Positions 1 through 64,000 of a stretch of 64,000 nt of DNA are shown piece after piece (positions within the stretch are counted from its first letter, which is position 1; each line of letters opens with the position of its first letter). Under the pieces are notes generated by a model that saw nothing but the letters and a program-made list of their open reading frames with translations, ran no database searches and had not been told where the DNA came from. The stretch is from NCBI GenBank assembly GCA_002269645.1, contig NIVC01000901.1:1-64000 (forward strand), in the 5' to 3' direction. This stretch comes from Macrostomum lignano. Its lineage: Eukaryota. A program made the translations under genes and the position numbers.

Positions 1-262
1 ATCAGAGTGAAATCCCAATCATCAGAGTGAAATCCCAATCTATCAGAGTGAAATCCCAATCTATCAGAGTGAAATCCCAATCTATCAGAGTGAAATCCTA
101 ATCTATCAGAGTGAAATCCCAATCCGTCAGAGTGAAATCCCAATCTGTCAGAGTGAAATCCCAATCTGTCAGAGTGAAATCCCAATCTATCAGAGTGAAA
201 TCCCAATCTGTCAGAGTGAAATCCCAATCTGTCAGAGTGAAATCCCAATCTGTCAGAGTGAA
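1..262. repeat. 21-bp minisatellite (ATCAGAGTGAAATCCCAATCT)
   Basis: About 12 tandem copies, continuing beyond the window start; intronic to the CLIP1-like gene. Confidence 0.95.
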
Positions 263-408
263 ATTGCCAACATTTTAGTTCAAAATATATTTATCTTCAT
301 TTTCGTGGATATTTTTAGCATTATAAAATAAAAAATAACAAAATTCGCATATTTCCACTAGTCAGTAGTGCAGATAAGACATTATCATTATTTTGCATTC
401 TATCCTAG

Positions 409-942
409 ATTGCCCGATTAAAAGCGGAGCGCGCTCTGTCTGAGCTGCGCGAACGCCTGGACAGTCAGGACGCCGCCCTGGCCACTAGCGAACGCGAACG
501 AGACGAGCTCAGAGAGAAATTAGAAGATTTACAATTCAGCATGGCCGAGTCCATGATTGGCGAGGAGGACAATAAATTGGGTGGCGAAGGTGCTGCTGGA
601 GCTTCCGCAGCTTCAAGCGGCCCGGCTGGCGACGGCCTGGCGATGAAGCCGGAAGCTGCATCGGCCAGCGAGTTGAGCAGCCTGCTCGAGCGCGTGTCCA
701 GTTTAGAGACTCGACTGGCCGAACGTGAGGCGGAGAATTCGAAAATTCGAGAAGATGCTGAGCTGGAGAAACAGGCTGCGGCTGATGAGGCGGCAAGTAA
801 ACTTGCAGCTGCGGAGGCTGCGGCCGCTGAGCAGTTGGCCAAATTGAGAAGCGAATCTGATGAGGCCAAGCACCAGATGGAAAAACGGCTAGAGGAGGCT
901 GGGCGAGCGGCTGATGAAGCTAAACAGCGAATTACCGAATTG
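409..942 (+). CDS. CLIP1: CLIP-170/restin-like protein, internal coiled-coil exon (upstream exons lie outside the window)
   Basis: Acceptor ...tatcctag|409, donor 942|gtaggt, phase 0/0. Reads IARLKAER...REKLEDLQFSMAESMIGEE; EDLQF is a CLIP-170 coiled-coil motif. Confidence 0.85.
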
Positions 943-1049
943 GTAGGTTGTGCGCTTATTGTAGGATGCGAACTGCGAATTCTTTCTAGGAATCGCCTAT
1001 AAGTTGTTTCTAAGAAATTTCTAGTCTCGATTGTATTGAGAATCCAGAT

Positions 1050-1850
1050 GTAGAATTGATTTTCTCATTCGAATCAAGAATCCATATGATTCTAAGAAAT
1101 TCCCATTTATGACTGTAAGAGCCCATGTGATTTAAAGAAAAGAGTTCTTTATTATTTCAAGGAAGAGCTCCTTGTGAATTTAGAAAAGCCATCATGATTC
1201 TAAGAAATGGCCCCTTATGAGCTGAACAAAAATCTTATGCTTATAAGAAAGAACTCGTGATTCTAAGGAAGATCTAAATTATGAGTTTAAAACAGAACCC
1301 AAATGATTCTAAGAAATCGCCGTTGTGATTCTTAGAAAGAGCCTAGATGATTATAAGAAATCGTCTTTGTGTTTCTAATAAAAGCCCCATATGATTCTAA
1401 GAAAGTGCCTTTGTAATTCTAGCTCGTAAAAAAGTGTCATGATTCTAGGAAAGCGCCCTACTGATTCTAAGAAAGAGCCCCATGTGATTCTCAGAAAGCG
1501 CGCTACTGATTCTAGGAAAGAGCCTACATGATTCTAAGAAAGCGCCCTGTCATTCTAAAAACGAGCCTACATGATTCTCAGAAAGCGCACTAGTAATTCT
1601 AAGAAAGACCCTACATGATTATAAGAAAGACTTTCTAAGAAATTCTAAGAAATTCTTCAAAGTCTTTCTAAGAATGATTCTAAGAAAGCGCCTTTGTCAT
1701 TCTAAGAAAGAGCCTACTTGATTCTAAGAAAGTACCCTTGTAATTTTAAGAAAGCGTCCTTGTAATTCTAAGAAAATGCCCTTGTAATTCTAAGAAAATG
1801 CTCTTGTAATTCTAAGAAAATGCCCTTGCAATTCTAAGAAAGATCCCCCA
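1050..1850. repeat. Degenerate minisatellite with an ATTCTAAGAAA core
   Basis: The core recurs roughly every 20-33 bp in the CLIP1-like intron. Confidence 0.8.
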
Positions 1851-1951
1851 ATAATTCGTCCCTCCGATCCCATAATCAAACTCATTGCTGGAATTGCTTC
1901 AATACTACAGATTTAACAAACACTCCTCTATTCGCTTCCCCTCTCTCCCAG

Positions 1952-2443
1952 ACCAGCCAGCTGGAATCTGTCCAAGCCTCATCAACCAGCCTCGCCGCCG
2001 AGAACGAGCGCCTCTCCTCCGACCTGATGCAGGCGGAAGCCTCCGCAGCTGCCGCCCGTTCAGAAACCGCCGCAGCCGTCGCTCAAGTTGACGAGCTGCG
2101 CAGCCAGTGCTCCGATCTGCAGGCCAGTCTGCAGCAGGCTCGCGCACGGATCAGCGAGCTGCTCGATGCAGCCGCATCCGCTCCGCCGCCTCCGCCGCCC
2201 CCGCCTCCAGAGCAGCATCAGCTGCAGCAACAGCTGGAATTTCTCAACTCAGTCATTGTAGATTTGAAAGCTAAGAATACTAAACTGGAGAGGGATCTGT
2301 ATCTGCTCACTGCTCTGCCGGATTCCTCTGACACTCCGTCTGGCGGGGTGCAGCACCAGAGCTACTCTGCTCAGCCCCCGAGGCTCTACTGCGACATCTG
2401 CGAGGAGTTCGACCAGCACGATACAGAGGACTGCCCTGTGCAG
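1952..2443 (+). CDS. CLIP1: CLIP-170-like, penultimate exon with first C-terminal zinc knuckle
   Basis: Acceptor ctctcccag|1952, donor 2443|gtgagc. LEFLNSVIVDLKAKN and RLYCDICEEFDQHDTEDCP match the CLIP-170 motifs IDFLNSVIVDL and RLFCDICDCFDLHDTEDCP. Confidence 0.93.
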
Positions 2444-2479
2444 GTGAGCGGGTTGAGGGGCGGGGTTTTTTAAGAGCGG

Positions 2480-2821
2480 CGCTTTTTCTGACACTTGAAA
2501 ATTGGCGCCGCTCTCTCTCTGACACTTGGAAATTGGCGCCGCTCTCTCTCTGACACTTGGAAATGGCGCTTCTCTCTCTGGCACTTGGAAATGGCGCCTC
2601 TCTCTCTGACACTTGGAAATGGCGCCTCTCTCTCTGACACTTGGAAATGGCGCCTCTCTCTCTGACACTTGGAAATGGCGCCTCTCTCTCTGACACTTGG
2701 AAATGGCGGCGCTCTCTCTGACACTTGGAAATGGCGGCGCTCTCTCTGACACTTGGAAATGGCGCCTCTCTCTCTGACACTTGGAAATGGCGCCTCTCTC
2801 TCTGAAACTTGGAAATGGCGC

Positions 2822-2855
<34 letters not shown>

Positions 2856-3240
2856 GACACTTAAAAATTGGCGCCGCTCTCTCTCTGACACTTGGAAATG
2901 GCGGCGCTCTCTCTCTGAAACTTGGAAATGGCGCCTCTCTCTCTCTCTCTGACACTTAAAAATTGTCGCCGCTCTCTCTCTGACACTTGGAAATGGCGGC
3001 GCTCTCTCTCTGACACTTGGAAATGGCGCCTCTCTCTCTCTCTCTGACACTTGGAAATGGCGGCGCTCTCTCTCTGACACTTAAAAATTGGCGCCGCTCT
3101 CTCTCTGACACTTGGAAATGGCGGCGCTCTCTCTCTGACACTTAAAAATAGCGGCGCTCTCTCTCTGAACTTGGAAATGGCGGCGCTCTCTCTGAAACTT
3201 GGAAATGGCGCCGCCCTCTTTGACACTTGGAAATGGCGGC
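2480..3240. repeat. ~26-30-bp minisatellite (CTCTCTCTGACACTTGGAAATGGCGSC)
   Basis: Tandem units with variable CT tracts filling the last CLIP1-like intron. Confidence 0.95.
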
Positions 3241-3424
3241 TCCTGATATCTTACTTGGCGCCCCCATATATTAAATATAAAACTCATACGGTAGCACCCT
3301 AAATGTATTCTCAATCTATGAATCGCCTCTATATAGGGCCCCCGAGACGCAGAAAAGCCCCTTACCACACCTAAAACCCGGCAACTTATAAATGCAATCC
3401 AAAACTCCTGAAAATTCACTGCAG

Positions 3425-3580
3425 GGCGGTAGCAGCGAGTCGCCCAGGCCCTCAACTCGCCGACTGGCCGACGCAAGCGGCGGTGCCGGCAGCAACGGCG
3501 GAGCGTCGAGGCCCTACTGCCACATCTGCGAGATTTTCGGGCACAACACTGTAGACTGCAATCAGGATGAAACTTACTAA
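3425..3580 (+). CDS. CLIP1: CLIP-170-like, last exon with second zinc knuckle and EEY/F-like tail
   Basis: Acceptor cactgcag|3425, phase 0. RPYCHICEIFGHNTVDCNQDETY* matches the CLIP-170 end [23 protein letters not shown]. Confidence 0.93.
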   Translation, partial: GGSSESPRPSTRRLADASGGAGSNGGASRPYCHICEIFGHNTVDCNQDETY

Positions 3581-4483
3581 CTGAAAATTTACCTGTTTAA
3601 TCATTGATATTTTCTAGCGATTTTTTAATTTTCCCATTTGAAAGTAAAAAAGTTACAAAGCACTTTGGTTGCCTACTAACAGTAGGCTAATTAGCTAATA
3701 GCTATACGAACTACTCATTCGCATCGCATTTCTTACCTTCTTGTTTGGAGATTTTCGTAACAATTAGACTGAAAACAAGAAGTCGTCGCATCTCTTCCCT
3801 GTTTTCTCGCTTTTGCCTTTTTATTTAACCGCCTTAAAACCCCGTTTAATTTGCTGTACCCATAAATATTTTTGTAGTAGATTGTTACGCAACATTGTTT
3901 CAAAAGTACAATTGTGTACTTTTCATTTTGTTTTAATCCATTTGTCGCCGATTAAACGGAAAAAATGTCTTCCTAAAAAGACGCAAAAATCTAAGGTAAG
4001 TATGTGATTCAAATACACTCACAAATTTATTATATACGGTCACAAAAGCACAGGCGTAATAAACTACTACTAGTAGTATGCATACGAGTACATGTACATT
4101 TTGCTGGTCAAACAGATCTATTATGTTAGTAAATGTACTTTTCCAACGATTTAGATATAATTGGCTTGATTTATTGATAATGTTAATCAATTTAGTATAT
4201 TTGTGTTATAACTGCACCTCAAGCCAAAATTGTTTAAATTTGTGCAGTACGCTAGTAGTATGGTGTGTACATTTTGGCTATAGTTTCTATGCAACTGCAA
4301 AATATAAACTGACACAATATCCATGTTTATTTTTCTTGCACACCTAAAGATATTAAAAAGAAGCTTTCTGATTTTGAAGTGCCTTTGAAATTGTTTCATT
4401 TTATATGATAAAATAGATAAGAAAATGCTGAATCGATTTTTATTTTATCAGCTTCAACATTAAAACGTGCATTGTACATTAGA

Positions 4484-4654
4484 TAGATGGAAAGTTGACC
4501 TTCAAATGTTTATTGGTTAGATGGAAAGTTGACCTTCAAATGTTTATTGGTTAGATGGAAAGTTGACCTTCAAATGTTTATTGGTTAGATGGAAAGTTGA
4601 CCTTCAAATGTTTATTGGTTAGATGGAAAGTTGACCTTCAAATGTTTATTGGTT
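4484..4654. repeat. 34-bp tandem repeat, five copies
   Basis: TAGATGGAAAGTTGACCTTCAAATGTTTATTGGT, identical copies. Confidence 0.95.
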
Positions 4655-5111
4655 AAAGGTACAAATAAATTTATTTCCTGATTTTTTATAAAAATCGGCC
4701 TTCAAATTTGAAATTAGCTAAGATGTAGAAAATAGTAACACTATCTATGCTACTTAAAGTAGAAAAGCTCGGACACAAGAGCATAAAACATTTCAGGACC
4801 TCGCAATGCTAGTAAAAGTGCAGAAAATTACTATTAAAAGAGGATCACAGCATTAAACCTTTCATTGGCCAGTATGAATAAAAGTAAAATACAATTAACC
4901 ATAAGATTATTTCGAGATGAACCTTGGAGTATTTTAGCATTGGATTCCCACGACTAACGCGCCACGGTCACATTCATGCATGAAACTTGTCCAGGGGGGG
5001 GCTGTCGTGCTATTCACAGCCGTGAGGGCCAACCCCAAAGAAACAGATCGAGAATGTACATGCCCGACGATTAGAAAGTCAAAAGGGTCAATTTTCGCAC
5101 ACTCAAGAGTG

Positions 5112-5804
5112 TCACGCAGGTTTAACCAGACTGTCAATCAATCCGAGCAGTTCCAGCCTCTCCGCCTCATTCTTGAGCGTGTACACCCAGTGAAACTCGC
5201 AGGCAGCCTGAGCTCGCCTCAATGGCGGCTTGTCACCATTGAAGCACAGCATGATGAGCATCTTAATCCAGGGAGCTTTATAATGCTCAAATCCCAGTTC
5301 GCCAAGGGATTTCAGAATCCGACTGATTCTCAAATAGTTGTGACCGGAGACGTTCAAGAAGGCGATTCGAGAGCTGAAATTCTCAGCGGGCTCCAGAGCT
5401 CCGGTGGCCTCATCAACCAGCCGGAAGCCGTAGAAGTCCAGCATCAGCCTGTAGGCCTGCACGAGTCTGCGGCGACATGCCTCGCTGGCGGCGATCTGCT
5501 GAGCTTCCTTAGCTGACATGACGCTGGCCTGCCAGTTGATACCAGCCTCACGCAGCGGGAACAGCCACTGGATGAAGCCGTGATGCCGCTCTAGCAGTTC
5601 ATAATTGCCTTTCCATTCGACTAGCATGACATCAATAAAATCCCCGCGCGGTTCCGATTTGATTTTGTTATTGTAGAAATTCCAGATGTCCCTACTAGCT
5701 GACGATTTCGGCGCGTCTGGATAGCCGCTGCGATAGTCCGCTGAGCGCTCCTCCGCCTCGGCGCGGCGCCTGGCGCGGCCGCGGGCTGAGGTTGGCGCCT
5801 CCAT
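5112..5804 (-). CDS. OGFR: Opioid growth factor receptor (OGFr) conserved-domain protein, single coding exon, 230 aa
   Basis: HGFIQWLFPLREAGINW, AYRLMLDFYG and HNYLRISRILKSLGELG match OGFR/OGFRL1 domain motifs. OGFR versus OGFRL1 orthology cannot be resolved. Confidence 0.88.
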   Translation of the reverse strand: MEAPTSARGRARRRAEAEERSADYRSGYPDAPKSSASRDIWNFYNNKIKSEPRGDFIDVMLVEWKGNYELLERHHGFIQWLFPLREAGINWQASVMSAKEAQQIAASEACRRRLVQAYRLMLDFYGFRLVDEATGALEPAENFSSRIAFLNVSGHNYLRISRILKSLGELGFEHYKAPWIKMLIMLCFNGDKPPLRRAQAACEFHWVYTLKNEAERLELLGLIDSLVKPA

Positions 5805-5999
5805 TTAATTGGCATGCATTGGGGCAGAAACAATTTTCTATTTTAATAAGCACCAAACTCTCCAAATTCTGTCTTACGAGTATCTGTCTTTTCTAATTGG
5901 CTGTTCATTTATCTCACTTGTCTCAGTCAGGCCTGTGCTTTCAACCCTTCGTTTCGAATTTTATAACTTTCGACATCTAAATACAAGCCAAGCCTCTCC

Positions 6000-6465
6000 A
6001 CCCCTTATCTGCACACTAGCTAGCCAACCCCCACACCCCTTATCTGTGCACTGGCTAGCCAACCCCCCACCACCCCTTATCTGTGCACTGGCTAGCCAAC
6101 CCCCCACCACCCCTTATCTGTGCACTGGCTAGCCAACCCCCCACCACCCCTTATCTGTGCACTGGCTAGCCAACCCCCCACCACCCCTTATCTGTGCACT
6201 GGCTAGCCAACCTCCCACCACCCCTTATCTGTGCACTGGCTAGCCAACCCCACCACTTCTTATCTGTACACTGGCTAGCCAACCTCCACCACCCCTTATC
6301 TGCACACTAGCTAGCCGACCCCACCACCCTTATCTGTACACTGGCTAGCCAACCCACCACCACCCCTTGCCCGCATCTGTACATTGGCTAGCCAACCCCA
6401 TCAAACCTTAACTCCACATTAGCTAGCCAACCCCCTCCACCCCTTATCTGTACATTGGCCAGCCA
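6000..6465. repeat. ~37-bp minisatellite
   Basis: CCCCTTATCTGTGCACTGGCTAGCCAACCCCCCACCA, about 12 copies. Confidence 0.93.
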
Positions 6466-7734
6466 AGCAAAACAACTCATTTATTACTCTAAGGTTAAAA
6501 AGGACTATAAAATGAAATCGAATATTTGCGGTTAATATACACAGATAGGCTCCGCTATATGCAGTATTCATTTATTTACTTTTTACCTCAGCCAGTCAAG
6601 CCGTCGCCAAAGAACTGAATAAAAGATCTATGAAACGAACGGGTTGGCAAATTATCTTAAAAAATTATTTCAAGATTGAACGAAAAAGCAAATAAAATTA
6701 TAATAATCAGTATTGGGCACGTATATTCTACATCAACTCAAACTACCAACTTGATGTCAGATGTGAAAAATGGCTCAAAAAGGAGAGAAGCTTATCAAGT
6801 CTCATAATAATGTACAAATTCTATTTAACACACTGACATATTTTAATTGCTTTTTATTAGTATGGAAAATTATTACTTTATGTACAAGCAAAGCGAATAA
6901 CTCAAGCCAGAATCATATGAGGCCAGCACAACAGAATTTCCTTTAAGAGTTGAATTTTTCAGGAAAGCCAAAAGGGTTTTATTAATTGAAACTCCGACAC
7001 GAAAACACAAAAAACTTGTTATCGATTGTTTTGGGAATATTTTTAAACATGAAAAACTGCAATAATAAAAACCGTAGCGTAGATGAGACGATATGTTGCG
7101 TAAATAACTTTACTTGGGATGAACTAAAGTTCTCATCAATTTATAACAAAAAAGTATTTTGAAAACTACATTACACCTTAAACCACCAGAGTACGAAAAT
7201 ATAATTAATTTTAATGGTTTAGAAAACTATATTAGGAAATAAATTACTGAGAAAGATAAATTAGATTGAAAAATTTATCCCCATTGTAGGATAACAAACA
7301 AAATAACAAAAATTATAGAACTAATATTATATGCAATTATTAGGTGAATAGTTACAAAAATCACAAAACTAATTTATGGTATTTAGCATTAAGGCCTGTA
7401 TAAAAATTACATAAATAAACATATGATGATAGACGATTCACCAAATAGTGACTAAAAATTCACATTAATAAGAATTTAAAATCGTATATCATATTTTATC
7501 AATTCCCATAGCCTTTGTGAAATTCACAAATTCATTTGTGAATTTTTATAAAACAAATGAATGAAACTTTAAAGTACGATTTCTGTTGATAGATATAGAT
7601 AAAGGGTTAGGGAGGGACATTTATAACATTAAAGTGCTTGGGACTCATGGAATATTATTAAAACCGTCTTTCCTTGCAAATTAAAAACAGGAACTTCAAA
7701 ATTATTGCGCTTAATAATGACAAAGTTGAAACTA

Positions 7735-8575
7735 TTCACTCTAAATGTCACTGTAGACACTATATTCACTCTAAACGTCACTCTAGAAACTATAGTCACT
7801 CTGAATGTCACTCTAGACACTATAGTCACTCTAAATGTCACTCTAGACACTATATTCACTCTAAACGTCACTCTAGAAACTATAGTCACTCTGAATGTCA
7901 CTCTAGACACTATAGTCACTCTAAATGTCACTCTAGACACTGTATTCACTCTAAACGTCACTCTAGAAACTATAGTCACTCTGAATGTCACTCTAGACAC
8001 TATAGTCACTCTAAATGTCACTCTAGACACTATAGTCACTCTAAATGTCACTCTAGACACTATAGTCACTCTAAATGTCACTCTAGACACTATAGTCACT
8101 CTAGACACTGTAGTCACTCTAGACACTATATTAACTCTAAATGTCACTCTAGACACTATAGTCACTCTGGACACTATAGTCACTCTAGACACTATAGTCA
8201 CTCTAGACACTATAGTCACTCTAGACACCATATTCACTCTAAATGTCACTCTAGACACTATAGTTACTCTAGACACTATTTTCACTCTGAATGTCACTCT
8301 AGACACTATAGTCACTCTGAATGTCACTCTAGACACTATAGTCACTCTAGACACTATATTTACTCTAAATGTCACTCTAGACACTATAGTCACTCTAAAT
8401 GTCACTCTAGACACTGTATTCACTCTAGATGTCACTCTAGACACTATAGTCACTCTAAATGTCACTCTAGACACTATAGTCACTCTAGATGTCACTCTAG
8501 GCACTATAGTCACTCTGAATGTCACTCTAGACACTATATTCACTCTAAGTGTCACTCTAGACACTAAATTCACTC
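7735..8575. repeat. Composite 12/18/30-bp minisatellite with a 90-bp higher-order unit
   Basis: GTCACTCTAAAT and GTCACTCTAGACACTATA subunits; the 90-mer recurs at 7771, 7861 and 7951. Confidence 0.95.
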
Positions 8576-8768
8576 TGAAAAAGACTCTTATCGAGCAAAC
8601 AAGTTGTCCTCTACCGAAAGTGGCACTCTAAGATACAGGTAACAAAAACAAATTTGCACATCAAAATAATAGATACCGACAATGATCCCAAAGCCAGAGA
8701 GAAATCCGCAGCCACTATTAAACAAACAACACCTCGCTCAATACCCCAACCTACAGCCCAGCCCAGCA

Positions 8769-9357
8769 TCACTCCCATTTTCCCCAATCGTCCTCTCCCA
8801 AATCTTCGTCCTCCTCGTCAGCCGCGGCACCTCCGCCGCCAACCGCCAGCTCGCGGGCCCTCTTCAGATCCTCCTCGGTCAATTCCACGTCGTCAATGTC
8901 CAGATCTTCATCAACATCGGCGTCTGGTGTCAATATCTTCGTAGCTGAGGCTGACGCCGCGGCTGGAGGATGAAGATCAACGGGAGGCTGGGCAGCTGGC
9001 GTTTGCTGTTGAGCAGCCCCGCGGCCGCTGCCACCGCTGCTGCCCTCCTCGCTGCTGCCGGATGCCGGATGTCGGACCACGATGGTGTCGCCGCGTTCGC
9101 AGAGCTTTAAAGAGTCGCTGGCTTGGTGGGACTTGTCTTCGTTGCCAGCGGCGGCGGCGGCGTCGGGAACGACGGGTTCGTCCTCGTCGTAGTCGTCCCA
9201 GCTGATGGAGTCCAGGTCTTCGACGGCGGCGCCGCCGGGGGCGGCTGCGGCAGCTGAAGCGGCAGCAGCGGTAGTGGTGGCGGCGGCTGCGGCGCGCCTT
9301 TTTAACTCCTGACGCTGCCGGGCCGTGTCGCGAATGGCGCGGACTCGAAAGTAGTAT
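8769..9357 (-). CDS. BSDC1: BSDC1, last coding exon
   Basis: Acceptor ctccacag|A completes Arg, then YYFRVRAIRDTARQRQELKRRA; acidic end DLDIDDVELTEEDL...DDWGKWE* resembles the BSDC1 tail. The four exons total 1347 nt = 448 aa plus stop. Confidence 0.88.
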
Positions 9358-9479
9358 CTGTGGAGTTTTTTGGATTTGGAGTTGGGGATTTGGGATTCTC
9401 AATTGGCGACTCTAGGGATTCTTGAGCTGGAAAGTTTGTGTGATTTGACAGTTGGGGATTTGAGGATTTGGGGATTCTC

Positions 9480-10500
9480 CAATTGGGAATTCCCCAGTTG
9501 GGGATTCTCCAGTTGGGGATTTTGGGGATTCTCCAGTTGGGGATTTTGAGGATTCTCCAGTTGGGGATTTGGGGGATTCTCCAGTTGGGATTTTGAGGAT
9601 TCTCCAGTTGGGGATTTTGAGGATTCTCCAGTTGGAGGTTTTGAGGATTCTCCAGTTGGAGGTTTTGAGGATTCTCCAGTTGGAGGTTTTGAGGATTCTC
9701 CAGTTGGAGGTTTTGGGGATTCTCCAGTTGGGGATTTGGGGGATTCTCCAGTTGGGATTTTGAGGATTCTCCAGTTGGGGATTTTGAGGATTCTCCAGTT
9801 GGAGGTTTTGAGGATTCTCCAGTTGGAGGTTTTGAGGATTCTCCAGTTGGAGGTTTTGGGGATTCTCCAGTTGGGGATTTGGGGGATTCTCCAGTTGGGA
9901 TTTTGAGGATTCTCCAGTTGGGGATTTTGAGGATTCTCCAGTTGGAGGTTTTGAGGATTCTCCAGTTGGAGGTTTTGAGGATTCTCCAGTTGGAGGTTTT
10001 GGGGATTCTCCAGTTGGGGATTTGGGGGATTCTCCAGTTGGGATTTTGAGGATTCTCCAGTTGGGGATTTTGAGGATTCTCCAGTTGGAGGTTTTGAGGA
10101 TTCTCCAGTTGGAGGTTTTGGGGATTCTCCAGTTGGGGATTTTGGGGATTCTCCAGTTGGGGATTTTGAGGATTCTCCAGTTGGGGATTTGGGGGATTCT
10201 CCAGTTGGAGGTTTCGGGGATTTTCCAGTTGGGGATTTTGAGGATTCTCCAGTTGGGGATTCTCCAGTTGGGGATTTTGGGGATTCTCCAGTTGGGGATT
10301 TTGGGGATTCTCCAGTTGGGGATTTTGGGGATTCTCCAGTTGGGAATTTTAGGATTCTCCAGTTGGGGATTCTCCAGTTAGGGGTTTTGTGGATTCTCCA
10401 GTTGGGGATTTGGGGGATTCTTCAGTTGAGGATTTGGGGGATTCTCCAGTTGTGGATTTGGGGGATTCTCCAGTTGGGGATTTTTGGTATCCTACAGTTG
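9480..10500. repeat. 24-bp G-rich minisatellite in BSDC1 intron 3
   Basis: TCTCCAGTTGGGGATTTTGAGGAT and variants. Confidence 0.95.
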
Positions 10501-10611
10501 AGGATTTGGGATTTTGAAGGCTAGGGATTTGAATACTCTTAGGAATTTTTTCAGTTAAGAGAATTACGTAGGATGAAAATTTGAGGGCCTGTCAGTGACA
10601 GTTGAACGAAC

Positions 10612-10766
10612 CTGGCCCAGAAGTGCTTGTGCGGCATCTCAGCGGGCACCAGCTGTGAATAGAGAGAGCGCAGCTCGGAGGACGACATCAACAGCTCGGA
10701 GATTTCCTGCTGCTCAGAGTCTGCGTTGAATTCGCTTAGGAAGGCCAGGAATGCCTCCGGTTGGCC
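10612..10766 (-). CDS. BSDC1: BSDC1, coding exon 3 (BSD domain)
   Basis: Acceptor ttctgcag|GGC, donor AG|gttcgt (phase 2). EISELLMSSSELRSLYSQLVPAEMPHKHFWAR resembles EISELLVGSPSIRALYTKMVPAAVSHSEFWHR. Confidence 0.9.
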
Positions 10767-10789
10767 CTGCAGAATGGGTTCGGGGATTT

Positions 10790-11735
10790 TATTGGGGGAG
10801 AATAGGGATCTCGGATAGGGGAAGATTGGGGATCTTTCTGACTAGAGGAAAAATGGGGATCTTTCTGACTAGGGGAATAATGGGGATCTTTCTTACTAGG
10901 GGAAGAATGGGGATCTTTCTTACTAGGGGAAGAATGGGGATCTTTCTTACTAGGGGAAGAATGGGGATCTTTCTGACTAGGGGAAGAACGGGGATCTTTC
11001 TTACTAGGGGAAGAATGGTGATCTTTCTGACTAGGGTAAGAACGGGGATCTTTCTTACTAGGGGAAGAATGGGGATCTTTCTTACTAGGGGAAGAATGGG
11101 GATCTTTCTGACTAGGGGAAGAATGGGGATCTTTCTGACTAGGGGAAGAATGGGGATCTTTCTTACTAGGGGAAGAATGGGGATCTTTCTTACTAGGGGA
11201 AGAATGGGGATCTTTCTGACTAGGGGAAGAATGGGGATCTTTCTGACTAGGGGAAGAATGGGGATCTTTCTGATTAGGGGAAGAATGGTGATCTTTCTTA
11301 CCAGGGGAAGAATGGGGATCTTTCTTACTAGGGGAAGAATGGGGATCTTTCTTACTAGGGGAAGAATGGTGATCTTTCTTACCAGGGGAAGAATGGGGAT
11401 CTTTCTTACTAGGGGAATAATGGGGATCTTTCTGACTAGGGGATGAATGGGGATATTTCTGACTAGGGGAAGAATGGGGATCTTTCTGATTAGGGGAAGA
11501 ATGGTGATCTTTCTTACCAGGGGAAGAATGGGGATCTTTCTGACTAGGGGAAGAATGGGGATCTTTCTTACTAGGGGAAGAATGGGGATCTTTCTGACTA
11601 GGGGAAGAATGGGGATCTTTCTTACTAGGGGAAGAATGGGGATCTTTCTTACTAGGGGAAGAATGGGGATCTTTCTGACTAGGGGAAGAATGGGGATCTA
11701 TCTGACTAGAGGAAAAATAAGGATCTTTCTAGTTT
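10790..11735. repeat. 27-bp G-rich minisatellite in BSDC1 intron 2
   Basis: GGGGAAGAATGGGGATCTTTCTKACTA tandem array. Confidence 0.95.
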
Positions 11736-11813
11736 AGGAAAAAATGGGGACTTTTTGAATAAGGAAAAATGAGGATTTCTAGATTGAAAAAAATGTGTTA
11801 TACGTCAATTTAC

Positions 11814-12080
11814 CTGGGGATCTGTGAGAAACGTAGCGGGATCCGCCTTCAGAGCGTCAATCCTGCTCTTCTCCCAGTCGTGAGCGCACACTTCTCCGTC
11901 TTTGGTGACCACCAGCGCCTGCTCATCGCTGTCGTCTGGTGGAATGTACATCGCGTTAGCCACCGTGCTCACCAGGCTGCTCAGGCCGCTTCGAAGTCGC
12001 TGAGTAGTGTCGGAATGGTGACCAGCGCCGCCTTCGCTAGCGCCACCATCTTCGCCTTCAACTCCCGAGCTTGCGCGAAC
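11814..12080 (-). CDS. BSDC1: BSDC1, coding exon 2 (not in the supplied ORF track)
   Basis: Acceptor ttattcag|GTT, donor CAG|gtaaat. Open 89 codons ending KSRIDALKADPATFLTDPQ, like BSDC1 ARLYSLQSDPATYCNEP. Confidence 0.87.
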
Positions 12081-12131
12081 CTGAATAATGTAAGAATTTA
12101 TTTAGTAGTTATTGACATTTCACTGTTACTG

Positions 12132-12312
12132 CAGTAGGTACCGCTACTCACTCAGATGATACTTCAGTAGGTACCGCTACTCACTCAGATGATACTTCAG
12201 TAGGTACCGCTACTTACTTAAATGTTATTCCAGTAAGTACTGCTATTCTCTGAAATGATACTTCAATAGGTACTGCTACTCACTCAGATGATACTTTAGT
12301 AGGCACTGCTAC
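12132..12312. repeat. 33-bp tandem repeat in BSDC1 intron 1
   Basis: CAGTAGGTACCGCTACTCACTCAGATGATACTT, about 5 copies. Confidence 0.9.
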
Positions 12313-12360
12313 TCACTCACATGACACTATAATTATCATACCCTTCCCTAATAATCTCAC

Positions 12361-12696
12361 CTGTTCATACACAGCTTTAGTATCAGCTTTAAGAGTCGAT
12401 GCGAATTCTCCCAAATCTTTTTTGACAAAGCCCCAGACTTGGGCACTCTGCGATCTGGTGCTCTGGTAGACTGTGGCTGACTGCTCCTTAGCATAGGACA
12501 GCCAAGAGCCCATGTTCAGCCAGGAGTTGGAAGAACCACAACCAGCTTCATTACTTTCATCAGTAGCAGGAGCAACAGTCACTTCAGCTTGGGTATCCTG
12601 ACTGCTTTCCATTGCCGCTGGTACATTATCTGTTGTAGCACTAGCTGGTATGCCTGCAGAGCTTGAACCAACTGCTTTTGAAGCCTCTTCCTCCAT
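12361..12696 (-). CDS. BSDC1: BSD domain-containing protein 1, coding exon 1
   Basis: ATG at 12696; GFVKKDLGEFASTLKADT resembles BSDC1 EFMKRDLTEFTQVVQHDT; donor CAG|gtgaga, phase 0. Confidence 0.85.
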
Positions 12697-14259
12697 GGCA
12701 AGGAATTAAGCTTTACCGTTAATTATGAAATTGTCTGGCTATGCTGTTTGTGTTTTTAATAATTAAATGATAACACTAAATTAATTTGCTGCAAAAAAGG
12801 ATTTAGTTCACTTTTTATAATAATAATTTAACTATATAAATTAAAAGAATACACATAATTTATGCACTAGTAATAAAATATATATGAATGCAAAAATGGA
12901 TCCTATGGCTACAATTATAAAAATGTAGTAATTCAGAAGTAAGCCATAGTTTTGCCTTTAACTACACCATTGCTTCCTTATAGTGGCAGTGCACTACTAA
13001 AAAAGCATTGCTACTTTTAAGTAGCATGAAATGTAAGTTAGTCTATTCTATAAAAGTTAATAAGTATAATATTAACTGGTTTAACAGAAAAAAAACATTT
13101 ATAATATAAAGTTGATAAAGACACAATGGCAATAAAATTTTAAAGATTTTTTGGCAATTTACAAATGTGTATGCAAGTTTTTGTCAAAGTGAATTGAACA
13201 GAATGTGTCTAAGATTTTGCATCTAAAAATGATTTTGTAAATTTGCTTAGACCAATAAATAAGTACATACGCTACCAGTAGAGAAGTATATAAGCCACCA
13301 ATAAAAGTGTATGTATATATTACCAATAAAAATACAAATGCTACTAATAACATATATACATAATCAATAAAAGTACAAGCATTATAGGAACTATAGAAAC
13401 AACTTTGGTATCAACAGTAATAAAATTATTATTTAGAGAATAAAAGCATTAGTCCTAGTACAACTTTGGTAGCAGTTTGTGAGATTTCTTAGTATAAAAA
13501 TGGTAACTGTCCATTTTGGTAACAGCCACTTTGGTAACAGCCACTTTGGTAACAAAGAATGACCACTTCAGTAACAGCCATTTTGGTAATGCAGATTTAC
13601 AACTTTCAGCACTATATCTTTATGTTAATTTATTATAGTACATTAAGTACCACTAAGTTTTTCTGATTAGGATGTATTATAATTTGTTTAAACATGAATA
13701 GATGGATTATTTATAGAGTGGAGAATTGAGGCTTGAGACAAGAGATTGCAATTTTTTAATTCTTTGAAAAACATGTCATAGTGCATTGTCTGCCTATAGC
13801 AAGTGAAAAGAACTGAGGAGGGACTTCTTTGTGATTCTGGTCAAAGAAGGCAACACCGAGAATGCAATTCAGGTGAGTTAAGAGTATGCAAATAGAGATA
13901 GCTAGGTATAGCTGTAAACAATAAAGTGCCTTTAAAAGGAAGCCTTGAATAACTGCGCCTTTATATAATATGCACCCTTTATATAACATATGTGCCTATT
14001 ATACTGTATTGGGTGATAATTATATTATATTGGGTGGGTGATGCAAAAGTAAATAACTATATAGAACTTTAAACTGTAACAATCTAAAAATTTTATTAGT
14101 ACTTGTAGTATGTGACATAATATACATGTATATTATATAATCTTTAATTATTTCTTCATTATTATATTATAGATTTTAAATCCCTAATCAAGTCCCTTAC
14201 CCAGGCATAATTTTGTAAATGTAGATTTTATAAATGTAGAACATAGGTTGGTAAAGATT

Positions 14260-15295
14260 TAGTGACACTTTGAAAGCTCCTTAGATGATGATAGCACTAT
14301 AGAAGTAGCTGAGGAACCTCAAGAAATCACATTCACTCTAGTGCCAAAATCATCGAGCAAGGAAAAAGATTTGCTCATTCAATCTGATGGCTTCAGCTAT
14401 AGTTGCCAATTTAGTCAGGCTGAAAGGATATACTGGTGCTGCACAATTTGTAATGCTCAAATGCAGTGTGCTGCTTCCGTCATTGAATGCAACAGTGTAT
14501 ATACTAATGGAAAAAATGTTCACACCTGCAGGCCAGTTGCTCAACCAGTTTTAAGATGAGAGCTTACTCGTGATGCATGTGAGCGAGCAAAGTAGCATCT
14601 TTTTACACCCACCGCTGAAATCGCTGAGCAGGTTGTACTTGAGAATGAGGAGCAAATTGTGCAGCTTTCTAATGTGCCAAGATCTGACCTCCTTGCACAA
14701 GCAGCTAATTGTGCACGCACTGCTTTGCGTCCATAGGAGCCCACTAACTTGGAGTTTGAAGTATGTCAGGATGCAATTCCTGATGACTTTCTCCACGCTG
14801 ATATGCTGGTATGTAAAACTGGCAAGCCGCACTTCATTTTTTCCACTGATAGGCAACTAAGTCTTTTAAAACGCTGCAAAGAGTGGCATGGTGACAGCAC
14901 CTTTTTTGTTGTTAAAGAGCCTTTTCAGCAGCTCTACATAATTCATGGGTACATCCGGCAAGGTGACAGTGTCAAAGAAGTTCCTTTAGCTCTTCTACTT
15001 ATGTCTGGCAAGAGTATTCCCAATTACAAAGCTGTCTTATGAAAATTAAAGGAACTTGTCCCAGAACTTCAAATTCAAAGCCTTGTGATAGATTTTGAAG
15101 CAGCCATGTAGAAGGTGGTAAAGTCTGTTTTCCCAAATATTGAATGACACAGCTACAGCTTTCACTTCTCGCAAGCAATCTGGCGCCACATACAGACCTT
15201 GGGGTTGCAAAACTCCTATATAAATGTCAACTCTACTAATGCTTTCTGTTGTAAGTTGATGGCACTGCCATTTCTTAAAAATGAAGACATTCGTT
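14260..15295 (+). pseudogene. MULE transposase pseudogene (FLYWCH domain plus MULE DDE domain, truncated)
   Basis: SDGFSY...IYWCC...C...HTC (FLYWCH-like); WHGDSTFFVV...QLYIIH, VPLALLLM, VIDFEAAM...VFPNI...FHFSQAIWR; several stops and frameshifts. Start coordinate is approximate. Confidence 0.85.
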
Positions 15296-15542
15296 TTATT
15301 TTCTACATGTACTGTATATTAATTTCTTTTCTTTACTCTGTGCTCATCAGTATTTTCAGCATTTGTGCTTAATTAAATTTTTACTTAATTTTGCACTACT
15401 TGTACATTTACTTGTAAGATTTACACATGTAATATTATAATACATTCATATATGTACATAAATGTATATCTTCACATGTACTAGACTGACTTACTGACTA
15501 TTATGTTAACCTTTGTGCACATATATTAAAAAAATAAGAAAC

Positions 15543-16463
15543 TGTGGTAGGCCGGTCTACCACTAGGGTGAATGACGGCATGCCTCTAGCGCGGACAACG
15601 GCGGGACATTCCACCCAGTTCCATAGGATGACGAATTGACGTCATGGTTTAATTTTTGTTCCCTGGTTTGTTCCCCCGGTTGTTCCCGCCCTTGCTCCCT
15701 CGTCTGTTCCCTTTTCTGTTCCCTCCCTTGGCCCCTGTTGTTTTAATGTTTCCAGCAGCCGGGTTTTCCTCTTTTTTTCCCTTCGTTGTCCCTTCCCTTG
15801 TCCCATCCTCTGTCCCACCCCTGGGATCCTTCACGCCAATATGTTATATATGAGTTATCTCTGGAGTCATTTTTTCTGTTTTTTTGCTGGTGTTTCTAGT
15901 TTTTCTGGTTCTTGTTGCTGTTGGTTTGATAGTTTGTTACCTTTTCGTTCTGCTCCTGTATCTCGCGTAGTAATAATAAGTAACGATAATAATAATAATA
16001 ACGAAATCATAATAAGTTAGCCAATATTAATATTATCCATACAGTTGTTCAGAATCGAAGCCTTTAGTTTTCTATTAAGTCATTTGCCCGCAGGGCGTAA
16101 AATAACCAGTCAGTCTCAACTTAAAGAAAGCTCTGAGACCCTTAACGTTCCGTAAAACGACATTTACGGTGGTGGCAGCGCTACTTTACTACTGTCAATA
16201 ACCAAATGAGCATCTTCGACAAACTACGAATTTTATGGTGTCCGAGGAACCAATCTGAACGACCCGGGCCGCTACAAGACCGCTCGACTACGAACACGAC
16301 TACCCTCCCCCTGGAATTGAGGACCCCGGCAGACAGAGTATCCAAGGAGAAGACTTAACGCAGCAATTTGTGCAACTTTCCGGCTTTACGTGCCGACGAC
16401 TAACCCAAATTTTATTTTTCCCAATTTCAAAATCCTTTTATTTTCTTCTCCACCCCCACCTCA
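15543..16463 (+). repeat. 5' LTR of Gypsy-A (921 bp)
   Basis: Starts TGTGGTAG and ends CCTCA; by my manual count about 20 differences from the 3' copy over ~720 shared bp. Confidence 0.92.
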
Positions 16464-16464
16464 T

Positions 16465-16484
16465 TGGTGTCAGCTAAGTGGGAT
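16465..16484 (+). promoter_or_regulatory. Primer-binding site of Gypsy-A, tRNA-Leu-like
   Basis: TGGTGTCAG[CT]AAGTGGGAT, 1 nt after the LTR; complements the 3' end of eukaryotic tRNA-Leu(CAA/CAG) (TGGTGTCAGAAGTGGGAT) with a 2-nt bulge. Confidence 0.8.
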
Positions 16485-16530
16485 AACGAAACGCCGAAAT
16501 CCTTTCAACAAGTCGTTTAAAATTTACGTC

Positions 16531-17928
16531 ATGGCTTTGACAACTAACTCAACGGCCGCAGATTTGACAGCCGACGCCGCGGGCCCCGACAACTCAACTA
16601 CTAGGCCGACCTACGACGAGATGATTCGAGCAGTGACCAAAGAGGTGAGATGGCGACTGGAGCAGGCCAACTTGGGACAGCCGCAGCACCATCACCACGT
16701 GTATCAGCCGCCCCAACAGCCTGACTGCGCTCCAGCGCCGAAACCAGTCAAGATTCAGCGGTACACCCCGAACCAGGACTTTGACGTTTGGATCCAAGCT
16801 CTCGAAGAGCGTTGCGAATTCAACGGGATTGTGGACGACAGACGTAAGAAGGCGGAGGTCCTAGTGAATTTGGACATCGCCACAACCTATCCCGCAGTCG
16901 TCAGGATGGAACTGCCAGACAATCTGACGTTTGGCGAATTCAAGCAAAGACTTTCCGAGCGCTTCACCCACGTGGCTGACACGCTGGAGTACCGTGAGCA
17001 ATTCCAATGCTGCCAGCAAGGCAAGAATGAGAGTGTCGACGACTACGGTGATCGATTAATTGCTCTGGCTGATAGAGCATTTCCGCACTTCACCCTGGTT
17101 CAGAAGCAGACCAAGCTAGTGGACCAGTTCACCGTGGGAGTGCGAATTGCCCAGTCATCCAGAGAACAGCTAATCCTGGTGCGACCGCAGAATCTGACCG
17201 CGGCGAGAAGGGCTGTGCTACGCCTGGAGACAGCAGCTAGTCTGGCTCAGAGGGTAGCACCGCCGCCAGCAGCGAGACATGTCCAGGTTCTTGAGGATGA
17301 CGATGGTTAGTCACCAACTGGAGTGCAACACGACAAGTCATCTTGGCCCAAGGAGAATTGGTTGCGTGAAGTGATGGAACAGCAAACTGAGACACTGCAA
17401 GAGCAGCGATGTCTACTAGAAGCTTTGAGCAATAAGCTGCGAGAGTTCCACTTGCTGGGATCGCGCAATAACGACACCTAGGAGCATTGGGAATCTGCTT
17501 GCCACCAGCCGCAGGACTCTTGGGGCCAATGCAACAGATGTTTGGTGCCCTCGACTCCTCGCCGCAGCGCCGATGAGTGCGCCCAATTCAAGACACCCGG
17601 CACACAGATTGTGCAGCACGAGCAGTTCCATTGACTTCAGCAACCACGAGACAGCAGCAACCCGCCACCAAGGACACCGCCAGCAAGAGGTCAACGTCAA
17701 CAGCAGCAGCAGCAGCAGCCGCAGCGGCAGCAACAGTCGGGTTCACGCCCGCCGCACTATCAGCTGCGGCGACAGAGCGCTATGTGTTACAGGTGCAATC
17801 ACGAGCACCGCGCCGATGAGTGCCTGCACCGGCAGTCGGCCAGCACCGCGCCCCAGCGCAACGGCAGCTCGGGAAACGGGATGGCTGGACGTGCCAACGG
17901 GGGCAGCGCCATCCAGCAGCCGAGCTAG
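16531..17928 (+). pseudogene. Gypsy-A gag (465 codons, three premature stops)
   Basis: Capsid-like region (IQRYTPNQDFDVWIQALEERC...EQFQCCQQGKNESVDDYGDRL) and zinc-knuckle-like CYRCNHEHRADEC. In-frame stops at 17308, 17479 and 17632. GGGAAAC at 17871-17877 links by -1 shift into the pol frame. Confidence 0.87.
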
Positions 17929-20900
17929 CACTAAAGTCCCCACCGAGGACTTTAGTCGCTTAGCAGGCCATTGCTGAGACCGCCTCCGCTGCACCTGTAC
18001 AGAACTCTGCACCCAAGCGACCCCAAAGGGATCCGTTTCTAACTGGTGAGATTCAGGGTCATTATTTTGCTTTTCTGCTTGACACCGGCTCCAAGTGCGA
18101 AGTCCTAGGATTCAGCACCTGGCACCGACTATGTACCGATGACCCGACCCTGCGTGGCCAAATTGAGCCCTGCCTGAAATGCATTGTGACCTATAATGGA
18201 GAGCCTATTCAAATGGCAGGCCAACTATCAATCAAAGTTAAAATTGGAAGTTTTGAGCCTACAGTCAAGTTTCTGCTAGCGAAGGGATCTCATGACAACA
18301 TCCTGGGCTTCGAGTTCCTGGAGAACTATAGTACATCACTGGATCTCGCTGCCGGGATGCTGTTTTTCAAGGACGGCACTGCTGCACCACTGCGCTATAC
18401 GCGAACCGAAGCTACTACGTGCAGAATCTACACGGCTGAGAGCACCACCGTGCCTCCGTTATCATCAGCCCGAATCAAGATTAAACTAGCAAAAGGACGA
18501 GAAGAAAACCAGGGTACACCTGCTGTGATCGAGCCGCTAAAACCGGCTTGGCGTGAAGAAGATGTACAGCAACTGGACGCCACGCCTGCCCTAATATCTA
18601 TGGCCAACGGAGAAGGCGCTATTGAAATGATCAATCGAGGCACTACATCTATCAAAGTGCAAGCGAATGCCCTAGTCGGGATAGCGAGACCAATCAGACT
18701 GCCCGAGTTACAATTCTTTCCGCTGCCAAAGCCAGAAGCCTCAGTTAATCAAGTTCAAGACGAAGATCCTGACGCTTGGATCAAGGAGATCGACATCGGC
18801 GAGGACTTGTCCAATGACCAGCGCGCTCAAGTCATTGAGCTATTGAAGAAGTACAAGACCATCTTCTTGCAGGGGCCACACAATCTCGGCTGAACCCACC
18901 TGGTCACCCACAACATCGTGTTGAAGGACAAGGATCCTGTGCATCTGCCGACCCGGCGGATTCCGCTGCATTTGCTGCCCAAGGTGGACCAGCTGCTTGA
19001 CAATCTGCTTGCCAAAGGCGTGATTAGACCGAGCTTCTCCAGCTACAACACCCCGCTGGTGATCATCCCAAAGAAGGACGGCAGCCTGAGAATTGTACAA
19101 GACTTCAGGAGTCTGAACCAAAAGTGCGAGTACTTTCCGTACCCGATACCGAACATCAAGGAAGCGTTCGCTAGCCTCGAAGGAAGCCAGCTATTCAGCA
19201 CGTTCGACTTGAGCAGCGGCTACTACCAGATTCCACTGCGTCCAGAGGATCACAATCTGACGGCCTTCGCCACACTGCACTGCGGACAATTCGCCTACAA
19301 TGTGATGCCTATGGGATTAAGTTCGGCGCCAGCCAGCTTCATGCGCCTCATGAATGCTGTGCTTAACGGAATCGCCTATAAAAGTGCAATAGCCTACCTG
19401 GATGACGTAATCGTTTATTCTAAGAAATTTAATGACTATCTACAGCATATGGAGGAAGTATTTAAGCGAATTCAAGAGGCCAACTTAAAGTTCAAAGGCA
19501 GGAAGTGCCATTTATTTCGGGCAAGTCTAAACTATCTGGGACATCTAGTTACTAAGGACGGAATCAAGACCGATCCGGCGAAGATTGAGGCTATTCAGAC
19601 CTGGCCAAGACCAAGAACAGCTCGACAACTTAAAAGTTTTGTCTGCACGTGCGCTTACTATGCTAAATTCGTACCTGGCTATGCAGAACTTGCAGCTCCA
19701 CTCCACGACTTAATCAAGGAAAAGAAGATTAGAAATTTCAATTGTCTATGGGGAAAAGCCCAGCAAGACGCGTTCGATTAGCTCAAAGCAGCCATGACTT
19801 CGACATCAGTGCTCGCATATCCGCCGTTTAGCGAGGATCCGGAAGTAATGTTTATCCTGGACACGGATGCTTCTGCGACCAGAATCGGAGCTTGCCTGAG
19901 CCAACGCCAAGCTGACGGGATCGAGCACCCAATTGGCTATTTCTCCCGGTGACTTAAACCGGCTGAAGCCCGATCTCCAATTACTAAGCAAGAACTCTTG
20001 GCAGTCGTAGATGGCATGCGACATTTCCGCTTCTACCTGCTGGCCAAGAAGTTCATTTGTCGAACTGACCATGCAGCGTTGACCTGGATTCTCCGGCAAA
20101 CTCAACAAGTAGGCATCTTTGGATGATGGCTACAGCGGCTAAGTGAATTTGAGTTCGAGATCCAGCATCACAAATTGAGTCAGCATCAAAACGCCGACAG
20201 TCTCTCGAGACGGCCGGAGGACAATGCCGAATGCTTGGAGGAGGCTCAGTGCGAGGCAGCTGATGAGGACCAAAGTAAGCAGCCAGCTGAGATAACTGGC
20301 GCAGCGGCGCCAAAGGTCCACGACAGCAGCCACCCTAGTCCTCCACCGAGCAAGAAGCCGTCGACCCACCGTAAGCGACGGAAACCGCTGACTAAGCCAA
20401 AGGAGTCCAACGGCAAGGCTACGCCACCAGCAACACCAACAGCCGACAGCAAGCCGCTGATAGAGCTGCACCCGCCGGCGACGAAGCCGAGGCCATCAGC
20501 CAGCTGTTATGATGACTCGCAGAGGTTGCCTACCAGTTTTAGTAGCACAACATGTTGCCCGTCAAGGAGCCGCCGACTACTAGCTGGAGAAGGCACGGAC
20601 AGCAACCACAGCGCAGCCAGAGAGGACAGCTGCCAACCCGCTTGCTGCCCGAAGTTTAAGAAGAAGGTGAGATTCAGCAGCGACGCGGACAGCTCTGCTG
20701 ACTCATCATCAACTGCTGACCGATCTGAATCTGACAACAGTGACGCCGAAGCTACCGACGAGGATCGACCTTCGGGCACATCAACGACCCGGCAACTGGC
20801 CAGAGTAGCGATCGTGCGGAGGGAGCTCCAGACCCCGAACCATGCCGCCACAGCCAAAGCCATGCCGACTAATTTAACTAACCGACGCCCAACATTGAAT

Positions 20901-22458
20901 CTAACTGATCACATCCCGAGGCCAGTCACTCGTGAGGAGCTCCAGACTCATCAGCATGCTGACTCTGCCATCGCCATGATGATCAATCTTTTGGAAAGCC
21001 AACAGCCTCGACGCCGCTGAATCAGCGTTTGAATATGACGCGAGACGAACGAAACCTACTAGCGTTCTACGAGCAGCTCGAAGTCCAAGACAATGGACTA
21101 CTGGTAATTCATTTCGACGATATTGGCGAGAAGGAAATGGCGCGGATCGTCTTGCCGAAGAGCCTCGACGCCACGGTGTTTGCCGACCTCCACGGTTTGC
21201 CCTACTGCGGACACATGGGCTGAGACCTCACCATCGCGAAGGTGCGCGAAAGGTTCTGGCGACCTGCCCTGGCCAAGGCAGTGTCCGACTATGTCGCTTC
21301 CTGCCAGACCTGCACTCAGAGCAAAGGACGGCGACGAATTCCGGCGCATGTACAATCGTTTCCGGTCTGTGAAATCTATGGGCGATGTGCGATCGACATC
21401 CTGGGCCCCACTGGAGACCCGACGGACTGAGGAAACAAGTACATCTTGACCTACGTCGATACTACGTCGAAATACCCCTTCACTTTCGCCATGAAGAATC
21501 AGCGGGCCAAGACCATTATAACGCTCCTGTAGGAACAAGTGTTTCCAATCACCGGAATCCCGGCATGGATTCACTCCGATCAAGGAAACAGTTCACAGGA
21601 CACGAGTTCCGGCACTTCTGCGAAGTTTACGGCATCCAGCAGACCACGACGCCGCCATATTCGCCATGGGCCAATGGACAAGCTGAGTCGTGCAATAAGA
21701 ACATCAAGAAGGTGCTCACCTGTCTCCTAGAAGACCATCAGCAATGGGACAAGATGTTGCCAGCCGCTTTAACAGCTCTAAGATCAGCAGTCAATCGTAC
21801 AACTGGGTTCTCGCCGCATTATGTCATCTACGGAGTGCCCTACCGGTATCCGATCGATAACACCCTAGACCGACTGGATGTATCAGCTGATCTCTTGGAG
21901 TACATTGCCAAACATCAGCGCAGACTGGCCGAGACAGAACGAATTGTGCGACAGCGACTGAGGACCGAGATCCAGCACCGAGAGGAGTACTACGAGAACC
22001 GGCCGAAGCCCGTGGAGCTGCAGCCCGGAGACTTGGTCTGCCTGGCCAACCCGAAGCTTGAACTGGGAGAGCTGCCCAAGTTCCACCGGCCGTACAAGAG
22101 TATGTACAAGGTCGTCAGGAAAGTTGGAGAAGTGGCGTATTGGATCAAGCCAGCGACAGCCCGCCGAGGACGCCCAGCTGAAATGCTAGTTCATCGTAAC
22201 AACATCATCAAGGTGCCGCAGATGATGGCAGATCGACCACAGGAGCCCCCGCATCAGACAGAGCGGCCAATGCTGCCCTATGAGTCAAGCGAAGACAGCG
22301 AAGTCGACCCAGCCGATCAGCCCGCGCCAGAGCAGCCGGCCACAGTTCAGCCTGACCTGCGAGGCAGTCAGCTGTTCGAGCCCAGCTTGCGCCACCCGGA
22401 GGTGCTCGCCAAAGGTGACCCGGACTTGCCTGACATCAGCATGGAGATGGAGCTCTAA
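17871..22458 (+). pseudogene. Gypsy-A pol (protease, RT, RNase H, integrase), multiple stops and one frameshift
   Basis: LLDTGS at 18081; RT motifs LRIVQDFRSLN, DLSSGYYQI, MPMGL and YLDD; RNase H LDTDAS...ELLA...TDH; integrase H-x-H...CQTC, AIDILGP, IHSDQG and ESCNK. Confidence 0.95.
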
Positions 22459-25400
22459 AATGTAATTACCAGCGATTTATTATTGCACCTAATAGCTAAA
22501 TTAAAGATGCACATTACTATGACCCAGTGAAAAATGATTCATGGATTCCACGTGGGTTCCACGTGGCCATGTGGAATTTAAATGTTTCCTTAATTTTTGC
22601 AAATTAATGACTTAAAGATGACATAATGGTATGCAAAGTATTTTTTATGCATTATTTTTTAATTTTTACTGTCCTAATGTTGATGTGGATTTTACAAGGA
22701 ATTCATGAGAAATAAGTGCATATTGATTCAACATGGAATCCACTTCGATAAAAACCTGTGATACACCACATTCAGACGTTTTTATGAAATTACTATAATT
22801 AATTATTACATTTATATGCTTTTAAGTAAAAATTAATATCTTAAAGCTAAATGATAATCAGAAAATAAGATACTGTTTGTTAAAATAGACAAAATAGAAG
22901 TAAACAATAAAAAACGTTTCGTGCTTTTTAAGATTAAATTTATTTTATTTTATATTCGTCAATGTCTTGCATGGGTCGTTCGCAAATTCTAGGAGGAGCA
23001 AAAATTTTAACAATTTTCCAAACATTTACTATTGTTACTGCCATATTGAAAATAATAGGACACTTTTATCTGTCAATAAAGATAATTTTTGGGTTGAACT
23101 TTATCATACAACAGTGTTTTTAATCATCTGGCGGTATTAAGCGATAATTAGCGTTGAAAAAAATCAAATTCAATCATTTCACCGATGTTAATTTTTGATA
23201 CTACAAGATGTCTGTAGCTAAAAAAAGTTGTTGTTGTGTTGAAACCTTGCTATATTACATTTAAAATGAAAGCTTATATAAATTTAATTTAAGAATTTTT
23301 TAAAGCTCAATAAACTGCACTACAAATGATTTTATAGACGCTTAACTGTACGCCTAGCATTTCCGGTGGGATAGCCTCTTTGCGTCTCACAAAATGTATT
23401 TTTCGGCTGACGTCTAGAATGCGTGCTTAAAATGATACATTTTGATGCAGATAATTAGAAAAACATGTCTTATTATCTTTTTGTAAAAAATTGTTATGAA
23501 ATAGAGCACTATTGTTGATAAAAATAATTAAAAGCAACCATGCATCGCAATAAACTCCTACTTTGAAGCACAAAATAAATATCCTGTAACCACACTAGCA
23601 TTCTCCATGGAGCACCTTTTGAGCTGAAATTTTACACAGATATCCAGTAAAGTAAACTGAGCAAATGATTTTTTTTGTTTTTGAAAATACTTCAATTTGG
23701 CTATGTATCAGTTAGTTCATTGGACATATTTATTATATTTTTATTAAAATCCTTGTAACCAAGCTACAGAGAAACATGTGCAAAACTGGACCTTGAAATT
23801 TGACCTGAATGATCAGCAAATGTGTATCTCTAAATGATTTTTTTGTTTTTATCAAGTCATTCTATGCTAATTTTTTCTGAAGGGAAAGATACCATATATT
23901 TAGAGTCAATAGGGGAAGCATTTAAACTTATTTAATAGTCATTAAAATTGCAACTATATTATTATAATATAGTAATACTATTATACATGTATTATATAGT
24001 AATATTAACTTCTAAGATGCCCTTATAAATTTAAGTAAAGACAACAGGCCTTAATTAATTAATCAGCATTTTGAAGAAACTGACCTTATACAGATGGGCC
24101 CCAAGCTAAGAAATGAATGTAGAGCTTATTTCGTGTAAGGTATAAAAATCAATTTATTATAATAATAAATACTCCTAATAAATTGGTTAAATTAGTTATT
24201 TACCTTGAATTAATTTAATTTAATAATTAAATATATAAATTTGTTTCACTTCTTACTGCATTTAAATAGAGTACCAGTACCTCTCTACTATACTATAGAA
24301 GTATAGTAAAAGTATGGTAAAAAAGTATAGTAAAAAATTTTCTTTGGTTTAATCCCTGCTTGCCTCAGTTTTTTAGTCTTAATACGAGCTAGATAGTAAG
24401 TGTTGATTAATTTGCTCCATCACCTTTTGCCACGGAAACAGCACATGTCGGACATGCAACACTCTTCCTGATCCCTGGATCCAAGATGACTGCTTCTGCT
24501 TCTTCAATGCTTGAAAACTGAGCTCATGGAGCTTTAGGTTATGCTGTCAGAGTGCTGCTGCCGGTGCTGTGTGTGTATGTGTGTGTCTTCTGTGGGTAGG
24601 TTCCCTGTCCCTCAGTTTAGCCACTGTTGTGGGCTAACTGGAGGAATTGCCGTTGTCGGTGCTGCAGGTGGCACTGCATGGTAGTATTAACGCTGTCAGT
24701 GACGCTGGCAAAGGCTTGGACGAAGCTAGGTGCCGTCATTGTCAGAAGGACATGCATGTGCTGCTTAGACCAGTGCGCACATTCGACTGGACTCGTATCT
24801 GGTGCAGTCTGGTGTATTCACTGAGATTGTGTGGATCTGCCTCCTCGCATCACCTCAACCAGGCTCAATTTCTTTTGTAGAATTTTCGTGCGCTGCTTAA
24901 CTGCATCTTGTGCCTGCTGAGTGATGCCAAGAATTGTGCCACACAATAGTTTGGCCCATAAACTACTCGTATATTATACATATGTATGCACAGCACACAC
25001 ACACGCAGTTCATTCATATTAAATGTACTAGTTAATGGAATTCTCATCTCATGAGCTCTAGTCTATCGACAAACCTGAAATTACTAGAATATCTAGATAG
25101 AACTAAACTTCTTTGAGCAACGCGCTGCGCTGCGAGCAAAATGCATGTAGATTCCTTATAGCGCAACTAATTACTGAAGTAAAAGTGTAGTACAGTCTAC
25201 AGCCTGAAGTAGCCTGTGTAAGATGCGGAGGGATGATTTTTGCATAGGAAGCCACTAAGGTAAGGTTGATGGAACTATGGGGAGGTGAGAGATTCAAAGC
25301 GAGGGACGGAAGCCATGCATAGTTCGATCATAAGTTTGATTATTGCAAGAGTCTGCTGGGGATGCATTAACGAGAGGCGGACGAGAGCATAGAAATAAAG

Positions 25401-27518
25401 CGGGCTAAATATATTAATACACAAAATTACATGTACTAGCTAGTAATTTCAGAATGGTCAGCGACTCCTCCGATTTGTATCCGCGACCGCGTGCCCACAA
25501 ATCCCCCGGCAGACCCTGTCGCAGTTGGTGGTTGTGCACAGAATACAATGTTAATTTTCGAGCTTCTCTGCAAAAAATGCGTGATGCACTCAAGATGCGT
25601 GCTAAAGTCTACTTCTTTGATTGATGGCTGGGTTTTGCCTTTTCGCTTGTGATCATCAAAAGCTTGGGCGTCATTGCTACTGGTGTTTCAGTGTGCGCAT
25701 TATGTCTGGTTATCATATTATGTGCATGTGCAGTGTCTTTTACCTACATTTTTGTTTGTCTCTGTTTCCTGCATGCTCTTTCGCATTTTTACACCTTGCA
25801 CATCCTCATTTTTCTCAATTAACAAGTGAATTCTTTTCTTAAAGACTAATTGCTATTTTAGTTAAGCTAGTAGGTTTTTGGTAATTAAATAATTCAATTT
25901 TGTCTATTTTCCAAAAAATTTTCCAAAAAGTGAATTATTTCAAGTTAATTGGAGTAAAATTTCTAATAAGTAACTATAATTTTTTATTTTAAGTACATGT
26001 AGCTTTGGTATAAGTATTAATGTAATAAGTACTTAAAGTAAAATCAAGCAAGTTATAGTTTTCAGAAATTATGCTACAAATAATCAAATACATACTAGAA
26101 TCCGAATTCCTTTATTAAGGAACATGCAGTTGATATTAAATCCACAATGTGCTTTTTGGTGTTCAAGGATAGTTCCCTGACTTTTTCTATTATTAGTTAG
26201 ATTTTATTATATTTAATGTAAAAATGAACAATTCTATTCACCGTAAAAATGAACATTCTTTATTTGTCGAATCATCTTGACTTTGAAAATATACATAGTG
26301 AAAACTTGATTTTTAATTCAACCTTTCAAGACTTATTTAGACTTCTTAATTCAGTGATTAGTTAAACTGATCGAAGTCCTTTCGAGTGCATGCTATAATA
26401 ATTTCGCACTTTTTCGCACACGATAATTTTAAATGTCTGGGATTTAGAGCAGAGTAACAAAATGCTGTGCTCAAAAACATTTCCTTTGTCAATTTCTTGT
26501 TCTTTTATTTTTGCAAAAGAAATTTAACTGCATATTTAAAATAAAAATAGAAGAAAATTTTATTTTCTCTTTAATATTTTTGTCGTTTATTTTCCGCAAC
26601 AAAGAATAACAAATAGCCTTGATTTCTTCTCAATTTCAAGTTTTCTTGTGGTTTTAGTAGCAGCTTCTTACAGAAATTGTCGAAATAATTTTTTTTGTAC
26701 GATTATTGGTCGATGTATAAACTTTTTTTGCAATAACAAAAAGTTGTGACCTAGCTTTGAGAACGACCCGCATGGTTCAAGGCCTTGAAAGATAAATTGC
26801 CTTGTTTATGGCTATTTAAGCACCTTAAAAATTTTAGTAGATGTAGCCTATAGGCAATAACTTATAAGGCCATGGCCTCCATGGGATTAGAAATTAGATA
26901 AATCAGTATTTCATCATAGATAGGCCTAATACTTTTGCCAGTTTTGGTAAAATCCATCCATGATAAATTTATTTAGGCTTATCCAATTTTTAGGAATCCC
27001 ATGGCCATGTCCATAGATTGGCTACTCATTTTTTAAACTTAAATAGGCCTTTCGAAGTTCATAATTTCCTCTTAGTCCTACCTATTAGTCCTAGGGCCTA
27101 TCTATTTATGTATGCTTATTAATATTAGGCCTATTTTAAGCTAGGCCTATAACTATCAATTCAGGTCCTTCTATTTTAATTAAGGTTAAGACTAGGCCTA
27201 GCTTGACTTTGTGAATTGTGACTAGTCAATCTAGTTAATCTGTTAAAAATATATTCATTTATGATTTTCTTCAAAAAAGCCTAGGCCTATTAGCATCTTT
27301 TGGACTTGTTGCATTTTTAAAAACAATATTATTAATCATTATAAATAATTCTTTGCAATTACACTTGCAACCTGTTTTTGGCATAGCTAGCCTAGCAGAT
27401 CCCTAAGGTTGCTATTATAAATAAATAATGATTATTGTAAATTTGATCTGATTTAGGCCAAGTCCAGAATTTAATAGCCATAGGGCATAGCTTTTAAGAT
27501 TAGGCCTAATGTTTAGGC

Positions 27519-27922
27519 CGGTGCATGACCAAGACCGCCACATACCAAGACCGCCACAGCTCTTACTGACTATTGGAATTGAGGGGAAGCTACCAATCTT
27601 TCAGCATTGCTATTGGTTATGATGGGTTGTGGAGTTAGATAAGGAGGAAATGTCCTAAGATTGGTCACTAATAAGATGAATAAGTGGCCCAAAATGATTG
27701 CAAGTCAACCAGGGCAATTTTAACAATTCAAATTAAATGAAAAAACAAGGAGCCTGGCTCACTCACCTACCTAGCCAGGCTAGCCTGCTCACTAGTTCTT
27801 CTCTCGTGGCCTTGTCTTGCTGGCTCTCCCCATCTTACCCCTCCTTAGCCCCATCCAATAACATGGCAAGCCAAATTCCTCCCTCCTAGCTCTCCCAAGT
27901 GTGGCGGTCTTGTCCTATACCG
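27519..27922. mobile_element. MITE (404 bp), superfamily unassigned
   Basis: TIRs CGGT(N5-6)CAAGACCGCCACA / TGTGGCGGTCTTG(N5)ACCG; identical 7-bp flanks TTTAGGC. Confidence 0.8.
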
Positions 27923-27941
27923 TTTAGGCCTAATCATACTA

Positions 27942-28301
27942 TTTTTTTTATTAGAGGCAGGGGGTTGTATGCACCCTGGCACACTTTAAGCGACATAGGC
28001 ATACAACTAGCGAGAGGCATTGCTGCCTATTCCACTAACTCCCCTGAGCAGGCACACAAGCGTGCGGATATGTATGCAGGCACACTTACACAGGAGTATA
28101 CAATGGCCCTAACTTTATTTATTGTTAGGCATGTATACTTCACTGTGCCTTGGGGGCTGGCTCTCAAGGCTGTTAATTGCACAAGCAGAGAGCCAAGCCA
28201 AGATTCCAATTCAGCCCCAAATTAATGTGACTACTCTTAGAATCGAGCCTAGGTCGCTAGCACACTAGAGCAGCTGTGCTACCGCTTGGCTACAACCCCC
28301 C
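27942..28301 (-). mobile_element. tRNA-derived SINE-like element (~360 bp)
   Basis: Minus-strand head GGGGTTGTAGCCAAGCGGTA (A box), anticodon-like stem GCACA/TGTGC, B-box-like GGCTCGATTCT, A-rich tail AATAAAAAAAA. No TSD seen. Confidence 0.6.
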
Positions 28302-29733
28302 TTTTAATTATAATAGGCCAGCAAATATAAAAAAAACATGCATTGCTTTGCCTAAATACTTTATAGTCTAAAATCAGTTTTAAAATAAAAAATTAAATTT
28401 ATAGAAACATATATTAATTTTTTGTACTTATTATTTTAATTTTATTAATTTAATTTTATTGATTGACTTAGGTAGGGTTTTCTTTTTTGCTAGAGACAAG
28501 GTGCAAAATCATACCCTATGCTCACTTTTAGGGTTTTATGATTTTAAGGCTTAGAATGTAGTTTCTCTTTTTTCTTATATAAAGGCAGTGCAAAAAAGGC
28601 TTCAACAGAAAAATAGGTAATGAGCTCACACCTAAACTGTATCATCAACTTTTTAATTTCAATTTTCAAGGTGCAATTTTAAAATTTAGGGTGCATATAC
28701 ACACTTTGCGCTTAAAAAATAAACCTAGGACTTAGGCCTAGTTAATTTTAAAATAAACTTTATTTTATTTTATAAGTATTCATCATTAAATTAGTTTTAT
28801 GAATTATATCAATATTATTTATCAATCTTAATTGGCAACAATTATTTTTCTATTTCATTCATGCCTAACATTACATGGCCCATCCTCAAACTTGGATGTC
28901 ACCTTGGTCTTGCATTTGAAGAAGCTTGCAAAGCTACTTGGAATTTGAATTTAATATCTCGAATGCTACCTTTTGTGAAGCAATGGTAAGTTTTAGTTAT
29001 AAACTGATTTTTTTCTGTCATCAAAATCTATCAAAATCTATTACAAAATCTGTCAATCTGTTATAAAATTCTGTAATTTAACCCCTTTCTTTTCTAAGGT
29101 TGCTCACCTGACCTGAAGAAGCAGCATTCTGGCAATTGGCAGCAGCATGTTTCTGACTGTTCTAATTCTGATGCATTATATTATTGTTAATTAATTAATG
29201 CTATTGACAATGTCAATTTCAAATTATATATTATATCATATGTGCAGTGCAACTCTAAAGATATCAATATCTACATCAGTGTGTTTATTCTTTGTGTGCC
29301 AGTGACTCACTACTGTACATAAATACACCTTACATCGTTTTTGAATATTGAATATTGAATTTTTGTGCAGAAATATTTTTTGCTATAGCTAGTGTTTCAT
29401 CTGTGTTTCAGTTTCTTTTATATGGTATTGAGATCTGGGGTTCGTATGAAATTTTGAGATCTGGTATTATTTTGAGATTGAGGATGCAACAATTTATTAT
29501 GGCAACCAGTATAATGGCTGCTTTCTCAATGACAATGTGGATTCTATGTGAAATACATAATTACTTCCATATGGATCTTCCATGTGGAATCCATATCTTG
29601 ATTCCACATGGATGGGCGGAGACAAATGCACATATGGATTTCATATGAAAAATCCACATGGAATCCATATCATTTTTTTCACTGGGGAGTAGTCAAGTTT
29701 GCGAACGCATTCTGAATTAAATTTTGCTGTAAG

Positions 29734-30500
29734 TGTACTAGTGCTATGCCTTTATCATAGTATACTCGAATGTTCTTTCAATGTAATAACTGTATATTCG
29801 AATCTTTCTTAGAAACTGAATCTACGCGAACGCCAAATAATAGTTTGTTTTAATGCGCGAAATAAATTGGAGAATTATTTTTTGTTTTAATCGTATGTGG
29901 GGAAAATCACTATATATAGGAGCGGTTTCGCGACAAATATACTCTAACTGTCTTTTACCCGTGAGCAAATAATTGCGAACAGAATAAGCAGTTCAATCTA
30001 AACCATTTCAAAGTCTTTGAGCTAAATAGCGACTTCTTCATTTACAAAACCTGTGAAACGATTCTAAGAAATTTGCTAAGAGAAGGGAATTGGGACTAAT
30101 TCCTGGAGATATACTAAGAGAGGCGCCGTGACCCTCTAGTCTTGGTGAACGCCCGATTAGGACTATACACTAATACATATACCAGTACTAGACCGCTCAG
30201 GCCATAAGCTACTAGAACGCTACCAGAAAGCAAGCCATAAGCTACCAGAAACGCTACTAAGAACGCTACCAGAAACGCTACTAAGAACGCTACCCAGAAA
30301 TATTTAAATGAAATTCTAAGAAATAGTTAGGGAGTAAAAGCAAGTATAATCAGGATAACTGTAGTTGGCAAATCGGTGGGATTAAAATTGATAAAGTAAG
30401 AAGTGAAAGGCCTGTAACAACTTTGGTGGCAGCTCGTAGGATATTTAATAAACACTAATAGTTAGAAGTTTAGAAAGACAGAGCCAAAAGGCCTGTCACA
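29734..30500 (+). repeat. 5' LTR of LTR-B (767 bp)
   Basis: Nearly identical to the split 3' LTR; I found one substitution (agaacgcta versus agaatgcta). Confidence 0.93.
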
Positions 30501-30502
30501 GC

Positions 30503-30513
30503 TGGTGGCAGCG
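30503..30513 (+). promoter_or_regulatory. Primer-binding site of LTR-B, tRNA-Leu(AAG/UAG)-like
   Basis: TGGTGGCAGCG, 2 nt after the LTR end; complement of the tRNA-Leu 3' end ...CGCTGCCACCA. Confidence 0.8.
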
Positions 30514-30596
30514 ATAAGGATTAGAGAAACGGCGCGAACTCTTAAAGCTAGATTCAGAAGAATTCCGAAGAATAATAAGTTTTTCGTAAAGAGAAG

Positions 30597-31175
30597 ATGA
30601 ATCAGAATCAGGCTAATGATGCCATCGCCATGCTGGCAGAGGAACTGCGGAAACATCTCAAGTTAGGATCGAAAGAAGCTGAAGTGCAAGTAGAAAAGTT
30701 CACGCCTGGTCAGAACATTAGGCAGTGGATGAACACGTTTGAGCAACAGTGCAGAATCCAAGGGATTACAGTCGAGAAACAGAAGGAAGCTCTCTTTGCT
30801 AATCTAAACATCCCAGAGGGACTGAAACGCCGAATCAGTCACAGAAAAGAGCAGAGTCAGTACCAGGAGATTAGGCGAAGGATCATCGAAGAATTTGAGC
30901 CGAAGCAGCAGAACAAGAAAGAAGGGATTGACGCATTAGTAGAGTGTCTAATGACTCTGTCAATTGTGCTAACGAACATAAGCCTAGAGCCAAAGACAGG
31001 GCAGCAGCATCAGTCAGTACCAAGACCTCGCCGCCTGAACAGATTCAGTGGAATCAGGCCAGAGCCGAAACCTGGTCACTGCTTCTTCTGCAACCAGCCA
31101 GGACCCATTAGGCCTCAGGCAGGACACCAGTGCCGAATCAACTTCAACCGGCACGCCCAGCAGAAGCCACCCTAA
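30597..31175 (+). CDS. Short gag-like ORF of LTR-B (192 aa)
   Basis: VQVEKFTPGQNIRQWMNTFEQQCRIQGI aligns by eye with Gypsy-A gag VKIQRYTPNQDFDVWIQALEERCEFNGI; altered knuckle CFFCNQPGPIRPQAGHQC. Confidence 0.75.
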   Translation: MNQNQANDAIAMLAEELRKHLKLGSKEAEVQVEKFTPGQNIRQWMNTFEQQCRIQGITVEKQKEALFANLNIPEGLKRRISHRKEQSQYQEIRRRIIEEFEPKQQNKKEGIDALVECLMTLSIVLTNISLEPKTGQQHQSVPRPRRLNRFSGIRPEPKPGHCFFCNQPGPIRPQAGHQCRINFNRHAQQKPP

Positions 31176-31799
31176 GAAGACTCGTACACAGGAGCGCGAA
31201 TCTGAAAGCTATTTGTAAATATGTTTCAAATATGCAAAAAATATAAAAACGAATAAAAAAATTCAGAAAACCCAAAAAAATATTTGTTTAAAAAGTATTT
31301 CGTCTGCATACTGCAATGTACTGACCAAGTAAGCCGTCTAAAGTTCGTTAAATAGCTAAAAATTTAGGAGGTAACCCTTAAAAGGGCCGTTTGACCTTAA
31401 AAGGGCCGTTTTACTAAGAAACTTATTTAGGAAAGCCAGGGAACTGCAATTTCGGACTGAAAACATTGAAGGAAGATTATTTTACTCAGAGAAGTTGACG
31501 AGAAGTTGATGCTGAGAGAATTGTGCAGAATTGTGCGAAGAGAATTGTCGAAAAGATTGGATTGCAGAGATTGGCATGACGCGCGGACAGCTACGCATGC
31601 TGACCAATTGCGGATTGGCCAAAGGCAGAAAGAAGAGGCCGATGACGCTTTCAGAAGAGCCAAAAAAGGTTCAGAGAGTCAGGCCATGCAGGAAAGGAAG
31701 GGCAGTAAGGCCTAAAGAGCAGATTAATACAGAATTTCTATGATTCTACTGACGAGGCCAAACTGAGATAGCGGAAGGAGATTCGAGATTTGAGAATTT

Positions 31800-32442
31800 G
31801 TTAAGAGTTGTAGGACCCGTGACAGTAGAGCTGTAGCTGGCATGAGTTCAGCAGAGAAGCTTTCGAGAGGTCAGGGTCGAGTTGAGATATTGAGTCGAGA
31901 AGTTGTTGAGTTGAGATGAGATGAAATGAAGATGAGATTTCGAGGAGAAGCTGTGAGAATTTGCAAAGTTGTTCGAAGAGAAACATAGAAATAATCTGAC
32001 TCCAGTACCGAAATCCGAAATTAATTTACCAGAGGAAATTAATAATAATTTAAAACCAGCACCAGTGTCAACTAAGAAGAAAGAACAGCCGAAGCCGAAG
32101 AAAAAAATTTGCCATAGACAAAAAGAAGTTAGAATTCCAGAAGTTCAAATTTTAGAGGAGGAAAGCTCAGACGAAGAAAACAGAATTCAATGGAGAGTAT
32201 TCGCAGATCCGAATTCGCAGAGTGAAAACGAAGGAAATGAGGAATTGAACAGTGAGAATACAGAGAGAGCGACTGACTCAGATGAGCCATCAGAAGAAGA
32301 AGAAGGAGCATTAGAGTTAGAGGAGGAACGAGTTCAGCCAGAGAATAGGTATAACTTTAGGATGACTCAGCGAAGGAGAGAAAGAGAAGGCGCAACAGGA
32401 TTTGTGCCCCGAAGGCGCTACGCGAAATATTTAGCACCTTAA
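31800..32442 (+). pseudogene. Remnant of the pol/integrase C-terminal tail in LTR-B
   Basis: RVVGPVTVEL fragment resembles the Gypsy integrase C-terminal region, followed by an acidic low-complexity tail ending RYNFRMTQRRR. Confidence 0.45.
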
Positions 32443-32846
32443 ATCATGACGACGTAAGCAATTTCCCATAAGAAACAGTGTTAAATAGTTAAAAATTCCG
32501 TATTAGAATTACTTATCTGCTTATAAAATTTGACATGCTGTACATAGAGCGAATCTGTAAATACCATATTAATCTACAAAATGCGATCTTTAATTTGATA
32601 CTTTACTCAAGAAAATCTATCAAAAAATAAAAAAGTTATAAAAAGAAATAGAAAATCCATAAAAATTTAGTTGCCAAATCTGTCAAATCTGACATGCCCC
32701 GCCCCACGCGCGAGGGGAGTGCTTCGAAGAGGTCCAGTTTTTCGGCCCGCCAGCCTATAAATACGAGCACCCCGCAGGCCCCACAGATCCCATAGCTCAC
32801 TGCTAGCTTCCTTTCTATTCTAAGAGCCATTCGCAGAGAAATCAAA

Positions 32847-33715
32847 ATGAACAACTCTATTGATATCTTGGACGAGTTAATTGGCAATCTGTCAGACGAT
32901 ATGGAGCCCCAGCCAGCGCCCAACACCGACGAAAATGAGGCACCGCTTCGATGTGCAACACGTCCAAAGGCGCCTGGTGTATCCAGCAAACGGCCAAGAA
33001 CATCATCGCCAGCTTCATCGCCTTGCCGCCAAATGAGGGTCGAAGGCCCCGAGCAGAAGCGCGCCGCCCTGGTGGCAGCACAGGCAGCTGCGCCCGTGCG
33101 CTCCTATGTTGTCAAGGCCACGCCAGGATCGTCGACATCAAGCCGAACGCAGCAGTTGGTGTCACCGCCAGCTGCCCCATCATCGAGAAAGACCCCGGCA
33201 CCACGGCAGAAGAAATCGACAGCTGCGACACCGCCAGCTCAGCAGCCAGCGTCGCAGCCGAGCCTGCAATCAGCGCAGCAGTCAGCGCTGCAGCCGAGCC
33301 TGCAATCAGCGCAGCAGTCTAGCCAGCCATCAGCACTACAGCCGAGCCAGCAGCAATCGAATTCGCAGAGAGATTTTCATCGCATCGTCCGAGAACTTGT
33401 GGAGACTCGCGGAGCAGAGGTGGAAAAGCTACGCTTCCACATTGAGCAATACGCACTGAAAGTAGCGTACCACCGATCCGACAGCGCTACCCCCAATGCT
33501 CGCAAATTTGGACACACCTGAAGTTTCTGAGGGATCAATTCAGTTACCAGGAAGCTGTCGCTGTTCTCCAGGACGTCGCCTATCGCCTCCAGCGAGCTAT
33601 AAGAGCCAACCCGCCGCCAGCGCTGACGGTCCTCGACGAAGAGTACCGATGGTTTTTCGCTCAAGTCGGCTGGCCCTACTATCGCGACCTCCCGGAGCCC
33701 TGCATGTTTATCTGA
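32847..33715 (+). pseudogene. LTR-B accessory ORF3 (about 288 codons, one frameshift near 33517), function unknown
   Basis: ATG at 32847 downstream of TATAAA (32756). A P/S/Q-rich N-terminus precedes a helical-looking domain that continues in the -1 frame (LKFLRDQFSYQEAVAVLQ...WPYYRDLPEPCMFI*). Confidence 0.65.
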
Positions 33716-34001
33716 ACTATTGAGGTGAACTAACTTTTGCGTTGCCTTTAATAACAATTTTGCCTTTTATAATACTTTTATAATAGTTCGTTTTGCTTCC
33801 ATAATAGTTCTCACTTTAATGGTTTACCTACATAATAGTTCTATCACAACCATTTTATGCACCAATTGTTTTAGCACTGAATTGTGTTTTCTGCACCTTG
33901 CTTTGCACCTTTTCACCTGCATTTTCCTACGATATCAATTTTTCACTGTATACATATAATATAGTATTTCGTTCAAAATTTGATATATAGAGGAGGAAAG
34001 T

Positions 34002-34624
34002 TGTACTAGTGCTATGCCTTTATCATAGTATACTCGAATGTTCTTTCAATGTAATAACTGTATATTCGAATCTTTCTTAGAAACTGAATCTACGCGAACG
34101 CCAAATAATAGTTTGTTTTAATGCGCGAAATAAATTGGAGAATTATTTTTTGTTTTAATCGTATGTGGGGAAAATCACTATATATAGGAGCGGTTTCGCG
34201 ACAAATATACTCTAACTGTCTTTTACCCGTGAGCAAATAATTGCGAACAGAATAAGCAGTTCAATCTAAACCATTTCAAAGTCTTTGAGCTAAATAGCGA
34301 CTTCTTCATTTACAAAACCTGTGAAACGATTCTAAGAAATTTGCTAAGAGAAGGGAATTGGGACTAATTCCTGGAGATATACTAAGAGAGGCGCCGTGAC
34401 CCTCTAGTCTTGGTGAACGCCCGATTAGGACTATACACTAATACATATACCAGTACTAGACCGCTCAGGCCATAAGCTACTAGAATGCTACCAGAAAGCA
34501 AGCCATAAGCTACCAGAAACGCTACTAAGAACGCTACCAGAAACGCTACTAAGAACGCTACCCAGAAATATTTAAATGAAATTCTAAGAAATAGTTAGGG
34601 AGTAAAAGCAAGTATAATCAGGAT
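34002..34624 (+). repeat. 3' LTR of LTR-B, left part (continues at 41712-41855)
   Basis: Matches 29734-30356, is interrupted at GAT by CMC-2 and resumes after 41708. Confidence 0.93.
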
Positions 34625-35713
34625 CCCACTAAAAACGGGTTATCGGATTGACATCGGAATCTGGCCGGATTTTAGCAGGGCAATCGGAATCTGGTGGAAC
34701 TAGATTTGCAAGCAAAAAAACGATGAAAAATGTGCTCCAATGACATCCAAAAACTACACAAAGTATTTCCTGGCTTTCTTTGCTTCTCGGAAGCACCCCG
34801 GAAACATACCGGAATATGAGGCTCCATATTCCGACCGGAATTTACACTGCACCCGAGCCGTCACTTTCCGACAATAATTTTGAACGCAAGCTTCGCAAAA
34901 ATATCAGCATACTTATCAACTAGTATGATGACTGTCCACTTTGAAGAAAAAACTCTTTTAGACGGGAATTCTGCGCCCTCGCAATTTGCAAGAAGAACAG
35001 CTAGCAAGCTTTGTTTTACGCGATCAAGTGTTGAAGCTATTGACCAGTTTAATTTGCACACTTCCATTTTCACTAATTTGCGCTCGCTTGGAACATCAGC
35101 TCTTTTGAACACAGCTCCTTTAGCCAACACAGGACAGTGAGACCACAACTTTGAACTCTCTGCAACTTCATCTGTGGTTACACGCAAATACTATACTAGT
35201 ATGCTACTCCTTTCGTTCATTTAGTGCATTTCTTTAGTCTCCTATTATCTTGTATGCTTGAATTTTTTACTGGCGGACTATATAATCGCTAATTTCAGTA
35301 ATAAAATATATTATTATTGTTTATTTGTGATAACAGCTAGCCAAAACTATTATACTATACCTAAAAAGAACAATTTGGTATACTGCAATACTGCATAGTG
35401 AGTTTTGACCATAGTGGCACTTGCAGAAGCTTATTAATATTTGAGTACAGTATATGATAGGCACCAATTGTCCAGCTATACATAATATATACTGACATTG
35501 TACTATACTCATAGCCAGTTTCAATTCAGACCATCGCAAAGTAGTAAACAAGGGCCAATTCTATAAATTCTATCTAGTGCTAGTCCTAGATTTCTCATAT
35601 TGAAAGAGACTGCAAATTAAAATAATTGACTACATTGTGTACTAAAAACATATAAGGCAAAAGCTAGTTCTAATAATAAATAAGTATTGTCATTTATTGA
35701 TTAATTTGATTTA

Positions 35714-37624
35714 ATGGCTTTGCCAAGTCGTGCATCAAATAGACAGGTAGCCAGGGAAATGCAAGAAATACTACAAGAGCTTCCGACGATTGGGGCTACA
35801 AATATTGAGGCTAGGCTAGATCTAGAAAATGTGATGGGACAAAATGAAGATACAAAGAGCAATGCTGAGCCTGAAGAGACATTCTTTGATGCAGTGGGTC
35901 CAATGCCAATGGACTTTGATAGCCAAATGCATGCTCTTTTTGAGGAAGAAATGGATGAAGAAGTTGAAGAACAAGATGACTCTCTTGGCTATAATAGACC
36001 TCCGCCACTTACTTTGGTGCAAGAGTTACTATTGTTTTACATAACATTCAATATTACTAGTGCTGCCATGAATTACCTACTTCGGCTTTTGGCTCGTTTC
36101 TTCACTGACATACCCACTTCTGTCTACATGCTTAAGAGGCAGTGTCCAAGCACAGAGATCACGAGGTTCAATGTCAATAATGGTCATGTTGCCTTTCTCT
36201 CCATTGTGGACAATTTGAAATTTTTACTTGATTCCAAAATCCTTACAATTCCATCTGGAATTACAAACTTCTTTGTTTCCTTAAGGGTAAATGTTGATGG
36301 TCTTCCTTTATTCAAGTCATCTAGAATCAATCTTTGGCCTATATTGATGCTAGTAAATAATTGTTTTAGACCTGTGCCATTTGGCCTTTTTTGTGGCATT
36401 GGAAAGCCTGACCTACATGTCTTCTTAGAAAGGTTTTGTTCTGAAATTGCAGGTCTACAGAATGGTTTTGACTATAATATGAAAAGAATTTTTATTAAGT
36501 CAATTGTCTTTATCTGTGACACACCTGCTAGAAACTTTATTCAATGTTTGAAAGGTCATTCCAGTTATCTTGGCTGTAGTTGGTGTCGTCAAGTAGGAAA
36601 TTACACAGGTGACAGAATTTGTTTTTCTAATACCATTGCAGAGGCTCGAACAAATCAAGATTATGAACAAGGGCGTGAAAATAACCAACTTGGTATTTCT
36701 CCACTAGCCAGGATTGTTCCAATGTATTCCAATTTTGTACCCGACCCAATGCATATTGTCTACTTAGGGGTTGTAAAGAAGTTGCTCAAATTTTACTTCC
36801 TTGGAGCAAAGCACATTCGACTTGCTTGCAAGTTGTCATCCCAATTAAAAGAGGAAATAAATAGAAAAATAATGTATATTAAGGAATTTGTTCCTTCAGA
36901 TTTTCAAAGACGGCTTCGCACTTTTGCTGACATTGAATACTTTAAAGCAACGGAATTCCGCCAATGTCTTTTGTACTTTGGTCCGTTCCTTTTTAAGAAT
37001 ACCTTGCCAAAGGTCTACTTTAATCATTATCTATTATTGCATTGGTCAATTTCAGTCCTTAATTCACCTGAGTACTGTGAAATTTATTTTGATGCTGCTG
37101 AGGCTTGTTTGAAAAAGTTTGTTGCTGAGGCACCAAGCCTATATTACAACAGTGTAGTTTCTTATAATTGGCATGCTCTGTTGCACCTTCCTGAGTTTGT
37201 GCAAATGTATGGCCCACTTGACACGTTTTCAGCTTTCCCTTTTGAAAACTACTTGCAATTGATCAAGAAGAGAATTCGTTGTACCAATCATGTTTTTGCC
37301 CAATCTGTCAACCAGTTGTTGAATGTGAGATTTTTATATTCTAATGACAAGTTGGGTGACATTGGTTTTACTAATAAGAGTCCTAATAACTGTGCTATTG
37401 TTGATGGAAAGGTTGTCATTGTCACCAATTTAAATGATGGTCTTATTTCAGGCCAGGTTCTCACATTTGATAGAAGCCTTTATTCCTATCCATATCCATC
37501 AAAATCAATTGGCATAGGCTACTATAAGCATTCAAAGACATTTGTATCCAACTTGCAACCTTCTAAGAAGGCCATTCTAATTCCCTTTGGCGGAGACTAT
37601 CTGGTCATTCCTTGCATCAAGTAA
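35714..37624 (+). CDS. CMC-EnSpm transposase, 636 aa, intact
   Basis: Motifs VNVDGLPLFKSS..LWPIL, ICDTPAR..CLKGH..Y.GC..C, DPMHIVYLG, FKATEFRQ.LLY.GP, YNWHALLHL and FSAFPFENYL are typical of animal EnSpm transposases. Confidence 0.93.
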   Translation: MALPSRASNRQVAREMQEILQELPTIGATNIEARLDLENVMGQNEDTKSNAEPEETFFDAVGPMPMDFDSQMHALFEEEMDEEVEEQDDSLGYNRPPPLTLVQELLLFYITFNITSAAMNYLLRLLARFFTDIPTSVYMLKRQCPSTEITRFNVNNGHVAFLSIVDNLKFLLDSKILTIPSGITNFFVSLRVNVDGLPLFKSSRINLWPILMLVNNCFRPVPFGLFCGIGKPDLHVFLERFCSEIAGLQNGFDYNMKRIFIKSIVFICDTPARNFIQCLKGHSSYLGCSWCRQVGNYTGDRICFSNTIAEARTNQDYEQGRENNQLGISPLARIVPMYSNFVPDPMHIVYLGVVKKLLKFYFLGAKHIRLACKLSSQLKEEINRKIMYIKEFVPSDFQRRLRTFADIEYFKATEFRQCLLYFGPFLFKNTLPKVYFNHYLLLHWSISVLNSPEYCEIYFDAAEACLKKFVAEAPSLYYNSVVSYNWHALLHLPEFVQMYGPLDTFSAFPFENYLQLIKKRIRCTNHVFAQSVNQLLNVRFLYSNDKLGDIGFTNKSPNNCAIVDGKVVIVTNLNDGLISGQVLTFDRSLYSYPYPSKSIGIGYYKHSKTFVSNLQPSKKAILIPFGGDYLVIPCIK

Positions 37625-38325
37625 ATCAAGTTATTTGCCTGAAGTCCATCGTCCATAATTGTGTCTTGCCTAAGTTGTTTACAAATGTAATTGTGTATAC
37701 AGTCAGCAAATATAATTTAATTAGGTCTAGAATAAAAAAATATATAATTCCATATATATTATATAATATTGAAGTAGTATAGCCATTATAGCCATTAACA
37801 AACTAAAGCATTTGTTCGGATCATGGTATGAAATAAGATGATCATTATTATTTTTATTATTATTATTAATTAATTTTATTACAAAAAACAATTATTATTG
37901 TTTTGTATAATTTCTATGCTTTATTATAACCTTCCTAAGTGCTTGCAAATATGAGTACGTATTATTTAAGTAATGTGTCCTTCAATGTGAATGTCCTAGT
38001 CAGACTATTTATGATTTTTGTGGCAGAATTCTAGTGTAAATGTATTTTGACAAGTTGTCTACTAGTAAGTTAGCAAGTAGCAATAGGCCCCTATGAACAA
38101 TTCAATAAACATTTTTTGTGTATCCTCTAAATTTGTAACTCACTTGTTCCAATGGAATAATTACATGTTATGTGCCATATTATGCTGTAAAAACTTTAGT
38201 TACTGCTTGGCCAACATTACACCACAATGAGTAAATAGTCCTTCTTAGTACATGCAGTGTCTTGTGCAGTTGCTAAATCATTAAATAATAAAACTTTAGT
38301 TCAGTAATCTTGTTGCAGTGACTCA

Positions 38326-40836
38326 ATGAAGTTTATTGTGTATTTTACCTCTGACTATGAAGTAATAGAAGCTGATGAGGAAGATTGCCTTCTTGGCTCT
38401 TTTACTAAGTGGACTATTGAGCAATGGAGGCAAGTGGACAAACTTGAAGAAGTTCATATTCAGGTAATATATAATGACAAGTTGGAAGATTGCATTGTTT
38501 TGCAAGTTGTTCCACATGCCTGTGACACCAGTGACACTGTTGCCATGCTACGAGCTGTGGTCAAAGAGAAGCACTATCGTCCAAGCAAGCTACTAAAGAT
38601 TCTGCCAGATCGTGTTCGATCCAACAAAAGACAGACATTTCCTCCTATGAAGAATCTTGAGACAGACAATGATGCAACAGATATTGATGCTGTAAGTATA
38701 ATGTAAAATAATATTTAATTTAATATTTAGTATACAACTAAGGTCTGCCACGTGCGTTAATATAAAATATAAAATAATATAATTGTAGGTTGCTGATGCA
38801 GCCAGCCATGGACAAGCCAACCGGGGTCCCACACAGAGAAGTGAATCATTGTCTGGGTCTTCTGGTGTTGTTTGCCTCCCTCCACTGCCAACTCTGCAAG
38901 CTTCGGGAATTGCAGAAGTACGTGCTTACATTTGTGTCTATTTAAAAATGTCAAGCATTTATAGTCTTTATGTATTCATGCATTTGGAGTACAGTATGCT
39001 TATTAATTTCAAATTATTGCACTTGGCAGTTTGCCAGACATATTACAAAATGATTGAGACAGTTTTAATAGTTTGGATTTTATTCTTTTCTTTAATTTCT
39101 CTAATCTAACACTGTCTTCACCTCACCCCAATGCCAGGCTAGCGTGACGGCTTGTTGTCACACATCACATTGTTATGTTTATATCTATACACCTCTGTTA
39201 TGTCTGCATCATCTCATTCAATGCGTGTATGGTTACTGTTGAGTATATCATTTCTCCTACTATGTTACAGATTAACGTGCTGAGAAAAAAATTATCTATT
39301 CTAATCATTTCTTTACCAACCCAGGCCTACGACGGCACAATGGCGCAGAGCACTGTCAGGAAACTTCAGAACCGCACCTCCATGGCACCTCCACCAGAAC
39401 CGCAGTCGATCGACAGCCCAGCCTTTGAGCGACTGCACCCTCAAGCAGCTCTCAATTCGTCTGGAAGCTCGACGCCTACTCGACACCCGTCTAGGCAGTT
39501 TTCGTGCACTCCAACTTCAGCCCCAAGAGCCAGCTTCTCGCGCGAACAGCTGCGACAGCCTGCGCAGGTAATTTGTAAAACTCGTTTCATGAAGTCTTGC
39601 AACAGTTTTTTTCAGAACTTGCCACGGTTTCTAACGAAAATTTAATCCACAGTTTTCAGCTCTGCCTCAGCTGGAAACGCAAGCCAGAAGCCAGGTTGAG
39701 GCTTGTGGGTACACGTGGGGATCTGTTGAAGGTAATGGAGTTATTGTTATTGACGCTGAGATAGCAGTAGTTGACAACAGCCGCAAAATGTAACTGGTGA
39801 CCAGCGCACACTCGTTGCTTGAACAGCTAGGTGGATGAAATCGACAGCGTCTAGCTTGGAACTGGCACGTAAATTGAAGTTAATTTACTATGCAACTTTC
39901 AACTCATTATTCAGGGCTCTACTGTCTGCAGCTCTTGAGCATTCGCGAACTCATGAAGCTAAAGGCCACGATTGAGTCGTCCAGTCTCCGGGGAGCTGCT
40001 GCGGCACCCACGCTCGAAATTCCATTCGGGCTTCCTGTCGCAAACGAGGCCGACCTCAACAGTGCAGTCGAGAAGATTTCTGCCAGTGCGGAGGCCAAGA
40101 CTGCGCTGGTTAGTTAATATCTTATGAGCATTTCTCTTACTATTAAACTTCCACCATGCGTTCGGAACTTCGGTACTGTAGACTCGGGGAAATGGTCCAG
40201 ACGCTTTCATGTGTGAATTTTAGACTTCGTTCATTCAGAAAAAGTGCCTGGGCCCTTCTGTGACTCAGTCTGTTCGCTATGCGATGAACGAGCTTCTGGC
40301 GCGAGACTTCCAGCAGCGCTTCAATCGCACTGGCGGCAAGGATGCCCGAGGCCGTGGCCAACAAGAGAACTCCAAGATGTCTTTCGACAAGTGCTTTGGA
40401 GGGATTGTGAAGGGTAGGTTATGCTTTACTGTCGCATATGTACCAATTACCAGAGTTGATTCTTAATAGTGATATCAATAGTGATATACTGTCTGATACA
40501 ACGTACTGATAAATGTACGGGGTGGGTACTGCCATAACCATACGTATTCATGCCGTAATTCATACATGTATTTCTCTCAGGTCAACAGTTGTGGACTTGA
40601 CAACCTGCTTATGTTGTGATTGTCAAATTTCAGACGCGTTGGGCTCTTCATTTACGCTGCACGACATCAATAAGGCAATCGAACGGTTCTTCGATGGCGT
40701 CCGGAAGCGTCGAAGCCACGAGGGATCAGCTGAATCGGACGTGGCCGGCGGGCATGGCGCCCCCACTCCAAGCAGGCGTCGCTCGACGATGCGAGTGCAA
40801 CGCATATCCGACAGCACTGACGAGGAAAATATGTAA
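38326..40836 (+). CDS. Spliced second gene of CMC-2 (~454 aa), C-terminal DUF4806-like domain
   Basis: Predicted exons 38326-38691, 38789-38917, 39325-39567, 39660-39731 (least certain), 39932-40108, 40239-40413 and 40634-40836. All introns are GT-AG and the joined frame has no stop. LPVANEADL, VRYAMNELL..FNRTGGK and INKAIERFF fit the DUF4806 pattern (from memory). Confidence 0.7.
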
Positions 40837-41899
40837 CTTGGTGGCATAGTAAAAAATTGTCCCTTTCGTCGAAACTTCGCGCTAACTTAAATTTTAACTG
40901 CTCCGAGACCGAAATGCTAGTGTAGTACAACTGGGTTTGAAGGCCGCGAATTTGAACAGTTTCACTACAGCAATTTAACGTCTTCAGTTCACTCGCAGCG
41001 CAGCGCCTTACAATTGTTCACTCGATTGCAGCGCGCTTTTCAAACTGGTGCGATTATATTTTAATTAGACAACGATTAAAATAAATTATAATTAATATTT
41101 GCTTTATTTTCAAGGGTCAAAAAAGTAGAAATTAATAACATAATAATGCTATTTGCAATTGCTATAGTTACTATATAGCAACAATTAAATATTTAGTGCA
41201 ATTTTAACAGAACATTTTCAGCCGCACTACACTAGGCCTAATCAAATTGACCTAACAACTATAAAATACTTGTCGAACTGTCTCCAACCTGCACCCTATT
41301 AGTGACTGCTTTGGTGGCCCACCACGCGTTGCTGCAATGTTCTATTTTGTAAACACTAAATAAACACTTATTATTCCTTTCCATCTGCTGCCATTGAGCA
41401 ATTTTGTATTTGATGTAAAATGATGCACACCCGGTCTTTGTGTCATTGAATTTTCAGACGGGATCGGGCTGTCTAAATGTACATGCGTGACTGCGTGTAC
41501 ACTGATCTTCGGCTACATTGTAGCACATGCATGTTTGTACTCGCTTTGTGCTTCGTCATTTATATCAGCTCGGAAAGTGAAACGAAAAGCTCTGGATGAG
41601 TCCGATCGTCAAATCCGATCAGAATCCGAATGGATTTCCCGGGACAAATTTCCACTCGGTTTCCGAGCTGCATTTCCGATCGGAATCCGACCAAGCTTTT
41701 TTAGTGGGGATAACTGTAGTTGGCAAATCGGTGGGATTAAAATTGATAAAGTAAGAAGTGAAAGGCCTGTAACAACTTTGGTGGCAGCTCGTAGGATATT
41801 TAATAAACACTAATAGTTAGAAGTTTAGAAAGACAGAGCCAAAAGGCCTGTCACATAAGCTTTCTCTGCACCTATTCTGTGCTGAAAGCAAACTTTCAA

Positions 41900-43370
41900 T
41901 TTTCCTTCAAATTTTGTTCTCCTTATGCTTTCGGGATAAAAGCAAGCATTCGTTTTGCTGCTAATTTTCTGTACTTTCCTTATGCTTGAGGGATAAAAGC
42001 AACTAATTTTTCTGTCCGTTTCCTTATGCTTGATGGCAAAAGCAGTAGTGTTCCGCCGTAATTACGGCTACGGCTATGGCAAATTACGGCTACGACACCT
42101 TTGAAGCCGTATTTTCATTACGGATTATGGTTACGGACATATTTTGAGCTTACGGTTACGGTTACGGATTACGGAGATTTTTCTAGACTTGCCGTAATTG
42201 GTAGCCGTAACAAAAATTATTTATTTTTAACTGTTAAGTGTTATAAAAGAAATTTTTTTTATATCAACTTTAACCAGTTTTCATTTTGTTTTACTAGTTA
42301 TTATTATTTTTTACATTTGTTAACTTTCTAAATATCTACGAAACTTTTTGAAAATGAAAAACGAATTTTTTCATGAATTTTCTCATTAGGCATACGGCAT
42401 AGCATAGCATAGCGATAGCATGATAGCAGCGAGACAGAGAGAGCCAGTCAAAGCCTACAAGAGACTAAGAATCTGGCATTCTTATTTCTTAGCCATATGT
42501 AGCATTTAGCTCCTTAGCATAAAATAGGATATTAGATTTAGATTATGATGATAAGGGTGAAAGAATATTAATAAGGAAATACTAAATAAATACTAATACG
42601 ATACGAATATGAATTATGATTGAAAATTGATTGAAACCAAAGAAGACAATACAATAGACAATGCAATAAAATGAAAAAGAAAAAATGTAACATGCAATTT
42701 CTTAGTCATCGGAAATTTTGAAGCAGTTTTATTTGAACAAATTCATATATTTATTTAATGATATTAAACATACACATTGACCTTGGCATGTCAGTCATAG
42801 ATTCATATTGTAGCGAAACAACAGAATCACGACACAGAAAACTGAGAAAGGCACAAAAAACAACAAAAAAACAACAATGCTAAAGAATACTTAGATAAAG
42901 ATATTATATTTACGACAAAATAAATGAATATTAATGCATGAATGAACAACAAGTAGGTTTTATTGCTATTGTTTTATCCTTTTTATCTGTCCTTTTCTGT
43001 CTGCCCCACTTTTCATGCAAAAATATCAATTTTTGTTATACATTACGGCTACGGTTACGGCAAATTACGGTTACGGACTTTTTTAGCCCGTAATGACGGC
43101 AAAATTTGGCTATGGAAGTTGCTTCTTTCTTACGGCTACGGTTACGGTTACGGAGGTCAAAACTCGCGGCGGCGGAACACTAAAAAGCAGTGTTTCTCAA
43201 TGTACTTTCCTTATGGTTGAGGGTAAAAGCAACTAATTTTCTGTACTTTCCTTATGCTTGAGGGCAAAAGCAACTAATTTTCTGTCTGTTTCCTTATGCT
43301 TAAGGGCAAAAGCAACTAATTTTCTATACTTTCCTTATGCTTGAGGGCAAAAGCAACTATTTTTTTCAAT
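41900..43370. repeat. ~41-bp tandem array inside Gypsy-A, interrupted by the hAT MITE
   Basis: TTTTCTGTACTTTCCTTATGCTTGAGGGCAAAAGCAACTAA units on both sides of 42046-43182. Confidence 0.85.
42046..43182. mobile_element. Non-autonomous hAT element/MITE (1137 bp)
   Basis: TIRs TAGTGTTCCGCCG / CGGCGGAACACTA, perfect 8-bp TSD AAAAGCAG, subterminal TACGG repeats. Confidence 0.92.
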
Positions 43371-44296
43371 TTCTGCTCCTTACGCTTTCCGGTCAAAAGC
43401 CTTTGTACATGGTGCTCATGCTCAATTGGTGTCATATTTATTCAACGCGACCCGCATTCCTGCGTTCTGATATTTAGCCTTAGGCTTGATGGAAAAAGCC
43501 AGCACCTACGCGACAATTATTTATCCGCATGTGATTCATTAATTTGCTCAATTGCGTGTCAGAAACTTTGCGAAGTTTTATTTCAGTTGTAACCTTGCAG
43601 TCCTTGCTTGTGGCTGAAGGTATCTTTTAATTTTTGCAAGCCAATGTTGCTCTGGTGTCCCAGTCGTTTGCCCCGCTCAGGTCTAGCCACCCTGGCTCTA
43701 GGCCTTGTCCTCAGCGAAGGGCATCTGAGGTGAACGGCCCCTATTTTCTTTGTTCTGACCGAGCCAAGCCTGGGAAAATTTGTAAGGGTGCCTGTCCAGC
43801 CCCTTCCCAGTGCCTTTTGCCATTTTGTGTAACTCCTTATGGAGATCCAAATTCTAACTCGGTCACTATGCCTGTATCTATCTGCTATTCTAATTTTTAG
43901 GAACTACCTATGTTCTTACTATTTTTCTAAACTACTGTTTATGCGATTGTTTGGCCCCTTCTCTCTCTCTAACCGCCAGCCTGTTTATGAGCTGTGTGAG
44001 GCGCCCCATTCATTCATTTTGATTTTGGACCCCTGCCGCGCGGTTATCTATTTTATGACTCCTTGATTCATGCGCCCACCCCAACTCTGTGTGCCACCTT
44101 AGAGTGCACGGGGGTGATGGCTCAATTCCAGTGGTTGAATTTTATTTCCCCTGGTTGGTTTGGAATTCCACCAGTTGGAATATTTTGCGCCCTATTTAAG
44201 GAGCCATCTTCAATTTTATTTTCTCCAATTCTGTTGATCCGACCTGCTAAGCTAAATTTTCTTCTGGACACTTGCATTACGTCTTGTTGCAGCTCT

Positions 44297-44815
44297 ATGG
44301 CTAACAATTGGTCCAACGGCGACAACGCCTCTCCAGAGATTCAGACAACCGCGCCCTGGCTGTCCACCAATGAAGCTGACACCCTGCGGGCCCTGGCCAC
44401 TGCCCCGAGCGGCGCGGCCCCAGCTTGCGAACAGCTCCGCCGCGCACTCAATGAGGCCTACCACTAGGCAGCCGACAAGGGCCGCGTTCAAGTCGACGCC
44501 CCATGGCAGACACTCTGCCGCGAAATGCCACCCGCGACCATGAGAGAGCTCCTTGATGCGACGCTGCGGCGTGCAGATGCCTGCTTTTGTGAGGGAGGAC
44601 GACCCCGGCCTGCCCTCGCCCTATTTGTCACGCTGGCTTACTGGGAGGCGGGCCACCTCCAGAACGGATGGCTACCTGAGGTCCGCCAGTTCTGGGAGGC
44701 CGCCATCGAGAGGCACCCGGAGCAGCTCTACTTCGACGGGCGGCGCTTGCAGCTACTCAACCACCAGCCCGAGCCCGCGCGTGGCCGGCCGCTGAAACAG
44801 AGCCGCAACAATTGA
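44297..44815 (+). pseudogene. Gypsy-A accessory ORF3 in env position (172 codons, one internal TAG), function unknown
   Basis: ATG at 44297; the track ORFs ending at 44467 and starting at 44525 share one frame, separated only by TAG 44465-44467. GC-rich coding-like island just before the 3' LTR. Confidence 0.7.
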
Positions 44816-44872
44816 ACTGAGACGTCCGGGAGTTCGTCTGTCTACTGCCGTTCGCCCCGGCGCCCCCGCGCC

Positions 44873-45594
44873 TGTGGTAGGCCGGTCTACCCACTGGGGT
44901 GAACGACGGCAGGCCTCTAGTGCGGACAATGGCGGGACATTCCACCCAGTTCCATAGGATGACGAATTGACGTCATGGTTTAATTTTTGTTCCCTGGTTT
45001 GTTCCCCCGGTTGTTCCCGCCCTTGCTCCCTCGTCTGTTCCCTTTTCTGTTCCCTCCCTTGGCCCCTGTTGTTTTAATGTTTCCAGCAGCCGGGTTTTCC
45101 TCTTTTTTTCCCTTCGTTGTCCCTTCCCTTGTCCCATCCTCTGTCCCACCCCTGGGATCCTTCATGCCAATATGTTATATATGAGTTATCTCTAGAGTCA
45201 TTTTTTCTGTTTTTTTGCTGGTGTTTCTAGTTTTTCTGGTTCTTGTTGCTGTTGGTTTGATAGTTTGTTACCTTTTTGTTCTGCTCCTGTATCTCGCATA
45301 GTAATAATAAGTAACGATAATAATAATAATAACGAAATCATAATAAGTTAGCCAATATTAATATTATCCATACAGTTGTTCAGAATCGAAGCCTTTAGTT
45401 TTCTATTGAGTCATTTGCCCGCGGGGCGTAAAATAACCAGTCAGTCTCAACTCAAAGAAAGCTTAAGAGTACCCAAGAAGAAGACTTAACGCAGCAATTT
45501 GTGCAACTTTCCGGCTTTATGTGCCGACAACTAACCCAAATTTTATTTTTCCCAATTTCAAAATCCTTTTATTTTCTTTTCCATCCCCACCTCA
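44873..45594 (+). repeat. 3' LTR of Gypsy-A (722 bp; lacks the ~200 bp at 16133-16334 of the 5' LTR)
   Basis: Direct repeat of the 5' LTR, followed by TSD AAAC. Confidence 0.92.
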
Positions 45595-48399
45595 AAACAA
45601 TATATTCCTTTTAGAAAAATTTGTCTATGATATATCTTGTATTAGGTGCACCTGGAAATTCAAATTGATTGATTGAACACACAACAAAAAATTGTTTTAT
45701 TGTTGTTGGCTATCATTGTCAAATACATTATGCTTCTTTCTCAAAATTTTGTTTGAATTCATTTCTTGAAGCACATTAAAATACATATTATTATTCTCCC
45801 TTGTTACTGAAGTGGTCATCATTTATTACCAAAGTGGCTGTTAGCAAAGTGGATTGTATTCTAAAAAACATGCTTATAACAACTTGGTTGAAGCAATTAG
45901 ATATTTCAGTAAGAAGCAAAACCCCTGTAACAACTTAGTGGCATTTTTGGGATTATATAAAGGAGAAACCACTGCAACAACTGAAAAAGTTATTTTCATA
46001 AACTGAAAAAATCCTCAACCTTTTTAAAAAAGGTTACCCTCTGCAATACATTTTCCTATTTGAAAGTGCCATAGGCATAAAGTGCCATATGAACCAAAAT
46101 TATAAAGTTAAACTTTTTTATGATCCTGTTATGATCTTTTTACTACTGTTTTATCTAGTATCTATTAGATACAAATCTCAAAAATAATAAATTTTAAACT
46201 TCCAAAATCTTACTAAAAACTACTAAAAAAAAGCCTAGCCCTAGGCCTAGCCCTAACCTTAATTAGAGGTAAAGGCAACAATACTTTTACTCTATACTCA
46301 GTACTCAGTACCTCTAAAAGCTATTTGAATAGAATAGGCCAACACCATTGCTACTAGCATTGCTATTAGGCCTAGTATTAGTTTATTTAATTATAAATAA
46401 ATAGGTGACGCGTATGTTGTAGCAGTACAGAGAAATTTAGCTTAGATAATAAACTTTTATATTGTTAGGTCTAAACAGATTAAAATGCAAGTCTTCAAGT
46501 ATCATTTCAAATACACAATTCTTTTCTTGCGTTATGGTGGTAATACCTATCACATACATGCAATGATGCATCATGCATCTTTCGACAATTGTAAGGTTCG
46601 TTAACCACAATTATAAGAGGTATCTTTGAAAACCGTTATCGATAACTACATTAAAAAATTATAAAAAAATTTTTAGGTATGCACGTAGACTGTTAGTTTT
46701 ATTTTTATTTAATTGGCTTCTATCAAAAGTACACGGGTAAAACTTTTAAACTAGTTGCATATTTGTTTTAATCACATAAATATTTAAGTACCCTGTTTCG
46801 TTGAAACTTTCTAAAAGGAAGTTAGTAGGTCTAAAGTAATTTAAGGCTCGATTGCAATATATATTTAAAACTGTTTAATAGCAAAAGACCAAAAGTTACT
46901 TAGTTATCTTTACAAAAGTCCTTAAAGTATGTAGGTTTAACCTTAAGCCTTGGTTGTACTACATGTAGGTTTAAAAAGGAATTAAAGCTAAATGTAGTTT
47001 AAAGTTTTTAATTTAAATTAGTTTATTACCTAAGTTTATAAGATCTCAATAGGCGGCCTATTGAAGTGTAGGACTAGTTAGACCTAGTTAAGTCAGGCAG
47101 GGCCAGGTGGGCATTGCTACTATTATTTGTGTTATCTATATATAAGCCTAATTAAAATATTTTAAATATTAAAATAATTAAAATACTTTTAATATTATAA
47201 TTAAAAGTAGGCCTATTACAAAGATTTATATAACATGCCATGGCATTATACAAATCCGATTCAAACAAGTAAAGCACATTATGTTTATTTGTTTATCCTA
47301 TAGAATCATTCACCAAATTCTTTTTTGCTTGAATTTTATTGCTTTTTTGTTTTAAAAGTCAAATATAAAACAAGTAAATGAATTTAACTCTTTAAAATGT
47401 ATTGGTAGCAAAATTATTCGTTTTAGTCAATTGGCATATAACATGATATAAGGGTATGTACATATATGGTATATGGGTATAGTCCATTTTGGCAAAGGAA
47501 TTTTTGGCAAGATGCTTTAGCAAAAGTGACTTTTAGTTAAACATTTCAATGAAAGAAAGTGACCTATTTGGCAAAGAAAGTTGGCTACATAAAATTGCAA
47601 ATATATTACTTTGGTGATTGAAGCTTTTAATAAATTTTTCTTTCTTACAAATTATTTGCAATTAGACAATTAAAAAACTAGGCCTAGCTAGCTAGGCTTA
47701 TGTTATACAAGCAATCTATCAAAATGGTGACCAGATATTTCATCAACTGGCATTTTGTCAACCGGCATTTTGTCAACTTGTTTTTTTCTTTTCTTTTCAA
47801 TCTAACTATTAGACATCTTGCTCTCAAAGAGTTCCTATGTAAAGAAATGAATAACCATAGATTTCTATATATGTATTTTGTATACAAACAATTGCAATGC
47901 AAAAATTTTGAAGGTAAAAATGCTGCTCATACTGACAGACACAAAGAGGAAGATATGAAATATAAAAATGCAATTTAAAGTATGCATGCCTGTCACATTA
48001 GTTTTATGACTCATTTCATTGCCCATTAGCATTGGTTATATATATTGCAATCTTACCAGTTTGCTATACATTCATTTGCTAGTTGCTAAACATTGTTAGC
48101 TAGTTGCTGAGGTATAACTTGTGCATTGCAGCTCACAGACACAAAATCCCATAAAGCATGAAAAATGCAATTAAAAATATGGCTGCATAAAAAACTATGC
48201 CAAACTATATAGAAATCAAAACCAAATCACAATAATATGAATGTAAGTCACAGCCACAAAGCTCAAATGTCCTCAAATTGATTGATGTTGGCATGCCACA
48301 AGCAGACCACTAAGGCTAACAAGGTGACTTATGCAAGCTATAAGGTCTCCCATCTATTAGCTTGCCAGATGAAGCCTTTTTTGGATAAGGACTTCATCA

Positions 48400-49647
48400 A
48401 AGAATGAAGGAATAATGTTGCTACTATCTGGGCCATGGTTGAGGATGATGCCCGAGTGTATACATGCGCAACCTCCAAAATTCAGTCGGCCATGCGACTT
48501 AGTTTTAACAAAATGTGACATAGTTTTTGGCCAAAAATGCGACTTACATGTAAAAAAACCTAGTGTAAATAGTGTAAAGCAAAATTAATGCTACTTTAGG
48601 TAAACGGCAGGAGTAACTATGACTGTCTTATTAAGTCAAAATGCCTCTTGTACTTAGTACCATGTACCATGTACTTAGTATTACTACCTGGGTATTTTTT
48701 GGGTGGGCATTTTTGCGACTTCCTTGGTTGGCTGCCAAATCGGTAGGCCAGATCGGCTGACTCGGCGACTGTTGCGCATGTATGCCTGAGTGACTGTGGC
48801 CCAGATAGAGGCAGAGTTGGGTATTTCATCAGAGCCATCAGGATGATCTTGCATTCACAGTTCAACCTGAGCAAGATTTCTGCATGCTGTGTGCCTCAGC
48901 TGACTCCAGAGCAGAAGGAGGCTCGGGTGACCTGGTGCCGCACCATGCTTGACAGATTCAACAGAAACAGCTCAAACTTGGTCTGGGATATTGTCAGTAG
49001 TGACAAGTCCTGGATCTATAGTTTCGACCCGGTGACTAAGCAGCAGTTGGCCCAGTGGACTCCAGTTGGTGGCACCCCACCATCCCAGCTTCAGCGAAAG
49101 CACAGTGTGGCAAAGCAGATGGTGGCCATTTTTGTGGCAAAAACTGGTCATCTGGCCACGGTTCCACTTGTGCAGCAGCGCACAGTCACCGGTGACTGGT
49201 ACACCAACGTTTGCCTGCCAGAAGTGCTGAGCACTCTCCAAGCGTCGCCCAAGGACTCGAGCTTGGGGCATCCTTCTCCATCACAACAACGCCCCGGCCC
49301 ACAAGGCTCGACAGGTGGCGGAGTTCCTGGCCGGAGAGTGCATTCAAGAGCTCGGTCATCCACCCTACAGCCCCAACCTGGCCCCCTGCGACTTTTTTGT
49401 GTTTCCACAAATCAAGCGCAGGATGCGAGGAATCCACTATGGATCACCAGAAGCTGCAGTGGAGGCCTTCATCCAGCATGTGGAGGAGGTGCCTGCTTCA
49501 GATTGGTCCAGCTGCTTTAGCAAGTGGTTTGAGCACATGAAAATTTGCATCAAATCTGCTGGAGAGTACTTTAAAAAGCTGTTACTGCTTTTTTCTCTCT
49601 AACTATTTCTGTCTGGGCACATCCGGAAACTTGTTGCTCAGCCCTCG
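48400..49647 (+). mobile_element. 5'-truncated mariner (DD34D) relic
   Basis: ILHSQFNLSKISACCVPQL, DKSW, LLHHNNAPAH and HPPYSPNLAPCDF; frameshift near 49240; right end ...CAGCCCTCG followed by TA. Left end not found, so the start is approximate. Confidence 0.9.
48459..48784. mobile_element. MITE (326 bp; P-element- or hAT-like) inserted in the mariner ORF
   Basis: TIRs (T/C)ATACATGCGCAAC / GTTGCGCATGTATG, 8-bp TSD CCCGAGTG / CCTGAGTG. Removing it rejoins mariner DARV-TVAQIEAELGIS. Confidence 0.85.
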
Positions 49648-50185
49648 TATTATAGTGCTGTTTGATCTTTCCTCTTGAAAAATCCTACTATTACCATCAA
49701 GGTTGTCATTAGGCTGTTTAAATTCTATTTTGTTAGTTAATGTCTTAGTATATTTATGGTAGCATCTTAGTATTATTCTGGCAGTATCCTAATAGTATCC
49801 AGTCCTTGACATTACCTAATATTTACAATTCTAAGAACTTAATGTAAAAAAAACAATTCTTTTTTCTTATAATTTAGTTACAATTTGTACTAGAATTTTT
49901 AGGTGTATTTAAAATAAAAATAGACATTGAATTCTTTTGCAACCTAAAACAAATATTATTTCTTGTATAAATTTACTTGTGAAATTTCTAATGAAGAGGG
50001 TATGCTTCCATATATAAGCATTAGAAAATATTGGTGAATTTTTTAGACAAGCAAGCCCCCAAATGAATGTGCCATGGGTTCATTTGGTATGAGTTAGACC
50101 CCATTTATCACTGTATAGGCAGCAGAGCTACTGTTAGTAGTGCAATCTCAATAAAATAATTTAACTGGGCAACAAATATTTTCAG

Positions 50186-50958
50186 GCTTCCAAATCTGCT
50201 GGTTTAGCCTGTGAAACCTGCGGCAAATCTTTCAGCTCCAATATGGAGTTGACTCAGCACCGATTGAAGGTGCATTCCACACTGCCGCTTTACACCAAAC
50301 CCGAAGCCACCGCCACCGTGTCGCTGGACACTCCGTCGCCAATGAAGGAGCTTCGGGGTAAAGTTCTGGACACGCCGGTGATTTCTTTATCACCTGTGGT
50401 CACCCTGGACACCGGTTCCATGGGCCTCACCGGCTTATTGAATCTTTCTGCCGTACCATCGAACAGTGGCAACGGCGGGGGCAGCACCAACCCGTTTGAG
50501 GCTTCGTTCAAGCAGTTTAACCTGCAGAAGCACCAGCAGCCGACAGCCTCTTCATCAGCGGCAGCAGCGTCTGCTGCGGCTAACTCCGCCTCCTGGATAG
50601 AGTCTGTTCCCACGCCAGATATCCTCAACGCCAAAATCAGCACCCCGATGATCAAGGAGGTCCTGTCATCGGCTAGTAGAAGTACCCCGTTGGATCTGTC
50701 GCCGACAAAGATGCCAAGATTGGACGTGGCTTCGTCTGGTCCTAGCGAGGTGCCCGGACTGCAGCTGCTGGCCAACACCATCACCTCCAGTTCCGTTGCA
50801 GCCACCGCCGCCTCAGCTTCTGCGGCTGCATCTTCATCAACTGTGCTCAGACCGACTGTTGCTACCCAGCAACCGGCCGCCTCAAGCAGAGCTCTTCGCG
50901 GTTCTTTAGTAGATATTAAATCTGGAGCTAATTATATTGCTCAGCAGAAATTGCTATT

Positions 50959-50989
<31 letters not shown>

Positions 50990-51109
50990 CAGCAACTTCT
51001 ACAGCAGCAGCAGCAACCGCAGCAAATTGAACAGCAACAAAAGCCGGGTCCCTCCGAGATGTTGCAAAGTCAAGCACTTCAGTACCAACTGCAGCAGCAG
51101 ATTCTTCAA
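50186..51109 (+). CDS. ATF2: ATF2/ATF7/CREB5-family bZIP factor, exon with C2H2 finger and activation region
   Basis: Acceptor attttcag|50186, donor 51109|gtgagt. CETCGKSFSSNMELTQHRLKVH is a C2H2 finger; NPFEASFK resembles ATF2 SPFENEFK. Paralog assignment is uncertain. Confidence 0.8.
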
Positions 51110-51119
51110 GTGAGTTCAC

Positions 51120-51594
51120 CTCAGATCTGACTCAGATTGATGCTCACCCTACTCAGATCTGACTCAGATTGATGCTCACCCTACTCAGATCTGACTCAGA
51201 TTGATGCTCACCCTACTCAGATCTGACTCAGATTGATGCTCACCCTACTCAGATCTGACTCAGATTGATGCTCACCCTACTCAGATCTGACTCAGATTGA
51301 TGCTCACCCTACTCAGATCTGACTCTGATTGATGCTCACCCTACTCAGATCTGACTCTGATTGATGCTCACCCTACTCAGATATGATTCAGATTGATGCT
51401 CACCCTACTCAGATTGGATGCTCACCCTACTCAGATCTGACTCAGATTGATGCTCACCCTACTCAGATCTGACTCAGATTGATGCTCACCCTACTCAGAT
51501 CTGACTCAGATTGATGCTCACCCTACTCAGATCTGGCTCTGATTGATGCTCACCCTACTCAGATCTGACTCAGATTGATGCTCACCCTACTCAG
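51120..51594. repeat. 32-bp minisatellite in an ATF2-like intron
   Basis: CTCAGATCTGACTCAGATTGATGCTCACCCTA, about 15 copies. Confidence 0.95.
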
Positions 51595-51628
51595 ATCATA
51601 TCAGACTCCTCGTATCCCAAACACCCAG

Positions 51629-52282
51629 GTGCAGCAGATGGCCAACCAGGCTCAGCAGTCATTCCTGGTCACCCTTCCTGGCGGCAAGAGCTTCCTGGTA
51701 CAACCCAACTCAACATCCTCAACCAGTACGACCGCATCTGCTACTTCGTCTGTGACATCAGCAGCTGCTGCAGCGGCAAACAGCAACTTGCTGACCCAGC
51801 TAGCAGCCAGTTCCGCTCTTACCGCTGCTGCGTCAGCTTCGACATCATCTCAGCAGCAGCAGCAGCAGCATCAGGTGAAACAGGAACCAGGCAAAGCTGA
51901 GGTGATGGAGAATCTGCGGAAAAAAGTGATGAGCAATTTGCCAGCAGACGAGATTGATCGAATGCGTGGCGGTCTCGCCGCCGCCGCCGCCGCCCCAGCC
52001 TCCGGTGTCGGGCACGTCAGCATGAAGCGGCCAGCCGAGTCAACCACTTCGTCTCTGTCTGACACCGGAGGAGGCAGCAGTATCGGTGGCGGCGGCGGCG
52101 GAGTCAGCGGGTCCAACGACGAACGACGCAAACTTCTGCTGGAGAGGAACCGGGCGGCTGCGGCGAGGTGCCGGGAGAAGCGAAAGAAGCACATCGAAGA
52201 GCTGGAGGCTCGCAACCAGGAGCTGGAGAATGACAAGCGGCGGCTGGCTGAGGAGCTGAGGCGGGTTCGAAATGAGAGCCAG
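51629..52282 (+). CDS. ATF2: ATF2-family factor, exon with basic region and leucine zipper
   Basis: DERRKLLLERNRAAAARCREKRKK resembles ATF2 DEKRRKFLERNRAAASRCRQKRK; donor 52282|gtgagt. The acceptor may be at 51629 or at the in-frame alternative 51605. Confidence 0.85.
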
Positions 52283-52289
52283 GTGAGTT

Positions 52290-53045
52290 AGCTGCCAGAT
52301 CCTTGGTTCCTTTAGCTGCCAGATCCTTGGTTCCTTTAGCTGCCAGATCCTTGATTCCTTTAGCTGCCAGATCCTTGATTCCTTTAGCTGCCAGATCCTT
52401 GGTTCCTTTAGCTGCCAGATCCTTGGTTCCTTTAGCTGCCAGATCCTTGATTCCTTTAGCTGCCAGATCCTTGATTCCTTTAGCTGCCAGATCCTTGGTT
52501 CCTTTAGCTGCCAGATCCTTGGTTCCTTTAGCTACCAGATCCTTGATTCCTTTAGCTGCCAGATCCTTGGTTCCTTTAGCTGCCAGATCCTTGGTTCCTT
52601 TAGCTGCCAGATCCTTGATTCCTTTAGCTACCAGATCCTTGGTTCCTTTAGCTGCCAGATCCTTGATTCCTTTAGCTGCCAGATCCTTGGTTCCTTTAGC
52701 TGCCAGATCCTTGGTTCCTTTAGCTGCCAGATCCTTGATTCCTTTAGCTGCCAGATCCTTGGTTCCTTTAGCTGCCAGATCCTTGGTTCCTTTAGCTGCC
52801 AGATCCTTGATTCCTTTAGCTGCCAGATCCTTGGTTCCTTTAGCTACCAGATCCTTGATTCCTTTAGCTGCCAGATCCTTGATTCCTTTAGCTACCAGAT
52901 CCTTGATTCCTTTAGCTGCCAGATCCTTGATTCCTTTAGCTACCAGATCCTTGATTCCTTTAGCTGCCAGATCCTTGATTCCTTTAGCTGCCAGATCCTT
53001 GATTCCTTTAGCTGCCAGATCCTTGATTCCTTTAGCTACCAGATC
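52290..53045. repeat. 24-bp minisatellite in the last ATF2-like intron
   Basis: GCTGCCAGATCCTTGRTTCCTTTA, about 31 copies without indels. Confidence 0.95.
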
Positions 53046-53066
53046 CCTGAACCATGCCACCGGCAG

Positions 53067-53360
53067 GCACTCCGTCAGGCGCTCCTGCAGCACAGATCGT
53101 GCAGCCAGCAGCCCGGGGTGGAGGCCCTGCTAGCAGCGGCCGCTGCAGCAGCCTCCACCGCTTCTGGTGGCAGCAATGTGCTGCCTAGCGTGTCAACCGC
53201 GCCAACCTCCATAGTGCTCAACACAGGAGGAGTCGGCGGCCACGGCATCTCCCTGATGGACGTCCAACCGTTTCACGGATCCGCCAACGTTGCCGGCCAC
53301 TTCGTTCTGTCCAACGCCGGACACCCAGTTGATGAGGATGATGATGTCCTGTCTGAGTGA
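53067..53360 (+). CDS. ATF2: ATF2-family factor, last exon
   Basis: Acceptor cggcag|53067 gives RNESQ|ALRQALLQHRSC, register-identical to ATF2 RNEVAQLKQLLLAHKDC; stop TGA at 53358-53360. Confidence 0.82.
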   Translation, partial: ALRQALLQHRSCSQQPGVEALLAAAAAAASTASGGSNVLPSVSTAPTSIVLNTGGVGGHGISLMDVQPFHGSANVAGHFVLSNAGHPVDEDDDVLSE

Positions 53361-53404
53361 TTTATTGGACTAGTTGGCTGTTGCAGGGACTGATGGAGGA
53401 CGAC

Positions 53405-53640
53405 CCCAGATCCTCAATTGCTGGGCCAGCCTCCCAGATCTTCAGTTGCTGCTCCAGCCTCCCAAATCCTCAGTTGCTGGGCCAGCCTCCCAGATCCTCA
53501 GTTGCTGGGCCAGCCTCCCAAATCCTCAGTTGCTGGGCCAGCCTCCCAGATCCTCAGTTGCTGGGCCAGCCTCCCAGATCCTCAGTTGCTGGTCCAGCCT
53601 CCCAGATCCTCAGTTGCTGGGCCAGCCTCCCAGATCCTCA
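53405..53640. repeat. 28-bp tandem repeat just downstream of the ATF2-like stop
   Basis: CCCAGATCCTCAGTTGCTGGGCCAGCCT, about 8 copies. Confidence 0.93.
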
Positions 53641-54914
53641 GTGTGTTTCCTGCCATGCAATTGGCGCCACTCACGCAGCAGACATTTTACTCAATTTGCT
53701 TTTTCTCATCCATTATATTGAGATATAAATGCTTACTACAAGTGTATAGAAATGCTGGCCATAAAGTTTTATTGCTGTTTTGTGCCATCTTTTAAAATAT
53801 CTTTGCCTAAAAACACAGTTAGTTAGTTGTAACACAGAGCGACCTCATATGCTATTGGAACAGTTATATCGCATATTTCGATGGCATTAAAATTGAAGCT
53901 TGTTAAAGTCTAGCAATTAATTAATTGTCAATGGTTGCTACTTAGATGAGATGAGTAATAAACTATGATGAAATTATGCTTAACGCAGCCTATTGTGATA
54001 TTTTGCTTGTTAATATCTGCGTCATTAAAACTGTGTCATGTTTAATTGATATGCCTCTGGCTAATCCAGCTACATCTTGTGTATGTGTTTGTTTTTTACT
54101 GTTTTTCTTTGCTTTTAATTTCCTTTCGTATGTGTTTTTTTATTTGTGCCTACTACTGTTTAGTAAGGGTATTGGCTAACTGTTTCATTTCGTCATATCC
54201 TGCCCTGTTGAAATGCTGCCCTGCTAACTGATACAATATAATTTTGCAGTAAAACGCTAGTCATATTACTCATACTAGTAGTGTTTAAAAGTAATATTAT
54301 TAAATGTTTGCTGTATGCAGTCGGGGTTGAACTAATAAAATTTTGTATTATTCTATAATTTTAATACATGATTTATTATTTATTTCAGACCTAAAATCAA
54401 TATAAAATCCTCATTTAGTTTATTGCCAATTTTATGAGGTCTATATTGTAACATTTATCTTCAATAATTATATTATTAGAAGTTGAAAATATTCAGAATT
54501 TATTTGTTTCTACTATAAATATTTAATTAAAAAAACTTGTGTCATTTTCGGGATCAAACTCTGTTACATGAGTTCAATATCGTTATTCATGTGCAGTGTT
54601 TTTTACTAATGTAAACTTATGTAATGTGTAATATGTAATGTAAAGTGTGTGTCTTCATTGTGGTTTTAATTATAAGCGTACACTAATATTATATATGAAA
54701 TATCAAGCTTCATACATTATTTTGTAAATATAATCTTACTTTGTAAGAATTTATGCCATTTTTATAGTGTGTTTCTGTGTATAGCAAGTTTCACATTTAG
54801 AAAGTTTATTACTGACAGCAAATCGTTAAAGTTTTGTCTCACCCGCTTTTGGATTTTGCAGTTCATTTTTTATAAATTGTGCATTTATTATCTAGTTGAT
54901 TCTTTCTGCTGATC

Positions 54915-55276
54915 ATTGATTGTTGATTGATTGATTTATTGATTTAGCAAATTATTGATTCATCAAACAAATGATCAATTGATTGGTGAAACTTTGATTG
55001 ATTTTTTATCAAACTGATGATTGATTGATTGATCAAACTGATGATTGATTGATTGATTGATCACGTTGTCATTGATTGATCAAACTGATATTGATTGACT
55101 GACTGATTGATTAAGCAAATTGTTGGTTGATTGATTGATTGATTGAGCAAATTGTTGATTGATTGATTGATTAATTGATTGATTGAGCAAATTGTTGGTT
55201 GATTGATTGAGAAAATTGTTCATTGATTGATTGATTGATCAAACTGATGATTGATTGATTGATTGATCATGCTGTC

Positions 55277-55321
<45 letters not shown>

Positions 55322-55478
55322 GCAAATTGTTGGTTGATTGATTGAGAAAATTGTTCATTGATTGATTGATTGATCAAACTGATAATTGATTTATTGATTG
55401 ATCATGCTGTCATTGATTGATTGATTGCTCAAGCTGATGATTAATTGATTGATTACGTTATGATTGATTAATTGATCA
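54915..55478. repeat. Compound (GATT)n microsatellite
   Basis: GATT runs with interspersed recurrent spacers. Confidence 0.93.
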
Positions 55479-56374
55479 GATTTAGGGGCGTCGTCATGGA
55501 TTTTGTGATTGGTGGACAAAGCCAACAATTCAACATGTATACACGACTAATTTCCTACATGTCCATTATTTTGAGAATTGCTGTAGTCGGCGCTATTTTT
55601 GGCACCCTAAAGAAACATTATTGATTTTCAGAACACCGCTCACAAGGTGGTTTGGGGGACAAAGCAGGAGTTTATACCTTTGGTGATTAATAAACTCATT
55701 AATCAATTGGGATTTCATGTTTAAAATCTAATTACAAGCAAAATAATATTTAACAAAATTAAAAGAGACCAAATACAAACAGGCTACATTTGAATCGTTA
55801 ATAATAGTTATTATTAATCAATTATAGTTTCCTTCACAGATGCAAATTGATGTGATATTAAATTTACAGAACAAACAAGTTAAAATAATACTTAATATTC
55901 AATGACTGCTAAATTTGTTCTAATGTTAATTTTAGGCTCTGGAAAATTCAGATCTGCCAAACTCTCGTCTCCATGGTAACTGTAATAAATGCTTAAATTA
56001 ATTTTGACTTGGGTTTCAAAATGACCGAATAGCTTATGCAAAAGTTACGATTAATGTTTAATACTTTTTGACTACTGACAGTAGCATGATGCAACTTTAC
56101 GATTCATAAATTTTATTCGCATTAGCTCAAAAGCAGACACTGAATTGAATGAATTCATGGCTTAATGTGCATTTAATAATTAAAGGGTAATTCAATGTCA
56201 ATATGTGTACGGCCTAAATGCAATGCAATTCCATCTGGTACACGGGACAGCTTAATTAATGATTTGCATGGTGTCTCACAGCGTTTAGCTAAATACACAT
56301 TTATATTTCGAGTCTTCGGTGTTTAAATACGTGCAATTGGCTCTGAATTTGAACGTCTGTTATAGTCAAAGTTG

Positions 56375-56550
56375 CGCTAATTTGAATGTTTTTAACAGTG
56401 GCGCCAATTTGAACGTCTTTAAAAGTGGCGCCAATTTGAATGTCTTTAAAAGTGGCGCCAATTTGAAGGTCTTTAAAAGTGGCGCTAATTTGAATGTCTT
56501 TAAAATGGTGCCAATTTGAATGTCTTTAAAAGTGGCGCCAATTTGAATGT
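56375..56550. repeat. 27-bp tandem repeat
   Basis: AAAAGTGGCGCCAATTTGAATGTCTTT, about 6 copies. Confidence 0.9.
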
Positions 56551-56682
56551 CTATGATTAGCTCAATTAAGACACCTGTCACATGTTTCAAATGAAGTAAA
56601 AAAATTGTCTATAAAATTGCACACAAAAATTCCCTAAATTATAAAAAAGACGTCAAATCATAAAACAGATTACAGAAAGCTG

Positions 56683-57467
56683 TCAGATGGACGCGCGCTT
56701 TGACATGCAGCTGACAATAGAGGCTGGGTGAGCTACCGCGGAGTGCTGAGATCGCTGAGCAGGCTGATGCGGCTGGCAGGGCAGCTGAGTCAGTACGGTG
56801 TTGTTGCTTCTACGAAAAGACGAATGCTGAGGAAAGAGCAAGTGCTGGATTTTGCCCGGTGCCCTGGCGATGGTGTAGTGCTGGTGCGGCTGCTGCAATT
56901 TTGATGAAGCCGAGTGCCCTGCAGCAGCGCCAGCTCCAAACAGGCCTCGTCCGGAGGACAACAGCTTTTTGCTTCTGCCTCGATGATGCCTTCTAGAAGC
57001 AGCAGACCGGCTGCCAAACCCGAAACAGCAGCCGCCTAGGAGTCTGTGACAGCAGCTTCGTCTGACACTACTGTGGTAAGTAGTCGCTACAGCCGTGGGA
57101 TCTCTGAACGCCGCTCCGATGGTGTCGGTTTCAGCTTCCTCATCGACAAAGCCAGCTTCATCTTGATCTGGATAATGTTCCTGCTGTTGCTGCTGCTGCT
57201 GCTGCTGTTGCTGGGATAAAAGCAGCGACCCGTTCACCGTGATGACGTCACCCTCGAGTCGAATGGCCTCTCTGGCCGCCGCCGCCTGCTCGAGCTCCTC
57301 CCGCCTCACGTCCTCCGTGTTCATGGTGAGGAAGCGCAGCACCAGGAGGTTCATGGCCGAGCTGACCACAGTCAACCCGGCCATGATGAACAGCAGGGAG
57401 AACAGCACGTAGTCCGGGTCAGTCTTGATCGGGTCGCTCTTTTGCATGGCAACCATGTCGCCAAAGC
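56683..57467 (-). CDS. KCNK9: TASK-type K2P channel, last exon (GFG, TM4, long C-terminal tail)
   Basis: ctctcag|(G)FGDMVAMQK...LTVVSSAMNLLVLRFLTMNTEDVRRE resembles TASK GFGDYVALQK...LNLVVLRFMTMNAEDEKRD; stop at 56683-56685. Confidence 0.92.
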
Positions 57468-57579
57468 CTGAGAGCAGGGCAGGGTATCCATCGTTTCTTA
57501 TAATTCAGTAGGCAAACATTTGTGTGTGAACAGATTGGCAGATTGTGTGAATTTAACATGAATGATTAGGTAAATAGCG

Positions 57580-58240
57580 TGAATGACTGTGTGAACAGCG
57601 TTGTATTAATATAACTGTGTGAACAGCGTGAATGATTGTGTGAGTGGTCTGAATGATTGTGAGTAGTCTGAATGATTGTGTGAGTGGTCTGAATGATTGT
57701 GTGAGTAGTCTGAATGATTGTGTAAGTAGTCTGAATGATTGTGTGAGTAGTGTGAATGATTTGTGAAAAAGCGTGTATGATTGTGTGAACAGCGTGACTG
57801 ACTGTGTGAGTAGTGTGAATGATTATGTAAACAGCGTGAATGATTGTGTGAGTAGTCTGAATGATTGTGTGAGTAGTGTGAATGATTGTGTGAGTAATGT
57901 GAATGATTGTGTGAGCAGTGTGAATGATTGTGTGAGTAGTCTGAATGATTGTGTGAGTAGTGTGAATGACTGTGTGAACAGCGTGAACGATTGTGTGAGT
58001 AGTCTGAATGATTGTGTGAGTAGTGTGAATGATTGTGTGAGTAGTCTGAATGATTGCGTGAGTAGTCTGAATGATTGTGTGAGTAGTGTGAATGATTGCG
58101 TGAGTAGTCTGAATGATTGTGTGAGTAGTGTGAATGATTGTGTGAGCAAAGTGAATGATTGTGTGAGTAGTCTGAATGATTGTGTGAGTAGTGTGAATGA
58201 TTGTGTGAGTAGTGTGAATGATTGTGTGAACAGCATGAAC
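57580..58240. repeat. 21-bp minisatellite in a K2P intron
   Basis: GTGAATGATTGTGTGAGTAGT variants. Confidence 0.93.
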
Positions 58241-58382
58241 AGTTTTATATACAGTATATCATCAGTTCAAACTGAAATTTGACACAGTTAAAGCAGCTGC
58301 AAATAAGTGAACTCTAAAAACCTACACGTGAAATTGAAGACTAGAATGAATTTTGAACAAAAACAAAAGTGAGCAGCCTCAC

Positions 58383-58605
58383 CAACAGTAGTCAGCGTGA
58401 TGAAGCAGTAATACACAGAGTCCAGGTAGCTCCATTTTTCATAGTGGCTGAACAGCGCTGCGCCTGCGGCGAGCACCAGGGTGCAAATGTTCATGGACAC
58501 CACGATGAGGTTCATCTGCGACACTTCGCCATTTTTGCAGCGAAACAGGTGCTTTAAACTTCTCAGCAGGAAGGTGATCAGGGCGTTGAGTCGCTCACCG
58601 ATTGA
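58383..58605 (-). CDS. KCNK9: TASK-type K2P channel, exon with TM3 and second pore helix
   Basis: ccgcag|SIGERLN...FSHYEKWSYLDSVYYCFITLTTV(G)|gtgagg; splice phases are consistent with both flanking exons. Confidence 0.92.
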
Positions 58606-58649
58606 CTGCGGAAATGTGAGAGTTTGAGTTGAGTTGAATTACGAAATCA

Positions 58650-60372
58650 GTGGCGCCACAATTATTCTGCACGATTTATCAATGGCGCCACAAAGAATCT
58701 GCACGATTTATCAATGGCGCCACAATTATTCTGCACGATTTATCAATGGCGCCACAATTTAGCAATGGCTCCACAATTAATATACACAATTTATCAATGG
58801 CGCCACAATTAATCTGCACGATTTATCAATGGCGCCACAATTAAAATCCACACGATTAATCAATGGCGCCACAATTAATCTCCACGATTTATCAATGGCG
58901 CCACAATTAAAATCCACACGATTAATCAATGGCGCCACAATTAAAATCTACACGAGTTATCAATAGCGCCACAAATTATCAATGGCGCCACAATTAAAAT
59001 CTACACGATTTATCAATGGCGCCACAATTAAAATCTACACGATTTATCAATGGCACCACAATTAATCTACACGAGTTATCAATAGCGCCACAAATTATCA
59101 ATGGCGCCACAATTAAAATCTACACGATTTATCAATGGCGCCACAATTAAAATCTACACGATTTTTCAATGGCACCACAATTAATCTACACGAGTTATCA
59201 ATGGCGCCACAATTAAAATCTACACGATTTATCAATGGCGCCACAATTAAAATCTGCACGATTTATCAATGGCGCCACAATTAATCTCCACGATTTATCA
59301 ATGGCGCCACAATTAAAATCCACACGAGTTATCAATAGCGCCACAAATTATCAATGGCGCCACAATTAAAATCTACACGATTTTTCAATGGCGCCACAAT
59401 TAAAATCTACACAATTTATTAATGGCGCCACAATTTATCAATGGCGCCACAATTAAAATCCACGCGATTTATCAATCGCGCCACAATTAAAATCCACGCG
59501 ATTTATTAATGGCGCCACAATTAAAATCCACGCGATTTATCAATGGCGCCACAATTAAAATCTACACGATTTTTCAATGGCACCACAATTAAAATCTACA
59601 CGATTTTTCAATGGCACCACAATTAATCTACACGAGTTATCAATAGCGCCACAAATTATCAATGGCGCCACAATTAAAATCTACACGATTTATCAATGGC
59701 GCCACAATTAAAATCTACACGATTTTTCAATGGCACCACAATTAAAATCCACGCGATTTATCAATGGCGCCACAATTAAAATCCACACGAGTTATCAATA
59801 GCGCCACAAATTATCAATGGCGCCACAATTAAAATCTACACGATTTTTCAATGGCGCCACAATTAAAATCTACACAATTTATCAATGGCGCCACAATTAA
59901 AATCTACACAATTTATCAATGGCGCCACAATTAAAATCCACGCGATTATCAATCGCGCCACAATTAAAATCCACGCGATTTATTAATGGCGCCACAATTA
60001 AAATCCACGCGATTTATCAATGGCACCACAATTAATCTACACGAGTTATCAATAGCGCCACAAATTATCAATGGCGCCACAATTAAAATCTACACGATTT
60101 ATCAATGGCACCACAATTAATCTACATGATGGCGCCACAATTAATCTGCACGATTTTTCAATGGCGCCACAATTAATCTACACGAGTTATCAATGGCGCC
60201 ACAATTAAAATCCACGCGATTTATCAATAGCGCCACAATTAAAATCTACACAATTTATCAATGGCGCCACAATAAATATCAACACAATTTATCAATGGCG
60301 CCACAATTAAAATCTACACGATTTATCAATGGCGCCACAATTAAAATCTACACGATTTATCAATGGCGCCAC
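58650..60372. repeat. ~31-33-bp minisatellite in a K2P intron
   Basis: ATCAATGGCGCCACAATTAAAATCTACACGATTT variants over 1.7 kb. Confidence 0.95.
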
Positions 60373-61039
60373 CTATACCAATTCGAAATAACAGTACATC
60401 AGAATCCCGCCACAGGCTGGGACACAAAATCCCCATATAGATCCAGTCCTGCTAAGGCTGTTTACTATTCTAAATATAAGCCTTCTGCCCAGCGCATATA
60501 AACGCACCAATATTTGCATACCATTTGCATGGTCATTACATATATGCCGGACGGCGGGGAGAGTTGATAAGACTGCCAGCCAGTTCCGCATCGATATAAA
60601 TAGCATGGATAGACATTGCTCCATCAGATGTGCCATCACACCCAGGAATGAAACCTAATATGATGTATGAACTAAAGTATTATAGAAGTCAACTATAGTA
60701 GAAATCCAACGACTTGTTGTAGGCGAATGCGTTTGCTTGGCTGGGAGCAGGTCGAGGAAACTGAAAAACTGCCTTTTTGTCACTTTTCTGTTCTCGTCTG
60801 TCTCTGTGGGCCCCGCCCCCGTCTCTCTCTCGGGAAATCTTTCACGTTTTACAGGCGCCTAAACGGCTTTGGCTAAAAACATTGCTTTTGCTTCCGCCTG
60901 TGCCACAAAAGCAGCAGGAATTGCTGCGTAGTCTGTTTGCTTTTTCCCTGTCCTGGCTGTAAGTAAGTGTGCCTCTGGTTGGCAATGTTTCAATTTCTGC
61001 TTTTGCTGTTTCTGCCTGCGGTATGCTGCGTTCTTCTGT

Positions 61040-61100
61040 TTGCCTGTCTGTCTGTCTGTCTGTCTGCCTGTCTGTCTGCCTGTCTGTCTGTCTGTCTGCC

Positions 61101-61133
<33 letters not shown>

Positions 61134-61212
61134 GCCTGTCTGTCTGTCTGTCTGTCTGTCTGTCTGCCTGTCTGTCTTAGTGTCTGTCTGTCTGTCTGTC
61201 TGTCTGTCTGCC

Positions 61213-61265
<53 letters not shown>

Positions 61266-61268
61266 GCC

Positions 61269-61305
<37 letters not shown>

Positions 61306-61384
61306 GCCTGTCTGTCTGTCTGTCTGTCTGTCTGTCTGCCTGTCTGTCTTAGTGTCTGTCTGTCTGTCTGTCTGTCTGTCTGCC

Positions 61385-61437
<53 letters not shown>

Positions 61438-61452
61438 GCCTGTCTGTCTTAG

Positions 61453-61489
<37 letters not shown>

Positions 61490-61492
61490 GCC

Positions 61493-61533
<41 letters not shown>

Positions 61534-61578
61534 GCCTGTCTGTCTGCCTGTCTGTCTGTCTGTCTGTCTGTCCGTCTT

Positions 61579-61624
<46 letters not shown>

Positions 61625-61650
61625 GGTCTGTCTGTCTGTCTGTCTCTCTG
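61040..61650. repeat. (CTGT)n microsatellite
   Basis: Long near-perfect tetranucleotide run. Confidence 0.97.
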
Positions 61651-62015
61651 TCGGTCTTCTGTCCACCTAAGCCTTTCTACACACTGTGTGCAGATGCGCA
61701 TCTATTTGTCTGCCGCTAACTTTCACTTTTAGAGAGCACAAACTGTGGCCGCTATTAGGCAGGAAAGGCAGCTTAGATGTAAAATTTCACGAATTTAATT
61801 TGTAGCTCAGTCCATGCGACACTCAGACAGGACTAAAACTGACTGTTTCCATAATTTTGGCACCAATAAGATAAATGTGTTGCGGCTGGATTCCACTTCC
61901 GCTAATTAAATATGGCGGCTGAACATTTTGCTGTTAAGTGTTTGCCGTAGCAATATAAATAGTTTTCTGCCAAATTTCATATAGACAAATAGGCCAAGAA
62001 AAAGATATATAGGTA

Positions 62016-62589
<574 letters not shown>

Positions 62590-62840
62590 TCACTAATGAC
62601 CTGGCTCACCTCTGAGCATCTATAAAACTCTCCAACTCAGAAACTGGCCGCTCAAAGTGCTCTCAAGCCTCTTGCCAACAGAAACGTGCTCAACTATCAG
62701 TTGTTTTTCAAAATCGTCATTACTGCTTAACTGTAATCGTCCGGTAGCTCAAAGTACATATCGCACTAAGAATAAGCAAAAGTTCGTTGAGAGTCTAGAC
62801 ACAGGTGAGCAAGCAGATTGGGGAAGCTGGAATGCCTCAC

Positions 62841-62935
62841 CTGAAACATGACGATGCACAGTGGGATGCCAATCAGCGAGTAGAGCATGCAGGCCAGCTT
62901 GCCCGTCAGCGTTTTCGGAGTTGAATGCCCGTAGC
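62841..62935 (-). CDS. KCNK9: TASK-type two-pore K+ channel, exon with first pore GYG and TM2 (upstream exons outside the window)
   Basis: ttcag|GC TAC GGG gives (G)YGHSTPKTLTGKLACMLYSLIGIPLCIVMFQ|gtgagg, like TASK [32 protein letters not shown]. KCNK3/9/15 orthology is unresolved. Confidence 0.9.
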
Positions 62936-62954
62936 CTGAAATGCGTCAGGTGTA

Positions 62955-63520
62955 GATTAGATTGGATAAAATAAGATTAGATTAGACTAGACTAGAGTAG
63001 ATTGGATTGGATTAGATTCGATTAGAATATATTATTTTAGATGAGAATAGAATTTGTCAGATTATCAGACAAGAGCAGACTCTAATACATGTAGATTTGA
63101 TTAGATTAGATTAGATTGGAATCGATTAGATTAGATAAGAATATATTTGATTAGAATATATTAGACTAGATCAGTTTAGATTAGATTAGATTTGATTAGA
63201 TTACGAGCGTAGATTAGATTAAATTAGATTAGATTAGATTTGATTAGATTACGAGCGTAGATTAGATTAAATTAGATTAGATTAGATTGGATTATACTAT
63301 ATTATATTATATTATATTATATTAAATTAGTCTAGATTAGATTAGATTAGACTAGATTAGATTAGACTAGATTAGACTAGATTAGATTAGATTAAATTTA
63401 ATTAGATCAGATAAGATTGGATAAGATTATTGTAGGTTAGATTAAACTAGATTAGATTAGATTAGACTAGATTAGACTAGACTAGACTAGATTAGATTAG
63501 ATTAGATTAGATTAGATTAG
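62955..63520. repeat. (ATTAG)n degenerate pentanucleotide repeat
   Basis: ATTAG/ACTAG/ATTGG units upstream of the K2P GYG exon. Confidence 0.9.
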
Positions 63521-64000
63521 ACATCAACATATTGGTACTTTACAAAGCTTAGAGAAAAATACTGTAAAAACAGCCTGGATTCACAGGGAAGGACACGAGC
63601 CCCCCGTCTCAGAGATAAATGGGGATGAAATGTTTGCCTTTTAGTCATCTCCCAAGCTGAGAACCCTAAGATAATAATATTGTAACACTTCTTTTCCAAG
63701 CTTTTCTGGGGAGAGCCGATGGCTAGCTCTGGGAGTTGGGCTGCGCACTCCGCATTCCCAGTGTCAGATTTCTCTCATCTGTTCCCATTTTCTGTCTCAG
63801 CTAGCTCATTTTCCCTCTAGTAGAATAATTTTCTCGGGTGCTAATTTCTTTATCCAGCGGGGGGGGGGTTGTCGGCGGCAGCCTTCATGTCCGTATCAAC
63901 AGCTGTCTCTCGATGCTTCTGGGCTTTGACTGTTTTTATCTCTTGAATTGCTACTCGTATTTGCTTGGACAGGATCGGGAATAGCGGCTTTCTACTGCCA

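What the first reader, a model, noticed from the sequence alone, without database searches (positions are those of the whole stretch)
32847..44815. Candidate new accessory-protein family in the env slot of two different Gypsy-lineage elements
Seen: both LTR elements carry an extra sense ORF between pol (or its remnant) and the 3' LTR: LTR-B 32847-33715 and Gypsy-A 44297-44815. Each has a TATA-like box about 90-105 bp before the ATG (TATAAA 32756; TATTTAA 44193). After repairing one lesion each (a 1-nt frameshift; one TAG), both show the layout EQ..AL..AYH - 47/48 aa - P.PAL - 8 aa - W - 5/7 aa - GW (EQYALKVAYH...PPPALTVLDEEYRWFFAQVGW versus EQLRRALNEAYH...PRPALALFVTLAYWEAGHLQNGW). Neither shows an obvious signal peptide or transmembrane anchor, so they do not look like classical env. 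Inference: a diverged, independently promoted accessory gene retained even by a non-autonomous element, possibly a host-silencing antagonist or particle factor. The similarity is weak and by-eye only.
Basis: partly seen in the sequence, partly recalled or inferred. Interest (0 to 1): 0.8.

Follow-up and report, generated by a model that had tools for sequence, protein, structure and literature searches.

The report
Uncharacterised accessory gene in Gypsy retrotransposons
Two nested jumping genes each carry an extra, non-envelope gene; one belongs to a small conserved protein family of unknown function also found in a flatworm, while kinship of the second is plausible but unproven.

Summary
Both extra ORFs, TATA-like boxes and breaks lie where stated. 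Gypsy-A ORF3 is a real gene: two database homologs (one from the flatworm Macrostomum lignano, 53% identical) share a ~140-residue core. The core is predicted all-helical, has no membrane anchor, and has no significant Pfam, PDB or fold match. It is neither env nor a FAST-type fusogen. LTR-B ORF3 looks coding but has no database homolog. The claim that the two ORFs are one family is not established. BLAST, HMM and profile-profile tests are non-significant. A custom remote-homology score is borderline only with lenient gaps. Same slot, related gag, equal motif spacing and congruent predicted helices make it about even odds. LTR-B is very young yet its ORF3 is broken, which weakens the 'retained by selection' argument. 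Most likely mechanism (inferred): a soluble, probably nuclear, trans-acting regulator of the element's own RNA output, made from its own TATA promoter, working like Cer1 CERV or Grande gene23 without belonging to either family. Non-env ORFs in this slot are a known kind; I found no description of this protein family. The homologs' genomic context could not be checked.

The parts
15543..16463 (+). Gypsy-A 5' LTR (TG...CA), with a 202-bp stretch at 16133-16334 absent from the 3' LTR
   Evidence: self-BLAST and junctions; 4-bp TSD AAAC on both sides of the element
16465..16484 (+). Gypsy-A primer-binding site (tRNA-Leu-like; assignment recalled, not tested)
16531..22458 (+). Gypsy-A gag, protease, RT and integrase, broken into several frames
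   Evidence: Pfam Retrotrans_gag, Asp_protease, RVT_1 (E 8.6e-32), rve; best PDB relative Ty3 RT, E 1.3e-48; frames
22523..29686 (.). nested DNA-transposon-like insertion with terminal inverted repeats and a 2-bp duplication; not part of the finding
29734..30500 (+). LTR-B 5' LTR (767 bp); LTR-B is nested in Gypsy-A with 4-bp TSD TAAG
30503..30513 (+). LTR-B primer-binding site (tRNA-Leu-like; recalled)
30597..31175 (+). LTR-B gag (short), related to Gypsy-A gag
   Evidence: BLASTP 24% identity over 115 columns, E 7e-10
31957..32442 (+). LTR-B K/E-rich open frame, unidentified; resembles an integrase tail by eye only
32686..32761 (+). candidate ORF3 promoter of LTR-B: GC/CpG-rich segment (66% GC, 7 CpG) followed by TATAAA at 32756
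   Evidence: activity untested
32847..33715 (+). LTR-B ORF3 (289 codons read with X at the break): acidic N-terminus, NLS-like KRPR at residue 48, S/P/Q/A-rich linker, helical C-terminal region; frame break somewhere between 33474 and 33518
   Evidence: frames; codon model switches frame in this region; composition; helices
34002..41855 (+). LTR-B 3' LTR (34002-34624 and 41712-41855), split by a 7.1-kb DNA transposon at 34625-41708
   Evidence: 766 of 767 positions identical to the 5' LTR; inverted termini and 3-bp duplication
44193..44199 (+). TATA-like box upstream of Gypsy-A ORF3
   Evidence: activity untested
44297..44815 (+). Gypsy-A ORF3 (172 codons; in-frame TAG at 44465-44467); conserved core at about residues 19-158; basic C-terminal tail
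   Evidence: homologs at E 4.8e-38 and 8.5e-51; alignment; model; tail charge
44873..45594 (+). Gypsy-A 3' LTR
   Evidence: 701 of 719 aligned positions identical to the 5' LTR

Best explanation
Shown: Gypsy-A carries a third gene between integrase and the 3' LTR. It encodes a conserved, soluble, mostly helical protein of an undescribed family with two homologs elsewhere, and this copy is broken by a stop. LTR-B, a pol-less relative, carries a coding-like ORF in the same slot. Inferred (about 0.5): LTR-B ORF3 is a remote member of the same family that gained a long disordered N-terminal arm. Inferred mechanism: the gene is transcribed from its own TATA promoter inside the element, ends in the 3' LTR, and makes a nuclear, nucleic-acid-associated adaptor. 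The adaptor acts in trans to raise the element's output, by promoting transcription or export of the full-length genomic RNA, in the manner of CERV, Rev or Grande gene23. A separate promoter would let it be made when LTR-driven RNA is scarce. Action in trans would explain how a copy with a broken ORF3 still transposed.
For: Real gene: M. lignano BOX15_Mlig013834g1 is 53% identical over 142 columns; a second homolog scores E 8.5e-51; 55 of 140 core columns are invariant in the 3 sequences while both termini diverge. Soluble and helical: maximum 19-residue hydropathy 0.76 (A) and 1.02 (B); model with five core helices, block pLDDT 68-87 over residues 41-140. Nuclear or nucleic-acid hints: net charge of the last 30 residues is +4, +6 and +9 in the three A-family proteins, with 1, 2 and 4 RG dipeptides; B has KRPR at residue 48. 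Own promoter: TATA-like boxes at -91 and -104 in both elements; B's follows a GC/CpG-rich segment. Custom remote-homology score with lenient gaps: 1-20 of 500 shuffles reached B's score in 5 of 6 settings, and 0 of 212 real-protein windows did with the three-sequence profile. Precedent: CERV is a nuclear accessory protein needed for genomic RNA export (PMC10309623); Grande gene23 is nuclear and has its own promoter (PMC7264820).
Against: No functional data at all. The A-family proteins have no K(K/R)x(K/R) motif (0 of 3), and B's tail is acidic, net -3, so the nuclear hints differ between A and B. Homology of B fails standard tests: BLASTP E 4.5 or worse; local score below the shuffle mean, p 0.71; hhalign probability 0.2-0.3%; HMM 0.8 bits, with at least 18 of 1410 window peptides scoring higher; BLOSUM profile reached by 85-372 of 400 shuffles. 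In the custom score all 6 strict-gap settings were non-significant (80-134 of 500), as was one lenient setting (101 of 500). With the profile lacking Gypsy-A ORF3, 2-21 of 212 real-protein windows matched or beat B. 10 of 14 motif residues are invariant against 7.8 expected, p 0.14. The B model is low-confidence (pLDDT 58, single sequence, C-terminal piece only). Rotifer elements show that related lineages can carry unrelated ORF3s, and state that ORF3s are typically expressed from spliced messages (PMC5408684). Whether the two homologs sit in LTR elements is unchecked.
Confidence: 0.35

Rival explanations
1. The two ORF3s are unrelated accessory genes captured independently into the same slot. 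The shared motifs are chance matches between A/L/R/P-rich helical proteins encoded by GC-rich DNA. The Gypsy-A family remains real.
For: All standard tests are non-significant; the custom score collapses with strict gaps; the family's invariant YWExGH block and APWL start are absent from B; no DNA similarity between the elements (best blastn E 0.35); the C-terminal extension of the M. lignano homolog gives by-eye motif matches of similar look in two incompatible registers, also non-significant; unrelated ORF3 types occur in related rotifer lineages (PMC5408684).
Against: The gags are only 24% identical, so a vertically inherited accessory protein would be expected below detection (inference); spacings and predicted helix order agree; lenient-gap scores are borderline.
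Confidence: 0.45
2. The protein is a cytoplasmic or particle-associated factor (Gag or RNA chaperone) or an adaptor that blocks host restriction or small-RNA silencing, rather than a nuclear regulator of RNA output. Independent of the homology question.
For: A small helical domain with a basic RG-containing tail fits an RNA chaperone or adaptor equally well; no NLS-like motif in the A family.
Against: B carries an NLS-like motif and a long disordered arm; separate promoter-driven expression is not needed for stoichiometric packaging (inference); no nuclease, Tudor or other recognisable anti-silencing domain.
Confidence: 0.25
3. ORF3 is expressed by splicing (or trans-splicing) from the LTR-driven transcript, and the TATA-like boxes are incidental. 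Independent of function.
For: An AG preceded by pyrimidines lies between box and ATG in both: A has a CAG 4 nt before the ATG; B has 13 of 14 pyrimidines before an AG at 32824. ORF3s are typically spliced in rotifer elements (PMC5408684, passage).
Against: A's site has only 9 of 14 pyrimidines, below the 11 reached by the top 7% of background YAG sites; B's strong tract ends in AAG, not YAG; TATA-like boxes occur at similar distance in both elements.
Confidence: 0.25
4. ORF3 is a transduced host gene or a passenger with no role in transposition.
For: Its named homolog is annotated as a hypothetical M. lignano protein; both copies here are broken; LTR-B apparently transposed with a broken ORF3; homolog context is unchecked.
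Against: Only 2 homologs among 1.84 billion cluster representatives, with variable termini, which is unlike a conserved host gene; the ORF is uninterrupted by introns and its codon use fits the element's gag-pol model; about 6.5 substitutions are expected in A's ORF3 since insertion, enough to explain a stop.
Confidence: 0.12
5. A degenerate env or small fusogen.
For: Position in the env slot, sense strand; the M. lignano homolog reaches hydropathy 1.6 in its C-terminal extension, outside the shared core.
Against: No membrane-length hydrophobic stretch, no hydrophobic N-terminus and no Gly at position 2 in A or B; 2-5 cysteines; 172-291 residues; no env family hit in Pfam.
Confidence: 0.03

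Closest known systems
CERV of C. elegans Cer1 (PMC10309623; abstract and one results section read)
   Same: Non-env accessory protein of a Gypsy-type element with no homologs outside its host group, fast-diverging sequence, nuclear role in genomic RNA export (functional analogy only)
   Different: CERV is 517 aa, spliced from gag-overlapping exons, with a Cys-rich and a G-protein-like domain; the ORF3s here are stand-alone, after pol, with a small helical core
Plant additional ORFs between pol and the 3' LTR, e.g. maize Grande gene23 (PMC7264820; main text read)
   Same: Slot between pol and 3' LTR, long spacer, own promoter, nuclear protein of unknown function
   Different: gene23-type ORFs are antisense and in plants; these are sense, with an animal homolog; no sequence relation tested or found
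Bdelloid rotifer ORF3s: env, TM-bearing ORFs, GDSL esterase, DEDDy exonuclease (PMC5408684; first fifth and passages read)
   Same: Non-env sense ORF3s in invertebrate Gypsy-like elements
   Different: Those are enzymes or membrane proteins with Pfam matches; this family has neither
MDG1-group sORF1 and sORF2 of Drosophila (10.1101/2025.03.14.642691; one section and passages read)
   Same: Small accessory ORFs; sORF1 is about 110 aa, nuclear and has its own short transcript
   Different: Both lie upstream of gag; sORF2 is a 63-107-aa transmembrane FAST-like fusogen, which these are not
Planarian Burro elements (PMC6431247; passages read)
   Same: Flatworm Gypsy-like elements with accessory coding capacity suspected of acting on host systems
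   Different: Burro domains (MATH, BIR, BCL2-like, env) are recognisable and mostly inside a giant polyprotein; none found here

Membership tests
Ty3/Gypsy LTR retrotransposon (Gypsy-A) | TG...CA LTRs, TSD, PBS, order gag-protease-RT-integrase, Ty3-type RT | tested here: met
   RNase H was not separately identified
Non-autonomous Gypsy-lineage element (LTR-B) | LTRs, TSD, PBS, polypurine tract, gag related to a Gypsy element, no pol | tested here: met
Gypsy clade (Gmr1/Osvaldo group suspected from recalled RT signatures) | RT phylogeny with reference elements | not tested
   no reference sequences on hand; the lead is recalled
One ORF3 family spanning A and B | significant sequence or profile similarity | tested here: inconclusive
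   non-significant; borderline only with lenient gaps; profile only 3 sequences deep, none for B
One ORF3 family spanning A and B | same fold by superposition | not testable with these tools
   no model-to-model comparison offered; helix order congruent; B model partial and low-confidence
Errantivirus env (F-type or gB-type) | signal peptide and transmembrane anchor flanking an ectodomain (PMC13524379) | tested here: not met
   hydropathy scan only, no dedicated predictor: 19-residue maximum 0.76 (A) and 1.02 (B); N-terminal 9-residue maximum 0.21 and 1.13
Errantivirus env (F-type or gB-type) | class I or III fusion-protein fold | tested here: inconclusive
   no such match among the listed rows; a missing match does not exclude
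sORF2/FAST-like fusogens | 63-107 aa, one transmembrane helix, juxtamembrane basic patch, often MGxxxS/T | tested here: not met
   172-291 aa, no transmembrane stretch in A or B, no Gly2 in 5 of 5 sequences checked
GDSL or DEDDy enzymatic ORF3 | Pfam match to SGNH/GDSL or DEDDy | tested here: not met
CERV | spliced from gag-overlapping exons; Cys-rich and G-like domains | tested here: not met
   stand-alone ORF after pol, small helical core
CERV-like function | nuclear and required for genomic RNA export | not testable with these tools
   needs localisation and knock-down
Grande gene23-type antisense ORF | [quoted passage not shown] | tested here: not met
   both ORFs are sense
Independently promoted gene | transcript 5' ends downstream of the TATA box | not testable with these tools
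   sequence motifs only

The most novel reading that the evidence does not exclude
An old, lineage-wide family of self-promoted, soluble accessory proteins occupies the env slot of a whole group of Gypsy elements in flatworm-like hosts. It has diverged beyond sequence detection yet kept one helical fold, is carried even by pol-less satellites, and acts in trans as a Rev/Tat-like activator or anti-silencing factor for the group, making it an animal LTR-retrotransposon counter-defence or export protein of a new fold.
Probability: 0.2. Interest if true: 0.75.

Novelty: new variant of a known kind. Interest (0 to 1): 0.42.

Why it matters
Few accessory proteins of animal LTR retrotransposons have a known function (CERV and sORF2 are the cases I read). 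A conserved, non-env family with a natural full-length member in M. lignano, where transgenic LTR reporters already work (PMC12801592), makes it directly testable how env-less elements regulate their RNA or evade host control. If LTR-B's ORF is the same family, the gene is old and travels with non-autonomous elements. If not, this remains one more lineage-specific ORF3 of unknown function.

Tried and rejected
Homolog searches for LTR-B ORF3 found nothing: N-terminal piece scored on residues 165-224, C-terminal piece against longer proteins, Atlas. These searches need shared exact words or large clusters, so the blanks are weak. The Atlas gave no hit for the A family. Pfam, PHROGs, NCBIfam and PDB sequence searches gave nothing significant (DUF7011 at E 0.06-0.12 and a low-complexity NCBIfam hit at E 0.09 were dismissed). 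Fold searches of the A model: no match with E up to 0.001 in PDB or BFVD; best VIA Z 6.9 (rmsd 4.2, 117 aligned), inside the noise range for helical proteins. Three CTD-interacting-domain hits at Z 5.4-6.3 were not accepted. B piece: best Z 6.6. Four entries appear in both top-50 lists, which helical bundles can give by chance. A homodimer prediction for the unnamed homolog's core returned no verdict (score 0.00, alignment not used, fold uncertain) and is no evidence either way. Three weak hits (E 1.8e-6 to 3e-4), which fall on or at the edge of the M. lignano protein's extension, were not counted as homologs. An internal repeat in that extension was not significant (126 of 2000 shuffles at best). 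The shuffle control crashed and was replaced. Programmed frameshifting at the LTR-B break was considered by eye; I saw no canonical slippery heptamer and ran no tool on it. The bacterial promoter scan is irrelevant to a eukaryotic element. Rfam found 0 matches in the window. The gene id of the M. lignano homolog occurs in 0 papers and in 0 of 5 supplements of PMC12801592. Not possible: dN/dS (no DNA for homologs, no second copy in the window), genomic context of the homologs (cluster look-up unavailable; the metagenome and viral contig collections stayed unchecked; the genome collection is prokaryotic and was not used), and folding LTR-B ORF3 across its break.

Full report
Anatomy. Gypsy-A spans 15543-45594, with LTRs identical at 701 of 719 aligned positions, a 4-bp target duplication and a primer-binding site. 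Its gag, protease, RT and integrase are recognised by Pfam, and its RT is closest to Ty3 RT among solved structures, E 1.3e-48. LTR-B (29734-41855) is nested inside it, with 767-bp LTRs identical at 766 positions; its 3' LTR is split by a 7.1-kb DNA transposon. Two further insertions lie in the same interval. Without the nested insertions, about 1.4 kb separates the integrase stop from ORF3. LTR-B has a short gag related to Gypsy-A gag (24% over 115 columns, E 7e-10) and no detectable pol.

Observation. Both ORFs, both TATA-like boxes and both breaks are at the stated places. A codon model trained on Gypsy-A gag-pol favours the ATG frame at the start of LTR-B ORF3 and again just before the break, is uninformative in the low-complexity middle, and favours the second frame in the 3 windows after it. 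The ORF is therefore coding-like and frame-broken between about 33474 and 33518. The motif spacing is real (46, 8, then 5 or 7 residues), but 'EQ..AL' is written loosely.

Gypsy-A ORF3 is a real, undescribed protein family. Read with X at its stop, it found 1 significant hit among 481 candidates: M. lignano hypothetical protein BOX15_Mlig013834g1, 53% identical. A profile search of 1.84 billion representatives gave 5 hits at E up to 0.001. Two are family members (that protein and an unnamed 233-residue one, E 8.5e-51) and three are weak hits that I did not count. The three sequences share a core with 55 of 140 columns invariant and have divergent ends. AlphaFold2 on this three-row alignment gave a mostly helical model, mean pLDDT 63 and 68-87 over residues 41-140. 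No family or solved-structure search named it. The host of the window was not identified; the only named homolog is from a flatworm.

Is LTR-B ORF3 the same family? It has no homologs of its own, so only a three-sequence profile could be tested against it. For: a log-odds score for remote homologs that I devised, with lenient gaps, was reached by 9, 9, 1, 101, 20 and 14 of 500 shuffles and by 2, 2, 2, 31, 5 and 2 of 1032 window controls. With strict gaps it was reached by 80-134 of 500 in all six settings. Against 212 overlapping windows of real proteins, 0 beat B with the full profile and 21, 6 and 2 did with the profile lacking Gypsy-A ORF3. The predicted helices of B's C-terminal piece (16-31, 34-54, 60-73; pLDDT 58) follow the same order and lengths as A's 68-76, 79-100 and 105-117, with PxPAL and GW at the same junctions. 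With gags at 24% identity, true orthologs would be near or below detection (inference). I put homology at about 0.5.

Not env. Neither ORF has a membrane-length hydrophobic stretch, a hydrophobic N-terminus or Gly2 (simple hydropathy only, and the usual threshold of about 1.6 is recalled). Env ectodomains in metazoan Gypsy elements are flanked by signal peptide and transmembrane segments (PMC13524379, passages). FAST-like sORF2 proteins are 63-107-residue membrane proteins upstream of gag (10.1101/2025.03.14.642691, passages and one section).

Expression. TATA-like boxes sit 91 and 104 bp upstream. The chance of one in a 40-bp slot is 0.02-0.20 by pattern, so two is modest support, and B's follows a CpG-rich segment. 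Splice-acceptor-like sites also occur between box and ATG but are not exceptional. Neither route is shown.

Selection. Gypsy-A's age allows about 6.5 substitutions in ORF3, enough for a stop after insertion. LTR-B's allows about 0.6, so its frame break probably came from the parent copy or from the assembly. The copy then moved without its own ORF3 product.

Mechanism. Shown: a conserved soluble helical protein encoded after pol. Inferred: its own transcript ending in the 3' LTR, and nuclear, nucleic-acid-associated action, from the basic RG-bearing tails of the A family (+4, +6, +9) and the KRPR motif and 62% S/P/Q/A linker of B. By analogy: promotion of transcription or export of genomic RNA, as CERV does for Cer1 (PMC10309623, abstract and one section) and as proposed for plant additional ORFs such as Grande gene23 (PMC7264820, main text). 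Confidence 0.35 for the whole chain, about 0.85 that Gypsy-A ORF3 is an element gene of a real family. Rivals overlap and are not exclusive: unrelated ORF3s, a particle or anti-silencing factor, spliced expression, a passenger gene, or env.

Novelty. Non-env ORFs in this slot are known from rotifers (PMC5408684, first fifth and passages), plants and, in another form, planarian Burro elements (PMC6431247, passages). The M. lignano LTR survey I read in part (PMC12801592: abstract, first results, passages, supplement list and the first part of one supplement) has 0 occurrences of 'ORF' in its main text. Searches found no description of this family. The library lacks most subscription journals and Repbase, and that paper's supplement holds sequences for only six of its 137 families, so an existing annotation is not excluded. 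Verdict: a new variant of a known kind, interest 0.42.

Noticed in passing
window 16133-16334: A 202-bp stretch present only in Gypsy-A's 5' LTR contains, at 16170-16180, the same 11-base primer-binding-site motif as LTR-B; it may be a leader fragment from another element of the group.
   Followed up: partly
window 44845-44872: Gypsy-A has a C/G-rich run instead of a polypurine tract before its 3' LTR, whereas LTR-B has a normal purine run.
   Followed up: no
window 22523-29686, 34625-41708, 42046-43182: Three nested DNA-transposon insertions: two with CCCA termini and 2- or 3-bp duplications (the second with a 639-codon transposase-like ORF at 35705-37624) and one hAT-like with an 8-bp duplication (superfamily names recalled).
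   Followed up: partly
window 41940-42045 and 43191-43365: A roughly 41-bp tandem array in the native spacer between pol and ORF3, split by the hAT-like insertion; a possible regulatory element.
   Followed up: no
window 20127-21020: A long S/P/D-rich open frame between the RT/RNase H region and the integrase of Gypsy-A, with no meaningful Pfam match.
   Followed up: no
window 30424-30434 and 41779-41789: LTR-B's LTRs contain an internal near-copy of its primer-binding-site motif.
   Followed up: no
window 44636-44671: The most conserved block of the A family includes an invariant E-x-x-H, which recalls metal-binding helices; it is absent from LTR-B ORF3 and no ferritin-like fold was listed.
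   Followed up: partly
P0002 residues 166-275: The C-terminal extension of the M. lignano homolog looks by eye like a degenerate repeat of the core, but is not significant.
   Followed up: yes
window 14266-15042 and 48747-49602: A FLYWCH-domain fragment and a mariner-type transposase fragment flank Gypsy-A.
   Followed up: no
window 1-12000 and 51000-64000: Dense minisatellite arrays with units of about 8-34 bp.
   Followed up: no
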